From positions 11,053-75,052 of the forward strand of contig JABSRB010000020.1 in assembly GCA_013215375.1 (NCBI GenBank): 64,000 bases of DNA, written 5' to 3'. The notes below the pieces were generated by a model that was given only the letters and a program-made list of their open reading frames with translations, ran no database searches and had not been told where the DNA came from. This DNA is from Oceanospirillaceae bacterium. Lineage in GTDB: Bacteria; Pseudomonadota; Gammaproteobacteria; Pseudomonadales; Balneatricaceae. Below, in pieces: positions 1-64,000 of this stretch. Position numbers and translations under genes: made by a program. How positions within the stretch are numbered: the stretch's first letter is position 1; each line of letters begins with the position of its first letter.

Positions 1-16
1 CTGGAAACGGCCGTAG

Positions 17-598
17 ATGAGCGACTTTTTACTAATACTAGTTAGTACTGTTTTGGTTAATAATTTTGTTTTAGTACAGTTTTTGGGACTGTGCCCTTTT
101 ATGGGCGTCTCCAATAAACTTGAAACAGCGATGGGCATGTCCCTAGCGACTACCTTTGTACTCACCATTTCCTCGGTGTGTAGCTACTTAGTACACGAAT
201 ACATTCTCGCACCTTTTTCTCTGACCTATATGAAGACTATCGCCTTCATCTTAGTGATTGCCGTGGTGGTGCAATTTACTGAAATGGTGGTCAAGAAAAC
301 CAGCCCAATGTTACACAAAGTACTGGGCATATTTTTACCCCTTATCACCACCAACTGCGCCGTACTTGGTGTGGCACTATTAAACATCAAAAAAATGAAC
401 AGCTTTATGGAATCCATCGTGTTTGGCTTTGGCGCCGCGGTCGGTTTTTCCATGGCACTGATTCTTTTTTCAGCCATACGCGAGCGCATCGCGGTGGCTG
501 ATGTTCCCACCCCCTTCAAAGGGGCCGCTATTGGCATGGTTACCGCAGGTTTAATGTCACTGGCATTTCTCGGTTTCACCGGCTTAGTGAATATTTAG
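17..598 (+). CDS. rnfA: Rnf/Rsx electron transport complex subunit A
   Basis: 193-aa polytopic membrane ORF. It aligns by eye over its full length with E. coli RsxA as I remember it ([19 protein letters not shown], [17 protein letters not shown]). It is the first gene of the rnfABCDGE order. Confidence 0.95.
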
Positions 599-608
599 CG
601 GAGCACTC

Positions 609-1211
609 ATGAACACAATCTTTATTGCTATTATCGTGCTGCTAGCGTTAGCCATTGTTTTTGGACTGATTCTCGGCTACTCCGCGATTAAATTTAAGGT
701 GGCGGGCAATCCCATCGTCGATCAAATTGACAGCATATTGCCGCAGACACAGTGCGGTCAGTGTGGGCACCCCGGCTGTCGCCCCTATGCCCAAAGCATC
801 GCCGACGGCGAGGCCATCAACAAATGTCCACCTGGCGGTCAGGCCACCATTGAAGCACTGGCAAGCTTGTTAGATGTCGAGGTATTAGAACTTGATGGCG
901 ACCACGATGAGAACCCGGTAAAAACAGTGGCCTACATACGTGAAGATGAGTGCATCGGCTGTACAAAATGCATTACCGCCTGTCCTGTTGATGCTATTTT
1001 AGGCGCCGCTAAACAAATGCATACCGTCATCGTTGATGAGTGCACCGGTTGTGATTTATGTGTCGCCCCCTGCCCTGTGGACTGTATCGACATGTTAGAA
1101 GTACCAACCACTATTGGTAACTGGAAGTGGCAGGCCCCGAGCAATTTTAATCAATTTTCACAGCAGCTTATCGCCACCGATAAAACACCCGCTGCGGAGC
1201 TACCTTCTTAA
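609..1211 (+). CDS. rnfB: Rnf complex subunit B (Fe-S ferredoxin-type)
   Basis: N-terminal TM helix, a CGQCGHPGC cluster and two CxxCxxCxxxCP 4Fe-4S motifs. Its position follows rnfA. Confidence 0.93.
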
Positions 1212-4200
1212 TGGGTAAAGTATTTGCATTTCACGGTGGTATCCATCCGCCAGAAAACAAACATCAGTCTTCTCAGTCGAGCATTATCAAAGCGCCACTG
1301 GCAAAAATATTACGCATTCCAGTACAGCAACACATAGGAGTAGCGGCAAAAGTTTGCGTCAGTGTTGGCGATAAAGTTTTAAAAGGCCAGCGTATTGCTG
1401 ATGCTCAGGGAAAATTCAGCGTACCCATTCACGCCTCTTCCTCTGGCACGGTATGCGCCATTGATCTGCAAAGCGTCCCTCACCCCTCAGGCATGAATGC
1501 CCTTTGCATTAGCATTGAAACCGACGGCTTAGACCAGTGGATAGAACATCAAGGACTTGAAGACTTCAGAGCGCTGAATAAAAGCCAATTGATCGACTAT
1601 ATTCGCGATCGCGGTATTGCGGGCATGGGCGGCGCAGGTTTCCCCACTGCGGTTAAGTTGCATTTAAGCGATGATCACATCGTCAATACACTGATCATCA
1701 ATGCCGCAGAGTGCGAGCCCTACATCACCGCCGATGATTTACTGATGCGCGAGCGCGCCAGCGAAATAATCAGTGGCATCAATATATTGCAGCACTTGAT
1801 CGAGCCCAGCCATGTCATCATCGGCATTGAAGACAACAAACCGCAAGCAATTCGCGCACTAAAAGAAGCTATCGAGCACAGCACCTATAATATTCATGTG
1901 GTTAGCGTCCCTACCAAGTACCCCTCAGGTGGCGAAAAACAGCTGATCAAATTATTGACCAACGTCGAAGTACCCAGCGGCGGAATTCCCGCTGATGTTG
2001 GCATAGTTTGCCAAAATGTCGGCACCGTTTACGCCATTAATAAAGCCGTGCGCTTAGGTGAGTCTCTGGTTAGTCGCATTGTCACCGTCACCGGTGAAGG
2101 CGTCAGCAAACCGCAAAATTATGAGACTTTAATTGGCACGCCTTTTTCTACTTTATTAGACGCTGCAGGTCACCGCGAAAACAACACCGCCAGAATGCTG
2201 ATTGGCGGCCCAATGATGGGCTACAGTATTAGTGATACTGCCATTCCCGTGGTTAAAACATCCAACTGCATCATCGCTGCCAGTGCGCGAGAAATGCCCG
2301 AGCCAGAACCTAGCCAAGCTTGTATTCGCTGCGGTTTGTGCGAACAAGTATGTCCCGCTCAATTATTACCGCAGCAGCTACACTGGTTTGCTAAGAGCCA
2401 AGAATACGAAAAAGCGCAACAACACAACCTGTTTGATTGCATAGAGTGCGGCGCCTGTTCTTATGTCTGCCCCAGCAATATCCCATTGGTACAATATTAT
2501 CGCCACGCTAAATCTTCTATTAGAGAAGAGCAGCAAGAGCGCCGCAAAGCCGATTTAGCGCGCGAACGCTTTGAAGCCAAGCAAATGCGCGAACAACGTG
2601 CTATTGATGAAAAAGCCGAAAAACGTAAAGCCCGTGCCGATCAAGCCGCCAAGGCTCAAGAAGCCAAGAAACTTGCCGCACAAAATGCAGACATTTCTCC
2701 AGAAAACGCCCTGGACAAACTAAAGTCAGCGCTGAGCGATACTCAAGCACAAATCGTTAGCGCGCAACAGGCATTAGATGCACTGAGCGGTAACAGCGAC
2801 GCTTCAAGTAGCGACACTCGCCTCGCTGACCTCAAGCTTCAGCAGGCCAAAACCAAAGCACACAAGCTAGAGCAGAGTATTCAGGACTTTAAGGCCTCAG
2901 ACAACACAGCCATCATCGACAGCAAAAAACTCAAGATAGCAGCGGCACAGGCAAACACTCAGCTATTAAAAGCGCAGCAAGCACTTAAAACTGCCCAGGA
3001 AAAATCGCTGCCGGGAATAGAACAACTCACTGCCACTATTGCAATTTTAAACACCGAGGCGACACGCGCTGCAAAAGCATACAGTGCTGTGACGCCGGAT
3101 GCGGGCACTGGCAGCATTAGCAAAACAAGTGCACCCGCATCAGCCTCTGCAGCCAAACAAGCTATCGATCTAAAGAAGCTAAAAACCGCGGCAGCCATTG
3201 CCCGTACCAAACTTAAAAAAGCGCAAACTCAATACCAGCAACTCCTTGATCAAGACTTACAAGATACCGATGAGGCTGTTGCACTAAAAGAGCAATTACA
3301 ACTACTTGGCGACAAAGCAGACGCCACTGAAACAGCCTTTATCAGCGCCAAACCTGAACAGAGCCAAGCTGCACCTGCTGCAGAGTTACAGCAAAACTAT
3401 GACAAAGCACATAAGTTATATCACAAGGCATTTGACGCCTTACAAAAAGCCCAACAAGCTAACAGCCCCGCTGTCGAAAAAATGCAGCTAAGCATCGACA
3501 AACTCAAGGTTAAACTTGATAACGCCGAGCGCGCTTTAAACGGCGCAACACAACAGACCACGACTGTGCCAACTATTACTGCGACAACAGGCAACAGCCA
3601 AAGCAACGTTACACCCCCAGTAGATTTAGACAAACTGCGTTTACGTTACCAAAAAGCATTAGCCGCTGTAGAAAAAGCCCAGCTAGAGCAAAATCCCGCT
3701 GCCGAGAAAATGAAAGTCGCGGTTGACAAACTTAAAAGTAAACTTGATAGTGCCGAACAGGCTAATCTAGAAACAACAGGTAACGATCAACCTTCAACAG
3801 CGCCAAGCCAGACACTTAGCCCTGCTTTGCAGACCGATGTTGATAAGTTACTCAAGCGTTATGAGAAGGCACTGGTAACCCTAGACAAAGCACGTTTGGA
3901 TAGCAGCCCCGCTGTCGAGAAAATGCAAATCGCCGTTGATAAACTCAAAGCGAAACTTGATGACTCTCTACAACAGGCACCAACGACAACTCAAGCTGCC
4001 ACCGAGTCAGTAGAAAAAGCCACTACACCCGGGCAAACGGATCAAGAAAAGTTACAAAAGCGCTATAACAAAGCGCTGCTTACGCTTGAGAAAGCCCGTG
4101 CAGACAACAGTCCTGCCGTTGAAAAAATGCAGATTGCGGTCGAGAAACTCAAAGCCAAACTTGATAACTCTCAACCACAGCCAGCGATAACTCAGGTTGT

Positions 4201-4438
4201 AACAGAGCTCGTAGAAAAAACGGCCACAGCAGAACAATCTGATCTAGAAAAATTACAAAAGCGTTATGACAAAGCATTGATTACGCTTGAAAAAGCTCGC
4301 GCAGACAACAGCCCTGCGGTTGAAAAGATGCAGATAGCCGTCGAAAAACTTAACCAAAAATCAGTAAATGCCGAAGCTTTAGCAAATAGTGAAGCCTCTA
4401 ACGTTTTGGCATCGATCAGTACAGAATCTCAGGAATAA
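1211..4438 (+). CDS. rnfC: Rnf complex subunit C with a long C-terminal repeat extension
   Basis: TAATG overlap with rnfB. The N-terminal ~440 aa carry GMGGAGFPT and two CxxCxxCxxxCP motifs typical of RnfC/RsxC. The remaining ~630 aa are an Ala/Lys/Gln-rich coiled-coil-like repeat tail. Confidence 0.92.
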   Translation: MGKVFAFHGGIHPPENKHQSSQSSIIKAPLAKILRIPVQQHIGVAAKVCVSVGDKVLKGQRIADAQGKFSVPIHASSSGTVCAIDLQSVPHPSGMNALCISIETDGLDQWIEHQGLEDFRALNKSQLIDYIRDRGIAGMGGAGFPTAVKLHLSDDHIVNTLIINAAECEPYITADDLLMRERASEIISGINILQHLIEPSHVIIGIEDNKPQAIRALKEAIEHSTYNIHVVSVPTKYPSGGEKQLIKLLTNVEVPSGGIPADVGIVCQNVGTVYAINKAVRLGESLVSRIVTVTGEGVSKPQNYETLIGTPFSTLLDAAGHRENNTARMLIGGPMMGYSISDTAIPVVKTSNCIIAASAREMPEPEPSQACIRCGLCEQVCPAQLLPQQLHWFAKSQEYEKAQQHNLFDCIECGACSYVCPSNIPLVQYYRHAKSSIREEQQERRKADLARERFEAKQMREQRAIDEKAEKRKARADQAAKAQEAKKLAAQNADISPENALDKLKSALSDTQAQIVSAQQALDALSGNSDASSSDTRLADLKLQQAKTKAHKLEQSIQDFKASDNTAIIDSKKLKIAAAQANTQLLKAQQALKTAQEKSLPGIEQLTATIAILNTEATRAAKAYSAVTPDAGTGSISKTSAPASASAAKQAIDLKKLKTAAAIARTKLKKAQTQYQQLLDQDLQDTDEAVALKEQLQLLGDKADATETAFISAKPEQSQAAPAAELQQNYDKAHKLYHKAFDALQKAQQANSPAVEKMQLSIDKLKVKLDNAERALNGATQQTTTVPTITATTGNSQSNVTPPVDLDKLRLRYQKALAAVEKAQLEQNPAAEKMKVAVDKLKSKLDSAEQANLETTGNDQPSTAPSQTLSPALQTDVDKLLKRYEKALVTLDKARLDSSPAVEKMQIAVDKLKAKLDDSLQQAPTTTQAATESVEKATTPGQTDQEKLQKRYNKALLTLEKARADNSPAVEKMQIAVEKLKAKLDNSQPQPAITQVVTELVEKTATAEQSDLEKLQKRYDKALITLEKARADNSPAVEKMQIAVEKLNQKSVNAEALANSEASNVLASISTESQE
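3380..4438 (+). repeat. Five in-frame tandem repeats (~200-240 nt each) inside the rnfC 3' half
   Basis: Repeat units begin near 3380, 3620, 3836, 4040 and 4241. Each encodes a D-x-[DE]KL-x-KRY-x-KAL...SPAVEKMQIAV[DE]KLKAKLD core followed by a Thr/Gln/Pro-rich linker. Units 4 and 5 are the most similar pair. Confidence 0.85.
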
Positions 4439-4441
4439 CTC

Positions 4442-5518
4442 ATGGCATTTATTAACATTAGCTCGCCGCATGTACAGCGCCCGACAAAAACCGCAGATAT
4501 CATGCGCCTAGTCATCATCGCGACGATTCCTGGCCTCATCGCCATGACTTTTTTCTTTGGCTGGGGCACGCTGATAAACACCTTGCTCGCCATTGTAGTG
4601 GCCCTAGCATGCGAAGCTGCCTGCATAAAGCTGCGCAAACGCCCAGTGATGTTCTTCCTAAAAGACCACAGCGCCATGCTCACCGCTATTTTATTGGCCC
4701 TCGCCCTACCGCCTTTCGCACCTTGGTGGGTAACGGTCACCGCCGTTTTTGTTGCCATTGTGCTGGCGAAACAGCTCTATGGCGGCTTGGGCCAAAACCC
4801 TTTTAACCCCGCCATGGTCGGTTATGCATTAGTACTTATTTCTTTTCCCGTGGAAATGACGCGCTGGACTAGCCCTTTTGAGCTCAGCGGTAATGCTTGG
4901 AATGTACTGGGCTTTAGCGACACCTTACAAGTAATTTTCCTGGGCTGGTCTGAAACCATTCAAACCCTTGCACATATAGACAGTTACTCTGGCGCCACCC
5001 CTTTAGACACCCTTAAACACCGCAACGGCCTCACCACTGAAGAGATATGGCAAAGCAGCACAGTGATGGCTAATGTCGGCGCTTGGTATGCGGTGAGCTT
5101 ATGTTACTTTGTCGGCGGTATCTTTCTCATCTACCGTAAAATATTTACTTGGCACGCACCCATAACTTTATTGGTGACACTTGCGCTAATCTCCTCTCTA
5201 TTTTTTGCCATCGACCCCGACAGTTATGCAGACCCTCTTATTCATCTCACTACCGGCGCCACCATGCTCGGTGCCTTTTTTATTGTCACAGACCCTGTAT
5301 CCAGTGCCACGAGCAACAAGGGCAAGATCATTTTTGCCGCGGGCATCGCCATTTTAGTTTACTGCGTGCGCACTTGGGGCAACTACCCTGATGCCATGGC
5401 TTTTGCAGTGATGTTAATGAACCTTTGCGCACCTTTTATTGACCAGTACACTCAGCCGCGCAGCTATGGCCATAAACAGGCGAAGAAAGGCAGCTACAAC
5501 CCGGAGAAACAATCGTGA
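4442..5518 (+). CDS. rnfD: Rnf complex subunit D
   Basis: 358-aa polytopic membrane protein with the FMN-attachment-type motif (FFIVTDPVSSATS). Its position follows rnfC. Confidence 0.93.
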   Translation: MAFINISSPHVQRPTKTADIMRLVIIATIPGLIAMTFFFGWGTLINTLLAIVVALACEAACIKLRKRPVMFFLKDHSAMLTAILLALALPPFAPWWVTVTAVFVAIVLAKQLYGGLGQNPFNPAMVGYALVLISFPVEMTRWTSPFELSGNAWNVLGFSDTLQVIFLGWSETIQTLAHIDSYSGATPLDTLKHRNGLTTEEIWQSSTVMANVGAWYAVSLCYFVGGIFLIYRKIFTWHAPITLLVTLALISSLFFAIDPDSYADPLIHLTTGATMLGAFFIVTDPVSSATSNKGKIIFAAGIAILVYCVRTWGNYPDAMAFAVMLMNLCAPFIDQYTQPRSYGHKQAKKGSYNPEKQS

Positions 5519-6177
5519 AAATGTCCCAATCACTCAAGGTCAATGCTCTGGGAATAGGCATATTTGCGGCAATTACCGCCGCCCTAATTGCAATCACCTT
5601 TGTTTTAACCAAAGCACCTATTGCCGAAAACATCCGCAAACAAAAATCAGCCAAGCTGTTTGAAATTATTGGCGATACGGCCACAGACAACGATATATTT
5701 GCTCAGACCATCACTTTAGATGGCAGCACATTTGGCTACAGCAACAACATCAAAGCACACTTAGCGATGTATAAAGGCGAGATTAAAAGCATTGTTTTCC
5801 CGGTTATAAGCCCTGCGGGCTACTCGGGAAATATCACCCTTTTAGTTGGCGTCAACGCCGATACTAGTATTGCAGGGGTACGCGTTGTGACCCACACTGA
5901 AACACCGGGACTCGGCGATAAGCTAGAGCTAAAAAAATCCCCTTGGGTACTCGCTTTTAATGACCTCAAGAAAACCCCAGAACAGCGCTGGGCAGTAAAA
6001 AAGGACGGCGGTGACTTCGATCAGTTCACTGGCGCCACCATTACTCCTCGCGCTGTGGTTAATGCCGTCGGTAAAACGTTAGATTATGTGATGCTCAATA
6101 GAGATACCCTATTTACCTATATCAATAATAATACCAACACTGGAACTCAGACAGGGAGCGAAAGCAATGAGCGTTGA
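5515..6177 (+). CDS. rnfG: Rnf complex subunit G
   Basis: 4-nt overlap with rnfD. Single N-terminal TM helix. ETPGLGDK and [22 protein letters not shown] match E. coli RsxG as remembered. The start could instead be the ATG at 5521. Confidence 0.9.
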
Positions 6178-6892
6178 ATATAAAGAGCTCACCTTAAACG
6201 GTCTGTGGAAAAACAACCCCGCTATCGTACAATTGCTCGGCCTATGCCCGCTACTAGCCGTCACAGCTTCTGTGGTTAATGCGCTTAGCTTAGGTATCGC
6301 CAGCATATTGGTACTGATCGGCTCTAATTTCGCCGTCTCTCTGTTTAGAAGCTTCATTCCAAAAGCGGTCAGGCTCCCTATCTACGTGATGATTATAGCC
6401 GCCTTAGTCACCTCTATTGAGCTCGCTATGCAGGCACTCACCTATGAGCTGTACCTCATCTTAGGCATCTTTATCCCGCTGATTGTCACCAACTGCATCA
6501 TCATGGGTAGAGCAGAAGCTTTCGCCGCTAAAAACTCGGTTGCGGCCTCTCTATACGATGGTTTTATTATGGGGCTGGGATTTACCATCGTACTGGTTTT
6601 ACTTGGCGCCATTCGCGAGATATTAGGTGCAGGCACCCTTTTTGCAGACATGCATTTACTGTTTGGCGAGATCGCCAATAATTGGAAAATTGTCATCTTT
6701 GATGACTATGTAGGTTTCTTATTCGCCATCCTTCCCCCAGGTGCCTTTGTCGGCTTAGGGCTGCTTATCGCTCTTAAGAACCTTATCGATCAAAGTAATG
6801 CTAATCGTAAAGCGCACATGCAGGTAATCAACATCACCGAGCTTGAACCATTACCGAGCGGAAATAATAGCAAACCCCTTGATTTAACCTAA
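6167..6892 (+). CDS. rnfE: Rnf complex subunit E
   Basis: Overlaps the rnfG end. RnfA-like polytopic membrane protein ([35 protein letters not shown]). Confidence 0.93.
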
Positions 6893-7025
6893 GCTGAATA
6901 GCGCCAAAATCAGTCAAAGTGTTTATTTTATTTAACTATTTTTCCTTTAAGTTGCTGATGTTATAGATTTTTCATTCGTTTTTTACTAATATCAGAGAAA
7001 ACCACTCTAATAAAAGAATTCAATT

Positions 7026-8045
7026 TTGAATCAGCCATTTAAAATAACAATTTGCGATGACTCGCGATTGGCACAACGTCAGCTTTCCCAAGTGATCAAA
7101 TCTTGGGATGCCGAGGTTTCTTTGGTTGATAGCGGCGAAAAAGCTATTCAATCCATCAAAGATGGTAACGCCCAGCTATTATTCCTAGATTTAAATATGC
7201 CAGGCATGGATGGCTATCAAGTGCTTGAGCATATTCGAGCGCATGACTTACCCACCATTGTTATTGTTGTCTCTGGTGATATCCAGAAAAAAGCACTGCA
7301 AAGAGTCACTGAACTCGGCGCTCTGGCATTCATCGCTAAGCCAGTAAACCATGACAAACTGCTGCACATCATTGACAAATTCGGCCTGTTCGAAGAACTA
7401 ATCCCAACGGAGCAAGCAGACACAAGTAACGACACACCCGATTCAAGCATCACCTTAACGCAAGAGGAGCGATTTCAAGAAACCGCCAATATTGCCATGG
7501 GTAAAGCTGCGGATAGACTCGCTATTTTACTTGATACTTTTATCAATCTCTCCATCCCAAAAGTTAATTTAATCTCCAACTCTGATCTATATATGATGAT
7601 TAAAGGGGATTCTGAAAATAGCTTTACCTCTACCATCAGCCAAGGATTTGCCGCTGAGGGAATATTTGGCGAGTCAATTTTAATTGTCGATAAAACCGGA
7701 CTGCCGCACATTTCCCAATTATTGGGTTTTTCGTCAGAGATTGACCGCGATTTAGAAATAGACATTTTAACTGACCTTGCAGGCTTGCTAAGCAGTTCAT
7801 TTTTAAAAGCGTTTTTCCAACAAATCGGAATAAATCATATCAACCAAGGAACGCCTTCCTTTCTTGATTACAAAGGTCAATTAGATCATTTAGTTGAATC
7901 AGAGGGCGGCGTTAATTCACTGGCCATTGAAGTGACTTACAGCATTCCCAGCCATGAAATTTACTGCGATTTATTATTAATATTCACCCTTGATTCGATA
8001 AAACCGATGAACCAACGCTCGGAGCTTTTTTCATGGACGCCGTAA
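7026..8045 (+). CDS. Response regulator: receiver domain fused to a CheC/CheX-like phosphatase domain
   Basis: REC motifs are present (ITICDDS, LLFLDLNMPGMDG, AFIAKP). The C-terminal half contains E-x2-N-x22-P (ETANIAMGKAADRLA...SIP), the CheC-family active-site signature. Only a TTG start is available upstream of the REC beta-1 strand, so the start is uncertain. Confidence 0.75.
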   Translation: MNQPFKITICDDSRLAQRQLSQVIKSWDAEVSLVDSGEKAIQSIKDGNAQLLFLDLNMPGMDGYQVLEHIRAHDLPTIVIVVSGDIQKKALQRVTELGALAFIAKPVNHDKLLHIIDKFGLFEELIPTEQADTSNDTPDSSITLTQEERFQETANIAMGKAADRLAILLDTFINLSIPKVNLISNSDLYMMIKGDSENSFTSTISQGFAAEGIFGESILIVDKTGLPHISQLLGFSSEIDRDLEIDILTDLAGLLSSSFLKAFFQQIGINHINQGTPSFLDYKGQLDHLVESEGGVNSLAIEVTYSIPSHEIYCDLLLIFTLDSIKPMNQRSELFSWTP

Positions 8046-9001
8046 CCCAATCGAAATTTGACTCCAGCCAACAACTGGAACTATTACAGTTTTTAGATGT
8101 AGGATTAGTCGTAGTCAACAGTCATTTAGAAATTAAGCTATGGAATAGCTTTATGACTAATCACATGGCTATTGAAGCTGTGGACGCTATCGATAAAACA
8201 CTGTTTGATGTTTGCCCCAAGCTGCCCGATGTTTATTTACAGCGTAAAATAAAGTCTGTTATCACCTTACAAAACTCGCTAACGATTACCTGGCAGCAGC
8301 GCCCGCATCTGTTTGAAATGAATTGCTACCGCCCTATCACCAGCAAGTCAAAACTAATGTATCAAGACATTCGCATTATTCCACTGCTCAACGCCAACGC
8401 GATTGTCGATCATATAGCCATTGTCATTTACGATGTCACTGAATCTGCCAGAGCACAAATTGGTTTTCAAGAAAAGAATGAAGAACTAAAGCTGGCTAGC
8501 CGTATAGACCCTCTGACTAAAATTTTCAACCGAGGTTATTGGGAGAGCAGACTGGAAGCAGAGTTTAAACGCTACACTCGCACATCCTCTTCTTCAGTAC
8601 TGATCATGCTGGATATTGATCATTTCAAAGCAGTCAATGATACCTACGGACACCAAGGCGGAGACACAGTACTGCGCGCTCTCGGGCGCCTGCTAAAAAA
8701 ACAATACCGTATTACCGATATACTGGGGCGCTATGGCGGTGAAGAGTTTGGTATTTTACTGCTAGACACTAATACAGAAATGGCTTTAACGCTGGCCAAC
8801 AACTTAAGCAAAGAATTGGCTAAAGCCCCTATCATGCACGATAAACGAGCGATCACTATTACCTTAAGTTATGGCATCACTCAGATTGATGCCAGCTTTA
8901 AAACCCATGACCAGTGGATAGACATGGCCGACAAAGCGCTCTATCAATCTAAGCAAAACGGGCGCAACCAAGCCACCATCCTCAATTGCCAGAAAGTATA
9001 A
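8033..9001 (+). CDS. PAS-like sensor diguanylate cyclase (GGDEF domain, GGEEF active site)
   Basis: 13-nt overlap with the upstream response regulator gene. C-terminal motifs: DIDHFKAVNDTYGHQGGD, RYGGEEF, ADKALYQSKQNGRN. Confidence 0.88.
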   Translation: MDAVTQSKFDSSQQLELLQFLDVGLVVVNSHLEIKLWNSFMTNHMAIEAVDAIDKTLFDVCPKLPDVYLQRKIKSVITLQNSLTITWQQRPHLFEMNCYRPITSKSKLMYQDIRIIPLLNANAIVDHIAIVIYDVTESARAQIGFQEKNEELKLASRIDPLTKIFNRGYWESRLEAEFKRYTRTSSSSVLIMLDIDHFKAVNDTYGHQGGDTVLRALGRLLKKQYRITDILGRYGGEEFGILLLDTNTEMALTLANNLSKELAKAPIMHDKRAITITLSYGITQIDASFKTHDQWIDMADKALYQSKQNGRNQATILNCQKV

Positions 9002-9464
9002 AGCTCAGGCTCGCCGGGCTCTATATAAAATTCTTTTAGATACAGAACCTACTCGCCCAGTATCTCTACTGCTAAGCGTACTTGGCACACAAGGTGTTAT
9101 CCTCTGGCAGATAAGCCATACCCTCATCAATACTCAATTGCCAGAAAGTATAAAGCTCAGACTAGCCGAGCTTTATACTAACTTTTTAGAAACCAAACCT
9201 ACTCGTCCGGCAGCTCTTTTATGCGGATTTTCGACAGCCAAACAAACACCCGCGAGCTTTTCATTGTCTTGCAAATAAACCATAGCTTCACCAACACTCA
9301 ACTGCCAGACAAAAAAAAGCCCAGATTAACCGGGCATCATTTAAAAAATTTCTTTTAGAGACCAAATCTACTCGTCCGGCAGCTCTATTTCTATGTGTGT
9401 TTTTGGCACGCAAATACAAGTGAGAATTTCATCCTCTTGCAGATCAACCATCCCCTCATCAACA
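8981..9464. repeat. Degenerate tandem triplication (~152/164/168 nt units) of the convergent GGDEF-gene / yfaE junction
   Basis: Units start at 8981, 9133 and 9297. Each begins CTCAA[TC]TGCCAGA (the last codons of the GGDEF gene) and contains CTACTCG[TC]CC (the stop and last codons of yfaE on the minus strand). Only unit 1 holds the real GGDEF stop, and only unit 3 holds the intact yfaE end. Confidence 0.8.
9311..9335 (-). terminator. Rho-independent terminator of nrdAB-yfaE
   Basis: The minus strand reads GCCCGG-UUAAU-CUGGGC followed by a U8 run, ~33 nt after the yfaE stop. Confidence 0.7.
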
Positions 9465-9649
9465 TAACGCACCTCACCCTCTAACAGACGCACTTTACAG
9501 CAGCCGCAATAGCCGGCACGACAGTTATAAGGAGCCTGTATTTCCTGAGCCTCAAGAGAGTCCAGCAAACTGGGCTCATGCTGATAATAAAAGGTATTAT
9601 TCCCCAGCTTTATCCGGGGAATGCCTGCATTTGTTTTAGTATCACTCAA
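9368..9649 (-). CDS. yfaE: 2Fe-2S ferredoxin YfaE (class Ia RNR maintenance)
   Basis: 93 aa with CRAGYCGCC...C cysteine spacing. 4-nt overlap with the nrdB stop. Conserved nrdAB-yfaE gene order. Confidence 0.88.
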
Positions 9650-10776
9650 AAATCGAAATCATCAAAATCACCCTCTTCAAGAGAGCTGTCTATCTGACCT
9701 ACTAAGTAGGAGCTGATTTCAGACTCTTGCGGGGCCACTTGAACGTTATCACTACTGAGCCATGCATTCATCCACGGAAGCGGATTGGGACGCGCAGGGA
9801 AGATCTCATCAAAGCCTACGGCCTTTAGCCGTACATTGGTGATGTACTCAACGTAGTCGCTTAGTATTCTGGCGTTTAAGCCGATCATAGAACCTTCACG
9901 GAACAGATAATCAGCCCACTCCTTTTCCTGCTCAGCCGCCTCTGCAAACAACGCGATCGCCTCTACTTTACAAGCTTTAGCGACTTCCTTGAACTCTGCA
10001 TCATCACTGCCCGAAGCCAGCGTGTTGAGAATATTTTGGGTCCCGGTTAAATGCAGCGCTTCATCGCGGGCGATCAGCTTAATAATTTTCGCATTGCCCT
10101 CCATAATGGCGCGCTCGGCAAACGCAAACGAGCAGGCAAAACTCACGTAGAAACGAATCGCCTCCAATACATTGACCGATACCATGGTCAAATACACTTT
10201 GCACTTCAAATTCCACAACGTGCAATCATACTCCACGCCGTTAATGTTATGTTTGCCATAACCATGAACATTTTGCACACTCACTAAATGAATCAATTCA
10301 TCATACAGCCTAGTAACTGACTGGGCACGCTTGGTTATTTCAGGATTAGTGACTATCTCATCAAAGATCACCGAGGGATCGTTGACAATATTACGAATAA
10401 TATGTGTATAAGATCTTGAATGTACTGTCTCACTAAACGCCCAAGTCTCAAGCCAGGTTTCTAGCTCTGGAATAGAGACGATGGGCAAAAACGCTACGTT
10501 TGGCGAGCGCCCCTGCACTGAATCTAACAGCGTCTGGTACTTGAGGTTACTGAGGAATATATGCTTTTCATGCTCTGGCATACCGATAAAATCTTTTCTG
10601 TCAGTCGACAGATCCACCTCTTCAGGACGCCAAAAGAAAGACAACTGCTTTTCTATTAACTTTTCAAAAATGGGGTATTTTTGTCGATCGTAGCGAGCAA
10701 CGTTAACATTTTGCCCGAAAAACATCGGTTCTTTAGTAGAGTCGAACTGGTTTGCATTGAAAGTGGTGTATGCCAT
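9646..10776 (-). CDS. nrdB: Ribonucleotide-diphosphate reductase class Ia beta subunit
   Basis: 376 aa. Di-iron/tyrosyl radical motifs are present ([20 protein letters not shown]). The acidic C-terminal tail (DDFDF) is as in E. coli NrdB. Confidence 0.95.
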
Positions 10777-10856
10777 GGTTGCTGCCGAAAATCGTTAGTA
10801 AAGGAGGTATATTAAAGTGCAATCAAGAAAAAAGCCCGGAAATTCCGGGCTTAATA

Positions 10857-13127
10857 TCATAATTTACAAGCGGTGCAATCTTCTTCTGCGGTTACCTCAG
10901 AGTGGTCTTCAGAGGCGCCGTCACGGGTGTTGTGATAGTAAAGTGTCTTAACACCGTACTTGTAGGCGGTTAACAAGTCTTTTAGCAACTGCTTCATCGG
11001 CACCTTATCCCCTGGAAACTTAGTCGGGTCGTAGTTGGTGTTCGCTGAAATCGCCTGATCGACAAACTTTTGCATAATACCCACTAACTGCAGATAACCT
11101 TCGTTATTAGGCAGACTCCAGAGTAATTCATAGTTATCTTTAAGTGTCAGATACTCTGGAACGACTTGCTTTAAGATACCGTCTTTACTGGCCTTAACCG
11201 ACACAAACCCCCTAGGCGGTTCGATACCATTGGTAGAGTTAGTAATTTGCGAAGACGTTTCACAAGGCATCAAAGCCGTTAAGGTACTATTTCTCAAACC
11301 ATCTCGAACGATATCAGCACGCAATGTTTCCCAATCTAAATGTAGCGGCTCGTCGCAAAAATTATCGACATCTCGCTTATAGGTATCTATCGGTAGAACA
11401 CCTTGCGAGTACATAGTCTCGTTAAACTTAAGGCAGGGACCCGACTCTCTAGACAACTGGTTAGACGCTTTTAACAAGTGGTACTGGATAGCTTCAAACG
11501 TTCTGTGAACCAAGCCATTAGCAGAGCCATCTGAGTATTTAACGTTATTCTTCGCCAAATAATACGCCAAGTTAGTTGCACCAACACCCAGCGTACGTCG
11601 ATTTTCTGTGGCAAGCTGCGCCGCGATAATGGGATAGTTTTGATAATCCAACAAATTATCCAACGCGCGAACAATTAACTCAGACAACTCAGCAAGCTCA
11701 TCTAAGCTCTCAAGCGCTCCCAAGTTAAAGGCAGACAAAGTACAGAGCGCAATTTCGCCCTCTTCATCATTAATATGACTTAACGGCTTAGTGGGCAGCG
11801 CAATTTCTAGACATAAGTTAGACTGCCTAACCGGTGCAACTTTAGGATCAAAGGGGCTGTGGGTATTACAGTGATCAACATTTTGTATATAAATACGCCC
11901 TGTTGAGGCACGCTCTGATGCGAGCATACCAAACAATTCAGCAGCCTTGATGCGAGTTTTACGAATACTGTCATCTGCTTCATACTGCAAGTACAGACGC
12001 TCAAACTCATCCTGATCTGCAAAGAAAGCATCATAGAGGCCAGGCACTTCATGGGGACTAAACAAAGTGATGAAGCCGCCTTTTATCAGGCGCTGATACA
12101 TCAGCTTATTAAGCTGTACACCGTAATCAAGATGCCTTACCCGGTTTTCCTCAACGCCACGGTTGTTCTTAAGTACCAGCAAGGATTCTACTTCTAAGTG
12201 CCATATTGGATAAAACAACGTAGCTGCTCCACCGCGAACACCGCCTTGTGAGCAGGATTTAACAGCCGTTTGGAAATGCTTATAAAACGGGATGCATCCG
12301 GTGTGAAAAGCTTCACCACCACGAATTGGGCTACCTAACGCACGAATTCTGCCAGCGTTAATACCAATGCCCGCACGTTGCGATACATACTTAACAATGG
12401 CAGAGGAGGTTGCATTGATCGAATCTAAACTATCTCCTGTCTCAATTAAGACACAAGAACTAAATTGACGTGTAGGCGTACGCACACCGGCCATTATTGG
12501 CGTCGGTAGCGACAGCTTGAACATTGAAGTAGCATCGTAAAAACGTCGCACATAGTCTATGCGAGTATCTTTCGGATAAGAGGCAAACAAACAAGCCGCC
12601 ACTAACATGTACAAAATCTGTGGGCTTTCAAATATTTCGCCGGTGACACGGTTTTGTACCAGATACTTTCCCTCTAACTGCTTTACAGCAGCGTAAGAGA
12701 AACGCATATCACGAGAGTGATCTATATAGCTGTTTAACTGTACAAATTCTTCTTCGGTATAATCTTCGATCAAATGTTTATCATAACGCCCTTGCGCCAC
12801 CATTTTAGTGGTGTGATCAAAAAGAGTCGGAGGCTCAAATTCCCCGTATGCGCGCTTTCGAAGATGAAAGATAGCAAGACGTGCCGCCAAATACTGGTAG
12901 TCAGGGGTTTCCTCTGAAATCAAATCCGCTGCAGATTTTATTAATGTCTCATGTATATCCGCAGTTTTCATCCCTTCAAAGAATTGAATATGTGCTTTAA
13001 GTTCAACTTCAGAGGGTGAAACCTGATCTAATCCCTCGGCGGCCCAAATAACGACGCGATGGATTTTTTCAAGATCCAGTTTCTCTTGTCGACCATCCCT
13101 TTTGGTAACCATCAAATCTTGCTGCAT
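10857..13127 (-). CDS. nrdA: Ribonucleotide-diphosphate reductase class Ia alpha subunit
   Basis: Aligns by eye over almost its whole length with E. coli NrdA as remembered (LVTKRDG...KIHRV, NLCLEIALPT, C-terminal CxxCKL). The start was moved to the ATG at 13127 (MQQDLMVTKRDG) to match the E. coli N-terminus; a GGAG lies upstream. The ORF track starts 33 nt further upstream. Confidence 0.95.
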   Translation of the reverse strand: MQQDLMVTKRDGRQEKLDLEKIHRVVIWAAEGLDQVSPSEVELKAHIQFFEGMKTADIHETLIKSAADLISEETPDYQYLAARLAIFHLRKRAYGEFEPPTLFDHTTKMVAQGRYDKHLIEDYTEEEFVQLNSYIDHSRDMRFSYAAVKQLEGKYLVQNRVTGEIFESPQILYMLVAACLFASYPKDTRIDYVRRFYDATSMFKLSLPTPIMAGVRTPTRQFSSCVLIETGDSLDSINATSSAIVKYVSQRAGIGINAGRIRALGSPIRGGEAFHTGCIPFYKHFQTAVKSCSQGGVRGGAATLFYPIWHLEVESLLVLKNNRGVEENRVRHLDYGVQLNKLMYQRLIKGGFITLFSPHEVPGLYDAFFADQDEFERLYLQYEADDSIRKTRIKAAELFGMLASERASTGRIYIQNVDHCNTHSPFDPKVAPVRQSNLCLEIALPTKPLSHINDEEGEIALCTLSAFNLGALESLDELAELSELIVRALDNLLDYQNYPIIAAQLATENRRTLGVGATNLAYYLAKNNVKYSDGSANGLVHRTFEAIQYHLLKASNQLSRESGPCLKFNETMYSQGVLPIDTYKRDVDNFCDEPLHLDWETLRADIVRDGLRNSTLTALMPCETSSQITNSTNGIEPPRGFVSVKASKDGILKQVVPEYLTLKDNYELLWSLPNNEGYLQLVGIMQKFVDQAISANTNYDPTKFPGDKVPMKQLLKDLLTAYKYGVKTLYYHNTRDGASEDHSEVTAEEDCTACKL

Positions 13128-13263
13128 TGAACATTTAACTCCATCATAAATTATCGACATCCCCGTTTTGGATGAATGTTGCCTGGGGAATTTTAATCAT
13201 CTCTATTATCTATCAATTAAATCTGTCAATAGCGGTACAAAAACTTACAGTAGCTAGATTGAG

Positions 13264-13311
13264 ACACAATATATAGTGAGTAGAGATGTAATCAGACACT
13301 AAATATAGAGA
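13264..13311 (-). promoter_or_regulatory. Two NrdR boxes
   Basis: ACACAATATATAGTGA (13264-13279) and ACACTAAATATAGAGA (13296-13311) both resemble the 16-bp NrdR palindrome acaCwAtATaTwGtgt. Their starts are 32 bp apart, about 3 helical turns. Confidence 0.75.
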
Positions 13312-13329
13312 CTTCGTACTGAATTTCAA
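13302..13329 (-). promoter_or_regulatory. Candidate sigma70 promoter of nrdAB
   Basis: The minus strand reads TTGAAA, a 16-nt spacer, then TATATT. The -10 element overlaps the distal NrdR box. Confidence 0.5.
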
Positions 13330-13498
13330 CTCTTGACTTTTAACTTTTAAAGCTTGTTTGAGAGCAAAACTAACGCCAGTCCAGCGCTGGTGCGGCAGTC
13401 ACTTAAAAATATATATTTCAGTTTTTTTTTCAGTTTTTTTATTGACACTTAACCCCCGTTAAATTTTCAGAAAAAACGAAATAAACATGAAATAGTTA

Positions 13499-13535
13499 TT
13501 TACAAATGATCAGGCTATATCTATCATACGCGCCC
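13499..13535 (+). promoter_or_regulatory. Candidate promoter for tRNA-Tyr
   Basis: TTTACA, a 17-nt spacer, TATCAT, then a GC-rich discriminator (ACGCGCCC) of the kind seen in stringently controlled stable-RNA promoters. It lies ~100 nt upstream of the tRNA. Confidence 0.4.
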
Positions 13536-13630
13536 TCGACATTACGAGTTCGCAAGCCCTTATTGCCTTCGTACATCGAGAAATAAACACACAAAATACA
13601 TCAGGTTATATAAACTGTATTTGTTGTTTC

Positions 13631-13714
13631 GGTGGGGTTCCCGAGTGGCCAAAGGGATCAGACTGTAAATCTGACGCGAAAGCTTCGGTGGTTCGAATCC
13701 ACCTCCCACCACCA
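13631..13714 (+). tRNA. tyrT: tRNA-Tyr (anticodon GTA at 13665-13667)
   Basis: 84 nt. GGTGGGGTTCCCGAGTGGCCAAAGGGA...CTGTAAATC...GGTTCGAATCC...CCCACCACCA. Long variable arm, encoded CCA. Near-identical acceptor, D and anticodon arms to E. coli tRNA-Tyr as remembered. Confidence 0.95.
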
Positions 13715-13763
13715 TTTCTAAAATGGCCAAATCAAGTTATTATTAACTTATCGAGATTAGCAA

Positions 13764-13964
13764 ATGCGCCTAGCAGAAATTGAATCTATCATGCTCAATG
13801 TCGGCATTTTAGGGCTCTCGTGTTTTGTCTTCTTCATCATCTATGATCTTGCAAAAAAGTCTAAAGCCGGAAAGTTTGGCACCATCATCCTATTTACGGG
13901 ACTGGGACTTGGGTTAAGCGCCTTTTTAGTCAAATCAATTGTCGTCGCCTTTATTGAGCCTTGA
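13764..13964 (+). CDS. Small two-TM membrane protein (DUF2788-like)
   Basis: 66 aa with two hydrophobic helices separated by KKSKAGKFG. The family assignment is from memory only. Confidence 0.5.
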   Translation: MRLAEIESIMLNVGILGLSCFVFFIIYDLAKKSKAGKFGTIILFTGLGLGLSAFLVKSIVVAFIEP

Positions 13965-13974
13965 ATTCCAGCGA

Positions 13975-14475
13975 CTAGCTAGCCCCCTTAAGAGACTCTG
14001 CTGATACCAGTGTTAAGGTATTTTCCTGCACATCCCAATCATATGCCTTGGCAAAACCAATCACATACCGCCCCGTTATCGGTCGCAACTCGTATACATT
14101 AAAATCTGATAACCCCTTAAGCACCGCAACAGTACCCCCATGTCTACTCAGCATCAGCTCCAAAACATTGACACTGCGCTCGCTGGTTCGCCCCAACTGA
14201 TGTACTGAGACCTGAATAACCGCCCTGCGTCTGGCATAAATATTTTTAGCACTCTCCTCAGCTTCTATAAACATCACGCTAGCGCGAGGATTCTCCTGCA
14301 TATTGCACGTATGCTGCGCTAAATCACTGAGCAATACATAAAAACTGCCATCAACCTCTACATATGGCGCAAAACTTGTTAATGGCTCACCGGAAATATC
14401 CGCGGTGGCCAGCAATAGCGAAGAAAAGCTCTGCTGGAGCGCCAGACACTCTGCTAATAACTGCTGTTGGTTCAT
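13975..14475 (-). CDS. Pyridoxamine 5'-phosphate oxidase-fold protein (HugZ/HutZ-like)
   Basis: 166 aa. The length and pattern (SLLLATAD..GEP..SFAPYV..DGSFYVLLSDLAQHT, ARRRA) are typical of the split-barrel FMN/heme-binding family. Confidence 0.5.
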   Translation of the reverse strand: MNQQQLLAECLALQQSFSSLLLATADISGEPLTSFAPYVEVDGSFYVLLSDLAQHTCNMQENPRASVMFIEAEESAKNIYARRRAVIQVSVHQLGRTSERSVNVLELMLSRHGGTVAVLKGLSDFNVYELRPITGRYVIGFAKAYDWDVQENTLTLVSAESLKGAS

Positions 14476-14672
14476 TATTTATCCTTGTTTACCAGAGACT
14501 TAACTGTCTCCCTTAACGCTAATCCAGCAACAAAAAAGCTAACATATTGCCCATGGCGACGCTTTGTATAATAAAACTTCTAAACATTTCATTTTAACTA
14601 ACTAATAAAGTATTGTTTACTATAATGAAATACATTTCTAGCTATATTAGTATAGGCATTATCTTTTTATAG

Positions 14673-15545
<873 letters not shown>

Positions 15546-15639
15546 ATCCAACATACGCTGCTGATCAGCTTGGGCAATGATCAATCTTTACTGATTATTG
15601 CCCAAGCTTTAACCCCTATAACTTGCAAGAATTGACATT

Positions 15640-17601
15640 ATGGCGCAATCCAGAGAAGAAATTTTCACAGATTTAGTGGAAGGCCAACAAATAGGTCCCG
15701 ACCATCATCGATTCCAACTTCGTGGTACGGCTCATGACTGCCCCCTTGGCCAAATATGGCAGGCAGATGATGTAAGCACCAAAACGCCCATCAATGTCAG
15801 CTTAATAATCCTCGACCCATTCTTTTTACAGAACAAAAGCTTTCTGGCTAATTTCAAGAAACAAATTGTTCGCTCAAAAGGCATTAACCATCCACATGTT
15901 GCAGATATATACGGCTACTTTATTCACAAGGGCGGCCTGTTATTTTTTGCCTTTGAACCTGTGGACGGACTGCATTTAGAAGAGTTAATTACCAGCAACG
16001 AAAGCAAGTCGCTCAACATAAAACAAATCCAGGGACTGCTCACGCAACTAACCGCTGCAGTCAATTCTTGCGCTAAACAATGGCATGCCCCTTTTTCTGG
16101 ATTAGACAGCAATTTTGTTTTTGTTAATAAAAAAGGTGGGGTTAAACTGCTACCAATCTCGATGCGGGAGTTCTTTCACGATGCGCAAGGCATGCCCGGC
16201 AACGTCTACAGCTATAAAAAATCTTGCTCACCTCAAGCGTTAGGTACCGATAAACTTGACGCCAGCTCTGATAGTTATCTTATTGCAAGCACTACACTTC
16301 GCATCCTCGGTGGCAATGAATTTTCTGAATCAGACACCCCAGAACAACGCGACGAGGTAAAGATAGATCGCCCACAAGACATTAGTGACCAGCAGTGGGA
16401 TAACTTGCAAAAAGCACTAAGTGGCGACAGCAAAAAGCGCTTTAATAGCACGGGCGACTTTATTAAAAAATTCTTCCCCGCCCAGACAGATATCAGCAAT
16501 GGCAATATTGAAGCCTTGGAAATACCAGAGAAAGAGACCAAGTCCAATACTACCAACATCAACATAAAACTGGGCAAAAAAAACATCAGCCTTAAAATAC
16601 CAAAATTTGTTATCCCCCTTTTAATCTTTCTCATTGGCTGCGCTCTGGGATTTGTATCGGGGGTGTTTTCAAGTAGCGGCACTATAGATCAGACCAAGGC
16701 TGAGCGAAACAAATGGCAAGAGCAAGCGCTAGCATTGGAAAAAGAATTAGCCATCAGCCAAACCCAGCTAGAAGAATCTAAGGCAAAAGCGAAAAACTTA
16801 GAAATCAACAACAAATCTATTCAACAACAGCTATCAGCACAGTCAGATAGTGGCGCGCAGCCCTTAAGTGTTTTTCGCGACCCACTCCCAGAGGGTAATT
16901 ACGGCCCCGACATGGTGGTGATAGCCGCGGGAGAATTCATTATGGGTAACGACGGCAGCGATGGCAATGACAACGAACAACCCGCCCATCCCGTCACTTT
17001 CTCGCATAAATTTGCCCTGAGTCGCTACGAAGTCACTTTTGCGCAATATGATTTCTTTGCCTTACAGACCGGAAGAAAACTGCCCGATGACGAGGGCTGG
17101 GGCCGCGAGCAACAACCTGTCATCAACGTAACATGGCGAGATGCCCGCGCCTACACCCGCTGGTTAGCAAAAGAGACAACCTTGAGCTATCGCCTCCCCA
17201 CTGAAGCGGAATGGGAATACGCGGCCCGCGCTGGCACCACCACTCACTACTGGTGGGGTGATGAAAGCCTTACTGGCTACTCGCATTGTACTGACTGCGG
17301 AGACCCTTTAGGCGGCAAACAACCTCTGAGTGTAGGCTCAATGAAACCCAACCCTTGGGGACTCTACGACCTCAACGGCAATGTCGACGAATGGGTTATA
17401 GATTGCTACACGCAAGATTATCAAACGGCAAAAGCAGATGGCACACCCTATCAAATTCCCGGTTGTAAAAACCGTACTATGCGCGGTGGCTCTTGGTTTG
17501 ATATCAAACGCATCACCCGCTCTAGCAGCCGCTATCGACACCCACCTGATACTAAACGCAACGCTTGGGGCTTCAGGGTTGCACTGGCTTTGAGCGAGTA
17601 G
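15640..17601 (+). CDS. Membrane protein: degenerate protein-kinase-like domain, TM helix, coiled coil, C-terminal FGE-sulfatase (SUMF1/EgtB/PvdO) domain
   Basis: The C-terminus has VTWRDARAYTRWL, YRLPTEAEWEYAARAG, NPWGLYDLNGNVDEW, RGGSW and GFRVA. The N-terminal ~200 aa look kinase-like but lack VAIK, HRDLKP and DFG motifs. TM helix IPLLIFLIGCALGFVSGVF. Confidence 0.75.
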   Translation: MAQSREEIFTDLVEGQQIGPDHHRFQLRGTAHDCPLGQIWQADDVSTKTPINVSLIILDPFFLQNKSFLANFKKQIVRSKGINHPHVADIYGYFIHKGGLLFFAFEPVDGLHLEELITSNESKSLNIKQIQGLLTQLTAAVNSCAKQWHAPFSGLDSNFVFVNKKGGVKLLPISMREFFHDAQGMPGNVYSYKKSCSPQALGTDKLDASSDSYLIASTTLRILGGNEFSESDTPEQRDEVKIDRPQDISDQQWDNLQKALSGDSKKRFNSTGDFIKKFFPAQTDISNGNIEALEIPEKETKSNTTNINIKLGKKNISLKIPKFVIPLLIFLIGCALGFVSGVFSSSGTIDQTKAERNKWQEQALALEKELAISQTQLEESKAKAKNLEINNKSIQQQLSAQSDSGAQPLSVFRDPLPEGNYGPDMVVIAAGEFIMGNDGSDGNDNEQPAHPVTFSHKFALSRYEVTFAQYDFFALQTGRKLPDDEGWGREQQPVINVTWRDARAYTRWLAKETTLSYRLPTEAEWEYAARAGTTTHYWWGDESLTGYSHCTDCGDPLGGKQPLSVGSMKPNPWGLYDLNGNVDEWVIDCYTQDYQTAKADGTPYQIPGCKNRTMRGGSWFDIKRITRSSSRYRHPPDTKRNAWGFRVALALSE

Positions 17602-17623
17602 TTAATACTTTTTGGGAGATAAG

Positions 17624-19015
17624 ATGAAATTCGTAAATTTAGTTTTAATATGTATCGCCCCTCTCTCCTCGATTGAGGCAAAAACCATCACTTTGAGCCA
17701 AACTGCGCAGCAGGACTTGGCTATTAGCTTATACCAGCATGATTTGGCCTTAATAAAAGATGTGCGCGCGCTCGGCAAGCTTACTAGCCGCGATTTGGTG
17801 AAAGTGGAAGGTGTTAGCCAGCAAATGCAGGTGCAGAGCCTACAAATCCAAGGGGCAGGTAATATTAGCTCTCAGAGCCTTAATAGACAGACGATTAGCT
17901 ATACAGGCCTAATTCGCTCCCATATTGGTCGGGAAATTACCGTTGCTAAAAGCACCGCTTCTGGCACCGAGATAAAGGCGCAGGTTAAACTACTCGGGGT
18001 TGACCAAAACAGTGTGCTCATCGAAAATCAAGGCGCTATTGAAACCATTCCCTTACATAGTGATCAATGGCGCTTAATCTTCCCAAAAAGCGAGCAACCA
18101 CTCTCTCTAGCGCCAAGCCTAACGTTTATCTCTCAAGGAAAAAACAGCACCGATGACATTCAGCTTAATTATTTAACCAATGGCCTACACTGGGAAATGG
18201 ATTATGTGCTGCAACTTAATCAAAAACGCGACACTCTACAATTAAAAGGCCTAGCATCTCTGTTTAATAACACCTCAACCTTGTTTAAAAATGCGCGTAT
18301 AAATCTCATTGCCGGGGACGTATCGGTACCAACGAATAAGATGACGGCTAAATTAACCCGATCAATGATGCAAGAGTCACGACAAGCGCTGCCTAGCACT
18401 GCGAATATCGGGGACTTAAAACAGTATCCTCTGGGTGGGCGCATCACCCTTAGCCCTCAACAGCAGACTCAAATACCACTGATACAAGCAGCAGATATTC
18501 CGGTAACCGCTAGCTATCGACATAGAGCCTACATCTCATCACGCATCAACTCATCAGTACCAAAAAATAACGCAGATAGTTACCTCTCATTTAAAAACAC
18601 TGTTAGTAACGGCTTGGGAATCCCGCTACCACGCGGTCAGGCGCGTGTCTTTAACAGCGATTTAAATAACGAGTACCAATTTACTGGAGCGAGCAACTTA
18701 CCAAACAGCAGCGCCAATCAACTCATAGAGCTAAGCACCGGCAAAGCTTTTGACCTCTCCATTACGCAGCGTCAAACCAGCCACAGCGAAGCGTTTGACG
18801 GCTCTATCATCGGTACTCAATTTATCATTAATAACAGCGCCAAGCATGCCAAGCGCTTAAGACTCAACGTGCAGTTTAACCAGCAATGGGAAATCATCAG
18901 CAGCACCTACCCTGTTAAAAACGTACACGCCGCCAACGCCATTTGGCTGCTTGAAATAGGCGCAAACAACAGCTTAGTGTTTAGTCTAAAAACGAGACTA
19001 AGACACCAAAAATAG
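17624..19015 (+). CDS. Secreted DUF4139-like protein
   Basis: ATG at 17624 preceded by GGGAGA. Signal peptide MKFVNLVLICIAPLSSIEA. The segment GLHWEMDYVL...INLIAGDV resembles DUF4139/MuiA-type proteins (from memory). The gene starts ~20 nt downstream of the FGE gene stop. Confidence 0.5.
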   Translation: MKFVNLVLICIAPLSSIEAKTITLSQTAQQDLAISLYQHDLALIKDVRALGKLTSRDLVKVEGVSQQMQVQSLQIQGAGNISSQSLNRQTISYTGLIRSHIGREITVAKSTASGTEIKAQVKLLGVDQNSVLIENQGAIETIPLHSDQWRLIFPKSEQPLSLAPSLTFISQGKNSTDDIQLNYLTNGLHWEMDYVLQLNQKRDTLQLKGLASLFNNTSTLFKNARINLIAGDVSVPTNKMTAKLTRSMMQESRQALPSTANIGDLKQYPLGGRITLSPQQQTQIPLIQAADIPVTASYRHRAYISSRINSSVPKNNADSYLSFKNTVSNGLGIPLPRGQARVFNSDLNNEYQFTGASNLPNSSANQLIELSTGKAFDLSITQRQTSHSEAFDGSIIGTQFIINNSAKHAKRLRLNVQFNQQWEIISSTYPVKNVHAANAIWLLEIGANNSLVFSLKTRLRHQK

Positions 19016-19026
19016 GCACAAGAAAC

Positions 19027-19866
19027 TTATGATGCTTTTTTATAGCCCTGTTCACTGGCTTGCGCCAAGCGCTTTAACTTAAGCTTCTCAACCAATTGCG
19101 ACACACTAATTAGCTGCACCCCGCGGTCTTTTAAGCGCGCTAAGTTGTTTTTTAAAAAATTAATACTGATCTGATGCGGATGCGCTATCAGCAGTGCATG
19201 GCCCGAGTATTTGGCCCGAGCTATCGCCTTTAGAAACTGACGTTGTATTGCACGGCGGTTAAGCTCATGATCTAGAAACACATCTCGTTGCACCCCCACC
19301 ATCCCAGCCTTTACTGCCTGTTGCCAGGCGACACTTTTAGCAGTGGTACGACTATCAATAAAAAACAAACCGCGCTCTTTCAACACATCCATCGTCCAGC
19401 GCATGGGGTCATTCAACGTTGTCAACTGACTGCCCATGTGATTATTAACACCCACAAGGTGCGGAATTGCATCAATATCTCGAAGCAACATCGCTTTAAA
19501 GTCAACTTCGCTCATATCTGAAGTCATGCCCCCTGGACCTAAAGATAGCTTGTGAATGCTTTCCATTGGCGCATGCATCAGCACATCTTTATTTAATGCC
19601 TTGGCATTTAAGGCCATTTCCTTGCTGTGTCGTGCAAAGGGCAAAAAAGCAAAACTAACCGGACCAGGAAGCGCCAATGCCTGAGTGTTAGAGAAAATAG
19701 AATGCCCCATATCGTCAATTAAAATAGCCAAATCAGCCCCATTTTCAAACGTTAAAGTTTGCTTGCCTAGAGCGGGTAATGGTGAATCTGGCAAAAAGTC
19801 TGAGGGTGCTGAAACGGCTTCTTGAGCAAAAGTCAGCAGGAATATTATTATCAATCGTTGCAGCAT
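19027..19866 (-). CDS. yibQ: Divergent polysaccharide deacetylase family protein (YibQ-like)
   Basis: Signal-peptide start MLQRLIIIFLL chosen. Motifs: LAILIDDMGH, NNHMGS, FFIDSRTT. Conserved position after envC-ctp. Confidence 0.8.
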   Translation of the reverse strand: MLQRLIIIFLLTFAQEAVSAPSDFLPDSPLPALGKQTLTFENGADLAILIDDMGHSIFSNTQALALPGPVSFAFLPFARHSKEMALNAKALNKDVLMHAPMESIHKLSLGPGGMTSDMSEVDFKAMLLRDIDAIPHLVGVNNHMGSQLTTLNDPMRWTMDVLKERGLFFIDSRTTAKSVAWQQAVKAGMVGVQRDVFLDHELNRRAIQRQFLKAIARAKYSGHALLIAHPHQISINFLKNNLARLKDRGVQLISVSQLVEKLKLKRLAQASEQGYKKAS

Positions 19867-20009
19867 TAATTTAAGGTCAGCCTGTAAAATAAAGACACAA
19901 AACTCGATCACTGAGAGTTTTTACTAAAGCGAGGAAAACGCGCTTTGGAATATAAAAAGAACGGTAAGTGGATTGCCGCTAACGACAACACACCCACATT
20001 AGGTTGTTA

Positions 20010-21293
20010 CTATTTAGCAGCCCCAACTAACACTAAACCTTTTAACAAGTTCAACGCTTCGTATAGCTGAAAATCAGACTCTATAAGCGTACTGCTTACT
20101 ATTGCATCCTCAGACTTCTCAGTACTTTCAAGATGACCGTCTAAGTCTTTCTCTTTGATAGTACTTAACCTTTTCTTGGTTTTAATCCTGACCTGCTCAA
20201 CCACTATGTCCGGGTCGATTCCTTTAGCCTGAATTGAACGCCCACTAGGAGTGTAGTATCTAGCGGTCGTCAGCTTAATAGCGCGCTCTTCACTTAACTG
20301 CAATACTGTTTGCACTGAGCCTTTACCAAAACTACTAGTGCCCATAATAATCGCGCGTTTTTTATCTTGCAGTGCGCCCGCGACAATCTCCGATGCCGAA
20401 GCCGAACCACCATTAATTAAAACGACGATAGGAATTTGTGCGACCGACATTTGCTCCGTTGCCTCAAAGGACATCCGCGAACTCGCTAAACGACCCTTAG
20501 TAGACACTATAACCCCTTCATTAACAAAGGCGTCTGTCACATCTACCGCTCCGCGCAACACCCCACCTGGATTGTTACGCAAATCTAACACTAAGCCCTT
20601 GAGCGGCTTATCAAGCTGCATTTCCACGAGAATTTTCTTTAAATCTGTCGCACTTTGATGCTGAAATTGACTGATACGCACATACCCTAATTGCGGCTCA
20701 AGAAAACGAGATCTAACACTGGTCACATTAATGAGCGCTCGCTTAAGTTTCAATTCAAAGGGCTCTGGTTGTTCATCACGCACAATCGTCAATACAATTT
20801 CAGAGCCGGGCTTGCCACGCATCAGACCAATTGCTTCTTCTACACCGATTGATTGAATAATTTTGCCATCTATCTTGATGATTAAATCACCAGGCTTGAT
20901 GCCTGCTTCACTTGCAGGAGTATCATCAATGGGAGTAATCACTCTGATAACCCCCTCCTCTTGGCTGATCTCAATACCCACACCACCAAATTGCCCAGAT
21001 GTTTGTATCTGCAGCTCCGAATACTCCTGCGGCGCTAAATAACTGGAGTGCGGATCCAAACCCTCCAACATCCCTCGCACCGCATCTTCAAGTAACTTGC
21101 CGTCTGATACCGGCTCCACATAGGATTTTTTAATGCGGTCAAACACTTCACTAAAACGCCTAATTTCTTCAAGGGGAAGATTTTTCGGCGTATTATTAGC
21201 CTCTGTCTCTTTCGTCGCATCAGCACTATGAGCGATCATTGGCGTCGCTATAAACACCACACCTGCCAATATGGATACCAACATCTTATGCAT
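20010..21293 (-). CDS. ctpA: Carboxy-terminal processing protease (S41 family, PDZ domain)
   Basis: Signal peptide; PDZ (GIKPGDLIIKIDG); S41 motifs (LDLRNNPGG, NGGSASASEI, GTSSFGKGSVQ). Confidence 0.9.
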   Translation of the reverse strand: MHKMLVSILAGVVFIATPMIAHSADATKETEANNTPKNLPLEEIRRFSEVFDRIKKSYVEPVSDGKLLEDAVRGMLEGLDPHSSYLAPQEYSELQIQTSGQFGGVGIEISQEEGVIRVITPIDDTPASEAGIKPGDLIIKIDGKIIQSIGVEEAIGLMRGKPGSEIVLTIVRDEQPEPFELKLKRALINVTSVRSRFLEPQLGYVRISQFQHQSATDLKKILVEMQLDKPLKGLVLDLRNNPGGVLRGAVDVTDAFVNEGVIVSTKGRLASSRMSFEATEQMSVAQIPIVVLINGGSASASEIVAGALQDKKRAIIMGTSSFGKGSVQTVLQLSEERAIKLTTARYYTPSGRSIQAKGIDPDIVVEQVRIKTKKRLSTIKEKDLDGHLESTEKSEDAIVSSTLIESDFQLYEALNLLKGLVLVGAAK

Positions 21294-21329
21294 ACTTTCT
21301 GTCCTTGTTATAAAATTCTGAGATCTTAA

Positions 21330-22517
21330 TTAACGAGACAACCACGCTCTTGGATTGGTTGTTTTACCATTGTGACGTATTGCAAAATATAGACCAGGCT
21401 GAGCATTTCCACCACTACTGCCTACCAGCGCAATCACTTCACCAGGGGACACTTTATCGCCCACCTTTTTATTGAGCTGATCATTGTGGCCGTACAAGGT
21501 TAAATACCCTGCACCATGATCCACAATCAATAACATCCCGTAGCTTCGCAACCAATCTGCAAACACTACGTGCCCGGTGTGCACCGCTTTGACAGGACTG
21601 CGCTGAGACGCTCTAATCAGTATTCCGTCATAGGCCAAACTATTTTCTATCGAGCCAAAGTTACGTAAAACACGGCCCTTAGCTGGCCACTTTAGCTTTC
21701 TCTTAAGCACCTTAAACGCTCTGTTATCAACCACAGAGGCTACTTTACGTTTCTCGGTATTTTGCACTATTACTTGTTCAATACGGGATAAGACCCTATC
21801 GAGTCTTTTTTTATCCCCTGCTAGCTTGTTAATTTTAGTTTTATTAGCAGCAATATTCCGATCAATTTGGTTAATATTTTTTTGACGCTTTACACGGGTC
21901 TTTTCAAGGGAGGTGCGTTTAGCTTGTAATGCTTTACGGTGTGTCGCTAGCTGTGCTTGAGTACTGTCGATACTTTCATCATTAACGGCACGTTTGGCCA
22001 GTAAATTTTGAAACTCTAGCACTTGCTTTGCTTCAAAATTACGCAAAATCGCCAAATATTTCAACATTCTAGCCGCTTGTTGGGGACTTTCTTGATTAAG
22101 CAGCAACTTGATCGGGGTATGTTCTGTGAGTAGATAGCGCTGCTTTAGCAATACTGACAAACGCTCTCTATGCCCCATCAGCTGCTGTTCAATTTGAGAT
22201 TTATCGGCCTGATAACTGTCTAAATTCTTATTTAGAGCAAGCTGTTGTCTTTCGATTTCGTTTATTTGTGAACCCAAAGCAGCGATATCTTTTTCATTTT
22301 TGTGCATCGCCCGCTCTTCATTAGAGCGTTTTGAGCGCTCAGCCTTAAGCTGAACCTGCAGCTTGCCAAGCACTTTTTTAAGCTGCTTAACATCTCGCTG
22401 TGCCTGCTTCAGAGAAGGCTGCGCACTGACATTCACCGCCGCTACCAATAGGGCAGCGGTCAGCATCAGTTGAGCGAACAAAGTATAAGTTTTAAATAAC
22501 TTACACTTTTTTAACAA
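21330..22517 (-). CDS. envC: Murein hydrolase activator EnvC (coiled coil + degenerate LytM/M23 domain)
   Basis: Long coiled-coil N-terminal half. C-terminal M23-type domain ([29 protein letters not shown]). Located in gpmI-envC-ctp synteny. Confidence 0.88.
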
Positions 22518-24051
22518 GCGACACTCCTGTCATCTCGCTCGGCTTTTCCAGCCCCATAAGGTCAAGTATAGTAGGCGCTAAGTCACACAGCGCGCCGTCA
22601 TTTAACACTAAGCTAGCATTTTTCGGCCCATCATAAACCAGACCTACTGGAAAAATAGTGTGCGAGGTATGCGCCTGCCCTGTCTCGGGGTTTTGCATCA
22701 TTTCCACATTACCGTGATCGGCCGTAATCAGCGCTTCACCATTCACCTCGCGAAGAGCTTCTAGCACCTTCCCTACCGCCAGATCCACCGCTTCCACCGC
22801 TTTAACCGCCGCCGAAAACACACCGGTATGACCGACCATATCCGGGTTGGCATAGTTACAAATAATTAAATCAAATTCCTGTGAGCGAATCGCTGCGCAC
22901 AACTTCTCTGTCACTATAGGAGCATTCATTTCAGGCTGAAGATCATAGGTAGCCACATCGGGAGAGGGCACTAAGATGCGCGTTTCACCGGGATACTCCT
23001 CCTCTTGCCCACCGTTGAAGAAAAACGTCACGTGAGCATACTTTTCTGTTTCGGCAATGCGCAATTGGGTTTTACCTAAGCTCGATACGTACTCACCAAT
23101 ATCATTGCTGATAGGAGACGGCGGATAAGCGCAGCTGGCATCGATGCTCGCTGCATATTGCGTCATCATCACGTAATCGGCCAATTTTATATGGGTTTTA
23201 CGCGCAAAATTATCAAAATCAGGTTCAATAAAAGCACGGGTTATCTCTCTTGAACGATCCGGGCGAAAGTTATAACAAATTATCGAGTCACCATCTTGGA
23301 CACGACCATCTATCCCTTTAATGCAAGTCGCTGCAACAAACTCGTCGTTTTCATCACGGGCATAAGCCATTTCTAGGGCTTGCACACCCCCTTGTGCATT
23401 ATACTTGCCATCACCATTAGCCATCGCATTGTACGCCTGCTCGACACGATCCCAACGGTTGTCTCTATCCATTGCGAAGTAACGACCTACCACAGAGGCG
23501 ATCCCTGAACCTTCGAGACCTAGCTCATCAAAGACTGCCTGCGCTTTTTCAAGGGAGCTTTTTGCCGATCTAGGCGGCATGTCACGGCCATCTAACACGG
23601 CATGTAAAAATATTTTTTTAGCACCGCGCGCTGCGGCCATTTTAATGGCGGCAAAGCAATGTTCTTCATGAGAGTGAACCCCACCTGGAGACAATAGCCC
23701 GGTAAAATGAACGGCGCCCTCATTGACAATCGCTTTATCAATAGCATTGACTAACACTTCATTGGTCTGAAATGTTCCCTCTTCAATAGCCTTAGTAATC
23801 CGCGTTAGGTTTTGATAAACAATACGGCCAGCACCTATGTTCATATGGCCCACTTCAGAATTACCCATTTGCCCATCGGGCAAACCAACAGCGGTCCCCG
23901 ACGTTTTTACTAATGTATTGGGGTTATTTTTCATCAAAGCATCCCAAACGGGGGTATGAGCCGCGGTAATTGCAGATGATTCCGTAATCTCAACACCAAA
24001 TCCGTCAAGTATTATTAGCGCAGTTGTCACTTTTTTACCGGTCATATCCAA
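22501..24051 (-). CDS. gpmI: 2,3-bisphosphoglycerate-independent phosphoglycerate mutase
   Basis: 516 aa. Motifs: [28 protein letters not shown]. The start may be 2 codons downstream. Confidence 0.95.
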
Positions 24052-24341
24052 ACAATCCCCTTAAAAACTTCCAATGATGTCATCGCAGCCCTGCTGCTAT
24101 ACAAATAAGAAGCTAATCCTACCGAAAAAGCGCCTTTTCTAACAGCGATCTAAGCAGTTTACTTAGCTTTTATAGTCAGCTTAGATACAGATGAGATAAA
24201 CCAGCAGCTAATCGATACACATTTTCACAATTATCTAATATAGATTTAAATAATATGTGCTTTATCTCGCACTTATACTTATCAGCACCAAATCTGACCT
24301 GTATACTTGGCCGCTGTATTTTTTTTCAGACAAGGTAAAAA

Positions 24342-24755
24342 ATGGAACAATTAATTGAGTTTGTCACCAATAACTATTTATTAGTCCTCGCTTTTATACT
24401 AGCACTGGGCATGCTGCTTTTTAGCGAAAGCAAAAAGGCAGGTGCTTCAGTTACAACGACAGAAGCAGTCCAATTAATCAACAAACAAGACGCTGTGCTG
24501 CTCGACATTCGCACCAAGAAAGAATGGGAAAATGGATTTATCACCAACTCCATCCACATCCCTCTGGTCGATCTAGACAAGCGCATTGGCGAGCTTGAAA
24601 AACACAAAAGCAAAGATGTTATTGTCGTTTGCAACATGGGCCAAACTGCCGGTAGCGCATCGAAAAAACTCATGGCTGCGGGTTTTGAGAAAGTTGTACG
24701 CCTTAAAGGCGGCATTGTAGAGTGGAAAGCCCAAAGCCTACCGTTGATAAAATAG
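24342..24755 (+). CDS. yibN: Rhodanese-domain membrane-anchored protein (YibN-like)
   Basis: N-terminal TM helix followed by a rhodanese fold (VVCNMGQTAG active-site loop). Located in yibN-grxC-secB synteny. Confidence 0.85.
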   Translation: MEQLIEFVTNNYLLVLAFILALGMLLFSESKKAGASVTTTEAVQLINKQDAVLLDIRTKKEWENGFITNSIHIPLVDLDKRIGELEKHKSKDVIVVCNMGQTAGSASKKLMAAGFEKVVRLKGGIVEWKAQSLPLIK

Positions 24756-24757
24756 TA

Positions 24758-25012
24758 ATGGCGCGTGTCGAGATATACACCACCGAATTTTGCCCTTACT
24801 GCACTCAGGCAAAAATGCTATTGCGCAACAAGCGTCAAGCATTTAAAGAGTTTCAAATCGATAAAACTAAAGGTTTGAGAAAAAGCATGATGGACCGCAG
24901 CGGCGGCCACACTGTGCCTCAAATTTTTATAAATGATCAACATATAGGCGGCTGCGACGAGTTATTTGCCCTAGAGCGCAAAGGCCAATTAGATCCACTT
25001 CTTTCAACATAA
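24758..25012 (+). CDS. grxC: Glutaredoxin 3
   Basis: Start set at the ATG at 24758 (MARVEIYTTEFCPYC), just after the yibN stop. CPYC active site; TVPQIFI..HIGGCD. Confidence 0.92.
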   Translation: MARVEIYTTEFCPYCTQAKMLLRNKRQAFKEFQIDKTKGLRKSMMDRSGGHTVPQIFINDQHIGGCDELFALERKGQLDPLLST

Positions 25013-25029
25013 TTTATTAGGAATTCACC

Positions 25030-25509
25030 ATGGCTGAAGAACAGACACCACAATTTAGCATCCAGCGCATTTACCTTAAAGACATGTCTTTAGAGGCGCC
25101 AAATAGCCCACAAGCTTTTACTCAAGAGTGGAAGCCTGAAATCAACCTTGAAATGAACACTCAATCTCAAGAGCTTGGCGAAGATGTTTTTGAAGTTGTA
25201 TTAACATTGACCGTTACTGCTAAGAACGAAACTGACACTGCCTTCTTAATTGAAGTGCAACAGGCAGGTATTTTTGTGATTTCAGGAATGGAAGCGGCTG
25301 AAGCACACCATGCATTAGGTGCTTTTTGCCCTAACATCCTATTTCCATATGCTAGAGAAACCATTGACAGCCTAGTAGTTAAAGCGAGCTTCCCTGCACT
25401 GATGTTAGCTCCCGTCAACTTTGACGCGCTTTACGCACAACAGCTTGAGAAGCTACAAAAGGAAGCTGCTAGCGCAGAGACTCCTGCTAGTGAAGAAACT
25501 CAACACTAA
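25030..25509 (+). CDS. secB: Protein-export chaperone SecB
   Basis: 159 aa. [17 protein letters not shown] and [11 protein letters not shown] match SecB. Acidic C-terminus. Confidence 0.95.
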
Positions 25510-25538
25510 GATTTATCTTTGTAATAAGATAAAAAAAA

Positions 25539-25562
25539 GCAGAGCCTAGGCTCTGCTTTTTT
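25539..25562 (+). terminator. Rho-independent terminator after secB
   Basis: GCAGAGCC-ta-GGCTCTGC followed by T6. An A-run upstream makes it potentially bidirectional. Confidence 0.8.
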
Positions 25563-25639
25563 ATGGGTATAACACAGGCATGTCGGTTTTTTCCGACAAC
25601 CTCAAGCACTCACACCCTTAGGCGCAACACCAAAGAGCA

Positions 25640-26524
25640 CTACTGTTCATTTGTTTGCTGATGATCCAGCAACACCGCTATCTCTTTAGACTTAGTTTTA
25701 ACTTTAATCCAGCGCACTAAATCTACCCACATCGCCGATATTTCTTTTTTCTTGGGCATAATACCTGCGTGCCGGAGTTCAATAGTCATCACTGGTATAT
25801 TTTTTATATGGTAACCATAATTACCCAATGACCCAGGATATGTGCCTAATTGACGTAATTTAAGCGGCCCTAAACGCTGCGGCGGCCTTACCTTGCCATC
25901 AAAATCCAATATACCGTGCGGAGCATGCACTGAAACAATCACTGTCGGCTGTAGCTCTTCAATTAACTGGTGTATCGCATTTGATTCAGGCTCACTCAAA
26001 GGCTTTTTACCAGGAAAATACCTCGCCCTCTGCTTGGTTTTGACATTCCAGTGATCGATAGCTGCTATGTGGTTATTAGCCGTTTTAAAGTTACGGTTTA
26101 AATCAATAGCGCGAGCATTGACCCGTGTCGACTTCTTCTTAAGCAATCCATCGGGATTTACTAGCGGTAAGAAATGCCAATCATAAGCACCACTGTGATA
26201 CTTGTTAAGTGTTTTAAGCCACTTAAAAGTAACGCTGACACTTGAATACTCATCGCCATGAATGCCGCCAATAAAAAGAATTTTAGGCGCATACTTACGG
26301 TTTTTTCCCGCTGAGTAATGCTTCTCCAATAATGGCAAACCATTCACCGAATAAAAACGCGGCGTATTGAATTTTAGCGCTCGGCATTCTTTCACTGAAA
26401 CACTGGATAATTTAGCGCCAATTTTTTTGCACAACTGATCAACACTAAGCTCTTTTGCAACGGTCTCTGCAGTGACTGACATCAACAACACCAACAATGC
26501 GCTCTTCAAATTATGTCTATTCAT
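25640..26524 (-). CDS. M14-family zinc carboxypeptidase/amidase (MpaA-like), secreted
   Basis: Signal peptide. Motifs: GGIHGDEYSS (HxxE zinc site), LVNPDG, DLNRNF, SEPES, SVHAPHG. Confidence 0.7.
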   Translation of the reverse strand: MNRHNLKSALLVLLMSVTAETVAKELSVDQLCKKIGAKLSSVSVKECRALKFNTPRFYSVNGLPLLEKHYSAGKNRKYAPKILFIGGIHGDEYSSVSVTFKWLKTLNKYHSGAYDWHFLPLVNPDGLLKKKSTRVNARAIDLNRNFKTANNHIAAIDHWNVKTKQRARYFPGKKPLSEPESNAIHQLIEELQPTVIVSVHAPHGILDFDGKVRPPQRLGPLKLRQLGTYPGSLGNYGYHIKNIPVMTIELRHAGIMPKKKEISAMWVDLVRWIKVKTKSKEIAVLLDHQQTNEQ

Positions 26525-26732
26525 GGAATCAATATTTCTATTATCAATGTACGCCTAAATTTACTGCACAATTTAGGATGGAAGAAGACCGATAGTTTAC
26601 AGCCTAGTAAAAATATTCATACTATCGGTAATTTAGAACACCGCAAAGAGCGCTCTTACTCACGCCACCCCGGAACAAGATGGTAACAAGCTAGCAGGAT
26701 GACCACACTAGACATCTATCCCTGAATGAGCA

Positions 26733-27197
26733 TTAACTTGCGCCGCCAAACCCTAACTGCCGCCAAGCTTCATAGACAGTAATGGCACAGGCATTAGACA
26801 AGTTTAAACTACGAGAACTAGCTACCATCGGCAATTTCAGCCATTGCTGTTGCGGTATTGCCGCACGCACATCTTCAGGCAACCCTCTAGTCTCCGGCCC
26901 AAACAACAATATATCCCCGGCGCTAAAAGAAGCATCTGTATGCAACCCACTCGCTTTAGTGGTCATCGCCCATACTTTTGCATCGGGCAACGCCTGCAAA
27001 CAAGCATCCAAGTTTTTATGTATCTGCAGATCGGCAAATTCGGCGTAATCAAGACCCGCCCTACGCATACGCTTATCATCCAACTCAAACCCTAACGGCT
27101 CAATCAAATGCAAAGTAAAGCCGGTATTCGCGCACAATCGAATGATATTGCCGGTATTAGGGGGAATTTCTGGCTCAAAAAGTACCACATTTAACAT
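26733..27197 (-). CDS. trmL: tRNA (cytidine/uridine-2'-O)-methyltransferase TrmL (SpoU/TrmH knot family)
   Basis: 154 aa. [26 protein letters not shown] and SLNLSNA, as in E. coli TrmL (YibK). Confidence 0.9.
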
Positions 27198-27307
27198 ATA
27201 AAGCTCCTAAAAATTGCCGGCAGTATAACAAGTCTTAGAGCACCAATCACAACCCTTCAAAATTTTATCAGCAGCTAGTGGAGATTATTGACTATATGAC
27301 ATTCATC

Positions 27308-27337
27308 TAGCCGTTTTTAAACCAATAAAAACGGCTA
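27308..27337 (-). terminator. Stem-loop just downstream of ntrC
   Basis: TAGCCGTTTTT-8 nt-AAAAACGGCTA, an 11-bp perfect stem that ends 9 nt from the ntrC stop. There is no external U-run, so terminator function is inferred. Confidence 0.45.
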
Positions 27338-27345
27338 ATCGGACA

Positions 27346-28755
27346 CTATATATCTAATTCTTTTAACTTGCGTGTTAAGGTATTTCTACCCCATCCTAAC
27401 AGCTTAGCAGCCTCCTGCTTGCGCCCTTTACTATGGGCGAGCGCTGCATTTATCATCACCGTCTCAAAGCTTGGCAGTGCGGTATCTAACACACTAGTGT
27501 GGCCTGCATTTAATTGCTCATCCGCCCACTGACCTAACAACTGCTCCCAGCTCATCACCTGAGAAGAGACTGAACTTTGCTCACCTTGCTCCTGCTTAAG
27601 CTCTGGGGGCATGTCTTGTAATAGTATTTCTCGACCTGCGCACATCACTGTCAGCCAACGACAAGTATTTTCTAATTGACGAACATTTCCAGGCCAGGTC
27701 AAGGCTTGGAAAAAACGCTGCGCATCGTTTGACAGTATTTTGACCTCAACTTCTAGCTCAACTGCCGCGCGCTGCAGAAAATGATTAGCCAACATGACTA
27801 TATCTTCACGTCGCGCACTTAAATTAGGCAAGTGGATACGAATGACATTCAAACGATGAAATAAATCTTCTCTAAACTTACCTGTTGCAACCAACGCCTC
27901 TAGGTTTTGATGAGTAGCGGTGATGATACGCACATCTACTTTAACCGAGGTATGACCACCGACACGGTAAAACTCCCCATCGGCCAACACCCTAAGCAGT
28001 CGCGTTTGCGCCTCGGCTGGCATATCGCCTATCTCATCTAGGAACAAGGTGCCGCCGTCGGCCTGCTCAAAACGTCCTCGCCTGGCACTGTTTGCACCAG
28101 TGAACGCTCCTTTTTCATGGCCAAATAACTCAGACTCTATCAAGTCTTTCGGGATGGCCGCCATATTAAGGGGGATAAATTCACTTTTATTTCGCGGGCT
28201 GTGCTGATGCAATGCCTGAGCAACCAGCTCTTTACCGGTACCAGAGTCGCCATTAATCAGCACGGTAATATTAGATTTAGCCAGACGCCCTATCGCTCTA
28301 AAAACCTCCTGCATTGCCGGAGATTCGCCAATAATTTCAGTACTTTTACGCTCGGGCTCCACCGGTTGATCATCACGAAGCTCATTGGCAAACGCCAGCG
28401 CTCTATCAACAATCGCCACGGCATCATCTATATCAAAAGGCTTTGGTAAATACTCAAACGCGCCGCCCTGATAGGAAGCCACTGCACTGTCTAAATCAGA
28501 GTGCGCGGTCATAATAACCACGGGTATTCCTGGATAGCGCTCTTTTAAATACTCCAGCATTTGCAAGCCATCAGTACCGGGCATGCGAATATCACTGACG
28601 ATAGCATCCGGTTGCTGTTTTTTGAGCTGCTCTATCATTAAATCCGCACTCTCGAAGGAGCGAGTGCTTAAATTTACACTGGTTAGCGATTTTTCTAATA
28701 CCCAACGTATTGAGGTATCATCATCAACTATCCATACCGTTGATTCTTTTGTCAT
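27346..28755 (-). CDS. glnG: Nitrogen regulation protein NR(I), sigma54-dependent response regulator
   Basis: REC domain; AAA+ domain (GDSGTGKE, GAFTGA, ESELFGHEKGAFTGA); C-terminal Fis-type HTH. Start set at 28755 (MTKESTVWIVDDD), with GGAGAG 4 nt upstream. Confidence 0.93.
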   Translation of the reverse strand: MTKESTVWIVDDDTSIRWVLEKSLTSVNLSTRSFESADLMIEQLKKQQPDAIVSDIRMPGTDGLQMLEYLKERYPGIPVVIMTAHSDLDSAVASYQGGAFEYLPKPFDIDDAVAIVDRALAFANELRDDQPVEPERKSTEIIGESPAMQEVFRAIGRLAKSNITVLINGDSGTGKELVAQALHQHSPRNKSEFIPLNMAAIPKDLIESELFGHEKGAFTGANSARRGRFEQADGGTLFLDEIGDMPAEAQTRLLRVLADGEFYRVGGHTSVKVDVRIITATHQNLEALVATGKFREDLFHRLNVIRIHLPNLSARREDIVMLANHFLQRAAVELEVEVKILSNDAQRFFQALTWPGNVRQLENTCRWLTVMCAGREILLQDMPPELKQEQGEQSSVSSQVMSWEQLLGQWADEQLNAGHTSVLDTALPSFETVMINAALAHSKGRKQEAAKLLGWGRNTLTRKLKELDI

Positions 28756-28809
28756 GAAACTCTCCATTTATCGCTTTGTGTCAAACTGTTATATAAACCT
28801 GGAGGCTGC

Positions 28810-29883
28810 CTAATCGCCAATTAAGGATAGCGGAAGCCAAAGTGAAAATACGGTATTGCCCGGCTCGCTTTGACATTCGATTAATCCTGCGTGTTGACTC
28901 ACTATAAACTGTGAAATAGATAACCCTAAGCCACTGCCATCTGCTCTACCGCTAATCATCGGAAAAAACATACTGTTTTTAATCGCATCATCAATACCAA
29001 CACCGTTATCTATTATTTCGATAACACAAACTAATTTATGCTTAGACGAACCCATGGTGACTTGTCGCTTAGTACGAGTACGAATGGTTATTTTGGGGTT
29101 ATTGATCGGCTGCTCAGTCAAAGACTGCACTGCATTGCGCAACAAATTCAATACCGCCTGAATAAGCTGCCCGCTATCGGCACTAATATCGGGAATACTG
29201 GGATCATAATCCCTGATTAATTCTATACTCCCTGCTATCTCAGCCACTACTAAGGTATGAACATGCTCCAACACACTGTGCACATTTATCGGCAACAACT
29301 CAGGTAGCGACCTAGGCCCTAGCAATTTATCAACCAAATCACGCAACCGGTCAGCTTCATTAATAATGACCTGGGTATACTCTTGCAGCGACTCTTCTGG
29401 CAGCTGCCTTTCAAGTAACTGCGCCGCGCCTCGAATACCCCCTAGCGGATTTTTTATCTCGTGCGCCATGCCTCTCACCAAGTTTCTAGTAGTGACATGA
29501 CGCTCAAATAATTCTTCTTCTTTTTCTATTCTAAGTAATCTATCGCGACCTTGAATCTCCAGCAATAGCCCAACCGAGCTCTCCAGATCTATCGGTGAAA
29601 CACTGTAATCTATTATTAACTCTTGCCCTTTAATCGTGGTAACCGATGCTTCGCGAATAGTATAAGGATGGTTTTCAAACAGAGCATTTTTAAGCAACTC
29701 AAGCTCTTTTTCACACAGAATCAACCATTGATAGATAGGCTTAGGCGCCAACCTCTTTGAGCTCACTCCGATCAGAATTTCTGCAGAGCTATTCATATAA
29801 ACAGCGCGCAAATCGCTATCTAATAAAATAACACCTGTGGTGAGGTTACTTATGATTGCAGTGAATTTTCCGATTTCTGACAT
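28810..29883 (-). CDS. glnL: Nitrogen regulation sensor histidine kinase NR(II)
   Basis: PAS domain; H-box (GMAHEIKNPLGGIRGAAQLL); N, G1 and G2 boxes. Start set at the ATG at 29883 (MSEIGKF...). Confidence 0.9.
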   Translation of the reverse strand: MSEIGKFTAIISNLTTGVILLDSDLRAVYMNSSAEILIGVSSKRLAPKPIYQWLILCEKELELLKNALFENHPYTIREASVTTIKGQELIIDYSVSPIDLESSVGLLLEIQGRDRLLRIEKEEELFERHVTTRNLVRGMAHEIKNPLGGIRGAAQLLERQLPEESLQEYTQVIINEADRLRDLVDKLLGPRSLPELLPINVHSVLEHVHTLVVAEIAGSIELIRDYDPSIPDISADSGQLIQAVLNLLRNAVQSLTEQPINNPKITIRTRTKRQVTMGSSKHKLVCVIEIIDNGVGIDDAIKNSMFFPMISGRADGSGLGLSISQFIVSQHAGLIECQSEPGNTVFSLWLPLSLIGD

Positions 29884-30102
29884 AATTACCTTAAATAAAA
29901 TAATGCGCGATATAAGCACCACCAAAATTTACGTGCAGCAAATACCACTTTCTCACTCATTACCTAATCAATTTAATACAACAAGTGGCAACTGGAACTA
30001 ATGATAACACCTAAGGCATCGACAAATAACAGCAACGCTCTATTTTGGTGCGCTTGAAATCAAGCCATTTACGCTACTATTTGAGCCTTCTACATGATTT
30101 TT

Positions 30103-30130
30103 TACAAAAAAAAAGCCCCCAAGAGGAAGC
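30103..30130 (-). terminator. Rho-independent terminator after glnA
   Basis: The minus strand reads GCUUCC-UCUU-GGGGGC (includes G-U pairs) followed by a U9 run. A second hairpin lies at 30146-30169 (TTGCTG..CAGCAA). Confidence 0.6.
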
Positions 30131-30183
30131 TTAAAAATGTTGAAATTGCTGCAAAAAATATCACAGCAACTTCTACAATGAAA

Positions 30184-31587
30184 TTATACTGAGTAGTACA
30201 ATTCAAACTCTAACGGGTGAGTTGTCATGTTGATGACATCAACTTCCGCTTGCTTAAGCTCGATGTACGCATCTAACATATCGTCAGAGAACACGCCGCC
30301 TTTGGTCAAGAATTCACGATCCGACTTAAGCGCTTCAAGAGCTTCTTGCAGTGATGCAGCTACGACAGGGATATCAGCCGCTTCTTCAGCAGGAAGATCG
30401 TAAAGATCTTTATCAGCAGGCTCGCCCGGATGAATCTTGTTCTGAATACCATCAAGACCAGCCATCATTAGCGCTGTGAAACACAAGTATGGGTTAGCCG
30501 CTGGATCAGGGAAACGCGCTTCGATGCGACGAGCTTTAGGGGTTGTTACGTAAGGAATACGGATAGATGCAGAACGGTTACGCGCAGAGTAAGCAAGCAT
30601 AACAGGGGCTTCAAAACCAGCCACTAAACGCTTATAAGAGTTAGTTGATGGGTTACATAGTGCATTAAGCGCTTTAGCGTGCTTGATGATACCACCGATG
30701 TAGAAAAGAGCTGTTTCGCTCATGCCAGCGTACGCGTCACCTGCAAAGATGTTAACGCCATCTTTAGAAAGCGACTGATGCACGTGCATACCAGAACCGT
30801 TATCACCAACAATTGGCTTAGGCATGAAAGTAGCCGTCTTGCCAAAAGCGTGTGCAACATTGTGTACACAGTACTTAAGTATTTGTACTTCATCTGCTTT
30901 GTTGACTAAAGTATTAGCGCCAACACCAATTTCACACTGACCAGCAGTAGCTACTTCGTGGTGATGAACTTCAATTTTAAGACCCATAGCTTCCATTGCA
31001 TTACACATTTGTCCACGCACTTCGTGTAGTGAATCAACAGGAGCAACAGGGAAGTAACCACCTTTAACAAAAGGACGGTGACCAGAGTTGCCATTTGCTA
31101 AATTGCTGTTTGAAGACCATGCAGCTTCTTCAGAGGTAATCTTGTAACCTGAACCACTCATTTCATTGTGAAAATGCACTTCATCAAAGACGAAGAATTC
31201 AGGCTCAGGACCAAACATTGCAGAGTCTGCGATACCCGTAGATTTCAAGTACTCTTCTGCGCGACGTGCTACAGAGCGAGGATCACGGTCGTATCCTTTA
31301 CCGGTTGCTGGCTCTACTACATCACAGCGAACAATCAGCGTAGACTCTTCAGTGAACGGGTCCATAACCGATGCTGAGTCATCTGGCTTTAGGATCATGT
31401 CTGAATCTTGAATGCCCTTCCAGCCCGCAATAGACGATCCATCAAACATTTTGCCTTCTTCAAAAAACTCATCACCCATGTCCGAAACAGGTACAGTAAC
31501 GTGCTGCTCTTTTCCCTTAAAATCTGTAAATCGTAAATCAATCCATTTTACATCATGTTCTTCAATCAAATTCATTGTCTTAGACAT
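30184..31587 (-). CDS. glnA: Glutamine synthetase type I
   Basis: 467 aa. Motifs: [29 protein letters not shown], and the adenylylation-site region NPYL. Confidence 0.96.
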
Positions 31588-31665
31588 TACTGGTCTCCAT
31601 TGGACATTATTTACTAGGGTAAAATACCGTCATTAATAAATATTATTAAACTTGATGCTAATAAA

Positions 31666-31680
31666 GCAATTGGTGTGCCA
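31666..31680 (-). promoter_or_regulatory. Sigma54 (-24/-12) promoter glnAp2
   Basis: The minus strand reads TGGCAC-ACCAA-TTGC, an exact match to TGGCAC-N5-TTGC, ~80 nt upstream of the glnA ATG. Confidence 0.85.
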
Positions 31681-31688
31681 AAGTTTCA

Positions 31689-31779
31689 AAGCACCTTTAC
31701 TGCGCCACCGCACCAAGCACCTCTCGCATTACGCACCAAATAAGCGCATCCCGAAGCCTTATTGCACCACTTTTAAACA
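31689..31779 (-). promoter_or_regulatory. Cluster of NtrC (NR-I) enhancer half-sites
   Basis: Five GCACC(A) half-sites lie within ~90 bp. The best 17-mers are CGCACCAAATAAGCGCA (31732-31748) and TGCACCACTTTTAAACA (31763-31779), compared with TGCACCAnnnTGGTGCA. They sit 50-115 bp upstream of the sigma54 promoter. Confidence 0.6.
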
Positions 31780-32054
31780 CTCCTTTGCAACTTTTAATTT
31801 AACGGTTGCGAAAACTATAATTCATTTCGCAAAGAAGCAGCTACCTTACGATGACACACCCTATTTATTTCACTCTTGATCTATAAAATTCCAACAATAA
31901 TTGTTTCTAATATGTATAATACCCCACATTTTTCGCCTGAAGCACTTTTGTCTTCAACTGGCACAAACAAGCGGTAATCATGCCGTGTACTTCTTGGAAC
32001 CTGCATAACACTGTTCTAAGAATCAAATTTAATACTATAGGCTAAATAGATATA

Positions 32055-33881
32055 ATGGTTAAAGATCTTAATAAGTTACGCAATATTGCAATCATTGCGC
32101 ACGTCGACCACGGTAAGACCACCTTAGTAGATAAACTACTAGAGCAGTCTGGTACTTTAGATCGTCGCTCTGCTGGCGAAGAGAGACTCATGGACTCTAA
32201 CGATCAAGAGCGTGAACGCGGAATAACAATCCTCGCGAAAAACACCGCCATTGAATGGAACGGTTACCACATCAACATCGTTGACACTCCAGGCCACGCC
32301 GATTTTGGTGGTGAAGTTGAACGTGTAATGTCGATGGTAGATTGCGTATTATTATTAGTAGATGCTGTTGATGGCCCTATGCCACAAACACGTTTCGTGA
32401 CCAAAAAGGCCTTCGAGCAGGGCTTAAACCCAATCGTTGTTGTCAACAAAGTTGACCGTCCTGGCGCTGATCCAGACAGAGCAATCGATCTTGTTTTTGA
32501 TCTTTTTGACAGCCTGGGTGCCACCGATGAGCAATTGGACTTCCCCATTGTTTACGCATCAGCCCTAAACGGCGTAGCGGGACTTGAACACGAAAACTTA
32601 GCCGACGACATGACTCCTCTTTTTGAGGCAATTGTCAAGCACGTTAAAATCCCAGATGTTGATCTAGCAGGTAAATTTCAAATGCAGATCTCTGCATTGG
32701 ATTACAACAGCTACTTAGGCGTTATTGGTGTTGGTCGTATCCAGCGCGGCAGCGTCAAAATCAATCAAAAAGTCACTATCATTGGTGCAGACGGCACAGA
32801 GCGCAGCGGTAAGATCCAAAAGATCCAAGGCCACTTAGGACTTGAGCGCATCGAATTAGAATCAGCTCACGCCGGCGACATCGTGTGCATTTCTGGTATT
32901 GAAGAGCTATTTATCTCCGATACTCTCTGCGATCCAGAATTAGTAGAAGCACGTCCACCCCTTAGCATTGATGAGCCTACAGTCTCTATGACCTTTATGG
33001 TGAACAATTCACCATTCGCCGGTCAAGATGGAAAATTCGTCACTAGCCGTAACATTAAAGAGCGTCTAGAACGTGAATTAATCCATAACGTGGCACTTCG
33101 TGTTGAACAGGGCGACTCACCAGAGAAGTTCATTGTTTCTGGTCGTGGTGAATTACACCTATCTGTTCTTATCGAAACGATGCGTCGCGAAGGTTTTGAG
33201 ATAGGAGTATCTCGCCCTGAGGTAATCCAGCGTATTGTCGATGGTAAAATTGAAGAGCCCTACGAAGAAGTCACCATTGATGTTGAATCACAACATCAGG
33301 GATCTATCATAGAAGAGCTTAGCGCTCGTCGTGGCGACATGACTAACATGGAAGTTGATGGCGATCGTATTCGCTTAACTTTCATCATGCCTTCTCGCGG
33401 TTTAATTGGTTTCAGAAGTAAGTTCCTAACCATGACTTCTGGCACCGGCATCATGACTTCTGTGTTTGATCACTACGGCCCTGTTAAACAAGGCGAAGTT
33501 GTCTACCGTAAAAACGGTGTACTTGTCTCTATGGTGACAGGTAAGGCACTGGCTTACTCTCTTTGGACTCTGCAAGAGCGCGGTCGTTTGTTCGCCACGC
33601 CAAACATTGAAGTTTACGAGGGAATGCTACTTGGTATCCACAGCCGTACTAACGATTTAGCCGTTAACCCAATCAAAGGTAAGCAGCTAACCAACGTTCG
33701 TGCATCGGGTACTGATGAAAACATTCAGCTAACACCTCCTATCAATTACACTCTTGAGCAAGCGTTAGACTTTATCGAAGATGATGAATTGGTTGAAGTA
33801 ACACCTAACCACATCCGTCTGCGTAAGAAGATGCTGACTGAGAACGAGCGCAAGCGCTACTCTCGCTCTGGTAAGAAGTAG
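32055..33881 (+). CDS. typA: Translational GTPase TypA/BipA
   Basis: 608 aa. Motifs: [31 protein letters not shown]-like domain order. Confidence 0.96.
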
Positions 33882-33940
33882 TATAAGCTATAAGCTATAA
33901 GCTATAAGCTATAAGCTATAAGCTATAAGCTATAAGCTAT
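33882..33940. repeat. (TATAAGC)n heptamer microsatellite, ~8.4 copies
   Basis: A perfect tandem array that begins on the base immediately after the typA TAG stop. Confidence 0.95.
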
Positions 33941-34013
33941 TGCATATGTAGAAGAAGACGTGCAACAATGGGTGGATGATTGTTTATTGTTTCAAAAATA
34001 GCTGAAATAAGGG

Positions 34014-34056
34014 CACAAAAAAAGCGATGGCTGTGTAAACAGACATCGCTTTTTTA
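34014..34056. terminator. Bidirectional rho-independent terminator between typA and the convergent gene
   Basis: An A7 run, then GCGATGgCTGT-gtaa-ACAGaCATCGC, then T6. Confidence 0.75.
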
Positions 34057-34139
34057 TAGCTTATAGCTTATAGCTTATAGCTTATAGCTTATAGCTTATA
34101 GCTTATAGCTTATAGCTTATAGCTTATAGCTTATAGCTT
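34055..34139. repeat. (TATAGCT)n heptamer microsatellite, ~12 copies; reverse complement of the 33882-33940 array
   Basis: A perfect tandem array. It contains the last 7 codons and the stop of the minus-strand CDS 34117-34497. Confidence 0.95.
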
Positions 34140-34497
34140 CAAGCGCCTCTTGTGCCCAAGCGTTCTTCTCGCTCAAATATTTTAAAAGAGAGAGGGAAAG
34201 CACCTTAGCGGCATCCACCTCACTCCACATTGTTTTAGTCAAACAGCGCCAATGATCTACCTGCATATGCTTAGCTGAGCTCAAATTCTGCTCACAGGTA
34301 TCACAAATCATCAAGCAATGCTCTAACACAGGCTCCTTTGGTACGGGCTCAACTTCGTAAATATGCAGCGACACTGATGATGCTTCACACAGTTCACACT
34401 GAGATGAGCAGCGCCTAACTAAGTTTTTACCAAAATAATTTAATTGATCTAAACGCTCTTGTTTTTTACTTTGAGATTTCTTTGACAAAAGATACAC
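34117..34497 (-). CDS. Cys-rich zinc-ribbon protein (PhnA-like small protein family, tentative)
   Basis: 126 aa with CxxC pairs (CELCEA, CDTCEQ) and HWRCL..MWSEV. The family name is recalled from annotations of similar Vibrio and Pseudomonas proteins and is not verified. The C-terminal AISYKL* is encoded by the heptamer array. Confidence 0.55.
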   Translation of the reverse strand: MYLLSKKSQSKKQERLDQLNYFGKNLVRRCSSQCELCEASSVSLHIYEVEPVPKEPVLEHCLMICDTCEQNLSSAKHMQVDHWRCLTKTMWSEVDAAKVLSLSLLKYLSEKNAWAQEALEAISYKL

Positions 34498-34719
34498 CTA
34501 ACCAGATTGATGATTCATAATTCTAAGGCCCGTATCTGAATCAGATTCCGAGCCTATAATTAATACGCCCGCCTAACGCGTGCAACAACAAGAGTATAAC
34601 TTTGAGACCCGATGAGGTGTAGTGATTTTTAAGCGTCTAGTTTATGTTCTAGAAAAATACACTTTTGCGCACATTCAAAAAACCAATGAGACTTGAAAAA
34701 AGTAAAGAGAGGAAAATTT

Positions 34720-34748
34720 CTAAGAGCAACTTGAAAAGTTGCTCTTAG
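34720..34748 (-). terminator. 13-bp perfect stem-loop, possible terminator of ybdL-yafV
   Basis: CTAAGAGCAACTT-gaaa-AAGTTGCTCTTAG. On the minus strand it is followed by AAAUUUUCC. It lies ~160 nt after the yafV stop. Confidence 0.4.
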
Positions 34749-34908
34749 TGTCGGGATTATCCAACGAATGTCATGAAGACAACTGAGGAGATTACAAAAC
34801 ATCTGCATAAAAATAAATAACTGACAATTGACAATCAGTCATTAAACAATAACACTTTTGAAAAATATTTTGATAGGAATAAGTCTAATTTATCTTAAAT
34901 TAAGTTAT

Positions 34909-35715
34909 TTAGCTGTTTAACTCAAAGTCATCTGCATCCATCCATGCGGGAAATTTTTTACGGTAAGATGCCAAACGATCAAGATGTAGTGTTTGTGTAT
35001 CACTGACACTTGCAGCCGCACTATCGAATGATATCTCACCCAGATAATCGATGCTGAGCGAATCTCCACTGTAGGCAATGCCATTTGCATCTTCTCCTAT
35101 ACGGTTAACGCCTACCACATAACTTTGATTTTCAATCGCCCTAGCTTGCAGTAAGCAGCGCCACGGCGCGCGCCTCGCCTGCGGCCAATTGGCGACATAG
35201 ATCATCAGATCATAGTCATTTTTCGCTCTTGAAAACACTGGAAAACGCAAGTCATAACACACTTGCGGCAGAATCCGCCAACCGCGATAGTCAATGACTA
35301 CCCGCTGCGATCCCGAGCGGTAAACCTCGTGCTCGCCCGACATCCTAAAGCAGTGCCGCTTGTTGTACCTATCAATTCGACCGCTGGGGTGAACAAATAC
35401 AAACTGGTTGTAATACTCGCCCTCAAAAAGTACCGCAAGGCTTCCGCAAATAGCCGCTTCTAATTTCTCTGCTTGTCGGCACATCCAACCAATAGTAGCG
35501 CCATCAGCAGCTTGAGCAATGGCTTTCGGGGTCATAGAAAAACCGCTATTGAACATCTCCGGTAGCACCACTAAATCCGTCTGCCCCTTTAACGCTGCTA
35601 ACTTTTCCTCAAACATGCTTAAGTTAGCACTCTCATTTTCCCAGTGCAGAACACTCTGAATACTAGTGACACGTAATTTGCTCATATCATCCCCTATTGG
35701 CTCAATCATTGGCAT
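34909..35715 (-). CDS. yafV: Omega-amidase (carbon-nitrogen hydrolase, YafV-like)
   Basis: Aligns by eye with E. coli YafV (LPEMF.SGF, YDKRH/YNKRHCFRM, GWRILPQVCYDLRFPV, YVANWP, ARAIENQ, REKFPAW). TAATG overlap with ybdL. An alternative start at 35685 (MSKLRVT) would match the E. coli N-terminus better. Confidence 0.88.
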   Translation of the reverse strand: MPMIEPIGDDMSKLRVTSIQSVLHWENESANLSMFEEKLAALKGQTDLVVLPEMFNSGFSMTPKAIAQAADGATIGWMCRQAEKLEAAICGSLAVLFEGEYYNQFVFVHPSGRIDRYNKRHCFRMSGEHEVYRSGSQRVVIDYRGWRILPQVCYDLRFPVFSRAKNDYDLMIYVANWPQARRAPWRCLLQARAIENQSYVVGVNRIGEDANGIAYSGDSLSIDYLGEISFDSAAASVSDTQTLHLDRLASYRKKFPAWMDADDFELNS

Positions 35716-36863
35716 TACAGCTGAACCAGCTTTTCACAGGCTTCACGTAAGGTCTGATCATTTTTAGCAAAGCAAAAACGTACTAACTTCATTGCGGGAG
35801 GATTTTTACAAAAGACCGACATAGGAATGGCTGCAACGCCAATCTCCTTGGTTAAATATTCACAAAACGCCATGTCATCTAAATCGCTAATACGCGAGTA
35901 ATCCAGCACTTGAAAATAGCTTCCTGATGCAGGAGCACCGCTAAAGCGGCTTTTTTCCATTAGCTGATTAAACAAATCGCGCTTTTGCTGATAAAAGGCC
36001 GGCAACTGTAAATAATGCTCAGGCTGCTCGCGCATTACATCCGCCAATGCATACTGCAGTGGCGATGCGGTACAAAAATTTAAAAACTGATGTACTTTTC
36101 TAAACTCATGTGTCAGCTGTGGTGGCGCCACACAATAGCCAATTTTCCAGCCAGTTACATGATAGGTTTTACCAAAAGATGAAATCACGAAACTGCGCTC
36201 ATATAATCTGGGGTATTTCACAAAGCTTAAATGCTCAGCACCATCAAATATGATGTGCTCGTATACATCATCGCCTATTAGCAGAATGTCAGTACCCGCC
36301 ACCAGCGCTTCCAATTGCTGCAAGTCTGCCTCGCTCATCACCGCGCCGCTGGGATTGTGCGGTGAGTTAAAGATAATTAACCGCGTTTTGGCGGTCACCG
36401 CCGCCGCAAGCGCATGCCAATCTAAGGTAAAGCTCGGCGCTTGTAACTGCACATGCACAGGGATAGCGCCATTTAGAATAATCGCCGGGTTATAGCAATC
36501 AAATGCAGGGTCGAGAACAATCACTTCGTCCCCAGGCTGTACCACACTGGCGATCGCCGCGTATATGGCCTCAGTGGCACCAGAGGTAACAGTCACCTCC
36601 GTTTGTGCGCATACCTTGCGCTGATACAAACGCTCTACCTTCAGCGCTATTTGCTCACGAAGCTCAGGAATGCCGGTCATCGGCGCATACTGATTCTGTC
36701 CTTTCACCACATGTGTATTAACCGCATCTAACAGTAGTTTAGGGCCGTTGAAATCAGGAAAGCCCTGGGCTAAATTTATCGCCCCATGCTCTGCAGCCAT
36801 CTGTGACATGACCGTGAAAATAGTGGTTCCGATCTCTGGTAATTTTGATTCTGGGTACTTCAT
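35715..36863 (-). CDS. ybdL: Methionine (KMTB/glutamine) aminotransferase, PLP-dependent, YbdL-like
   Basis: Aligns by eye with E. coli YbdL (SKLPxxGTTIFT, INLxQGFPDF, NQYAPMTG, SSFGKTYHxTGWKxGYCVAP, LxRxCFAK). Confidence 0.9.
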   Translation of the reverse strand: MKYPESKLPEIGTTIFTVMSQMAAEHGAINLAQGFPDFNGPKLLLDAVNTHVVKGQNQYAPMTGIPELREQIALKVERLYQRKVCAQTEVTVTSGATEAIYAAIASVVQPGDEVIVLDPAFDCYNPAIILNGAIPVHVQLQAPSFTLDWHALAAAVTAKTRLIIFNSPHNPSGAVMSEADLQQLEALVAGTDILLIGDDVYEHIIFDGAEHLSFVKYPRLYERSFVISSFGKTYHVTGWKIGYCVAPPQLTHEFRKVHQFLNFCTASPLQYALADVMREQPEHYLQLPAFYQQKRDLFNQLMEKSRFSGAPASGSYFQVLDYSRISDLDDMAFCEYLTKEIGVAAIPMSVFCKNPPAMKLVRFCFAKNDQTLREACEKLVQL

Positions 36864-37150
36864 AAAACCTCTCTATCTACGCTCTTTGGCTCACTGTTGT
36901 TTAACCTTGGATTATTCTTCTATACAATGGCCCCACTTAAACCTAAATTTGACAATTGAATCACGAAAGTAAGCACAAGATCTTGATGCACCCAGTCAAC
37001 TAGAAAATATTTTCATCACCAATAAGGTGACCACAAAACTTTCTAATTTCCTTTGCACACCAATACCTTACACTTCTTTCTCGCGCCCAATCGCCAAATC
37101 TAGGTTAATCGACCCAGCCTTAGGACTTTTTAATGACACGCTCTCAACCA

Positions 37151-37915
37151 ATGACTCGTTTTCGCCCTTGTATCGACTTACACCAAGGAAAAGTAAAGCA
37201 AATCATAGGGGGCAGCTTAAATGATCAAGGCGCTAAAACTAATTTTGTTAGCGAACAAGATGCCGCACATTACGCCAAACTTTACCAAGAGAAAAACCTC
37301 ACTGGCGGCCATGTGATTGCGCTGGGGCCAAATAACCAAGAGCAGGTAAAGCTCGCGTTAAAAACTTGGCCGAAAGGCCTACAATTTGGCGGCGGCGTCA
37401 CCATTGACAACGCTCAGCAGTGGCTAGATGCTGGAGCAAGTCACGTGATAGTAACCTCCTACCTTTTTGATAACAATCAATTTAGCTGGCGCAAACTCGA
37501 TGATTTAGTCAATCTTATAGGAACCCAATCGCTAGTGCTTGATTTAAGCTGTCGCAAAACGGCAAGCGGCTGGAACATTGCCACCAACCGCTGGCAGGAC
37601 ATTACCAACACTAAAATCGATCGCGACACTCTAACCAAGCTCTCCAGCTACTGCGCCGAGTTCCTGATACACAGCGCTGATGTCGAAGGATTACAAGGCG
37701 GTATCGATGACAAACTTGTCTCTGTATTGGCCGAGCACTGTGACATTCCCGTCACTTACGCAGGCGGGGCTAGATCTATACAAGATCTTGAATACGTACA
37801 GCAGCTCTCTGGCGGTAAAATAGATTTAACCATTGGTAGCGCCCTAGATATTTTTGGCGGCAGCGGTATCACTCTAGAGCAATGTGTACAGTGGAACAAC
37901 CAAACTCACACTTAG
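37151..37915 (+). CDS. hisA: ProFAR isomerase, eukaryote-type (His6-like HisA)
   Basis: MTRFRPCIDLHQGKVKQIIGGSL resembles the yeast His6 N-terminus ([21 protein letters not shown]). TIM-barrel length ~254 aa. Start set at the second ATG. Confidence 0.7.
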   Translation: MTRFRPCIDLHQGKVKQIIGGSLNDQGAKTNFVSEQDAAHYAKLYQEKNLTGGHVIALGPNNQEQVKLALKTWPKGLQFGGGVTIDNAQQWLDAGASHVIVTSYLFDNNQFSWRKLDDLVNLIGTQSLVLDLSCRKTASGWNIATNRWQDITNTKIDRDTLTKLSSYCAEFLIHSADVEGLQGGIDDKLVSVLAEHCDIPVTYAGGARSIQDLEYVQQLSGGKIDLTIGSALDIFGGSGITLEQCVQWNNQTHT

Positions 37916-38009
37916 CCTATTAAGGTCGACTAAGCACAAATTTAAGTCCAATGTGCACAACCCCAATAACATAACGCAAGATATCCTTATGAAAAAATAA
38001 GGAGGCTTT

Positions 38010-39203
38010 ATGCAAATACCTGTAGATACAACAGCCAATAGCAGCACAGTCATTGGCTTCACTCCCTATAAAACAGCTTTATTTCCCCTCTCTGTCTCTT
38101 GTGATGCCAATACCATCAATGTTACTTGGGACAATGGTGACACTAGCCTATTCCATTACATATGGCTCAGGGACAACTGCCAATGCGCAAAGTGTGTAAG
38201 CACACTCACCCGCGAACAGCTCTTTGAAATCTGTGATGTGCCTCTATCAATAAAAGCCACTAAAGCTTGGATAAATGCGCAGCGAAGAATAATGATTGAG
38301 TGGGACTTTGACCAGCACATTAGCGAATACTTTCCTGGCTGGTTACAAGCTCACTGTTACAGTGATTCAGCAAGACTAAAGCGCCAGTTCAAACCGCAAA
38401 CATGGAATAGTTCAGACATAGAGACACGACTCCCTCAGTACCAATACAACGATGTTATCTGGAACGACAACACTCTTCTGAGTTGGCTTAAAGACCTGCG
38501 CAGCTTTGGCATTAGCTTAATTGAAAACGTCGATACGACACCGGATACCGTGGCAAAAGTTGCCGAACGGATATCTTTTATCCGTCAAACCAACTTTGGC
38601 AGGCTCTTTGATGTAAAGGCAAAACCCAACGCCAACTCTGCGGCCTACACTACCTTGCGCCTCCCGCTGCACACAGACTTACCAACTAGAGAGCTACAAC
38701 CTGGATTACAATTTTTACATTGTCTAGTGAACGATGCTACTGGCGGAGAATCAATTTTGGTCGATGGTTTTAAAATTGCTGAGCATATACGCCAACACCA
38801 GCCACAGGCCTATTTGGCACTGACTCAATACCCACTATCGTTTTACAACAAAGATGCCGATAGCGATTATCGCTTTGATGGACCGGTTATCGCCACCAAT
38901 AGTCGTGGCGCTATCACCGAGATTAGAATGGCCAATTTTTTACGCGGCCCGCTGGCAATAGCACCCGAGCAAGTCATGGATCTCTATGCCGGTTACCAAC
39001 TTTTTATCGAGCTGACAAGAGACTCACGTTTCCAGTTTTTGCACCGTTTAAGCGCCGGCGAACTCATCGTGTTTGATAACAGACGGGTACTGCATTCACG
39101 CAATGCATTTGATTTAAAACAAGGCGCTCGCCATCTACAGGGCTGCTATGTAGACACCGACGAGCTAACGTCGAGAATTCGTGTATTAGAGCGTGCTCTA
39201 TAA
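38010..39203 (+). CDS. Gamma-butyrobetaine dioxygenase-like Fe(II)/2-oxoglutarate oxygenase (DUF971 N-domain + TauD/TfdA fold)
   Basis: Strong AGGAGG SD. WLRDNCQCAKC zinc motif of the BBOX N-domain. LPLHTDLPTRE (HxD facial triad) and VLHSR. Confidence 0.8.
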   Translation: MQIPVDTTANSSTVIGFTPYKTALFPLSVSCDANTINVTWDNGDTSLFHYIWLRDNCQCAKCVSTLTREQLFEICDVPLSIKATKAWINAQRRIMIEWDFDQHISEYFPGWLQAHCYSDSARLKRQFKPQTWNSSDIETRLPQYQYNDVIWNDNTLLSWLKDLRSFGISLIENVDTTPDTVAKVAERISFIRQTNFGRLFDVKAKPNANSAAYTTLRLPLHTDLPTRELQPGLQFLHCLVNDATGGESILVDGFKIAEHIRQHQPQAYLALTQYPLSFYNKDADSDYRFDGPVIATNSRGAITEIRMANFLRGPLAIAPEQVMDLYAGYQLFIELTRDSRFQFLHRLSAGELIVFDNRRVLHSRNAFDLKQGARHLQGCYVDTDELTSRIRVLERAL

Positions 39204-40199
39204 AACGATAGGAGAAGCATCTTTTCGCGCTGTATTAGGCGCGATAAGGTACTCCTTTCGATAACTGCGCGAAAACTGCGAAGGCGAGCCAAAACCACAG
39301 GCCAAGGCAATTTGTGAGACACTTAAACTTGTTTCACACAATAGCTGCTTGGCCCTCGTTAAACGTAATTTCAAATAATAACGCGAGGGGGTCATCTGTA
39401 GGTATCGCTGAAAAAGACGTTCCAGCTGGCGCAGTGAAATATGCACTTGCTCTGCCAAATCCGCGGTCGTTATAGGACTGGCTAAATTAGCCTCCATCAA
39501 CTTCAATACTTTTAATAATCTTGGATTATGGATATTTAATCGCTCGCTCATACCGATGCGCTGCTCGACATGTTTATCCCTAACACCTTGACCAATAAAT
39601 TGATCGCAAATCTGCTCTATTAGCTTCTTATCACAAAAAGGCGCTATCAAAGACAACATCATATCTGTCGCCGCGACCCCACCGGCACAAGTCACACAGG
39701 CACCGTCCACCACAAAAAGATCTGTGCTGATACCTTGCTCTGGGTACAGCTCTGCAAACACTGGGACAGCCTCCCAGTGCATTGTGACACAGTGCCCGTT
39801 GAGCAAATTAGCCTCAGCCAGCAAGAAACAACCAGTGTCAAATGCACCAATACAACCACCGCGACGCTTAATCTGCTGCAACCATTTAACACTGCACTGG
39901 GACAAATAACGCCGTGGATTAAAACTACTATTTACAAACAAATTTTTCGGCAGCTCTCGGTCCTTAAAGCCTAAGTGCCTACTCAGCGACATTTCATTAC
40001 TGGCGAGCACACTCTCGCCCTCCTCACTAAAACACTGCCAGCGGAACAATGGTTTGCCCGCCAGCCTGTTGGCGATCCGCAACGGCTCAATCGCTGACAT
40101 CAAAGAGATCATCGCGTATTCAGGGCGCAACAAAAACGAAAAGGTAATTACCCCATCTGCATCGGCACACAGTGGCGAATATGTTGCTGCATCCATCAT
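39198..40199 (-). CDS. GlxA-family (DJ-1/PfpI + AraC HTH) transcriptional regulator, CdhR-like
   Basis: N-terminal DJ-1-like domain; C-terminal AraC HTH (SVSQIALACGFGSPSQFSRSYRKEY). Start set at 40199 (AAGGTG SD). The ORF-track start at 40214 abuts the heptamer repeat with no SD. Confidence 0.8.
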   Translation of the reverse strand: MMDAATYSPLCADADGVITFSFLLRPEYAMISLMSAIEPLRIANRLAGKPLFRWQCFSEEGESVLASNEMSLSRHLGFKDRELPKNLFVNSSFNPRRYLSQCSVKWLQQIKRRGGCIGAFDTGCFLLAEANLLNGHCVTMHWEAVPVFAELYPEQGISTDLFVVDGACVTCAGGVAATDMMLSLIAPFCDKKLIEQICDQFIGQGVRDKHVEQRIGMSERLNIHNPRLLKVLKLMEANLASPITTADLAEQVHISLRQLERLFQRYLQMTPSRYYLKLRLTRAKQLLCETSLSVSQIALACGFGSPSQFSRSYRKEYLIAPNTARKDASPIVL

Positions 40200-40214
40200 G
40201 TTCACCTTAATCAT

Positions 40215-40242
40215 TAGCTTTTAGCTTTTAGCTTTTAGCTTC
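40215..40242. repeat. (TAGCTTT)x4 heptamer microsatellite (last copy TAGCTTC)
   Basis: A tandem array filling the gap between the carnitine dehydrogenase stop (the TAA lies inside the array) and the downstream regulator gene. The unit, rotated to AGCTTTT, differs by 1 nt from AGCTTAT of the 34055-34139 array. Confidence 0.9.
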
Positions 40243-41710
40243 TAACGCCTATTGCACTACCTACCCCCTGAGGTTTATCTAATAAAACATGCAGATCAAA
40301 GATCTTTTCCAATCTACCTTGTACATCCTCACTGGCAAAACAGGTCTTTGCCGAATTTAAATCCATGTGCAATAACATGTGTTCGCCAGTGGCCAACAAT
40401 TTACCAGAGGGCATATGCATTAAGCGATGAAACAAATGCATGCGCTTTCTATCACAGCTAATCAGCTGAGTAGTTACCTGCAACTCCTCATTGAGGCTTG
40501 CCTCAGCTAAATGCCTGATATGTGTCTCTACCGTAAAATAGCTACCACCTTTGGCGATATAGTCTTCATCAACTCCGACATAGGCCATAAAATTATCCGT
40601 TGCTGCAGACAATACAGTCAGATAATGTGATTCATTCATGTGCCCGTTGTAATCAATCCATGCTGGTAGCACTCTTCCCTCATACATGATTAAAGGCTCA
40701 GCGTTCGATGGTATTACCGCTGGCTGTGGCTGCGCTGCTAGAAGCTGTTGATCATATGCCTTCAACAATTTTCCAACACCCCAGTTGTGGGCCTTTTGTA
40801 CCCGCATGATTCCTACTAAGTTATCGTCGCGAATCCGCTCTAGCTGACGAATACTATAAGCGCCAGATTGCCGATCAGATTGGCTGGCGATCTTTTCTAT
40901 CAAATCATCAGTCAGCTCTGGCACGTCCATTAATTTTGTCCAGGGCCACTGTAAAGCGGGGCCAAACTGCGCAATAAAATGCGCCATACCCGCCTCGCCA
41001 CCCGCTATACGATAGGTTTCAAATAGACCCATTTGTGCCCAGCGAAGGCCAAAGCCAAAGCGAATTGCATCATCTATTTCCTCAGTGGTCGCCACATCAT
41101 CTTTAATCAGCCACAGCGCTTCTCGCCACACCGCCTCTAGCAGCCTATCGGCAATATGCGCGTCTATTTCACGTCGCACCAACAGCGGGCTCATACCTAT
41201 ATCAGTCAAAACCTGTAATACTTGTTGCGCTAAATCGACACTATTATCAACACTGGCCACCACTTCAACGAGAGGCAGTAAATACACCGGATTAAACGGG
41301 TGCGCGACAAAAATTTGCCCGGGGTTAACGCTGTTTTTCTGTAATTGGCTAGGGGTAAAACCTGATGTAGAAGAACCTATGATGGCATCACTTTTACAAT
41401 ACCTTTGCAATTCTTTGAACACAGAGTGTTTTAACGCTAAACGCTCAGGAACGCTCTCTTGTATCCACTGCGCATTTTCCACAGCTTGCTCTAGCGTATC
41501 GCAATAACACAGCTTCCCTTCACTCGGCATTGCCACATCGGCAAGCGCAGGTAAAGACCTGCGCGCATTATCCAACACTTGCTGTATTTTTTCTGCAGCG
41601 CCTGGTTGCGGATCAAACACATTGACATCCCAGCCATTTAAAATGAAACGCGCTATCCAACCGCCACCGATAACACCACCACCAATACATGCTGCTTGTT
41701 TTCTCATCAC
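40235..41710 (-). CDS. lcdH: L-carnitine dehydrogenase fused to a C-terminal hot-dog thioesterase domain
   Basis: GGGVIGGGW Rossmann motif and a 3-hydroxyacyl-CoA dehydrogenase-like core (~320 aa). C-terminal ~150 aa are 4HBT-like (YNGHMNESHYLTV). Adjacent to a BKACE gene, as in cdhCAB loci. Confidence 0.8.
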   Translation of the reverse strand: MMRKQAACIGGGVIGGGWIARFILNGWDVNVFDPQPGAAEKIQQVLDNARRSLPALADVAMPSEGKLCYCDTLEQAVENAQWIQESVPERLALKHSVFKELQRYCKSDAIIGSSTSGFTPSQLQKNSVNPGQIFVAHPFNPVYLLPLVEVVASVDNSVDLAQQVLQVLTDIGMSPLLVRREIDAHIADRLLEAVWREALWLIKDDVATTEEIDDAIRFGFGLRWAQMGLFETYRIAGGEAGMAHFIAQFGPALQWPWTKLMDVPELTDDLIEKIASQSDRQSGAYSIRQLERIRDDNLVGIMRVQKAHNWGVGKLLKAYDQQLLAAQPQPAVIPSNAEPLIMYEGRVLPAWIDYNGHMNESHYLTVLSAATDNFMAYVGVDEDYIAKGGSYFTVETHIRHLAEASLNEELQVTTQLISCDRKRMHLFHRLMHMPSGKLLATGEHMLLHMDLNSAKTCFASEDVQGRLEKIFDLHVLLDKPQGVGSAIGVRS

Positions 41711-41720
41711 TTTATCCTAG

Positions 41721-42638
41721 TTAGATTGACAGTGGTGCACGCTTCACAAGCTGCAATTTTTCTCTCACTTCGCCAGGTGTCATCAACTGCCCACCTAAAT
41801 TAGCGACTATATTGGCGGCTTTATCCACCAGCTGTGCATTTGTTGCCAACTGCCCTTTTGCCAGCCATAAATTGTCCTCTAAGCCTACGCGAATGTTACC
41901 ACCTGCTAACATCGCTGCAGCGCTAAAGGGCATCTGATGACGGCCAATAGAAAAGGCTGAGAAGGTCCAGTTCTTGGGAATATTATTTACCATCGCCATA
42001 AAGGTATTCAGATCATCTGGCGCACCCCAGGGAATTCCCATACACAGCTGAATCATCACCGGGTCATCAATAAGCCCTTCCTCGACCAGCTGTTTGGCTA
42101 ACCATAAATGACCGGTATCAAAAACTTCAATTTCAGCCCTCACCCCCGCTAACTGCATTTGCTTGGCCATCGCTCTGAGCATGCCGGGGGTGTTTGTCAT
42201 CACATAGTCAGCCTCGGCAAAGTTCATCGTGCCGCAATCCAAGGTGCATATTTCCGGCAGACAATGCCTGATGTGCTCCACTCGCTCAGTTGCACCCACC
42301 ATATCGGTAGCACCCGCTTTAAAAGGCAGTGGCTGTTCGCTGGAACCAAACACAATATCGCCACCCATACCCGCGGTCAGATTTAATATCACATCAACTT
42401 CACTATCGCGCACTCTATGCGTCAATTCACGGTACAGGGAAATATCACGGCTCGGCTCGCCGCTAATAGGATCTCTGACATGACAGTGCACAATAGCAGC
42501 CCCTGCTCTTGCTGCTTCTATGCAACTATTGGCAATTTGTTCAGGGCTGCGCGGTACATGTTCCGAGCGATCTTGCGTGGCACCTGAACCGGTAACAGCA
42601 CAGGTAATAAAGGGGGTATGATTCATGGTTAATGGCAT
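41721..42638 (-). CDS. cdhC: BKACE-family enzyme (3-keto-5-aminohexanoate cleavage-like; dehydrocarnitine cleavage CdhC-like)
   Basis: 305 aa. Motifs: ITCAVTGSG, IVHCHVRDP, IRVGLEDN, typical of DUF849/BKACE. Confidence 0.8.
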   Translation of the reverse strand: MPLTMNHTPFITCAVTGSGATQDRSEHVPRSPEQIANSCIEAARAGAAIVHCHVRDPISGEPSRDISLYRELTHRVRDSEVDVILNLTAGMGGDIVFGSSEQPLPFKAGATDMVGATERVEHIRHCLPEICTLDCGTMNFAEADYVMTNTPGMLRAMAKQMQLAGVRAEIEVFDTGHLWLAKQLVEEGLIDDPVMIQLCMGIPWGAPDDLNTFMAMVNNIPKNWTFSAFSIGRHQMPFSAAAMLAGGNIRVGLEDNLWLAKGQLATNAQLVDKAANIVANLGGQLMTPGEVREKLQLVKRAPLSI

Positions 42639-42756
42639 ATCGACCTCATTGTTATGATTCTTTGGTCAGCTTCTCATAACAAAACGATAATTAATTTGCA
42701 TTTAACGAACACTATTTGATAAATTGCGAACACACAGTCTACAAACAACAATAACT

Positions 42757-43731
42757 ATGCCTTTATTTTCTCCCAATAACAGCACTCTTGACGTCAGTAT
42801 CTTACTGCTACCCGAGTCTTCGCTAATGTCTTTAGCTTGCAGCTTAGATACTATGCGAGCGGCAAATCGCATCGCCACCACTAAACTTTTTCGTTGGAAA
42901 ATATTGAGCATCGATGGGTTACCAGTACATCTTTCATGTGGCCAAGTCATTCACCCTGATGCTGACTTCAACAGCCAGCATAAAGGCGATTTACTCATTT
43001 GCATTGCTGCATTTCATCATCAAAAGCATATGCCTGAGCAGCAGTTACAGTTATTTAAACGCAGAGTTCGCGAGTACCCTTATTTAGGCTCGGTGGAATC
43101 AGGCAGCTGGATACTTGCCAGAGCCGGGCTATTAAAAGGCTTGCGGGCAACCACCCACTGGGAAGATTTAGAGGATTTCAGAAATCAATTTAGCAACATC
43201 CAAGTACAACCGGATCGCTATGTGATTGATGGACGAGTTTTTACCACAGGGGGAGCCTCGCCGACATTTGATTTGTTTTTGCACCTGATTAGAACCCGAT
43301 TTGGCCACGCACTAGCATTAGAAGTAGCTAGTGTCTTTATTTACGATGGCACGCATCAGGCACAAACTCCGCAGCCAGTTGTATCCCTAGGATTTTTACA
43401 ACAGCAATCACCCAGTGTTAGCGCCGCGATTAAACTCATGGGTGAACATATTGACGAGCCGTTATCTATCCCAGATATCGCAAATCAGCTACAGCTGTCT
43501 AGACGTTCCTTAGAAAAGCAATTTAGCAGCCAGCTAAGCATTAGCCCACAACGTTATTACAAGAGGATGCGCATGCAAATCGCCAAGCGATTAGTGGTTG
43601 ATTCACATAATAGCTTGCAAGAGATAGCGCTACGGACAGGATTTAGCTCGCTTGCAGTATTTTCTAGGGAATTTAAACTGAGCTTTGGGAGTAGCCCTAG
43701 TCATTTTAGAAAAAAACACACTACAAATTAA
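42757..43731 (+). CDS. cdhR: GlxA-family AraC regulator, divergent from cdhC (CdhR-like)
   Basis: DJ-1-like N-domain plus AraC HTH (LQEIALRTGFSSLAVFSREFK). ATG at 42757 preferred over the TTG at 42724. Confidence 0.8.
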   Translation: MPLFSPNNSTLDVSILLLPESSLMSLACSLDTMRAANRIATTKLFRWKILSIDGLPVHLSCGQVIHPDADFNSQHKGDLLICIAAFHHQKHMPEQQLQLFKRRVREYPYLGSVESGSWILARAGLLKGLRATTHWEDLEDFRNQFSNIQVQPDRYVIDGRVFTTGGASPTFDLFLHLIRTRFGHALALEVASVFIYDGTHQAQTPQPVVSLGFLQQQSPSVSAAIKLMGEHIDEPLSIPDIANQLQLSRRSLEKQFSSQLSISPQRYYKRMRMQIAKRLVVDSHNSLQEIALRTGFSSLAVFSREFKLSFGSSPSHFRKKHTTN

Positions 43732-44148
43732 TGAAATACTGTTTTCATTAATCGTTCCTTTTACGGATATTTGTTGGAAAGAAACTACCAATCATCAGGC
43801 TTCAAGAGAGATTCAATAATCGTTTAAAATTAGCATCACTAAAAGCATACCCGCCAATTCTGTTTCAATTTTCACAACTAACTCTGCACACGAAATTGAT
43901 GCGCGTAATGCTTTAGATTAGTCAAAAGTACGGGTGCAGCACAGCTTATTCAGAGAGGCGAGGCATTGAGCAAAAATTAGTTATGCGGCGAGGGCTTAAG
44001 CCTTTAGGAGGATGTAATTTAGACTCCGCTTAATTAACCTCTATCAAACTATCCTATCTCGTTTTTGATTCCATATCTTTTACGCTTCCAACTATCAAGT
44101 CAGGGATAATTTCTATATTGATAATACAATTAAAAACTTACCAAACAC

Positions 44149-46893
44149 TCAGCTTACAGCCGCTGACATCAACTTATTAAGCTCTGCAACTACTCTCTCT
44201 CTTTCATTACTCTCATTCGTCGCTAAACGAAGCAAAGGCAGTGACTGCTTCTCTAAAATACTATCTTTACACTTGTCTCTCTTACTCTGCTTCTCATTCA
44301 TTGCATGAAATGAATAACCATCAACTTCAATTGCTAATACTGGCTGCTTATCAAGTTTGTTGAACAGCAAAAAATCAACATGACTATATGTATGATTGGC
44401 AAACTTACGCTGCTCAGGGTCCAGCCTTGAGAAATCATTCACGAATAGATGTAAGGGGTAATCTCTATAGTAATAAAATGAGCGGTACAACTCCAAATCA
44501 AGAATTTCATCTAGCAGTGTTGCCATTAAGTTTTCAGAGGGATATTTCGATTTATCGTTCACTTTACTTCTAAATGCATTTAATACTGTCGAATACTCCT
44601 TATACAAACAATCAAAAATGGAAATCGTTTTACTCTCGATAATACAAGGCGCTAATGTCTGGTATTCAATATGGCGGAGTAAATCACCAATATTAGAGCC
44701 TTGATTCTTCATTACGTTAGGCGAGGTAACCATCACAAATCTATTTTTAGCTCTAGAGACAGCAACATTTAATAAATTAGGCTTATCAATATATTTCTTA
44801 AGCTCATTCGCTGCAGTACTAAATATAATGCACTCTTTCTCTCTTCCTTGGAACTTATGCACGGTATCAGCTACTAGGCCAGCTGTAGTAATACGCTTTG
44901 CTGCTTCATCCGCCTGCGCTCTATAAGGCGAAATAAAACCGATGTTATCACTCGATGTTAGTTTAAGCTCCTCTGTTAATATTTCGTTATTAATGACGTC
45001 TATTTCTCTGACATTGAAATAACCGTTTCCTGTTTTGGGTTTGCGTGCATGATTTCCTTTTACCGTTTTAACAATTTTAAACGGATCTTCTTTACCAATC
45101 GTCATAACGATCAATTGACCGTTGTAATACTTTTGATTACAGAAATCTATAATTCTTGGATGACATCTATAATGCTCTTTTAGCAACGTATTTGGGATAG
45201 CTGGAAACAAGCAGATAAGCGATGATAAAAGGCTTTCTTGAAAATAGCTGTACCCTGCAGGAATACTAAACTTTGCATCAATTGAACTATTTATTTTGCT
45301 GTCAGGTATATGCGGTAATTGCTGCATATCACCGACGACAATAATATTTTTGGTACTAGACATCGTTAAAAATCCTGCTATCAAATTAACTTGTGATGCC
45401 TCATCAACAATCAGGTAATCAAATAAAGCTGCTTGATTTTTATTATTGATGATGGAGTCGGTTGTGCTCAAGACAACCGGAAAGCGCTTTAAAAAATCAT
45501 CAAAATTCTGCTTGTAATTTTTTTGAGTAAATTCAATATCCCTATGCGCCTGATATTTATCAGCAATAAAATCCTTAAATATTAAAATTGAAGATTCAGT
45601 TAGTCTCTTTAGTAGTCTATCAAAGTCATCGCTGGCTAATGATTGCTCTATAGCAGTGGTTTCATCTAATAATTCATTAGACCTTGTTTGATAATACTCG
45701 CTGATAACGCCTTTGAAAATATCATTATTCAATGATTGGAAATCACTAAATTTAAAAATTCGATATTTATATAACCACTTAAATTTCGTTTGAAAGCTTA
45801 AGTTTTCATTTTGTGATTGGTGCATAAAATCAGCCATGAAACGCAAAATATGAGGAGCCTTCCATCTATTAAAGAAAGAAAGCCCTTTCATATTGATGGG
45901 CAAAATATCAAAATGCTTATCGAAATACTTTCTCTCTAATTGCAATCGACTATAGGCTTCTTTAACAATTGCCAGTTGATTATTATGTTCCAATAATCGA
46001 GTAATTCGCTCACTGATATCCTTTAGCTCTGCTTTCAGATCTGCCAATAACTCGCGTGACAAACTCCACTTCGAAAGTTCTGGTAATTTGTACTCTGATT
46101 CAAAAAACGCTTGCTGGCGCTCTGAGCTACCCAAACTAGCGGCAATAAGGCCAATTCCCTCTTTCTCTAATTTTTCGTAAACATTAGCTACTGCAGAATT
46201 ATTACCAGCAACCACAGCAACGCTTTTTCCTTGCATAACTAAATTGGTAATAATATTAAGAATGGTCTGGGTTTTACCGGTCCCTGGTGGGCCTTGAATA
46301 AGGCTTATTTGGCTTTCTAATGCGTTAAAAACAGCTTGACGCTGGGAGGGATTAATACCGAAAGGGAACAATGGCACATCACAAAGCAGCTCGCGCTTAG
46401 ATACATCACCAGTGACTAATGCATGACCAACAGATTCAGGCTGAATGTAGCCTAGCTTATCTTTGTAATATCTAGATAAATAAGCCATTTTGGGGTTAGC
46501 CTCATCAGATAAGCGGGCTAATTCAAAATAATATTCAACTATTTTTTTAGTATCTGCTCGCTCTGTTAAATCAGTTAACAATTCAATATCAGTGATTTTT
46601 TCCAACTGTGTTGTAGATTCAGAAAATAAGCGTACATAACTACCGAACGAGATAGCAGCATCCCACTTAGCGATACTTTTACCCTTAATACGTACTAGGG
46701 CACCCTCTAATTCAAAATTGCGCGGCTGATCAAAGAACTGAACTTTAGTTTTCCCGTATCTAAAATCATTTGCTGAATTTTTAAAAGCAACTATATAATA
46801 GTCACCACTTGGGGTAATAGAACTTATAGAACGTGTCTTATCAACCCACCCACTTCCCTGTAGTGTTCTGACTAAATATTTCTTTTCATCCAT
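44149..46893 (-). CDS. SF1 (Upf1/DNA2-like, COG1112-type) helicase with unknown N-domain and C-terminal DUF2726-type PD-(D/E)xK nuclease domain
   Basis: Helicase motifs: GPPGTGKT (Walker A), LIVDEASQ, VVGDMQQLP, HYRCHPRIIDF, FQGREKECIIFS, LNVAVSRAKNRF. The C-terminal VDFLLFNK..PVLAIEVDGYSFH resembles DUF2726. The gene is AT-rich and starts 31 nt after the hsdR stop. Confidence 0.8.
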   Translation of the reverse strand: MDEKKYLVRTLQGSGWVDKTRSISSITPSGDYYIVAFKNSANDFRYGKTKVQFFDQPRNFELEGALVRIKGKSIAKWDAAISFGSYVRLFSESTTQLEKITDIELLTDLTERADTKKIVEYYFELARLSDEANPKMAYLSRYYKDKLGYIQPESVGHALVTGDVSKRELLCDVPLFPFGINPSQRQAVFNALESQISLIQGPPGTGKTQTILNIITNLVMQGKSVAVVAGNNSAVANVYEKLEKEGIGLIAASLGSSERQQAFFESEYKLPELSKWSLSRELLADLKAELKDISERITRLLEHNNQLAIVKEAYSRLQLERKYFDKHFDILPINMKGLSFFNRWKAPHILRFMADFMHQSQNENLSFQTKFKWLYKYRIFKFSDFQSLNNDIFKGVISEYYQTRSNELLDETTAIEQSLASDDFDRLLKRLTESSILIFKDFIADKYQAHRDIEFTQKNYKQNFDDFLKRFPVVLSTTDSIINNKNQAALFDYLIVDEASQVNLIAGFLTMSSTKNIIVVGDMQQLPHIPDSKINSSIDAKFSIPAGYSYFQESLLSSLICLFPAIPNTLLKEHYRCHPRIIDFCNQKYYNGQLIVMTIGKEDPFKIVKTVKGNHARKPKTGNGYFNVREIDVINNEILTEELKLTSSDNIGFISPYRAQADEAAKRITTAGLVADTVHKFQGREKECIIFSTAANELKKYIDKPNLLNVAVSRAKNRFVMVTSPNVMKNQGSNIGDLLRHIEYQTLAPCIIESKTISIFDCLYKEYSTVLNAFRSKVNDKSKYPSENLMATLLDEILDLELYRSFYYYRDYPLHLFVNDFSRLDPEQRKFANHTYSHVDFLLFNKLDKQPVLAIEVDGYSFHAMNEKQSKRDKCKDSILEKQSLPLLRLATNESNERERVVAELNKLMSAAVS

Positions 46894-46924
46894 GATTCGC
46901 TGCTATTCAGATATCAATGATTAA

Positions 46925-49900
46925 TTATTTTTTCAACAAATCAAAGATGGTTTTTACAAATTCTGCTGCTCTACTCGGGTCAGAAAGCAATTGCATCATC
47001 TGATTTTGCTGTGCTTCACTGCTACTTAAAATGGCATCATCAATCGCTTTGGGAAAATCACCCAACATTGCTTGCTCTGCCGTATTGCTGGCAAGCTGCT
47101 GCATCACTAAAACATTCTCTTTCACTTTATCTCGAATGCTATAGGCATAACTCACTAAATCGCTCTCTGTTAGCTCATCGGTGATAAACACTTCATTTAA
47201 ACGATTGATCAACTGCGAGAGCATTTCTTCTTTGCGATCCTTAGGTGCAGCACTACCAACACCTTCACCTGGATCAAGTGTATATTCAGCTTCATCTTCT
47301 TGCAGTTTCAAATGTTGCTGTTTAATTTTTGACAAACGGTAGTGGCTTAGCTCAACATTGCTTAAGTCGATGTCGTCCTCATCAAGCAAGCTTTCACGTA
47401 ACATTGGACGCAAGTGCCTCGCGTATAAACTCAGCTTCTCTAAAGCTTTGTCATCGTAATCCACTATTTGCGACATAAACTCATAAAAGCGCACAAAAGA
47501 GCCCAAGTCTTTTTTAAAGATCTCTAAGGTATCTTTCTCTTTTTTGCATTCTTTAAAGCTGTTCTCGGCGTTTGCTATCAATACCGCATCATTGGTGCGT
47601 TTAGTACGCTCAAACATTTCCCTCGCTTGCTTGTACGCCTCTATTGCCAATTTGTAACGCCCAGTCCAACGCTCTACCGCGGGTTTACAAATATTGGAGA
47701 TGGCCGCATTGCTTTTGTTCTTAACAAAAAAGGCCGTACAAAACTGCTCGACTTCATGGCCCTTATAAATACTCGTTGCATTGAGTTTCTCCAACAAATC
47801 ATAAATAAGGTTAGGGTCTGAGACATCCGTGAGCGCCGCCGTTTGAAAGTAAGGTTGAAAGGCCTCGAGAATATCGGCGCTATCATTGAAGAAATCCAAC
47901 ACAAAAGTACCTGTTTGCGCTTTACCCGGGAAGGTACGATTTAACCGTGATAAGGTCTGCACACATTCAACCCCGCCTAACTTTTTATCAACGTACATCG
48001 CGCACAGTTTGGGCTGGTCAAAACCTGTCTGGAATTTATTCGCCACCAGCATCACTTGATAATCATCACTATCGAACGCCTTGCGCAAATCGCGCCCCTT
48101 CAGATTAGGATTCATATTCATTTCGGTGAACTTTTCATTAATGATCCCCGCACTATTTGGGTCTTTATCGCTGAATTCTACTTCACCTGAAAAGGCCACC
48201 ATCGCATGCAGTTTCTGATAGCCTTGCTCATGAATATATTTATCAAAAGCTAACTTATAACGCACTGCTTCTTTGCGTGAGCTAGTAACGACCATCGCCT
48301 TAGCCTGACCGCCAAGTAGCCCCATCACGTTATCTTTAAAGTGCTCGATGATCACTTGTACTTTTTGACTGATATTGTAATCGTGCAATCGCACCCATTG
48401 GTTGAGTTTTACCTTGGCTTTCTTGCTTTCAACCTCTTCATCACTGCCCTTGATTTTCATCGCCAAATTGTAGGCAACTTTATAATTGGTGTAGTTTTGC
48501 AGCACATCCAAAATAAAGCCTTCTTCAATCGCCTGACGCATACTGTACACATGATAAGCTTGTGGTTTATTAGTCTTAGAAGGCTGTTCTTTAGGCTTAG
48601 GTAAGCGCCCAAATAGCTCAAGGGTTTTGGTTTTAGGCGTTGCAGTAAAGGCCAAATAACTTAAATTACTGGATGCGCGGCGCGAAGCCACTGCCGCATC
48701 TAAAATATCATCGGTACTCAGGTCTTCATCAGCTCCCTTACTGTCAATCATTAACACTTCTTTGAGCTGTCTTGCAGTGCTGCCCGTCTGCGAGCTGTGT
48801 GCTTCATCGGCAATCACTACATAGTTGCGCTCTTTCAAGCTAACACTATTTTCGATCGCTTTTAATACATAGGGAAAGGTCTGAATCGTCACAATAATAA
48901 TCGGCTGCGAATTTTCTAAGGCACTGGCTAACTTCTCTGATTTAGAGCCATCACCTTCATCGCGGTTAATACGCCCTACTACACCGTCCACTGAGGTAAA
49001 CTGCGAGATAGTCTCTTGCAGCTGATCATCTAATACCGTTCTGTCGGTGACAACAATCACCGAATCAAATAACTTTTCACCACCAGCGCTATAGAGTGAT
49101 GAGAGCTGATGCGCACACCAAGCGATAGAATTAGACTTACCAGAACCGGCACTGTGTTGAATAAGATACTTTTGACCCGGCCCCTCACTGCGCGCGGCAC
49201 TCACCAGCTTGTTCACAACATCCCATTGATGATAGCGCGGGAAGATTAAGGTCTCTTTTTTCGACTTTCGCCCCTCCCAGTCCTCTTTTTCTTCTATTTG
49301 TAAATGCACAAAACGAGCCAGAATATTGAGCAAGTTATCGGGTTGTAATACTTCATTGTAAAGATAATCCGTGGCGTATTGATTAACATCTGCTGGTACA
49401 TCATTACCCGCACCGCCCTCTTTAGTGCCTTTATTAAAAGGCAAAAAGAAAGTATCGCTACCTTGCAACCGAGTCGCCATATACACTTCATACTGACTCA
49501 CCGCAAAATGCACCAACGCACCGCGCTTGAAAGTAAGTAATGGCTCTGGCTTTTTAGTCGCAGGATCTATCGCCAAGCGGGTGGTTTTATACTGCTTAAT
49601 CGCATTTTCAACCGACTGCTTGAACTCTGACTTTAGCTCTAAAGTGGCCACCGGCAAGCCATTGACAAACAGTACCAAATCGATACGCCACGCCTTAGCT
49701 TTTTTCCCCGTCGCCGCAAGCTCTTCCTCACTCGCCCAAGGGCTATACACAAGTTCCGGCACTACCCGTAAACGGTTCTTTTTATAGCGCGCTAAGGTAT
49801 CAGGGTTTAAATCGTGCTCAGGCTTAAATTGGCACAAGCTAAAACGCGTACCGCGATCACGTATCTCATGGCGCAACACCCCTAAAGTACCGAAAGTGCG

Positions 49901-50182
49901 CAGCGCTTTGTTGGCGGCATTAGGATCAGCTTTATTCAGCTGCACTGCGACGCGCTCTAGGAATTTTTCTTCGGTATACTCTTTATTATTTTCTTTAGGG
50001 GGGTAAAGCGCACAGAATTTTTGCCACTGCTGCGCTTGAGTGTCTTTGACAAAACCGATGACATCTTCTACATATAAAGCCAGTTCGCGGTTATAATTTT
50101 CAGGCTTACCTAACAGCCAGCCGTTGGCGATTAGCTGGCGAATCATATCATTTTGAAACGTTAACTCGTTTGCCTTACTCAT
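46925..50182 (-). CDS. hsdR: Type I restriction enzyme R subunit
   Basis: 1085 aa. N-terminal PD-(D/E)xK motif (RIDLVLFVNGLPVATLELK), Walker A (SAGSGKS), DEAH box (IADEAHSSQ), FTATP, and a long helical C-terminus. Confidence 0.93.
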   Translation of the reverse strand: MSKANELTFQNDMIRQLIANGWLLGKPENYNRELALYVEDVIGFVKDTQAQQWQKFCALYPPKENNKEYTEEKFLERVAVQLNKADPNAANKALRTFGTLGVLRHEIRDRGTRFSLCQFKPEHDLNPDTLARYKKNRLRVVPELVYSPWASEEELAATGKKAKAWRIDLVLFVNGLPVATLELKSEFKQSVENAIKQYKTTRLAIDPATKKPEPLLTFKRGALVHFAVSQYEVYMATRLQGSDTFFLPFNKGTKEGGAGNDVPADVNQYATDYLYNEVLQPDNLLNILARFVHLQIEEKEDWEGRKSKKETLIFPRYHQWDVVNKLVSAARSEGPGQKYLIQHSAGSGKSNSIAWCAHQLSSLYSAGGEKLFDSVIVVTDRTVLDDQLQETISQFTSVDGVVGRINRDEGDGSKSEKLASALENSQPIIIVTIQTFPYVLKAIENSVSLKERNYVVIADEAHSSQTGSTARQLKEVLMIDSKGADEDLSTDDILDAAVASRRASSNLSYLAFTATPKTKTLELFGRLPKPKEQPSKTNKPQAYHVYSMRQAIEEGFILDVLQNYTNYKVAYNLAMKIKGSDEEVESKKAKVKLNQWVRLHDYNISQKVQVIIEHFKDNVMGLLGGQAKAMVVTSSRKEAVRYKLAFDKYIHEQGYQKLHAMVAFSGEVEFSDKDPNSAGIINEKFTEMNMNPNLKGRDLRKAFDSDDYQVMLVANKFQTGFDQPKLCAMYVDKKLGGVECVQTLSRLNRTFPGKAQTGTFVLDFFNDSADILEAFQPYFQTAALTDVSDPNLIYDLLEKLNATSIYKGHEVEQFCTAFFVKNKSNAAISNICKPAVERWTGRYKLAIEAYKQAREMFERTKRTNDAVLIANAENSFKECKKEKDTLEIFKKDLGSFVRFYEFMSQIVDYDDKALEKLSLYARHLRPMLRESLLDEDDIDLSNVELSHYRLSKIKQQHLKLQEDEAEYTLDPGEGVGSAAPKDRKEEMLSQLINRLNEVFITDELTESDLVSYAYSIRDKVKENVLVMQQLASNTAEQAMLGDFPKAIDDAILSSSEAQQNQMMQLLSDPSRAAEFVKTIFDLLKK

Positions 50183-50193
50183 TAATTAATCCC

Positions 50194-50874
50194 TTAACTA
50201 CTTGATAATATTTTTAAAAACACTTGAAATTGATCATTGTAGAAATAACTCGTGATTGCCATTAACCCAATTAAATATGGCGCTATAATGTCTAGATTCT
50301 CGCGATGTACAATAAAGCTTTCCAGTTGATATTTAGCTTCCAACCTAATCACTTTGAAATAATTTTCCCAGCCCACTTCTATTTCTTCTTCAAAATCTTG
50401 GTGCCTATCACACCAGTAATAGGTGATTTTTCTTACGAATAAAAAAGAGCATTTAAATTGGTAATCCAAGCTAAGTTCTTCATAGTTCATATTTTCAATA
50501 TCAAAACCTTTTGGCTCAAGTTTAGAAATAAGACCAGAAACACTTGAATCATAAGGATGAACATCTAAGAAAAACTTATCTTTTAATAAACGGTTAGTCC
50601 AGAGCTTGTAGAGTTTTTGATGGTACTGTCCCGCATAATTGTAATAGCGCAACATTAAAAACATAATTGCCAATACAAGTAATACAGAAATGCCTTCTTG
50701 ATTTTCAAACTTAAGTTTCAAAATAAAGGTATTAGCTTCTTCTACCTTCGCCCCTGAAAATGAAAGCGCTAATAATATCAACGAAGTAACCATTAACTGA
50801 TTACGTTTAGACTTAAGCCCTTCATCTTTATCTATTTGCTCGGTAATCGTTAACTTTTCAACTTGATCGGCCAT
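50194..50874 (-). CDS. Hypothetical 3-TM membrane protein
   Basis: 226 aa. Predicted TM helices: LMVTSLILLALSFSG, ISVLLVLAIMFLMLRYY, IIAPYLIGLMAITSYFY. Very AT-rich. The stop lies 11 nt upstream of the hsdR ATG. I recognise no family. Confidence 0.55.
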   Translation of the reverse strand: MADQVEKLTITEQIDKDEGLKSKRNQLMVTSLILLALSFSGAKVEEANTFILKLKFENQEGISVLLVLAIMFLMLRYYNYAGQYHQKLYKLWTNRLLKDKFFLDVHPYDSSVSGLISKLEPKGFDIENMNYEELSLDYQFKCSFLFVRKITYYWCDRHQDFEEEIEVGWENYFKVIRLEAKYQLESFIVHRENLDIIAPYLIGLMAITSYFYNDQFQVFLKILSSS

Positions 50875-50946
50875 TTACAAACTCTCATATAAAGCTGAAT
50901 ATATTTTAATTTAAACGATGGGCTAAACACTAAAGTTCAACCTAGC

Positions 50947-51246
50947 TTAGAGCTTACTCAAAGCTTCCACCTTTGCTAAATAGGAACGTTCAACCTCCCG
51001 CGCTCCCTCAGCTTGAACTGTTGCATGTTTTGCAACAGTTGCCTCGCGCTGCAATTCATCCTCGGAAAAAATAGCTTTTAGGTGCTTAGAAATGACCGAT
51101 TTATCACGGCCAAATAAATCTGCTATTTGCATGAGCGATGACCAGAGCGTTTCATCAATGAAGCGACATTCCAAACGCAAGCGCTGCTCTGAGTTTTGAT
51201 AGAGCAGTATCTGACCTTTTTCGGGATCTTGGGTATTTAAACTCAA
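50947..51246 (-). pseudogene. rhuM: N-terminal fragment of a RhuM-family gene
   Basis: The 99-aa ORF matches the RhuM N-terminal DNA-binding part (ILLYQNSE..LWSSLMQIADLFGRDKSVISKHLKAIFSEDEL..ATVAKHATV). It ends where full-length (~330 aa) RhuM proteins continue. Confidence 0.6.
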
Positions 51247-51307
51247 CGTTTAATCCTCGTAATGGCATGAGTAATATCAGTGACATATCTACGCATAATG
51301 GTTGTCA

Positions 51308-52264
51308 TTAACTACGCTCATAACTCTTTATAATAAGCTCTTTAGTCTTTTCCAAATCAGCAATAGTACGCACGTTAACTTCAAAGTTACCTGTACCCCA
51401 GTGTCCAATATTACTGACATCTCGGCTAAACGCACTCCCTTCAGCTTTGTCACCGGGTAGTTTTAAGTAGATTTGCAACTTAGGATCTTTTTTACCTGTC
51501 ATCATCACAATAGAGGCGAAATTTTTGATACGTTTGAATGCGGTGTACAATTTTAGATCTTTACGTTGCACTTCATCTCCTAACTGCTCGGTAAAACGGC
51601 ATAGATCTTCAAATATGGAGACTAGTTCAGGTGATGCGTCAGCAAAGCGCTCAGCCTGTGATTTATCTGACCGCGATTTATCCACGCTATTTTTACTGCT
51701 GGCGATGCTGTTAATATCTGCGGGAGGAATTGTGGGTTTGCTTTTAGCTTGGTACACCATGCTTTGTGCATTCACTAACTCTAATAACAATAAGTCACCA
51801 CCAAAATAACGATATCGCATTAGCTCAATATTACGGTCAATCTGCTGTATAGCGTGCTCATCAAATTTATTATAATCCGCCGCAATGCAGATCAAGCGGG
51901 CACCCATCCACTCAATAGTATCAGCAGTCTCATTACCAAGTTTCTCCATCACCAGCAATTGAAACTCTGCTTGATGGTCTAATAACCAATCTAGGTAATA
52001 CAATCCCTGAGTAATGACATTGTCACTTTTGGCGCGTTTATATTCGATGATTACCGGGCAGCCATTTTCATCTAAACCCAACGAGTCGATGCGGCCTTTA
52101 TGAGTTTTACCGGTAGCATATTCTGTCGCCAAAAACTGTACACCTAAAAACGCTAGCATGTTAGATTCGATCTGTTTTTGTAGATCGCTTTCTAACGCGG
52201 CAAAGCTGCCGGTCAATTCTGTGAAGACCTCACCGGCTTGAGAAAATAGTTTGATATCACTCAT
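51308..52264 (-). CDS. NucS/DUF91-like PD-(D/E)xK endonuclease domain + DUF5655-like C-domain protein
   Basis: GRIDSLGLDENGCPVIIEYKR is a D..ExK motif in a NucS-like context. The C-terminal LKLYTAFKRIKNFASIV pattern resembles DUF5655. ATGA overlap with the hsdS stop. Confidence 0.65.
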   Translation of the reverse strand: MSDIKLFSQAGEVFTELTGSFAALESDLQKQIESNMLAFLGVQFLATEYATGKTHKGRIDSLGLDENGCPVIIEYKRAKSDNVITQGLYYLDWLLDHQAEFQLLVMEKLGNETADTIEWMGARLICIAADYNKFDEHAIQQIDRNIELMRYRYFGGDLLLLELVNAQSMVYQAKSKPTIPPADINSIASSKNSVDKSRSDKSQAERFADASPELVSIFEDLCRFTEQLGDEVQRKDLKLYTAFKRIKNFASIVMMTGKKDPKLQIYLKLPGDKAEGSAFSRDVSNIGHWGTGNFEVNVRTIADLEKTKELIIKSYERS

Positions 52265-53619
52265 ACGGAGGCTTCCTTGTGGTTTAATGGAACTTGGGGT
52301 AGCTCGTCTTTTGGGTTAAAGAGTCTAACGTCAATTTTGCCAGTAACTGCTGCGGAGATTAGGGCGGTTCGACGTTCTTTTAACAGCTCTACCGCAACTA
52401 GACACTCACTTAATATATTGTCGAACTTATCCCCCTGCCTTTTAATCTCATTTATGATTTCTTTTTGTTCTTCTAGGCCTGGAGGGTGAGGTATAGGTAA
52501 TTCCCCAAGAATTTGCATATTCAGCCCATCCATCGTAGAGCCCTGCGCGGAAAACAAGAGTTGGGACTGACTAACATCACAAAGAATCGAAGCTTTGACA
52601 AATTGAGGTAGTATTTTATTTTCCATAACCTTATATTTAACCAGTCGTGGATTAATAATTCCGCGCTCAATGCTTTTAGGGACAACCGCAACTTTCCCTA
52701 CAGTACCCATAACACTTATTAACACATCATTTGGGTACACCTCATATCTCCGCATTTCTTTAAACTTGGCCTCAGAAATATAATAATCACCAATTGACAA
52801 GTCATCAGCGATAACTTGTTGCTGACCATACACCCGAATCCCAGAGGCTGTATACATTGATTTTGTTAACGATGAGCCGTATGGTCCAGCTGCACTTTCA
52901 GAAACTAAATATTTGAATCTAGCAACTTCCCAATGTTCCGGCACTTCACCTAACCACTCAACACCAGAGTCGCGCATCGGTACATTAGCGTTAATACCTT
53001 TAGTGACAGCATGACTAATGACAGCTTGGCGTTTTTCTTTTAGCAGCTTGATCAACTGTTGTTGTTTTTCAATCAGGGTGTCGATTTTGGTGGTTTCGTG
53101 GTCGAGGAAACTAACAATCGAATCCAATTCACCTTCAGGGGGAAGTGCATAAACTGTTTTTAAAATATCAATACTTGAAAGGTGTTTAACAGTTGTAAAA
53201 TAAGTTAAGTCATTTACCACCTTCATATTAAAAGGAGATACATAATAGAGAAATTTTTGCAGGTTATAATCTTCAGCCCTAATACAAGCAACTCGTTGAT
53301 TTAGTGCAGCCTCACCGCCAGACCATAGAGCAACGTTGAAATCACCATCCATTCCAATTAATACGTCACCATTATTAATTAACGCCATGGATGGTATCTC
53401 GCCAACAACACCAACTTCCGTCTTAGAGGTTCTTATATCTCTAATTCTTACTAGCGGTGTGCCTTTTCCTGCTTCAAATTTTTTTGAATCAAACGGATAG
53501 CCATTTATCAAACGCGCTGTTTCTTTAATTCGTTTTCGCTCCCAATGTTTTGGGATTTCCCCCAACCACTCAACCCCAGAATCCTTATACTCAGGATATC
53601 CCACATACTTCGCACTCAT
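52261..53619 (-). CDS. hsdS: Type I R-M specificity subunit
   Basis: Two target-recognition halves, each beginning DSGVEWLGE[IV]P[KE]HWE. Each is followed by a conserved helical spacer (LIEKQQQLIKLLKEKRQAVISHAVTKGI and VELLKERRTALISAAVTGKIDV). Confidence 0.92.
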   Translation of the reverse strand: MSAKYVGYPEYKDSGVEWLGEIPKHWERKRIKETARLINGYPFDSKKFEAGKGTPLVRIRDIRTSKTEVGVVGEIPSMALINNGDVLIGMDGDFNVALWSGGEAALNQRVACIRAEDYNLQKFLYYVSPFNMKVVNDLTYFTTVKHLSSIDILKTVYALPPEGELDSIVSFLDHETTKIDTLIEKQQQLIKLLKEKRQAVISHAVTKGINANVPMRDSGVEWLGEVPEHWEVARFKYLVSESAAGPYGSSLTKSMYTASGIRVYGQQQVIADDLSIGDYYISEAKFKEMRRYEVYPNDVLISVMGTVGKVAVVPKSIERGIINPRLVKYKVMENKILPQFVKASILCDVSQSQLLFSAQGSTMDGLNMQILGELPIPHPPGLEEQKEIINEIKRQGDKFDNILSECLVAVELLKERRTALISAAVTGKIDVRLFNPKDELPQVPLNHKEASV

Positions 53620-54674
53620 AAATCACCACCCAATTCCTGCTCGATATCTGCAATACTGGGCAGTACCGATTTCAAACGTTCAGGGAGTGACTGTGTCAAC
53701 TGATACTCTGAGACACCCATAGGTTTTTGCATACCACTGAGTGCATATTCAGCGACCATCTTGTCTTTGTATTTGCACAATAAAATACCAATCGTCGGCG
53801 CATCACCGCTTGCACAGAGTTGCTCATCCACCGCTTTGATATAGAAGTTTAATTTACCGGCATGCTCTGGCTCAAAATCACCAAGTTTAAGTTCAATCAC
53901 CACATAACAATGCAGCCTGGCGTGATAGAAAAGTAAATCGATGTAAAAATCACGCTCACCCACTTTTAACGGGTATTGCCTGCCCATATAGGCGAAGCCT
54001 GCGCCGAGCTCTAATAAAAATTGGGTAATGTGATCGATTAAGCTCTGCTCTAACTCACGTTCACTAAAATCTTTACTTAAGGTTAAAAAATCAAACACAT
54101 AAGGGTCTTTCAAAGTTTGTTGCGCAAGGTCTGATTGCACTTGTGGGAGAGTGTTCGAGAAGTTACTGATCGCCTTGCCTTCACGGGCATATAAACCACT
54201 GTCGATTTGGTACGCCAATACACTGCGACTCCAGCCGTGCTCTAGCGTATTGCTCACATAATAAAGCGCTTCTGGTCTGTTTTGGCATTTATTGATGATG
54301 TGTTGATTGTGCCCCCAGGGGATGGCTTGTAATTGCGCAACAGCTTGTTGCGAAATTGCGGGCTCTGCACTCCAGTATGAATACCACTGTCTGATGAGAC
54401 CTAAATTCCGCTCAGAAAAGCCTTTTATAGTAGGGAACTCGGCGCTCAAATCTTTGCTAAGTTGTTTAAGAAAACCTGTCCCCCAAGTTGATGCTTGCTG
54501 GCGTTCAACAATGTCTTGGCCCAATTCCCAGTAGAATGCCAATAACTGACTATTCACTTGTACTGCAGCTTTAAGCTGAGTGCGCTTAAAGCGCTCTTTT
54601 AGAGTGGTTAACCACTTATTGTAGCTGCTGTCAGGTTTTGCTGATTCCAGAGGTAAGCTGATGTCATCTACCAT
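53616..54674 (-). CDS. DUF1016/YhcG-family PD-(D/E)xK nuclease-domain protein
   Basis: FYIDLLFYHARLHCYVVIELKLGDF is the core motif. The N-terminal region is DUF1016-like. ATGA overlap with hsdS and TAATG overlap with hsdM. Confidence 0.75.
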   Translation of the reverse strand: MVDDISLPLESAKPDSSYNKWLTTLKERFKRTQLKAAVQVNSQLLAFYWELGQDIVERQQASTWGTGFLKQLSKDLSAEFPTIKGFSERNLGLIRQWYSYWSAEPAISQQAVAQLQAIPWGHNQHIINKCQNRPEALYYVSNTLEHGWSRSVLAYQIDSGLYAREGKAISNFSNTLPQVQSDLAQQTLKDPYVFDFLTLSKDFSERELEQSLIDHITQFLLELGAGFAYMGRQYPLKVGERDFYIDLLFYHARLHCYVVIELKLGDFEPEHAGKLNFYIKAVDEQLCASGDAPTIGILLCKYKDKMVAEYALSGMQKPMGVSEYQLTQSLPERLKSVLPSIADIEQELGGDL

Positions 54675-57028
54675 TAGCTATGCACCTCTTGCAGTAGCTG
54701 CATGATTTGCGCGCTCACCGCATCCAAATCCGCATCAATATCCACTAAATCTCTAGGCGGTTGATACTGATAAAAATGGCGATTAAACGGAATTTCATAG
54801 CCGACAATACCCACTTGCTGATCTTTCTCATCTATTTTACTGGCATCTATCCAAGCATCCGGCACATGGGGCTGTACTTCTTTTTTAAAGTAGGCTTCGT
54901 TGAGATCGTTAACGGTTTGCGCAGGGTCAAGGGCAACGTTTTCGTTATCTCGTAAATCACCATCCGCTTTGTATTCAACGGTATTGCCTAACTCGTGATC
55001 TTCTCCAGCGAACAAACCGTACAATGGATTAGCTTCGGTATTCTTGTGGAGTTTCTTAATCACCTTTTGCGCTGCTGGATTTTTCCAGCTTACCGCTGCG
55101 CTGATTTGTTTCTTCTCTTTGGTATCCAGCGTGATGTTCTGAGCTTTACAGGCAACTTTCAGCGCCGCTTCATAGCTATTCATGTCATCGCATTGTGCAA
55201 TGCCCATCCCCTGTGGAGCAACTTGCTGGAGCAGTCTCGCTTTATCAAACATCTGCTGCTGCACAGCCCAAGTTTTGCTATCGAGCAATTCTTTAATTTT
55301 CGCTTCTTTGACTTCACTGAAATGACTCTTCAGATGTTTGCGAATATCGGCTGCATGTGTTGCCAATGCACTTTGGTAAACACTATCGCCATAAGTCTCA
55401 TACAACCATTTCATCGGTGCATTTAACGGTTTAGGTGCAAAGCGTAACTCTGCAATGCGCTCATCACTAAACTGATAGCTCTCGCGTAATGGTCGCTCGA
55501 TAGTGATGCGACGATAACCGAACTCATGGGTGTCGAATATCTTACTGGCGAAGGTTTTAGGTGCTTCAACCTTGGGATTAGCCGCTTGCCTTCCACGGCT
55601 GCTTTTGGCTTCAGCGGGCCTGTTGAGCCCCAATTTATCAAGGGTAATGGCATCAACCACTTCAAACGCACCAAAGCTGCGGGTGATGATAGCGATATCC
55701 TTAGCACTCATTTCTTTGCGCTTGCTACCTAAAGATTTACGCATTTTACCGCACAGATTAACGCCGTTAATCAATTGCACTTTACCTTTGCGCTCATCGG
55801 TTTTTTTATTCGACAGCACCCACACATAGGTCGCTATACCGGTGTTGTAAAACATATCAGTGGGCAGTGCGACGATGGTTTCTAAAAGATCCGCTTCTAA
55901 AATGTAGCGGCGAATTTCTGACTCGCCAGACCCCGCGCCACCAGTAAATAGCGGTGAGCCGTTGAGGATAATACCAATACGACCGCCCCCTTCAGATGAG
56001 TCTCTAAGCTTACTGATCAAGTGCAACAGGAATAATAACGAGCCGTCAGAGACACGTGGTAATCCCGGTCCAAAGCGCCCTTCGAAACCCTTTAGCGTTT
56101 TCTCATCTTTGATGGTTTGCTCTATTTTTTTCCAATCAACACCAAAGGGCGGGTTAGATAACATGTAATCAAATTTGTCAGCATAGAGCTGATCATTAGA
56201 TAAAGTGTTACCGAGCTTAATATTGGTGACGTCTTGTCCTTTGATCAACATATCAGCTTTACAGATTGCATAACTTTCAGGATTTAGCTCTTGGCCATAA
56301 GCGCGAATAGTGGCTTGCGGGTTCAGCTCATGCACATACTCCATCCCCGAAGAGAGAAAGCCCCCAGTACCTGCGGTAGGGTCATAAATAGTGCGAATAA
56401 TACCCGCCTTGGTCAGCGCGTCATCATCTTCCATAAACACTAAAGATGTGGTTAGCCTTACTATATCCCTTGGGGTAAAGTGCTCACCTGCGGTTTCGTT
56501 TGATCCCTCGGCAAAGCGACGTATCAACTCCTCAAAAGTTAAGCCCATGTCATGGTTGGAGATCGCTTTGGGACTTAAATCTGTTGTACGTACCTTTTGC
56601 ACCACTTTATAGAGCAAATCAGCATCGTTCAGCTGGCCAATAAACTCCGAGAAATTAAAATATTCAAATATTTGACGCGCATCTTTAGAAAAACCTTGGA
56701 TATAACTTTCAAGGTTCGACTTAATATCCGCCGCACCCAACTTAGACAGATCCATTTTCGAGGTATTAAAAAACCTTAAACCGCCAGTGGCACGTAACAG
56801 CATTTTTTCTTGCGCTTCTTCAGGAAGATTGAGCTTCTGCACCTTTTCATTCTCAGCAAGAACCTGAACTTTGGTCTCTTCTAACACCCCTTCTAATCGA
56901 CGTAATAAGGTAAAGGGCAGAATAATGCGTCCGTATTGAGATTGCTTAAAATCACCACGTAAAAGATCGGCAATAGACCAGCAAAAAGCGGCAAGATTAT
57001 TGGGCGTTGGCTGGTGGTCAAAAGTCAT
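54674..57028 (-). CDS. hsdM: Type I R-M N6-adenine DNA methyltransferase subunit (long form)
   Basis: HsdM N-domain, AdoMet motif I ([10 protein letters not shown]) and motif IV (NPPFG). About 300 extra C-terminal residues compared with ~500-aa HsdM proteins. Confidence 0.92.
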
Positions 57029-57476
57029 ATAAAAATCTCAACAAAGGTAATAAAGCACAGTAAAATCAAAGATGAATAATATAGCGTTACAGCTAAGAGT
57101 GCCATGTTAGTTTGGTAAGCGGCGGGCGCTTTGTAGGATAAAGACTAAGTTACATGCTACCCCTCTATCCTATGGTGTGTTATGTACTGATATGAAGACA
57201 ATAATCACTCAAATGGAGATACTATCTGCTTAAGTAGCAAATCTTAATCTTGCCCTTTAGTGTACTGAAAGTTTGATGTTAGTTTGTAGCATTAACACCC
57301 TTTAACACTCCCCAAAAAACTCACCACATTAAAATATAACTTATTGATATAATTGATTGGAAATACATAGTGTAAAATTAATTATTTTATTGCCAACGGC
57401 CTAGCCGACAAAATCATGACATTTGATTATCTTTGTCGCCACCCAATACAGGGCAATCGAAAATAAGGAATATGTC

Positions 57477-57608
57477 ATGACTACATTAAAAATGATCAAT
57501 GGAAACCGTCCAGAATCTAGCCATAGTGGTTCAGGTGGAAACTGGCCGAGCACAACAGGCAATCCGTCTGGTGGTGACCGAGGAAATGGACCTTCCAAGG
57601 GTAAATAA
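57477..57608 (+). CDS. Candidate 43-aa Gly/Ser/Asn/Pro-rich small protein
   Basis: ATG preceded by AAGGA with a 7-nt spacer. Peptide: MTTLKMINGNRPESSHSGSGGNWPSTTGNPSGGDRGNGPSKGK. It has no hydrophobic segment and no Cys. Coding status is unproven. Confidence 0.4.
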   Translation: MTTLKMINGNRPESSHSGSGGNWPSTTGNPSGGDRGNGPSKGK

Positions 57609-57625
57609 TTCTTAAATCAACAAAA

Positions 57626-57652
57626 CACCCGGCCTTGTATTTAGGCTGGGTG
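57626..57652 (+). other. Intercistronic stem-loop
   Basis: CACCCGGCC-9 nt-GGCTGGGTG (9 bp, one G-U pair) between the small ORF and the 747-aa ORF. No U-run follows. Confidence 0.5.
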
Positions 57653-57684
57653 CTCATTAGAGAAAAAGACAACAAGGACTTTAG

Positions 57685-59928
57685 ATGATGAAACAGGCCT
57701 GCTTCCCATTCCCAACACTCTTTGAGGTAATCAGATACGTCACTCGTATTCTGGATCTAAAAGAGTCTAATAAAAATTTAGACCAAAGAGCATTTGAGCG
57801 TGTGTTTGATCCGGAAGAATTAAATAAGGCCGTTACTACACTCTCTTTGTTAGCCTCTAAGTCAATCGGTGCTGATTTCAGCAACATAATTATAAAACAT
57901 CTTTCAAGCTCGCTCGATAAGTATGCAAAGCTTATCGCTATTACTGCTGCAGATGGGGTTAGTCGATCAAGTTTAATGCCCCATTTACTTACTACCTTTA
58001 TCAAAGATCAAATCGTACTTATTGTGAGGGATATCCATAGACTCTACGGCGGCCCAGACCCAACAATGTTGTTCAGTTTCAACTCCAGAGCGGTAGCAAC
58101 TATTTTAAATTGGATAGAAAATAATGAAAAAGGCTGGCCCTTATACTTAAGCGCATTAAGCAAGGAACAGAAAGATCGCCTATCCGCCTGGAGCCGAGGG
58201 GACGATATTCCCTCAGCGCAATCGATCTATCTTTTGCAAAGTAGCTATCAAGGCCCTAGGCCTGAAGCGATAAACTGGCAACGAGTAAGAGCACTCCTTT
58301 TTCTTGCGCGAGCAATTGATTTCTCAACAAGGAGCAATCAACTTGAGGAGGTAGTCGATGACATTAGGGCTGCTTTATGGGGTGCAGAAACGTCAGCAAA
58401 CCTGAAAGACGAAATCGCGAAACTCCAGCTTAGCTTGCAAGACAACATGCAGGATTTGATCCCCTCTATTGCTCTTTTACAGCATGAATTAATGCGTACA
58501 AACGTTAAAAAAGACCCAATGATGCTTATGCAGCATATTAAATCGGTTAAGAACGGCTTACTAAACCAAGATAAAAATACCACAATGAAGTATTGGCTAG
58601 ATTGGCATGAAGCAAGATGGCACGTTTTTTCAGGAAACTTAAAGCAGGCCAACCAGCTTTATAAAAAAGCCTTCGAAGACTCCTTATTTAGGGCAGGTAT
58701 TAACCAAAGGGAGATAATTAATGAATCTCTAGCAGTGGCAGCACGCTTAGATAAACCTGACAAGGTCTTCTTAAAGCATTTGAAATGGATGCTCATCAAC
58801 CTACAGTACGATATCCCCTCTGTTACCAGAGCTAAGTCATCAAATGTTTTTAATGACAGTGTAGAAAACTGGGAAATAGACCTTTGGAAATCTAGCTTTA
58901 TTCACACTTTCCCGAAAGCAGGCTGGTTCAAAAACACTAGATACAACTTGGCTGCCGACAGGATAGGCCCTCTAATTGACACTTCTATAGAGCAGATAAA
59001 ACCAGATTACAGACATCCTAATCGCAAGATAAAGATTGGCGATACATGGGAGAAATCCATGCCCCAACTTATATGGTTCTTGATGGTTGAAAATTTTGAG
59101 GTGGTTGAAAAACTCATAAAAAAAGGCGCTAATGTCAACGTGACATCATATGCAGGTGACACACCGATACTCATTGCTCTTGAATCTATGAATGTTATAA
59201 GTGTGCCGTTTAAGTCTTTAGATGATCGTTTTTTTCGACTAATAAGTAGCCACGAACATTCACCAGAAATCATTAATAGTCGTACACAAAAAACGCGACT
59301 ATTGCCGATCATTTCAGCGATTGAAACAGGACAATTGAATATTGTTGAAAAAGTATTAAGCCTAGGCGCTAACCCTAATTCCCGAGGCAAGACAGATGAG
59401 CAAACGGCCTTAAGTGTATGTCTTAAGTACATTGCTCAGATCAAAGATCCCACGAGAGCTAAAAAAAACCAAGAATCCATAGCAATCACCCCAGAAGCTC
59501 TAGATTCTATTCGACGATACGGCGCTGGGTTAACTGGTCACACTCTAGAACAGCAAATGAATACTTTGGCCCGTACTAACAATAACCAAGCATTCAAACA
59601 TATAAGATCTACATTAATAGACATCATTGTTGAAAGAGCTAAAAGTAAAATGCATCTCACCACAATGCGAGCCATAGCAAAATTACTTATCGAGGCAGGA
59701 GCTAACGTCAATGCTGAAAACGTTAGCCCGGTAAAAGGGTACACACCATTAATGCATGCAGCCGAAATTGATGAAATAGATCTTTTTAAACTCATGCTTA
59801 AAAAAGGCGGCGATCCTGTAAAATCCTACATTGACATAAAAACTCAAAGAGATGTTAACTGCAGGGACATTTCAACATACTTCGAATCAACACAAGTGAT
59901 GCATGAGCTTCAGACAATACAGCGCTAA
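57685..59928 (+). CDS. Uncharacterised 747-aa protein: unknown helical N-region with XRE-HTH-like and TPR-like segments, C-terminal ankyrin repeats
   Basis: AAGGA SD. ANK repeats are visible at VVEKLIKKGANVNV..GDTPILIA, IVEKVLSLGANPNSRG..TALSV and IAKLLIEAGANVNAEN..GYTPLMHAAE..LFKLMLKKGGDP. The segment RLSAWSRGDDIPSAQSIYLL resembles the XRE-HTH helix 3 region. AT-rich. Confidence 0.7.
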   Translation: MMKQACFPFPTLFEVIRYVTRILDLKESNKNLDQRAFERVFDPEELNKAVTTLSLLASKSIGADFSNIIIKHLSSSLDKYAKLIAITAADGVSRSSLMPHLLTTFIKDQIVLIVRDIHRLYGGPDPTMLFSFNSRAVATILNWIENNEKGWPLYLSALSKEQKDRLSAWSRGDDIPSAQSIYLLQSSYQGPRPEAINWQRVRALLFLARAIDFSTRSNQLEEVVDDIRAALWGAETSANLKDEIAKLQLSLQDNMQDLIPSIALLQHELMRTNVKKDPMMLMQHIKSVKNGLLNQDKNTTMKYWLDWHEARWHVFSGNLKQANQLYKKAFEDSLFRAGINQREIINESLAVAARLDKPDKVFLKHLKWMLINLQYDIPSVTRAKSSNVFNDSVENWEIDLWKSSFIHTFPKAGWFKNTRYNLAADRIGPLIDTSIEQIKPDYRHPNRKIKIGDTWEKSMPQLIWFLMVENFEVVEKLIKKGANVNVTSYAGDTPILIALESMNVISVPFKSLDDRFFRLISSHEHSPEIINSRTQKTRLLPIISAIETGQLNIVEKVLSLGANPNSRGKTDEQTALSVCLKYIAQIKDPTRAKKNQESIAITPEALDSIRRYGAGLTGHTLEQQMNTLARTNNNQAFKHIRSTLIDIIVERAKSKMHLTTMRAIAKLLIEAGANVNAENVSPVKGYTPLMHAAEIDEIDLFKLMLKKGGDPVKSYIDIKTQRDVNCRDISTYFESTQVMHELQTIQR

Positions 59929-60102
59929 TTTCACAAAATAAAAGGCAGTATCTTTGTGAATATCCTTATGACAAGCTCAGCTCAGATTTACAGTTTTTAA
60001 TCCTTAGCTGATGTCTCATATATTTTTACTTTTTCCAGTTAAATCACCCAGAATATTAGTAATCAGCTACGAAGCCACCAACCCCTTGGATTACCGCCGG
60101 AG

Positions 60103-60200
60103 CAATTATCTAAATTGGCGAAGCGGAGCGACAGGACGTCGCGAAGAGCGAAGCTAGGCCATGGACGGCCTATCTGAGCGGCCGCCAATTTAGATAATTG
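60103..60200. repeat. 98-nt palindromic element: perfect 18-bp inverted repeat enclosing two short hairpins
   Basis: CAATTATCTAAATTGGCG (60103-60120) pairs with CGCCAATTTAGATAATTG (60183-60200). Inner hairpins: GCGAC-aggac-GTCGC (60128-60142) and TAGGCC-atggac-GGCCTA (60155-60172). Confidence 0.85.
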
Positions 60201-60383
60201 TGGAGGGATCTTTCGGGAATCGTTGGGCGAAATTTTCTTTGGTTCCGTTTCTTTTTTTCGTAAAAAGAAATGAACTCGACGCAGTCGAAACTGCACTTGA
60301 AACGGATTTTAGTTTTAGTTTTATAAGATACAAAGTTGACCACAAAAATCACTCTCTCTTAACGACAACAATGAGCCTAATCC

Positions 60384-60470
60384 AATTCGGAACGCACTGC
60401 GTTCCGAATTAGCATTGGTTATTAATGACGACTGTAGTACTCCAACTCAATTCGTGACGCAGTGCGTCAC
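60384..60470. repeat. Two REP-like palindromes sharing the core ACGCA[C/G]TGCGT
   Basis: AATTCGGAACGCACTGCGTTCCGAATT (60384-60410, a 27-nt perfect palindrome) and GTGACGCAGTGCGTCAC (60454-60470). Both are preceded by a CCAA-containing flank. A GTAG lies upstream of the second. Confidence 0.7.
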
Positions 60471-60478
60471 ACTTCTAA

Positions 60479-61060
60479 CTAACTTGAACCTTTTTCTTGA
60501 TTAAACACCAACAACTGCGGAAAAAACTGCAAAAACACCTCATCAAGCTGCTCGTAATGCAACTTAATATCCTCAATACTCCCTGCAAATTGATTACGAA
60601 AACGAATCCGCATGGCGATGCGATCTAACGCAAAACCTATCCCTTCGACATGCTCGTAACTGGAAAACCAATCGTTTTTCACTACTGATGCCATAACCAC
60701 TTGCATTTTCTCTGGCATCAAATGACTACTTTGGGTAAGTAGCTGATAGGTCTGGGACTTAAAATCAACAAAGGGAACATCACTGTAGAGGTGCCAATTT
60801 TTAATCAGAAAATGATCAAACAATACATCCAGTGCAATACCTGCAAAGCGTCGTCGCTGCGCACTAAAACAACCTTTAGCTTGTAACACTAACGGGTGAG
60901 CATCGGTATAACGGTCAATTTCCCTGTGGTTAAGCAAACCCACATAGATGCCCTCTGGCAATGCCCTCTCATCTACACCTTTGCAAAAATCACCCAATAA
61001 ATTCCCCACCAGCGACTCACTATTGGCTTGTGCGAGAAAGCAATGGGCTAAATAATTCAC
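60479..61060 (-). CDS. acpH: Acyl carrier protein phosphodiesterase
   Basis: 193 aa. MNYLAHCFLA...GNLLGDFCKG...HREIDRYTD matches the AcpH N-terminus. Confidence 0.85.
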   Translation of the reverse strand: MNYLAHCFLAQANSESLVGNLLGDFCKGVDERALPEGIYVGLLNHREIDRYTDAHPLVLQAKGCFSAQRRRFAGIALDVLFDHFLIKNWHLYSDVPFVDFKSQTYQLLTQSSHLMPEKMQVVMASVVKNDWFSSYEHVEGIGFALDRIAMRIRFRNQFAGSIEDIKLHYEQLDEVFLQFFPQLLVFNQEKGSS

Positions 61061-61078
61061 AGCAATTCCTGCACAGTA

Positions 61079-62131
61079 TTACAGCTCTTCAACATTGACG
61101 ATATCTCCGCACCTTTGTGGGCTATAGCCTGGCAGAGTTTCCACCGCTGCACTAAATTCATCGGAGCGAATTTCTGCCAAGAAGCGGCGCATTGCCTCCT
61201 GCTGCAAGCTTTTATTGTTACAGACAAAAACATAATGCTCGGTGGTTAATGGAATAAAATGCAATGAAAATTTCTCAGCGGCGGCCTGCACGCCAAATCC
61301 TACATCTGCCATACCCGCCGCTACATAAGCCGCGATTGCCGAGTGGGTATATTCAACATCATCAAAGCCATTAATAGACTCTACCGGAATATCTTCATCA
61401 CTCAACAATTGATCAAATAAGTGGCGAGTGCCACTAGTTGCTTCCCGGTTAATAAAACGCGCCTCCCCCTCCAACAAATCCTGTAAGGACTGGATATTAA
61501 GCGGGTTATCGCGAGCAACCATCAACCCCATATTGCGGGTAATAAAACGTACTATTTTATGCGCTCTAGGGCGTAGATGACGTAAATATTGAGTGAGATA
61601 TTTAGCTTCTCGCAGCTCTACTGGCAAGTGAAACCCCGCCACATCGCACTGCCCTCGATTGAGCGCAATGAGAGCCTCCTCCACCTCTTTGTACTGCAAG
61701 TTTAACTGATAGTTTTTGGCAAAAGATGGTAGTAACTCTACGGCGTAGCCAAAGCTGGCGAAGACATTTAGCAGCGGTTTAACCCCTTCCAAGCTGCGTT
61801 GAATTTCTAAATTTATCTCACTGGCAAAACTTTTTAACTGCGGGTCTAACCTGGCGGTTAAACGCTGCTGTGCCCAAAGTAATTTTTCACCTAAAGGCGC
61901 TAGGGTAGCGCCGCGCCCCTTTTGCAGTATCACTAACTCACAGCCAAAAAAACCTGCCCACTGATTGAGAATATTCCAGCTGTGTCGATAGGATATACCC
62001 ACCTGCTTAGCAGCTTTAGTTAACTTCCCCTGCTCGTGAATAGCACTGAGCAATAAAAACAATTGTGGATCTAAACGACTACCGCTCTCATCTTTAAAAA
62101 TCCAAGCGGGCTCTACACTGATGCGTTTCAT
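61079..62131 (-). CDS. Transcriptional regulator: ModE-like winged-helix N-domain + periplasmic-binding-protein-like domain
   Basis: LLSAIHEQGKLTKAAKQVGISYRHSWNILNQW matches the ModE-type HTH. The C-terminal ~230 aa are PBP-like. Confidence 0.65.
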   Translation of the reverse strand: MKRISVEPAWIFKDESGSRLDPQLFLLLSAIHEQGKLTKAAKQVGISYRHSWNILNQWAGFFGCELVILQKGRGATLAPLGEKLLWAQQRLTARLDPQLKSFASEINLEIQRSLEGVKPLLNVFASFGYAVELLPSFAKNYQLNLQYKEVEEALIALNRGQCDVAGFHLPVELREAKYLTQYLRHLRPRAHKIVRFITRNMGLMVARDNPLNIQSLQDLLEGEARFINREATSGTRHLFDQLLSDEDIPVESINGFDDVEYTHSAIAAYVAAGMADVGFGVQAAAEKFSLHFIPLTTEHYVFVCNNKSLQQEAMRRFLAEIRSDEFSAAVETLPGYSPQRCGDIVNVEEL

Positions 62132-62220
62132 GTATTTTTCTCAAGTAAAACATAAGTTAGTGCCCATCCTTTAAGAACACTAGTCTAGAAGTTACACATG
62201 TTTCACCATTCTCACAAGAT

Positions 62221-63849
62221 CTATCGCGGCAATGCAAACCACCGCAGACTCTCTGCATCCGGGCTAAGAGTTAAGGGCTGTAAATGCTCTTCACCAGAGG
62301 CGCTAAGTAGAATATCTTTGCCTGACTTAAGATATTGAGACAATTGATCACTGGTCACGGATGCAGCAGGATTTACCGCAGCTTCACTGAGTAAATCATC
62401 CAGTGATAATGTGTTAATTTCTAGCCCCCCTATGTACAGCCAAGTGCCATTGTGCTGATTGAATTGATACAGCGACAACAGACGCCAGCCAAACTCTGCC
62501 ACTAGCGCTATCGCGCTCACCAAATACTCAAAGGTTTGCTCATCGATAAAGTAGTTAAAGTTAACCCGAATCCAGCCTGGTCTTAAAATCATATTACCCT
62601 GCTGCAACTGTCCCTCGATAGCCATAGAACTTTCGATCGACAGATCTAATAACGTATGCCCATAAGGACCTGCGCAAGAGCAGCCGCCACGCGCTTGGAT
62701 ACCAAATAGATCATTGAGCAGCGCCACTACAAAGGTGTAATGCAATACAGAATCATCCTGTTTAATGTTAAAGGAGACTATTGATAATCGTTCGGCATCT
62801 GCACAACCCAACAGTTGAAAGTTCGCTTGCTTGGTTAAGCGATCAATCGCTCGCGTGACAAAATCGTGTTCCAGCGCCACTATATTTTTAGTGCCGATTT
62901 GCTGCTGCAATTTAAACACTAACCCCGCGCGAATCGACTCTATAATCCCTGGCGTGCCTCCCTCCTCACGACGCTCTACATTATCGGTATAAGTGTGAGA
63001 TTCAGGGGAGACATAAACAACCGTGCCACCCCCTGGTACTGCAGGCACTGCATTGTTGAGCTTGTCGCTATTAACCACTAACAAGCCAGGCGTGCCGGGG
63101 CCACCAATAAATTTATGGGTAGATATAAATACGGCATCCAATTCATCGCCCTGCATATCGATACCCACATAAGGCGCTGCAGCGGCATAGTCCCAACAGG
63201 ACATGGCGTTATAGCGATGTAATAGTTTGGAGACTTCTGTAACATTGGTTTTTAAGCCGGTCACATTGGAAGCCGCTGAGAAACTGCCAATTAGCAGCGG
63301 TCTCGATTGATATTGTTGCAACTTTTCCTTTAGAAACTCCGCATCTATTTGCCCCATCTCTGTGAGGGGAATAGTCACCAAGGTAGCAATACTTTCACGC
63401 CAGGGCAGCTCGTTTGAATGATGCTCATAAGGTCCGATAAAAACGACCGGCTTTTGCTGTTCCTCTATTTGCGCCTCAAACTGATATTGCTCATTAAGCT
63501 CACTAGGCAAACGTAAATTGAGCATGTCTATTAGCTTATTAATAGCAGCGGTAGCACCTGAGCCGGTAAAAATGACTTTATGTTTCTCACCGGTATTTAA
63601 TGCTTGATGAATAACGGCTCTAGCTTGCTCGCGAAATACCGTACTTTGCTTGCCACTAAAGGAAGTTTCGGTATGGGTATTGGCATAATAAGGTAATACT
63701 TGCTGGTTAATCGCCTCTTCAATAAAGCTCAGTGAGCGCCCAGACGCCGTATAGTCGGCATACACCATGGGTTTATCGCCAAAAGGGGTATTAAACAACA
63801 CTCCCTCACCAATGACACTGCGACGAATTTTCTCTATTGTAATTGACAT
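62221..63849 (-). CDS. Class V aminotransferase-fold PLP enzyme (cysteine desulfurase-like) with C-terminal extension
   Basis: ANTHTE, FTGSGATAAIN and STHKFIGGPGTPG (PLP lysine). Start set at the ATG at 63849 (MSITIEK, with GAGGG SD), not the upstream Cys-rich extension in the ORF track. Confidence 0.75.
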   Translation of the reverse strand: MSITIEKIRRSVIGEGVLFNTPFGDKPMVYADYTASGRSLSFIEEAINQQVLPYYANTHTETSFSGKQSTVFREQARAVIHQALNTGEKHKVIFTGSGATAAINKLIDMLNLRLPSELNEQYQFEAQIEEQQKPVVFIGPYEHHSNELPWRESIATLVTIPLTEMGQIDAEFLKEKLQQYQSRPLLIGSFSAASNVTGLKTNVTEVSKLLHRYNAMSCWDYAAAAPYVGIDMQGDELDAVFISTHKFIGGPGTPGLLVVNSDKLNNAVPAVPGGGTVVYVSPESHTYTDNVERREEGGTPGIIESIRAGLVFKLQQQIGTKNIVALEHDFVTRAIDRLTKQANFQLLGCADAERLSIVSFNIKQDDSVLHYTFVVALLNDLFGIQARGGCSCAGPYGHTLLDLSIESSMAIEGQLQQGNMILRPGWIRVNFNYFIDEQTFEYLVSAIALVAEFGWRLLSLYQFNQHNGTWLYIGGLEINTLSLDDLLSEAAVNPAASVTSDQLSQYLKSGKDILLSASGEEHLQPLTLSPDAESLRWFALPR

Positions 63850-64000
63850 GACACTACCCTCTACACGGCTATTTAATGCTGATAAGTGTACGCAACAAAG
63901 GCAGAAACATTGCTTCCAATTGTTTATTATTTTCAATCAAAAACGGAACGATGTTTATTTATATGCTAATATTTAGCAACTTTGTTCTAATAACTGGCAA

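Follow-up and report, generated by a model that had tools for sequence, protein, structure and literature searches.

Heptamers are over-represented among the long simple sequence repeats (SSRs) of prokaryotes (Mrazek, Guo & Shah 2007, as summarized in PMC4692102). In that summary, the class is characterized by perfect head-to-tail 7-nt units, dominance of period 7, an intergenic bias, and lineage-specific units, and slippage is proposed as its source (PMC4692102). The arrays described here resemble this class in all of these respects and differ from it in their units, which are AT-rich and take the form AGCT+3 or GACT+3. In Xanthomonas, the unit GGGAATC forms hundreds of intergenic arrays that often lie within 50 bp of stop codons or overlap them (Rehm et al. 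2015, PMC4692102). The Xanthomonas arrays are under-represented between divergent genes, their lengths are not conserved among close species, and roughly 70 nearby inverted (convergent) array pairs occur per genome (PMC4692102). The Xanthomonas unit and the Nostoc unit GGGGA(T/C)T are both G-rich and form G-quadruplexes (PMC4692102), which the unit at the locus analyzed here, TATAAGC, cannot do. Moreover, inverted pairs, which are common in Xanthomonas, are rare in the present genome (only 3 of ~18 neighboring array pairs), and, unlike in Xanthomonas and Nostoc, the pair has an origin that is traceable here to inverted host DNA.

Other described systems share some of these features. The cyanobacterial STRR sequences and the TAACTGA repeats of the Beggiatoaceae are, like the arrays studied here, heptamer direct repeats that are scattered through intergenic DNA, with a unit peculiar to the lineage and no assigned function (MacGregor 2015, PMC4679880). 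The TAACTGA repeats lie mostly just upstream of start codons, in 2–6 copies of one fixed unit (PMC4679880), whereas the present arrays lie at gene 3' ends, reach 16 or more copies, and use ~30 different units. Heptanucleotide contingency loci are known from the 7-bp repeats upstream of hmw1A and hmw2A in Haemophilus influenzae (PMC8262952) and from neuO of Escherichia coli K1 (PMC13001214). These too are slippage-prone, perfect 7-nt arrays in or adjoining genes. However, contingency arrays sit in promoters or 5' coding regions, where copy number switches expression, while those described here can alter neither proteins nor a promoter. Finally, REP and BIME elements likewise occupy gene 3' ends, especially between convergent genes; in contrast, the locus in question contains no REP-like element, and its sole palindrome is the native terminator.

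We found no earlier report in the literature of heptamer arrays in this lineage, the Nitrincolaceae/Oceanospirillaceae genus to which CP093399.1 belongs.

An inverted pair of heptamer arrays between convergent genes

The window is a 64,000-nt stretch of an Oceanospirillaceae genome (assembly GCA_013215375.1, contig JABSRB010000020.1). Within it, typA and a small gene on the opposite strand, here called gene X, converge on a predicted terminator that lies between two heptamer arrays. The features, identified with Tandem Repeats Finder (TRF), the ORF list, translation, and reading of the sequence, are as follows.

32055–33881, plus strand: typA/bipA, 608 aa, intact, native stop TAG at 33879–33881
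33882–33940, plus strand: array 1, (TATAAGC)x8.4, period 7, 100% matches, TRF score 118
34018–34055, no single strand: predicted bidirectional intrinsic terminator, A7, GCGATGgCTGT, GTAA loop, ACAGaCATCGC, T6
34054–34139, minus strand: array 2, on the plus strand (TTATAGC)x12.3, period 7, 100% matches, TRF score 172
34117–34497, minus strand: gene X, a small Cys-rich (CxxC...CxxC) protein of 126 aa
40214–40241, no strand assigned: (TTAGCTT)x4, the window's third heptamer array, belonging to the common AGCTAAA class

Both members of the pair are head-to-tail 7-nt repeats of more than three copies and are perfect throughout. The reverse complement of the array 2 unit, TTATAGC, is a rotation of the array 1 unit. 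Array 1 begins on the base that follows the typA stop, a gap of 113 nt (33941–34053) separates the arrays, and the first two T's of array 2 also belong to the T-run of the terminator. A preliminary description of this DNA had recorded the abutment of array 1 on typA (onset at 33882, ORF end at 33881), the reverse-complement units, the perfection of both arrays, and a bidirectional terminator between them, and in all of this it was correct. The two arrays that it placed here are real, with small shifts in position: the gap is 113 rather than 114 nt, and array 2 starts at 34054 rather than 34055. The third array, which is C13:51266–51293 in the genome-wide list, lies between two minus-strand ORFs.

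Read in the sense of gene X, array 2 is (GCTATAA)n and encodes the tail AISYKL followed by a stop; the protein ends ...AWAQEALE-AISYKL. The array does supply the end and the stop of gene X, as had been described, and its contribution is 2 nt of a Glu codon, six sense codons, and the stop instead of seven codons. One strand of the unit carries TAA, and the opposite strand carries TAG. As 7 and 3 have no common factor, all seven codons are read in every frame, which bears out the earlier statement that there is a stop in all frames on both strands. The first 23 nt of array 2 already contain the gene X stop, so that any copy number of ~3.3 or above yields an identical protein, and typA ends before array 1 begins. 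Slippage is harmless to both proteins, as the preliminary description held; it had allowed for changes to a few C-terminal residues, and there are none. In neither array does copy number switch a reading frame or the spacing of a promoter, as it does in phase-variable contingency loci.

The typA product is a TypA/BipA translational GTPase. It carries GTP_EFTU (2.3e-58), domain 2, EFG_C, and the BipA-specific C-terminal domain (BipA_C, 1.5e-45), all above the Pfam cut-offs, and its C-terminus, ...SGKK, gives it a length equal to that of its congeners' proteins. In a scan of genome contigs, TypA is 91–92% identical to proteins of Oceanospirillaceae/Nitrincolaceae metagenome-assembled genomes, of the Osedax symbiont Rs2, and of CP093399.1, none being closer than 92%. 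The genes of the neighborhood, by Pfam, are glnA, typA, a CN-hydrolase gene, and an aminotransferase gene.

Gene X matches no NCBIfam family, and its only match in Pfam is a weak one to the PhnA zinc ribbon (E = 0.006), which lies below the cut-off. Its orthologs in seven congeners end ...AWAQE(A/Y/C)LE(I/Q)(A/V)Y..(E/T)EQ(A/E)W(V/I)..W.L and are ~20 residues longer than the copy in the window. That copy lacks these ~20 conserved C-terminal residues and carries the array-encoded six-residue tail in their place. Gene X is conserved beside typA in the genus, and the lost tail is a conserved acidic/aromatic segment, ..EQAWVDEWxL.

The terminator at 34018–34055 consists of a hairpin with a U-run on one side and an A-run on the other. 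Its predicted 11-bp stem has one mismatch and a GUAA loop (−22.9 kcal/mol, z = −5.8). With an A-run and a T-run as flanks, the predicted terminator can act on both strands. A homologous A-run, hairpin, and T-run lies between typA and gene X in congeners, at a conserved position. Our scanner for consensus promoters and terminators did not call a terminator at 34018–34055 because of the single stem mismatch. A search of Rfam found no family at the array pair; elsewhere in the window, positions 60087–60213 (plus strand) match the TwoAYGGAY RNA (RF01731) with 55.3 bits against a gathering score of 43.

A gene end trapped between the arrays

The missing end of gene X can be found between the arrays. 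Two further features, identified by six-frame translation and DNA alignment, respectively, lie there.

33939–34001, plus strand: relic of the gene X C-terminus, last 20 codons plus stop, inverted, reading IAYVEEDVQQWVDDCLLFQK and then the stop
34002–34017, plus strand: relic of the short stretch that separates the gene X stop from the terminator, inverted along with its neighbors, AGGGCAC against AGCAGGC/AGGGTGT in orthologs

The coding relic lies outside any ORF, and its first 2 nt overlap array 1, forming the first of two novel junctions; the second is at 34138–34141. Against ortholog tails, the relic peptide attains a BLOSUM62 local score of 54, while 1000 shuffles score 21 ± 3.2 with a maximum of 39. 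When the DNA is aligned with the X-sense strand of three congeners, the entire 113-nt spacer is collinear with the orthologs: coding end, stop, spacer, and terminator follow in order. In the window, gene X is divided between the strands: its body lies on the minus strand, and its 3' end and terminator are on the plus strand between the arrays. The layout in which typA and gene X face each other across the terminator is present in 7 of 9 congeners. By these alignments, the 113-nt spacer is shown to be a piece of what would have been the ancestral locus, now inverted. The symmetry of the arrangement, which the preliminary description judged hard to explain by chance, is accounted for by this inversion.

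The arrays themselves fit together. If array 2 is reverse-complemented (AAGC-TATAAGC...) and placed after array 1 (...TATAAGC-TAT), the repeat continues exactly in phase, an outcome with a chance expectation of 1 in 7. Each novel junction includes 2 nt that could belong equally to the array or to gene X, the pattern expected when ends are joined through microhomology. The microhomology argument is weak because it needs an ancestral Ile codon, which only a single ortholog (L087) shares. The unit TATAAGC has no other occurrence in this genome, and its absence elsewhere argues for a common origin of arrays 1 and 2. The core sequences of the spacer likewise occur once in the genome. Metagenome contigs scanned for exact matches to the terminator core or the spacer yielded none.

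A genome-wide family that follows replication

We scanned the entire 5.0-Mb, 96-contig genome for perfect tandem repeats with a period of 2–15, at least three copies, and a length of at least 20 nt. Period 7 accounts for 147 of the 175 repeats. The units fall into two groups, AGCT+3 (AGCTAAA, AGCTCAC, AGCTACG, AGCTATA, and others) and GACT/GACC+3 (GACTAAC, GACTAAA, GACCAAA, and others). By crude ORF-based gene calls, all but two of the heptamer arrays (145/147) lie outside ORFs; on the same crude calls, 54 are in convergent gaps, 51 in co-directional gaps, and 6 in divergent gaps, against a background in which convergent gaps make up 16%. The genome shows the period-7 excess, and the intergenic bias with depletion between divergent genes, that mark the known class of long SSRs. 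The pair at typA is shown to be a member of this genome-wide heptamer SSR population. The results support the view of the preliminary description that these are slippage-type microsatellites, and they place the pair in a wider (AGCT+3)n family. The description had named uniqueness to this locus among the findings that would count against its reading; the arrays occur throughout the genome.

Arrays tend to sit directly at stop codons. A gene 3' end is faced by 96 array blocks, and 36 of them either overlap the stop or come within 5 nt of it, where 7.8 would be expected from uniform placement within the same gaps. Since abutment of stops is common genome-wide, starting just after a stop, or supplying one, is a rule of the family and no peculiarity of typA.

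The arrays are also oriented. Of 124 arrays, 109 have the orientation that matches the sign of the local GC skew (Fisher p = 2e-18), and for single units the agreement is 19:0, 14:0, and 19:3, with the A+C-rich reading of the unit on the leading strand. Beside lagging-strand genes, all eight arrays still have the leading-strand orientation, and between convergent genes the split is 45:6. Array orientation is mixed with respect to the nearest gene. Array orientation thus follows replication and not transcription. A polarity linked to transcription, in which UAUAAGC would be carried in a gene's own mRNA, was considered and rejected on these grounds. In the heptamer-repeat literature that we examined, we did not find a description of the replication-strand polarity and the stop-codon abutment measured here.

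Structure-forming repeats are known for orientation-dependent instability in lagging-strand synthesis. By analogy, the polarity of the arrays would fit an origin by slippage.

Arrays also lie at contig starts (C2:1–45, C7:1–76, C32:1–52, C52:1–75, C56:1–30, C63:2–44, C69:1–22, C23:21–84, C34:11–51, and C84:33–73). Assembly gaps appear to arise where arrays exceed the assembler's k-mer, and the arrays are probably longer in reality than in the assembly.

Turnover among relatives

Heptamers prevail in relatives as well. In a 400-kb sample of the congener G010, they make up 11 of 16 repeats, with AAGCTAT as the commonest unit. In a 400-kb sample of G013, which belongs to another genus of the same family, they make up 16 of 22 and use different units; the main one, AATCAC[GC], is polar, all nine of its arrays following the skew. 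The TATAAGC-type unit is balanced in G010, with 5 plus and 5 minus arrays in the positive-skew half of the genome and 3 of each in the negative half. The same congener contains a repeat hotspot of ~9 kb (C1:941300–949850, L137) with 16 separate arrays of the related units AAGCTAG, AAGCTGT, and AAGCTAT.

Individual arrays are not shared. None of the nine congeners has an array 3' of typA, and at two further loci the same array is found at the matching position in 0 of 10 orthologous congener loci. Judged from such comparisons, arrays turn over fast between species. In one gap, C38:32873–32985, the present genome has (AGCTAAA)x16.1 and the congener G011 has (GGAAGTT)x11.9 (L158, G011:C32 1331–1413). 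The presence of differing units in a single gap reflects either repeated colonization or replacement of the unit.

Composite intergenic elements

A dispersed REP-like palindrome, with the core ...CTCTGTGCCCTCGGTGGTAGA..TCTTTAAAAGA..TCACCACAGAGGGCACAGAG..., is present at no fewer than 94 loci genome-wide and is absent from the window. Examples are C34:22169–22463 (L149), C3:151675–151931, C21:10155–10410, and C40:6814–7233. An array lies within 120 nt at 48 of the 94 REP-like loci; conversely, 64 of the 147 arrays (44%) lie within 120 nt of such an element. A typical composite consists of (GTGAGCT)n or (AGCGGTG)n, a conserved module of ~60 nt, the palindrome, and (AGCTAAA)n. A second conserved module (AGTTCAANCYAAGYTAATCGATT...TTTTTTATTTACC) directly follows arrays of the GACT class; examples in which the arrays abut stops are C35:48367, C40:204, C69:8355, C9:57091, and C2:179141. 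This module is probably another part of the composite intergenic elements. Two neighboring Y1_Tnp (IS200/RAYT-type) genes, C66:7922–8251 and C66:10749–11075 (L091 and L092, 53 bits each), are possible mobilizers of the REP-like elements. The composites are not directly involved at the typA locus.

One inversion as the probable origin of the pair

From the arrays, the genome-wide family with its biases, and the spacer inversion, all of which are observed, we infer an order of events, a slippage origin, and a lack of function. Our reading, which we consider probable, is that the pair represents a single microsatellite cut in two by a local inversion, and that its arms are ordinary slippage-type arrays with no dedicated function.

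In the ancestor, a single (TATAAGC)n array of ~20 units would have spanned the distance from the typA stop to the A-run of the shared terminator. It would have occupied a position typical of the heptamer family in this genome and wholly replaced the spacer, which is 35–70 nt in orthologs. A single inversion of ~200 bp would have come next, with one breakpoint within the array and the other within the convergent gene X, between Glu-119 (GAA) and Ile-120 (ATT). The piece that flipped would have comprised the distal 12 units, the terminator, and the final 20 codons of gene X. Array 1 would be the part of the array that retained its orientation, and array 2 would be the flipped part. The outcome would be two inverted arrays, a typA left intact, and a gene X cut short at the flipped array, with the first units of that array providing the AISYKL tail and the stop. 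The terminator, because it is symmetric, would still work in both directions.

One such inversion would yield the inverted identical units, the relic beside array 1, the abutment of array 2 on the truncated gene X, and the in-phase fit of the arrays. From the sequences compared here, the single inversion is the simplest history of the pair. Against it, the final sequence is equally compatible with two earlier inverted arrays that recombined. Also, the AGCT+3 polarity rule of this genome fits array 2 and not array 1, the opposite of what the simple model predicts. The polarity rule does not identify the ancestral arm, given that the TATAAGC unit is nearly strand-symmetric and unpolarized in G010.

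As for the arrays at large, replication slippage is the most likely process by which they are generated and resized, and they are most likely tolerated only in dispensable DNA just 3' of genes. The typA pair probably has no dedicated function. Likely side effects of its presence are a longer typA 3' UTR, a double-stranded RNA stem in rare read-through transcripts, and an inverted repeat prone to recombination.

A broader version of the inversion hypothesis, which we put forward tentatively and regard as rather unlikely, makes the heptamer arrays of the family replication-polar fragile sites. Breakage within the arrays, followed by microhomology rejoining, would generate small inversions that remodel gene 3' ends, and inverted heptamer pairs, for example those of Xanthomonas, would generally be formed in this manner. 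The typA locus would be a case caught in the act because host coding sequence is trapped between the arms.

Alternative histories and functions

A different path to the same sequence starts from two independent arrays of a single unit, one located 3' of typA and the other in reversed orientation within gene X. Homologous recombination between them would then have flipped the spacer, which may still be flipping. Recombination between inverted repeats of 59–86 bp inverts the intervening DNA and would produce exactly the present sequence, and the junction sequences are identical in either orientation. Moreover, the unit repertoire is limited, with identical units found again and again at many unrelated loci in the genus. 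Yet this path requires at least two additional events. It needs the de novo birth of an array in the middle of a coding sequence, where no ortholog has a proto-repeat. TATAAGC is otherwise missing from the genome, and the exact in-phase fit of the arrays is not predicted. We therefore regard separate origins as quite unlikely. If the segment were an invertible switch, it would have nothing to act on, since a flip neither restores gene X nor changes the symmetric terminator. The locus has the inverted repeats of a fimS- or hin-type switch, but the cargo is a symmetric terminator and a dead gene end, a scan of 33700–34700 found no promoter-like site, and no recombinase gene is present among the neighbors listed above.

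An error of assembly is a further alternative: the short-read assembler could have mis-resolved the orientation of the spacer, the copy numbers, or both. A segment between inverted repeats is a classic case of orientation ambiguity, and the assembly is a 96-contig draft in which heptamer arrays as long as 76 nt form ten or more of the contig ends, indicating that arrays do break it. At 59 nt, however, array 1 is shorter than the ~77-nt overlap implied by the terminal arrays, and reads or k-mers should span from typA into the spacer. The assembly contains no contig with an alternative junction. Even with the spacer reversed, both arrays would persist and gene X would still be interrupted by array 2. 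An artefact is, on balance, very unlikely.

The preliminary description had proposed that the arrays form a cruciform in DNA or a long-range RNA helix that sequesters the terminator. In its functional form, the proposal is that the arrays are a selected structural device that adjusts how the typA and gene X transcripts terminate or how stable they are. The mutual complementarity it reported over ~59 nt is borne out: in the predicted RNA fold, the arrays pair over this length around the terminator (−141.5 kcal/mol, z = −12.3). Inverted heptamer pairs are also common in Xanthomonas, where formation of structures has been proposed (PMC4692102). But a strong predicted fold follows automatically from any inverted repeat, and a transcript that stops at the terminator holds only one array, so that the helix needs read-through. 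Cruciforms extrude from centers of a few base pairs, and the 113-bp spacer is far longer. With that spacer, and with the terminator off the center of symmetry, extrusion would be very unfavorable. None of the nine congeners has arrays here, and the device would have been formed at the expense of a conserved gene that is now truncated. The structural proposal goes unsupported by these data, and we consider a selected device highly improbable. The helix that read-through could form is more plausibly a target of RNase III than a regulator.

It is hardly credible, finally, that array, 113 nt, and inverted array together constitute a MITE-like element inserted between typA and gene X with heptamer arrays as its terminal inverted repeats, for although arrays flank the REP-like palindrome elsewhere and the genome has Y1-transposase genes, the interior is host DNA from this very locus, namely the 3' end of gene X, the spacer, and the terminator, its cores occur once in the genome and not at many loci as in REP, BIME, or MITE families, and the contig that holds the window has no REP-like match.

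Implications

Taken alone, the locus is an ordinary microsatellite that has undergone a minor structural accident, and no new biology is called for. The class of heptamer-dominated SSRs to which it belongs was already known (Mrazek 2007; Rehm 2015); the inversion of the spacer is the new result. The arrays of this genome account for many of the contig breaks in its draft assembly. From the side of the genes, the locus shows that heptamer arrays can truncate their neighbors. From the side of the arrays, the trapped gene end shows how a single inversion can turn one heptamer array into an inverted pair. Dominance of period 7, placement at gene 3' ends with abutment of stops, a near-absolute replication-strand polarity, and linkage to REP-like elements together provide testable constraints on the origin of heptamer repeats, a question that dates from 2007.

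Follow-up and report, generated by a model that had tools for sequence, protein, structure and literature searches.

Fusions of a helicase to a nuclease recur in bacterial immunity, as in Hhe, ProA, Nhi, Hna, Mokosh and CoCoNuT. Nhi (nuclease-helicase immunity) of staphylococci is a single phage-defence protein, in which a nuclease stands N-terminal to an SF1 helicase. Mokosh, which occurs as type I (MkoA plus MkoB) and type II (MkoC), has a PLD-type nuclease. Hhe (NCBIfam NF042953, PADLOC Hhe; ~1800 aa) is described as a one-gene defence that combines a helicase with a nuclease domain, and its candidate triggers lie in the DNA-metabolism cluster of phage T7 (bioRxiv 10.1101/2024.10.10.617714). 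ProA (NCBIfam NF058533, 'anti-phage protein ProA', ~1900-2100 aa) shares its superfamily with Hhe. CnuH carries an N-terminal Sul7s-like wHTH and is associated near-invariantly with the CnuB/McrB GTPase, CnuC/McrC and the coiled-coil protein CnuA (Bell et al., eLife 2024, PMC11090510).

We analysed a gene for a 914-aa helicase-nuclease (P0001) that follows a type I restriction-modification (R-M) operon in the window, the whole 64,000-nucleotide stretch of DNA studied here. Our best explanation, which we favour with moderate confidence, is that this protein is a self-contained helicase-nuclease that most likely acts as a single-gene defence against phages or invading DNA, and that it is related to Hhe and ProA but more compact.

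Gene and domain architecture

The open reading frame occupies positions 44149..46893, stop codon included, on the minus strand, on which all features of the gene given below also lie; the initial annotation had been silent on the strand. Hundreds of full-length homologues were found (E = 0 to 1e-135), ruling out a chance frame, and the start codon is supported by the N-terminus MDE..., which the alignment shows to be common to the homologues. All motifs quoted in the initial annotation could be located in the translation, and the three-part architecture that it described was borne out: an N-domain that matches no family, then an Upf1-like helicase, and at the C-terminus a nuclease of the DUF2726 kind.

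The N-domain (residues 1-172; 46378..46893) had no match in Pfam, NCBIfam, PADLOC or PHROGs. In its AlphaFold2 model (alignment A3; pLDDT 91.3), a pair of small beta-barrels (strands 7-54 and 65-107) precedes helices at 113-161. The top Foldseek matches were all tandem SH3, Tudor, Agenet or KOW domains and were non-significant (E at least 0.01, TM ~0.2), so that this confident model supports no assignment beyond the fold class of tandem SH3/Tudor-like barrels. As judged by mean pairwise identity, the N-domain evolves fast relative to the motor (0.26-0.30 versus 0.53-0.69).

The motor is, by its motifs, an Upf1-like SF1B helicase with the full SF1 set (I, II, III and IV-VI), the residues of which are invariant in 36 homologues. 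Pfam places AAA_11 at 180-527 (E 3e-28) and AAA_12 at 552-724 (E 6e-24), and the best sequence matches among solved structures (PDB phmmer) are Nam7/Upf1, DNA2, IGHMBP2 and Sen1 (E 1e-18 to 1e-13). The opening segment of RecA-like domain 1A (173-255; 46129..46377), matched by AAA_11, AAA_19 and AAA_30 and aligning to Upf1, DNA2 and IGHMBP2, contains the Walker A motif GPPGTGKT (201-208; 46270-46293), in which G201-T208 are invariant in the 36 homologues. Between Walker A and motif II, at the position of the Upf1 subdomains 1B/1C, lies a variable insertion of ~215 residues (256-470; 45484..46128) that matched no family in Pfam, NCBIfam, PADLOC or PHROGs and has a mean pairwise identity of 0.31; its sequence pattern suggests that it is probably helical and heptad-like, and a comparable helical insertion follows Walker A in CnuH (PMC11090510). 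The second part of domain 1A (471-545; 45259..45483) carries motif II, DEASQ (497-501), and motif III, VGDMQQLP (520-527), with invariant D497, E498, S500, Q501, V520, G521, D522 and Q525. RecA-like domain 2A (546-730; 44704..45258), identified by AAA_12 and invariant columns and aligning to Sen1 and Upf1, carries EHYRCHP (573-579, with HYRCHP at 574-579), FQGREK (681-686) and NVAVSRAK (709-716, with VAVSRAK at 710-716). Going by membership of the SF1B family, the motor would move 5'->3' on single-stranded nucleic acid.

A conserved helical linker (731-825; 44419..44703) with the motif SIFDCLY, in which S754, S758, F760, D761, L763 and Y764 are invariant, joins the motor to the nuclease; its helices are seen in the AlphaFold2 model (alignment A4), and it is collinear with the corresponding stretch of Hhe and ProA. 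The C-terminal domain (826-914; 44152..44418) scored 55.5-57.1 bits against DUF2726 at 828-907 (Pfam cut-off 24.7), with weak matches to MTES_1575 and DUF559 on the same stretch. It contains VDFLLF...LAIEVDGYSFH at 839-863 and the invariant core H838, D840, E856, V857, D858, G859, H863, Q869, R872, D873, K876 and R889. No variation occurs at D840, E856, D858, D873 or K876 in either alignment (36 and 46 sequences), and H863 is invariant in alignment A1 and nearly so in A4. The predicted fold is confident throughout (AlphaFold2 pLDDT 90-97), and Foldseek matched it to BstEII (prob 1.00), TnsA (0.99) and the Vsr-like homing endonuclease I-Bth0305I (0.99). The conserved acidic core and the modelled restriction-endonuclease fold thus identify the DUF2726 domain as a Vsr-like PD-(D/E)xK nuclease, and with catalytic residues invariant family-wide, both motor and nuclease are intact.

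These relatives bear on whether the protein attacks DNA or RNA. If the motor followed transcripts of the phage or the host and RNA were cut by the Vsr-like domain, the protein would resemble what Bell et al. predicted for the CnuH helicases of CoCoNuT, including the type III-B proteins with a fused Vsr-like nuclease (PMC11090510), and the closest solved relatives of the motor do include the RNA helicases Upf1/Nam7, Sen1 and IGHMBP2. However, DNA2 scores equally well, the structural neighbours of the nuclease listed above are DNA enzymes, the candidate Hhe triggers belong to T7 DNA metabolism (bioRxiv 10.1101/2024.10.10.617714) and the Pfam scan found no RNA-binding module of the CSD, YTH or SmpB-like type. 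We consider RNA targeting unlikely, though it deserves some weight.

Comparison with named systems

The whole protein and three pieces without an assignment were scanned against the PADLOC, NCBIfam, Pfam and PHROGs profiles. PADLOC matched 17 families, of which MkoC (6e-53) and MkoA (6e-48) were the best. Assignment to a named system was rejected: the matches (MkoA/C, PDC-S37, Hhe, ProA and PLuB) were partial, covered the helicase and fell far below cut-off. The initial annotation had compared the architecture with Mokosh and Nhi, and its distinction from both was upheld. The protein shares with Mokosh a COG1112/Upf1-like helicase core, but the matches are confined to this part (e.g. residues 570-741 against 772-961 of the 1136 residues of MkoC), the N-terminal regions are unrelated and Pfam detects no PLD domain in it. 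Nor was an MkoB-like partner seen; the neighbours here are hsdR and an AraC-type regulator, and no partner is conserved in 46 family loci. As for Nhi, its model was absent from the 17 PADLOC families, the nuclease of our protein is C-terminal, and the N-domain is a predicted pair of beta-barrels with no nuclease match.

Hhe, ProA and CnuH were missing from that earlier comparison. Like the 914-aa protein, Hhe is a single polypeptide with, in the same order, an N-terminal accessory domain, a split SF1 motor of the Upf1-like type that bears an insertion behind Walker A, a linker and a C-terminal Vsr-like restriction-fold nuclease. When the family profile was aligned by hhalign with an Hhe (L092; 2529 bits, over cut-off) and a ProA (L095; over cut-off), the C-terminal halves were collinear in both cases. 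The Hhe alignment (residues 488-914 against 1291-1704; Prob 98.5%, E 2e-15) starts at motif II, continues across RecA2 and the linker and ends in the nuclease, where the core EVDGxxxH...RD...K is in common, and the ProA alignment (474-912 against 1418-1845; Prob 99.0%, E 6e-18) likewise extends from motif II to the nuclease.

Differences from these two systems are nevertheless clear. Our protein is half the size of Hhe, scores only 90.8 bits against the NF042953 cut-off of 2000 and 110.4 bits against the NF058533 cut-off of 1500, and has ~290 residues between Walker A and motif II versus ~900 in Hhe. An Hhe over cut-off carries DUF4011 and MTES_1575 (Pfam), and ProA carries DUF4011, MTES_1575 and DUF3320; none of these reaches threshold in the 914-aa protein, whose nuclease is matched by DUF2726 but falls short of the cut-off for MTES_1575. 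In place of DUF4011, the giant insertion and DUF3320, it has the fast-evolving N-domain modelled as tandem SH3/Tudor-like barrels. The genome from which the window derives gave no Hhe match at E <= 1e-50.

Compared by description (PMC11090510), CnuH of CoCoNuT type III-B is also similar: its Upf1-like SF1 helicase has a large insertion behind Walker A and is fused directly to a Vsr-like PD-(D/E)xK nuclease. It differs in its N-terminal domain, a Sul7s-like wHTH rather than the tandem beta-barrel modelled here, and in its McrBC-type partners: Pfam and PADLOC revealed no McrB- or McrC-type gene in the island of the window, and, going by the neighbours examined, such genes are unlinked in most family loci.

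No named system claims the protein, although in its C-terminal half it aligns collinearly with Hhe and ProA. The architectural novelty implied by the initial annotation was overstated, given that Hhe, ProA and CnuH already unite an Upf1-like helicase and a Vsr-like nuclease in this order, the nuclease being C-terminal; what is new is the compact helicase-DUF2726 variant with a distinct N-domain. We found no characterisation of a helicase-DUF2726 fusion in the literature searched, and AAA_11/12, Upf1, Vsr and DUF559 go unmentioned in the main texts of two recent discovery screens.

Genomic context and family distribution

Pfam and PADLOC scans showed that the type I R-M operon upstream (46925..57028, minus strand) consists of hsdM (54674-57028), hsdS (52261-53619) and hsdR (46925-50182), interleaved with PDC-S02/YhcG (53616-54674), PDC-S18/DUF5655 (51308-52264) and an unassigned 226-aa ORF (50194-50874). 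The helicase-nuclease gene is co-directional with hsdR and starts 31 nt past its stop, as previously described. A consensus scan of the 31-nt spacer (46894..46924, minus strand) detected neither a terminator-like nor a promoter-like site, so that transcription of hsdR probably reads through into the gene. Such co-transcription would probably mean co-expression by position and not functional dependence.

The initial annotation had raised the alternative that the protein is an accessory of the type I system. Such a functional accessory of the adjacent enzyme might, for example, process DNA ends made by HsdR or extend restriction to modified or single-stranded targets, and would depend on the R-M system. 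The arrangement behind hsdR speaks for this alternative, as does the presence of two embedded defence candidates, PDC-S02 and PDC-S18, in the operon. However, when the window's own proteins were searched by phmmer against 46 family loci, an hsdR-like gene was seen within 10 kb in a single locus (a weak match in L004) and the hsdM of the window in none, although such single-sequence queries could miss distant R-M genes. N6_Mtase, Methylase_S and HSDR_N were likewise absent among the 25 commonest Pfam families of 150 neighbours. The closest homologues (59-78% identity) adjoin differing genes, namely a DUF3427 helicase, NERD-UvrD, Mrr or an HNH/CTD1/MComp1/SMC island. Conversely, hsdR homologues of 83-85% identity lack the gene and hold SLATT+RT, Band_7/DUF3800 or DUF4062 in the slot downstream. 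With close homologues beside other genes and other cargo behind close hsdR homologues, the accessory reading is unsupported. The gene is also more AT-rich than hsdR, as had been noted (GC 0.36 versus 0.44; whole window 0.437), which indicates an acquisition separate from that of hsdR. We therefore regard dependence on the R-M enzyme as very improbable; the gene occupies a variable cargo slot behind a widely conserved type I R-M operon, and is best annotated in the window as independent defence-island cargo, not as a part of the type I system. The genes flanking this region, the AraC-type regulator (42724-43731), which with hsdR is the immediate neighbour of the gene (Pfam), and acpH (60479-61060), lie on different contigs in same-genus species.

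All-against-all clustering of 291 neighbours from the 46 loci revealed no conserved partner gene, with no neighbour cluster in more than three loci, so the family is without an obligate partner. Given this and the varying neighbours of the homologues, the stand-alone alternative of the initial annotation is favoured over a type I accessory. A plasmid-borne homologue has SNF2, N6-methylase and TIR genes in its neighbourhood, an AAA_5/DUF2357 (McrBC-like) pair was seen 3.6 kb away in one of ~10 inspected contexts, and the Pectobacterium orthologue stands alone amid housekeeping genes. At more distant loci the neighbours within two genes are mostly housekeeping. The 150 neighbours of these loci comprise 174 Pfam families, with GNAT the commonest (5) and few defence-like families (ResIII 3, DUF1016 2, SLFN-type helicase 2). 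In descriptive terms, the family tends to sit beside restriction or defence genes or to stand alone.

The family is large, is represented by full-length members in many phyla and is patchy, being found in one of 41 related genomes and in none of 11 other species of the genus. Members are carried on plasmids in Bacteroidales, E. coli, Ralstonia and Arthrobacter, and copies also occur in IS-rich islands; this is an accessory gene of foreign composition that has spread horizontally. A phage origin was rejected, with a single partial match among 50,697 phage genome records.

This distribution weighs against the possibility that the protein is a Dna2- or AddAB-like helicase-nuclease for housekeeping or stress-related DNA repair or recombination, with no role in immunity. 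The motor does resemble DNA2, the Vsr family includes a repair enzyme (PMC3424549) and many distant homologues lie amid housekeeping genes, yet the sparse occurrence among relatives, the foreign composition, the plasmid carriage in several lineages and a neighbourhood that differs from genome to genome do not fit, and fast evolution of the N-domain would be unusual for a core repair factor. A repair role is quite improbable in our estimation. The same mobility could instead point to a protein that mobile elements use as a weapon or addiction module, directed at plasmids or competitors or serving homing-like self-spread rather than host defence against phages. Insertion of the single gene at many unrelated sites without an integrase, the copies on plasmids and in IS-rich islands, and the likeness of the nuclease to I-Bth0305I and TnsA are consistent with this. 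A 914-aa ATP-driven motor is atypical for homing endonucleases, however, and the near-absence from phage genomes is also against it, making such a weapon an improbable reading.

Discussion

By analogy with the described systems, the protein is a likely candidate for a stand-alone helicase-nuclease acting against phages or mobile DNA. We propose that its N-domain is a variable sensor or specificity module. The N-domain, perhaps together with the variable domain 1A insertion, would recognise an infection cue (possibly a protein of the phage, an intermediate of replication or recombination, or some unusual nucleic acid) or would keep the enzyme auto-inhibited. The licensed motor would then load on single-stranded nucleic acid and translocate 5'->3' with ATP, as Upf1-like SF1B helicases do, delivering the C-terminal nuclease, which would nick or degrade the tracked or displaced strand. 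Phage replication would be stopped, whether directly or by abortive infection of the host. What the enzyme acts on (DNA or RNA), its polarity and its trigger are all inferred in this scheme.

The labels of family members, as given by their sources, are generic, mostly "AAA domain-containing protein", so that naming the family would close an annotation gap. Being half the size of Hhe and ProA, with a confidently modelled variable N-module and a presence in many phyla and on plasmids, the family is possibly a convenient minimal system for studying mechanism. More tentatively, and with doubt prevailing, we suggest that it is a widespread, unnamed one-gene immune system distinct from Hhe/ProA, in which the tandem SH3/Tudor-like module and the motor insertion read a phage cue and license an Upf1-type motor that carries a Vsr-like nuclease along phage nucleic acid. 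If this is true, the family would be a minimal, tractable model for how Upf1-like helicase-nuclease immunity, including that of Hhe, ProA and CoCoNuT CnuH, is triggered.

Results

The helicase-nuclease gene is real and intact. It occupies the minus-strand ORF at 44149-46893 and encodes 914 residues; the translation confirmed the ORF and every motif quoted in the initial annotation, which had left out the strand. Pfam assigns AAA_11 to residues 180-527, AAA_12 to residues 552-724 and DUF2726 to residues 828-907 (55.5 bits against a cut-off of 24.7), and weak matches to MTES_1575 and DUF559 overlap the DUF2726 stretch. Because the nearest solved structures by sequence are Upf1/Nam7, DNA2, IGHMBP2 and Sen1, we regard the motor as a Upf1-like SF1B helicase. 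Neither residues 1-172 nor the 215 residues inserted between Walker A and motif II matched any family in Pfam, NCBIfam or PADLOC, and a PHROGs search with residues 1-178 also gave no match.

A word-indexed search found over 100 full-length proteins, 900-945 aa in length, that share this Pfam architecture. The closest homologues (78, 71, 69 and 62% identical) are all metagenomic, followed by those of Flocculibacter (59%), of Pectobacterium, Xenorhabdus and Alteromonas (~49%) and of Clostridia (~39%); few homologues carry a source name, and their labels are generic, mostly "AAA domain-containing protein". An exhaustive search of 50%-identity representatives yielded 1042 clusters at E <= 1e-30, the best 150 of which each scored above 467 bits, nearly all being aligned over most of the length. 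Genome scanning gave 46 clear family loci (at least 360 bits), distributed over Bacillota, Bacteroidota, Actinomycetota, Pseudomonadota, Spirochaetota, Campylobacterota and Fibrobacterota. Plasmid or megaplasmid copies occur in Parabacteroides, Bacteroides, E. coli, Ralstonia, Caballeronia and Arthrobacter, and the family is almost absent from phage genomes. Close to home the gene is sporadic, being carried by 1 of 41 related genomes and missing from all 11 other species of the genus searched.

A second, more distant group of ~1000-1030 aa (loci L044-L073 and others), mostly from Clostridia, Lachnospiraceae and Mollicutes, scored 100-170 bits with matches spanning residues ~180-890; its N-terminal region is longer (~330 aa) and different, and it may represent a sister architecture. 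The member in E. coli O157:H7 EDL933 (record NZ_CP124741.1, locus L098, 11486-14166) sits in an IS-rich island beside ibrA/ibrB-like genes (PAPS reductase and ParB-N). Its annotation is split between two ORFs that overlap, one for a "hypothetical protein" of 171 aa and one for an "AAA domain-containing protein" of 722 aa; thus the N-domain would lie on a separate ORF, or the gene would be frameshifted.

When 36 members were aligned (mean column identity 53%), the helicase motifs proved invariant, as did a nuclease core consisting of H838, D840, E856-V-D858-G, H863, Q869, R872-D873, K876 and R889. In a second set of 46 sequences, D840, E856, D858, G859, D873, K876 and R889 were again invariant and V857, H863, Q869 and R872 nearly so, while H838 was not. 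Because the helicase motifs and the nuclease core are conserved, both parts of the protein are predicted to be active. Conservation by domain is uneven: the motor (0.53-0.69), linker (0.48) and nuclease (0.55) are conserved, whereas the values drop to 0.26-0.30 in the variable N-domain and to 0.31 in the likewise variable insertion, which is the usual pattern of a variable, presumably sensing part mounted on a conserved effector.

An AlphaFold2 model of the N-domain, made from the N-domain alignment (pLDDT 91.3), shows a pair of small beta-barrels (strands 7-54 and 65-107) with three helices after them. Its top Foldseek matches were all SH3, Tudor, Agenet or KOW domains paired in tandem, but no match was significant (E >= 0.01, TM ~0.2), and because of this the modelled domain is assignable to a fold class only, that of the tandem SH3/Tudor/Agenet/KOW kind. 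The C-terminal 187 residues were modelled as a helical linker and a restriction-endonuclease fold, with pLDDT 90-97 in the fold. The best Foldseek matches were BstEII (probability 1.00), TnsA (0.99) and I-Bth0305I (0.99; TM 0.66 on the target), the last being a Vsr-like homing endonuclease; consistent with this, DUF2726 has been grouped with Vsr and DUF559 in the literature (PMC3424549).

No PADLOC or NCBIfam model claims the protein. The PADLOC matches, to MkoC, MkoA, PDC-S37 and Hhe, cover the helicase part only, and the NCBIfam scores lie far below the respective cut-offs (ProA 110 of 1500 bits, PLuB 96 of 999, Hhe 91 of 2000). We compared profiles with one Hhe and one ProA, each above its own cut-off. 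In both, DUF4011 and MTES_1575 accompany a split AAA_11/AAA_12 motor; ProA alone also carries DUF3320. The family is collinear with Hhe over residues 488-914 (Prob 98.5%, E 2e-15) and with ProA over residues 474-912 (Prob 99.0%, E 6e-18); the shared stretch begins shortly ahead of motif II, takes in RecA2 and the linker, and reaches into the nuclease. From this collinearity, the family is a compact relative of both; it lacks DUF4011, ~600 residues of their insertion and DUF3320, and it has its own beta-barrel N-domain. Compared by description, CnuH of CoCoNuT type III-B shows the identical design of a helicase with a fused Vsr nuclease, but CnuH is defined by McrBC-type partners, which are absent here (PMC11090510). 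The initial annotation had correctly set the protein apart from Mokosh, whose nuclease is a PLD, and from Nhi, whose nuclease is N-terminal, but it had overlooked these three closest architectures.

The gene starts 31 nt after the end of hsdR on the same strand, and a consensus scan of the spacer found no terminator-like or promoter-like site; its GC content is 0.36, compared with 0.44 for hsdR and 0.437 for the window. The initial annotation had named an accessory of the type I system as one of two options for the gene. Among the family loci, an hsdR-like gene lay within 10 kb at only 1 (queried with the window's own HsdR and HsdM). Clustering of 291 neighbours from 46 loci revealed no neighbour family common to more than 3 loci. 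Within two genes, 150 proteins carried 174 Pfam families, mostly housekeeping, and defence-type neighbours were few (ResIII 3, DUF1016/PDC-S02 2, Schlafen-type helicase/PDC-S01 2, mad3 2). The 78% homologue follows a Helicase_C-DUF3427 protein, the 71% homologue precedes a NERD-UvrD protein, two ~60% homologues lie 15 nt after an Mrr-type nuclease, and the 59% homologue is the last gene of an HNH/CTD1/MComp1/SMC-like island. The Parabacteroides plasmid copy follows SNF2, N6-methylase and TIR genes, the Clostridium copy has a McrBC-like pair at 3.6 kb, and the Pectobacterium copy sits by itself, with housekeeping genes around it.

Conversely, HsdR homologues at 83-85% identity are without the helicase-nuclease gene, and their downstream slot holds Band_7 and DUF3800, SLATT and a reverse transcriptase, or DUF4062. 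In relatives the synteny around the island is not kept, and no empty site emerged from a comparison with them. We take the gene to be an autonomous module that often lands in defence islands, an association that is descriptive, and whose linkage to hsdR is incidental to this island; here it occupies the variable slot downstream of a type I operon that is widely conserved. At loci L102/L103 (10526-12474), an hsdR sharing 83% identity with that of the window is followed by SLATT_5 and then by an RVT_1 reverse transcriptase; there, a defence-type RT module takes the place that the helicase-nuclease has here.

The type I operon itself (46925-57028, minus strand) is interleaved with two defence-candidate genes, one for a YhcG/DUF1016 PD-(D/E)xK protein between hsdM and hsdS (PADLOC PDC-S02, E 2e-151) and one for a DUF5655/NucS_C-like protein between hsdS and hsdR (PDC-S18, E 3e-131). 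Elsewhere, close hsdR homologues are preceded by DUF5655, DUF6361 and two large unassigned proteins. Directly upstream of hsdR, a 226-aa ORF (50194-50874, minus) with the lowest GC of the island (0.32) had no match in Pfam, PADLOC or NCBIfam; it could encode a membrane protein or be one more small piece of cargo. The last ~80 residues of HsdR (~1004-1084; 46925-47170) match model positions 293-373 of 380 of the PADLOC candidate PDC-S15 (E 1.7e-8), suggesting an extra C-terminal module. A divergently transcribed 747-aa protein (57685-59928, plus) with C-terminal ankyrin repeats (Ank, E 5e-13) lies at the right end of the low-GC island, ahead of acpH (60479-61060).

Discussion

If it behaves like other Upf1-like SF1B enzymes, the motor would travel 5'->3' on single-stranded nucleic acid, and the tracked or displaced strand would be the substrate of the C-terminal nuclease, while the variable N-domain and insertion might set specificity or keep the enzyme inactive until infection. 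Our literature search found no paper on the family. Hhe is reported to be a single helicase-nuclease gene; its candidate triggers lie among the DNA-metabolism genes of T7, and a gene of Bas63 is toxic only when Hhe is present (bioRxiv 10.1101/2024.10.10.617714). These triggers and this toxicity point to sensing of phage replication activity, possibly with abortive infection, and we hypothesize that the same could hold for the family. The protein very probably belongs with the stand-alone helicase-nucleases of the Hhe/ProA kind, and for it an anti-phage or anti-mobile-DNA function is plausible but unproven.

Follow-up and report, generated by a model that had tools for sequence, protein, structure and literature searches.

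A small disordered protein and a large ankyrin-repeat protein encoded by a two-gene form of a mobile cassette of Proteobacteria that usually has three genes

Beside a type I restriction-modification (R-M) island of an Oceanospirillaceae bacterium, an ORF of 43 aa is followed by a stem-loop and an ORF of 747 aa ending in ankyrin repeats. Are these two ORFs a genuine gene pair, do they belong to a described system, and what might they do? The initial annotation, based on the 64,000-nt stretch of DNA analysed here (the window), regarded them as an orphan two-gene module loosely resembling peptide-receptor pairs, and suggested a protein-sensing or protein-sequestering function. The features to which we refer are the following.

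54674..57028, minus strand: hsdM, divergent from the gene pair
57371..57409, plus strand: conserved promoter-proximal box, TGTAAAA...ATTTTATTGCCAACGGCCTAGCCGAC, which recurs upstream of gene 1
57415..57479, plus strand: structured 5' leader (RNAfold, covariation)
57477..57608, plus strand: gene 1 (43-aa ORF), ATG at 57477
57626..57652, plus strand: intercistronic G+C-rich hairpin (RNAfold)
57685..59928, plus strand: gene 3 (747-aa ORF), with AAGGA upstream
57685..59079, plus strand: N-terminal all-alpha domain of gene 3, residues 1 to ~465 (AlphaFold model)
59080..59928, plus strand: C-terminal ankyrin-repeat domain of gene 3, residues ~466-747 (Pfam, Foldseek), with a helical insert at ~575-655
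60087-60213, downstream of the pair: TwoAYGGAY RNA (Rfam RF01731; 55.3 bits vs a gathering score of 43)

The gene pair and its missing middle gene

The 43-aa ORF is a real gene under purifying selection. Its ATG is preceded at 7 nt by AAGGAA, the good Shine-Dalgarno sequence that had been annotated, and its product is disordered, basic and rich in Gly, Ser, Asn and Pro, of the type "GGNWPSTTG..SGG.RGN..KGK". In an alignment of 20 orthologues, residues N22, W23, P24, S31 and R35 are invariant, and conservation covers the RG..SSH segment, the C-terminal basic tail and what lies between, with a peak at the central NWPSTT motif. Comparison with the nearest relative of the window copy, locus L081, gives a dN of 0.10 and a dS of 0.67 (dN/dS about 0.15), the changes at codon positions 1, 2 and 3 numbering 4, 3 and 16, respectively; for gene 3 the same comparison yields a dN/dS of about 0.14. 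Gene 1, in either of the two types described below, occupies the same place in 65 of 67 intact homologous loci, each from a different species. The conservation of the small ORF at the amino-acid level and its co-occurrence with homologues of the 747-aa protein, both proposed as checks on the initial annotation, are thus observed, and the two ORFs form a real, co-inherited pair.

Searches with the peptide profile matched 573 protein clusters, and public gene calls at gene 1 homologues are in the wrong frame. The 43-aa peptide matched no family in Pfam, NCBIfam or PADLOC; it gave no Pfam match at E <=1, nor did the peptide of the same type from locus L007 at E <=10. Across the cassettes, gene 1 encodes 40-57 aa and is either of the "GGNWPSTTG" type found in the window or SMP/LEA-like. 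The SMP-type products of two distant relatives score 25.4 and 27.6 bits against a gathering score of 22 for Pfam PF04927, and at one locus (L018) both motif types are fused. All variants are small, hydrophilic, Gly-rich and disordered.

The usual cassette comprises three genes, in the order gene 1, gene 2 (about 70 aa, HicA-like), whose stop abuts or overlaps the gene 3 start, and gene 3 (about 750 aa). Gene 2 is found in 63 of the 67 intact species loci. In the window, the gap between genes 1 and 3 measures 76 nt, and five gene 2 sequences used as tblastn queries over all 64,000 nt found nothing better than E 0.08; gene 2 is also lacking in L081. What the window carries is a mobile cassette of Proteobacteria reduced from three genes to two, the HicA-like one being absent, and the term "orphan" must be abandoned. 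Since purifying selection continues to act on genes 1 and 3 in the absence of gene 2, the peptide and the N-terminal domain of the large protein (N-domain) would work as a pair on their own.

Gene 2 has seven invariant residues (K8, H30, G38, P47, S48, D49 and N55), of which H30 follows a basic pair. Among 35 members, 11 have HicA_toxin as their best Pfam family (E <=1; best E 2.7e-4); the one member scanned singly scored 15.8 bits, below the PF07927 gathering score of 27, and the gene 2 profile matched no solved HicA structure by sequence. HicA toxins are characterised by a dsRBD-like alpha-beta-beta-beta-alpha fold with a catalytic His and by toxicity through mRNA cleavage; the HicA-like product of gene 2 would have such an RNase fold and may act as an RNase.

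The large protein

The AlphaFold model of the full-length large protein has a pLDDT of 89.9 and a pTM of 0.87 (pLDDT 82.5 for the N-domain alone). Its C-terminus is a member of the ankyrin-repeat family. Pfam places matches at residues 469-499, 525-576 and 662-711, with E-values of 5e-13 for Ank and 2e-12 for Ank_2, together with Ank_3, Ank_4 and Ank_5, and with scores above the gathering thresholds (Ank 48.8 bits vs 21.1, Ank_2 48.1 vs 27.3, Ank_4 30.8 vs 22.7, Ank_3 28.5 vs 22.3). Foldseek against the PDB matched this domain to ankyrin and DARPin structures (E 1e-8 to 1e-6), in agreement with the three or more repeats first read there. These repeats are the sole recognised domain, and the protein carries no recognisable catalytic or effector domain.

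For the N-domain, neither sequence nor fold comparison detected a relative. As had been stated for the N-terminal ~470 aa, it is helical (all-alpha in the model) and belongs to no family: profile searches of Pfam, NCBIfam and PDB sequence families gave no match, and Foldseek of the model against the PDB gave no significant fold match (best E 0.8, TM <=0.21). AimR and MalT domain III appear only among the non-significant Foldseek matches, as do TPR and ARM solenoids (E >0.8, TM <=0.21). The conserved motifs of this domain are PYPTxxExxR, RISAWxRGxxLPSxQSI and YWxDWHEARWxVFSGxLxxAxxLYKxAFExxLYRAG. The XRE-HTH-like stretch noticed earlier amounts to a local motif only: hhalign of residues 136-196 against seven XRE domains, two of them composed to the family consensus, gave a probability of 6.7% over 27 columns, and the Pfam scan of the large protein found neither an HTH nor a TPR family. 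As for the TPR-like helices, what remains of them is one weak hairpin of 17 residues that resembles the TPR consensus (E 0.07).

A search of 1.84 billion proteins with the N-domain returned 398 representative matches; among the best 150 of these, almost all measure 700-790 aa and the architecture is fixed. In Vibrio, ankyrin-less proteins of 527 and 541 aa are homologous to the N-domain (hhalign 95.6% and 98.2%) and are preceded by peptides of the window's type. Since such peptides also accompany proteins devoid of ankyrin repeats, an ankyrin domain is not their obligatory partner. The partner would instead be the N-domain, to which the peptide may bind physically.

Upstream box, leader and intercistronic hairpin

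The box lies about 70-95 nt upstream of the gene 1 ATG and is found in Gamma-, Beta- and Alphaproteobacteria loci. Its consensus across these classes is an A/T-rich stretch followed by TTTTT-N2-3-GCCA-N3-GCS-N2-3-GCnGAC. A weak sigma-70-like match, TTGCCA-16-AATCAT, is present at 57390-57417, and the box contains no obvious palindrome.

Between the box and gene 1, CAUGACAU (57415-57422) pairs with AUGUCAUG (57472-57479), including the start codon, and within this leader helix is a conserved hairpin, CCC-AAUACA-GGG (57442-57453). The folding energy computed by RNAfold for 57375-57485 is -22.2 kcal/mol (z -2.1), and the L081 leader has the compensatory pair GUCAUUG/CAAUGAC. The leader hairpin covaries: over 43 loci, 74.5% of the cells are paired, compared with 54% when shuffled and 26-43% when slid, and double changes number 53 vs 21, with 0 of 500 shuffles reaching the observed value. 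The gene 1 start codon tends to be occluded. In the window copy, the paired probability of positions -14..+3 is 0.76 vs 0.51 with shuffled upstream sequence (1/60); family-wide, the effect is modest (0.56 vs 0.48, Wilcoxon p 4e-4). A scan of Rfam matched no RNA thermometer family.

The stem-loop annotated after gene 1 is a conserved feature of the cassette. Practically all loci have a hairpin of 8-13 bp directly after gene 1, although its sequence is not conserved; that of the window has 10 pairs, one of them G-U, is not followed by a T-run, and differs from that of L081 by one compensatory C-G to T-A change. The terminator scan did not call it. This hairpin could be a partial terminator or an mRNA stabiliser, either of which would keep the small protein in excess.

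Genomic context, known systems and possible roles

The cassette is rare and patchy, with 119 matches among 185,579 species genomes; the family is found mainly in free-living marine, freshwater and wastewater Proteobacteria, some hosts being animal-associated (Aliivibrio fischeri, Endozoicomonas). Searches from the peptide side recovered the canonical trio in Pseudomonas and Alcanivorax, and the peptide with ankyrin-less N-domain homologues in Vibrio, while tblastn with gene 2 found the trio in Acinetobacter. An identical peptide occurs in different genomic contexts, and several copies are decayed, split by frameshifts or flanked by transposases. Protein searches gave no match in the phage collection and one in the plasmid collection, on a megaplasmid predicted to be non-mobilizable.

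In the window, the pair adjoins an island of type I R-M, YhcG and SF1-helicase/DUF2726 genes. As described initially, it is transcribed divergently from hsdM and followed by a structured non-coding element, now identified as the TwoAYGGAY RNA. The pair is also less G+C-rich than its flanks (0.38-0.43 vs 0.44-0.47), although not down to the one third counted at first. At other loci, HsdM is the commonest downstream neighbour family, and an integrase, RadC, YfjJ, DUF2787 or HsdM is found within 7 kb (<=7 kb) at 20 of 80 species loci (raw count). Further neighbours include GmrSD, RhuM, SNF2-PLD, AAA_15/21, Tn7-like TnsA/TniB/TniQ, BrxL and GajA, and at some loci BrxR with swapping cargo (MksBEF, SRA-HNH). 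One Vibrio copy has a DUF927 primase on one side and, on the other, the integrase of an element located at mnmE; at three Vibrio loci, the pair belongs to a conserved backbone beside AlpA, RadC and DUF2787, and the neighbouring cargo varies. Many other loci adjoin housekeeping genes, for example gcvP/gcvH, transketolase or pgk. Overall, the association with defence and mobile islands, seen first in this single window, recurs in independent lineages, in type I R-M, GmrSD, BrxR-cargo, Tn7-like and integrase islands.

The statement that no described system has this composition proved too strong, given that two models of PADLOC-DB v2.0.0 match the family. "HicA-like" (PDLC02910) matches gene 2 of two three-gene loci (L001 and L055) over its full length, with E 8e-27 and 5e-26. 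"Ankyrin" (PDLC02908, 880 positions) gave a weak match over 55 residues at the ankyrin end of the large protein of the window (E 2.8e-4) and also matched the N-terminal part of an ankyrin-less Vibrio relative (E 4.5e-5), which suggests that this entry is a distant relative with the same layout of N-domain and ankyrin repeats. The window lacks the HicA-like gene, and only the Ankyrin model matches there; no PADLOC model matches gene 1 of either type. A literature search found no paper on the cassette.

Among better known systems, HicAB type II toxin-antitoxin (TA) modules resemble the cassette in gene 2, with its ~70 aa, its top Pfam family and its invariant His after a basic pair. On the other hand, all gene 2 scores are below the Pfam gathering score, solved HicA structures are unmatched by sequence, no HicB-like partner is present, gene 2 lies between the genes of a disordered mini-protein and a 750-aa scaffold protein, and the window has no gene 2 at all. 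Tripartite toxin-antitoxin-chaperone (TAC) systems, like further type II TA systems whose antitoxins are disordered and labile, share with the cassette three co-transcribed genes, a disordered small protein expected in excess, a small putative RNase, a large non-enzymatic binding protein and a residence in mobile islands. Yet the cassette is unrelated by sequence or fold to SecB-like chaperones, HigBA and MqsRA, has no DNA-binding antitoxin domain, and its pair persists without the putative toxin.

RRNPP/arbitrium (AimR-AimP) systems are peptide-receptor pairs of Firmicutes and their phages, in which, as here, a very small ORF stands beside a large helical repeat protein on mobile elements. 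Their peptide precursors carry an export signal and are processed to a short mature peptide, and their receptors join an N-terminal HTH to a TPR sensor. Taken in this sense, the peptide-receptor analogy of the initial annotation does not hold: the window peptide carries neither a signal sequence nor a hydrophobic segment, and its conservation extends over most of the molecule, being strongest in the centre and not in a short C-terminal mature peptide; neither an HTH nor a TPR family was detected in the large protein; the hosts are Gram-negative and the peptide gene comes first. The ideas of an HTH protein and of a secreted peptide are thus not supported. Finally, SMP-type gene 1 passes the threshold of plant seed maturation proteins (SMP/LEA D-34, PF04927), unlike the "GGNWPSTTG" type of the window, which has no SMP match, and all variants share their small size and hydrophilic, Gly-rich, disordered character with these proteins and with hydrophilins such as those studied in Acinetobacter baumannii. 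No hydrophilin is known to be linked with a partner of the ankyrin or HicA-like kind, or with mobile islands.

The reading that we tentatively favour, at somewhat less than even chances, is that the locus is a conflict module of mobile elements, probably serving defence; an anti-phage or anti-plasmid role would be more probable than counter-defence. The large protein would be cytoplasmic, with the helical N-domain as a sensor or scaffold. The small disordered protein, presumably produced in excess from the hairpin-protected first cistron, would be the direct partner of this domain and might act in an antitoxin-like manner, either as a bait or as an inhibitor that is labile. The effector of complete cassettes would be the HicA-like protein with its RNase fold; the window copy could rely for its output on the ankyrin domain, which would bind or sequester a protein. 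Several observations run against this reading. The large protein has no recognisable effector domain, the window copy lacks gene 2, the only candidate effector, and gene 2 as a HicA has against it both its score below the Pfam threshold and the unmatched HicA structures. Many loci lie beside housekeeping genes, the Vibrio backbone position fits a maintenance or establishment gene of the element equally well, and an SMP-type gene 1 that passes the threshold of a plant desiccation family points to stress protection.

The pair could, in the first place, be a regulatory switch of the mobile element, an explanation that we consider rather unlikely. Gene 3 would then bind DNA through a cryptic HTH at ~143-185 joined to a helical sensor, with the small protein as intracellular co-regulator, and the pair would autoregulate via the upstream box and control excision, establishment or cargo genes. 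RISAWxRGxxLPSxQSI, the best-conserved N-domain motif, indeed aligns with the end of the recognition helix of XRE HTH domains and with VVSAWSKGEKLGTEQQL of a 228-aa Neisseria protein, which has an XRE HTH (hhalign 86.6%) and adjoins a gene 2-like ORF and a G/N-rich ORF; in addition, the box could be an operator, the Vibrio pair directly follows AlpA in the conserved island backbone, and AimR is among the insignificant Foldseek matches. Against this stand the hhalign HTH probabilities (6.7% with the XRE set, 2.6% with the Neisseria protein), the lack of an HTH in the Pfam scan and of a significant structural match between the N-domain model and any HTH or TPR regulator, and a box that is not obviously palindromic; the HicA-like gene and the ankyrin domain would also go unexplained. 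A stress-protection operon, which we judge unlikely, leaves the tight coupling of the small protein to a 750-aa scaffold and a HicA-like protein without explanation. Here, the small protein would be a LEA-like hydrophilin, produced in large amounts once temperature, osmotic or desiccation stress has opened the leader, with gene 3 and the HicA-like protein as accessory chaperone or RNA-binding factors. The SMP scores (25-28 bits), the small, Gly-rich, hydrophilic and disordered nature of every variant, a leader that masks the start codon much as an RNA thermometer does, a hairpin favouring small-protein excess and the many marine or environmental hosts all agree with it; yet the distribution is rare and patchy, in mobile and defence islands and not in stress regulons, the window peptide type has no SMP match, no Rfam thermometer family was matched, and the family-wide occlusion is modest (0.56 vs 0.48).

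The island setting could also be read in the opposite sense, as that of a counter-defence or establishment factor of integrative elements, which would protect an incoming element from restriction or another immunity of the host, for example by sequestering a host defence protein on its ankyrin or helical surface. The pair recurs beside RadC, two DUF2787 genes, YfjJ/YagK and AlpA, gene sets similar to those of cryptic-prophage-like islands that also carry anti-restriction genes; it often adjoins type I R-M genes, and it stays constant at the three Vibrio loci while the neighbouring defence cargo changes. Counter-defence genes are usually common on phages and plasmids, whereas the searches gave no phage match and a single plasmid match, on the megaplasmid predicted non-mobilizable. 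Moreover, the peptide is basic and not an acidic DNA mimic, and PADLOC counts the family of gene 2 as one of defence or candidate defence. Such a role appears distinctly improbable. A secreted ankyrin effector directed at eukaryotes, like the Ank proteins of Legionella and Coxiella, with the small ORF as incidental, is disfavoured and would be very surprising: the NCBIfam matches to Dot/Icm AnkG, AnkH and AnkY concern the ankyrin repeats only, at 31 bits vs a cut-off of 500-600, and, although some hosts are animal-associated, the family lives mainly in free-living marine, freshwater and wastewater Proteobacteria, keeps two small genes (65/67 and 63/67 loci) and retains the peptide with ankyrin-less homologues.

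If the locus is a conflict module, the N-domain and its upstream mini-protein may represent an unrecognised class of intracellular small-protein/receptor conflict systems on the mobile elements of Gram-negative bacteria, a proposal that we advance with more caution than confidence. The first gene of such systems would have been systematically missed or mis-framed by annotation, and the 5' leader would be a new and conserved riboregulatory element. To this common core, ankyrin, HicA-like and zinc-ribbon-like parts would be added as modules that can replace one another, serving for output or as adaptors.

The locus in the window and its large protein

The sequence contains every feature listed in the initial annotation (a 43-aa ORF with its Shine-Dalgarno sequence, a stem-loop and a 747-aa ORF), and the divergent transcription from hsdM was confirmed; the structured non-coding element noted downstream is a TwoAYGGAY RNA. 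The G+C content of the pair, put there at one third, was measured at 0.38-0.43 vs. 0.44-0.47 in the flanks, a milder dip. The features of the locus are the following:

57371-57409, + strand: conserved promoter-proximal box, at the same position in the homologous loci L001-L081
57477..57608, + strand: 43-aa ORF (gene 1), with AAGGAA 7 nt ahead of the ATG
57626-57652, + strand: stem-loop between gene 1 and the large gene
57685..59928, + strand: 747-aa ORF (large protein)
60087-60213, + strand: TwoAYGGAY RNA (Rfam RF01731, 55.3 bits vs. a gathering score of 43)
54674..57028, - strand: hsdM, divergent from the cassette pair
44149-46893, - strand: SF1 helicase (AAA_11/AAA_12) fused to DUF2726
51308-52264, - strand: DUF5655 protein
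53616-54674, - strand: YhcG/DUF1016 PDDEXK nuclease

The TwoAYGGAY RNA sits between the cassette and acpH; it was not found beside the cassette in nine other loci checked and is therefore regarded as an unrelated neighbour. Together with hsdM, the YhcG/DUF1016, DUF5655 and helicase-DUF2726 genes belong to a type I R-M island, in which the nuclease gene is placed between hsdS and hsdM.

The large protein is identical to one in an Oceanospirillaceae metagenome-assembled genome; its full-length relatives, at least 145 in number (36-67% identity), come from marine Gammaproteobacteria and Desulfuromonas. When 185,579 species were scanned, each represented by one genome, 119 relatives turned up, reaching Beta- and Alphaproteobacteria at 24-28% identity. 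When the N-terminal 466 residues were used in an exhaustive profile search, 398 representative proteins matched; the best 150 of these are almost all 700-790 aa long, so the architecture of N-domain plus ankyrin repeats is fixed among them.

The annotated ankyrin repeats are the only Pfam matches in the large protein (residues 469-499, 525-576 and 662-711), and no catalytic domain is recognisable in it. The AlphaFold model is confident (pLDDT 89.9, pTM 0.87) and consists of an all-alpha N-domain, a small beta-hairpin (residues 448-460) and ankyrin repeats into which a helical segment is inserted. Searched against the PDB with Foldseek, the full model retrieves ankyrin and DARPin structures only. 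The N-domain modelled alone, using truncated database proteins (pLDDT 82.5), retrieves nothing significant from the PDB (best E 0.8, TM 0.21 or less), the non-significant list containing generic TPR and ARM solenoids, and profile searches of Pfam, NCBIfam and PDB sequences gave no match to it. The stretch previously likened to an XRE-type helix-turn-helix (HTH) is part of the best-conserved N-domain motif, RISAWxRGxxLPSxQSI; the analogy fails, as hhalign against XRE domains gives just 6.7% probability.

Two small genes upstream of the large gene

Reading of 80 retrieved loci revealed, upstream of the large gene and in its orientation, a conserved pair of small ORFs. Gene 1 encodes 40-57 aa and occurs in two types. 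The window type follows the pattern ...RGPSSHPGxGGNWPSTTGxxSGGGRGNAPxKGK, while the second, found in more distant relatives, reads ...AAARIQSxxAKANGGQVxxGSFAARAQSAAA... and exceeds the Pfam threshold for SMP (seed maturation protein; 25-28 bits vs. 22). In one locus (L018) gene 1 is a fusion of both motif types. HMM searches of the regions upstream of 67 intact large ORFs, each from a species locus, detected gene 1 in 65 (21 of the window type and 45 of the SMP type, one locus carrying both).

This gene has been overlooked in public data. The gene calls on ENA and Logan contigs of identical sequence (L082, L083) place a wrong-frame 38-aa ORF at 57499-57615 (+), and the true 43-aa sequence of the window is absent from a collection of 15 billion proteins. 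A profile of 20 window-type peptides matches 573 protein clusters, and the 120 best-scoring of these carry no precomputed Pfam domain and are named "hypothetical protein" at most. PADLOC models did not match gene 1 of either type.

Gene 2 encodes about 66-75 aa; its stop codon either overlaps the large-gene start or lies immediately against it, and its invariant residues are K8, H30, G38, P47, S48, D49 and N55. For 11 of 35 members, HicA_toxin ranks first among Pfam families, always below threshold, and sequence comparison with solved HicA structures gave no match. Gene 2 was found in 63 of the same 67 loci; of the other four, two carry just gene 1 and two lack both. Searching with one gene 2 sequence returned 2 matches only, because of the word prefilter. 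By tblastn of the plasmid collection, the trio was found on an Acinetobacter soli plasmid, adjoining IS3 transposase and HNH/DUF262 genes.

The "HicA-like" model of PADLOC-DB v2 (PDLC02910, 61 positions) matches gene 2 end to end (8e-27 and 5e-26), and its "Ankyrin" model (PDLC02908, 880 positions) matches the ankyrin end of the window protein at 2.8e-4 and the N-terminal part of an ankyrin-less Vibrio homologue at 4.5e-5. Judging from these profile matches, therefore, a relative of the three-gene form is already catalogued among "known and candidate" defence proteins, and the earlier claim that no such system is described has to be qualified; the match to the large protein is weak. We found no description of an ankyrin/HicA-like system or of the source of these models in the literature, including the PADLOC 2021/2022 papers, nor of such a system in the retron and UG/Abi classifications or in the P2/P4 hotspot paper and its supplements. 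Public names for the family are "hypothetical protein" and "ankyrin repeat domain-containing protein", with a spurious "phosphoribosylglycinamide formyltransferase" in Neisseria.

Gene 2-like ORFs were also seen in other settings. On the conjugative plasmid of Sulfitobacter sp. SK025 (L098, NZ_CP025811.1), recovered by gene 2 tblastn, an unannotated one (5001-5183) begins where a viperin-family radical SAM gene ends; the HicA-like protein may therefore be a module common to different defence genes. In Neisseria gonorrhoeae (L099, NZ_CP119142.1, 5001-6118), reached through the same tblastn search, related parts occur in another arrangement: a 66-aa gene 2-like ORF, which is the one bearing the formyltransferase misnomer, then an ORF of about 51 aa, G/N/Q-rich and basic, and lastly a protein of 228 aa whose HTH is of the XRE type (hhalign 86.6%) and whose VVSAWSKGEKLGTEQQL aligns non-significantly with the conserved N-domain motif of the family. 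The exact gene 2-like sequence of this locus is present on about 500 contigs, the named cluster members being mostly N. gonorrhoeae. In some variants, gene 1 is separated from the gene that follows by a Cys-rich mini-ORF with an acidic tail (CxxC...CxxC), as at 5150-5299 of locus L089 and at -422..-246 relative to the large gene of locus L015; in the Vibrio alginolyticus variant such an ORF takes the place of the HicA-like gene.

Gene 2 is absent from the entire 64-kb stretch, and the interval between gene 1 and the large gene is only 76 nt long and contains the stem-loop. L081 (a JGI metagenome contig, 67% identity), the nearest relative of the window cassette, has exactly this layout; thus, the loss of gene 2 likely predates the split of the two. 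Compared with L081, gene 1 has a dN of 0.10 and a dS of 0.67, with 4, 3 and 16 differences at codon positions 1, 2 and 3, respectively, and stops are present in its other two reading frames; for the large gene, dN is 0.22 and dS about 1.6. The pairing of small ORF and large protein proposed initially is thus real, given the presence of gene 1 in nearly all intact loci and selection on both genes; the pair is not an orphan, being the reduced form of a three-gene cassette. The copy in the window is a two-gene derivative, and selection on it persists.

Regulatory anatomy of the leader

A box about 70-95 nt ahead of gene 1 is conserved in all three proteobacterial classes, from Gamma- to Alphaproteobacteria. 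Its consensus is A/T-rich sequence followed by TTTTT-N2-3-GCCA-N3-GCS-N2-3-GCnGAC. Judged by eye, the consensus spacings of sigma-70, -54, -28, -32 and ECF promoters do not fit, and the box may act as an operator or as an atypical promoter.

A hairpin lies about 25-30 nt before the Shine-Dalgarno sequence (CCC-AAUACA-GGG in the window, 57442-57453; GUUGCC...GGCAAC in Betaproteobacteria). This hairpin was defined manually, and counts of its pairs show covariation: 74.5% of cells are paired vs. 54% when shuffled and 26-43% with slid partners, and there are 53 double changes vs. 21, none of 500 shuffles equalling the observed value. RNAalifold predicted no structure from the mixed leader alignment, and an Rfam scan of the leaders of the window and of locus L044 found no family. 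In the window leader, CAUGACAU (57415-57422) pairs with AUGUCAUG (57472-57479), start codon included, and L081 has the compensatory pair GUCAUUG/CAAUGAC. The paired probability of positions -14 to +3 is 0.76 in the window vs. 0.51 with shuffled upstream sequence; over 47 loci the difference is modest (0.56 vs. 0.48, Wilcoxon p 4e-4). Immediately 3′ of gene 1 lies, in essentially every locus, a strong, G+C-rich hairpin of 8-13 bp whose sequence is not conserved; that of the window shows a compensatory change relative to L081. From this anatomy we infer gated translation of gene 1 and a surplus of the small protein relative to the products encoded downstream.

Genomic contexts and proposed function

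The large-protein family has no conserved large neighbour gene, the largest neighbour cluster covering 11 of 80 loci. Recurrent neighbours, as raw counts, are a P4-type integrase (11 loci), RadC (8), YagK/YfjJ (6), HsdM (6) and DUF2787 (5), and at least one of these lies within 7 kb in 20 of the 80 loci. Among downstream neighbours, the family seen most often is HsdM. BrxL, GajA, MzaC, GmrSD, Fic, a C5 methylase or transposases are found near single loci; some adjoin gcvP/gcvH, transketolase or pgk instead, and several cassette copies are broken or lie beside IS elements. Protein searches found no match to the family in the phage collection and one weak match, on a megaplasmid, in the plasmid collection.

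Contexts were also looked up from the peptide side, for eight of the 573 clusters. Pseudomonas sp. C27 and a metagenome contig both carry the canonical trio (43 + 73 + 754 aa). One copy adjoins GmrSD, RhuM, an SNF2-PLD helicase, RadC and a transposase, and the other a resolvase and an AAA_15/21 ATPase, so that an identical peptide occurs in two contexts. In Alcanivorax, the trio lies beside a Tn7-like TnsA/TniB/TniQ element and an Xre-MbcA antitoxin. Vibrio alginolyticus encodes a 41-aa peptide, a 49-aa acidic CxxC...CxxC mini-protein and a 527-aa protein that lacks ankyrin repeats and is an N-domain homologue (hhalign 95.6%, E 1.3e-8); the set is bounded by DUF927 primase/HTH_17 and by the integrase of an element located at mnmE. 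In Vibrio sp., a 40-aa peptide is paired with a 541-aa ankyrin-less N-domain homologue (hhalign 98.2%, E 2.8e-14), after two DUF2787 genes, RadC and AlpA and ahead of BrxR with varying cargo. These contexts show that the true core is the mini-protein plus the helical N-domain; the N-domain is, on this genomic association, the partner of the peptide, which would bind it physically.

In three Vibrio loci (L095, L096 and L097, about 7900-12100) BrxR (WYL) is encoded directly 3′ of the pair, and the cargo after it differs per strain (SRA-HNH and NUDIX; CoiA-like and SLFN helicase; MksB/E/F); the region resembles a defence hotspot whose cargo is exchanged. In Litorimonas, the peptide is solitary, flanked by integrases and R-M genes. 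The 40-aa peptide of Proteus is accompanied by a 388-aa protein which bears no significant relationship to the N-domain, and searching E. coli genomes with the DNA of this variant gave no match. The peptide match on a Cronobacter IncFII plasmid is without a partner and may be spurious.

Taken as a whole, the cassette is best read, if tentatively, as a mobile-element conflict module, probably for defence. The helical N-domain would serve as sensor or scaffold and the disordered mini-protein, expected in excess, as its partner; in complete cassettes the HicA-like protein would be the effector, presumably as an RNase, and the ankyrin domain an optional binding module. We infer the binding, the stoichiometry, the RNase activity and any phenotype. 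The cassette might instead encode a regulator of the mobile element with a cryptic HTH, which we consider unlikely. A stress operon of the hydrophilin type, with the leader as its gate, is a somewhat more doubtful proposal, and a counter-defence or establishment factor is slightly less probable again; an effector directed at eukaryotes is very improbable.

In the interpretation offered initially, the real pair and its link to defence and mobile elements stand; orphan status, complete novelty and the analogies to HTH regulators and to secreted peptides do not. What appears to be new is the first gene, overlooked by gene callers, the N-domain as core partner, the architecture of leader and hairpin, and the two-gene variant. 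To our knowledge, ankyrin repeats are rare in bacterial immunity. If the conflict-module reading is correct, the system would be unusual, since the window form has no recognisable enzyme and consists of a 43-aa disordered protein, a helical domain without a detectable relative and ankyrin repeats. Three questions become testable: what service a disordered mini-protein renders to a large scaffold, whether the HicA-like partner is the effector, and what the leader senses. If the function is not defence, the cassette would still be a widespread mobile module of Proteobacteria, present in about 0.06% of species genomes and in at least three classes, to which no function had been assigned.
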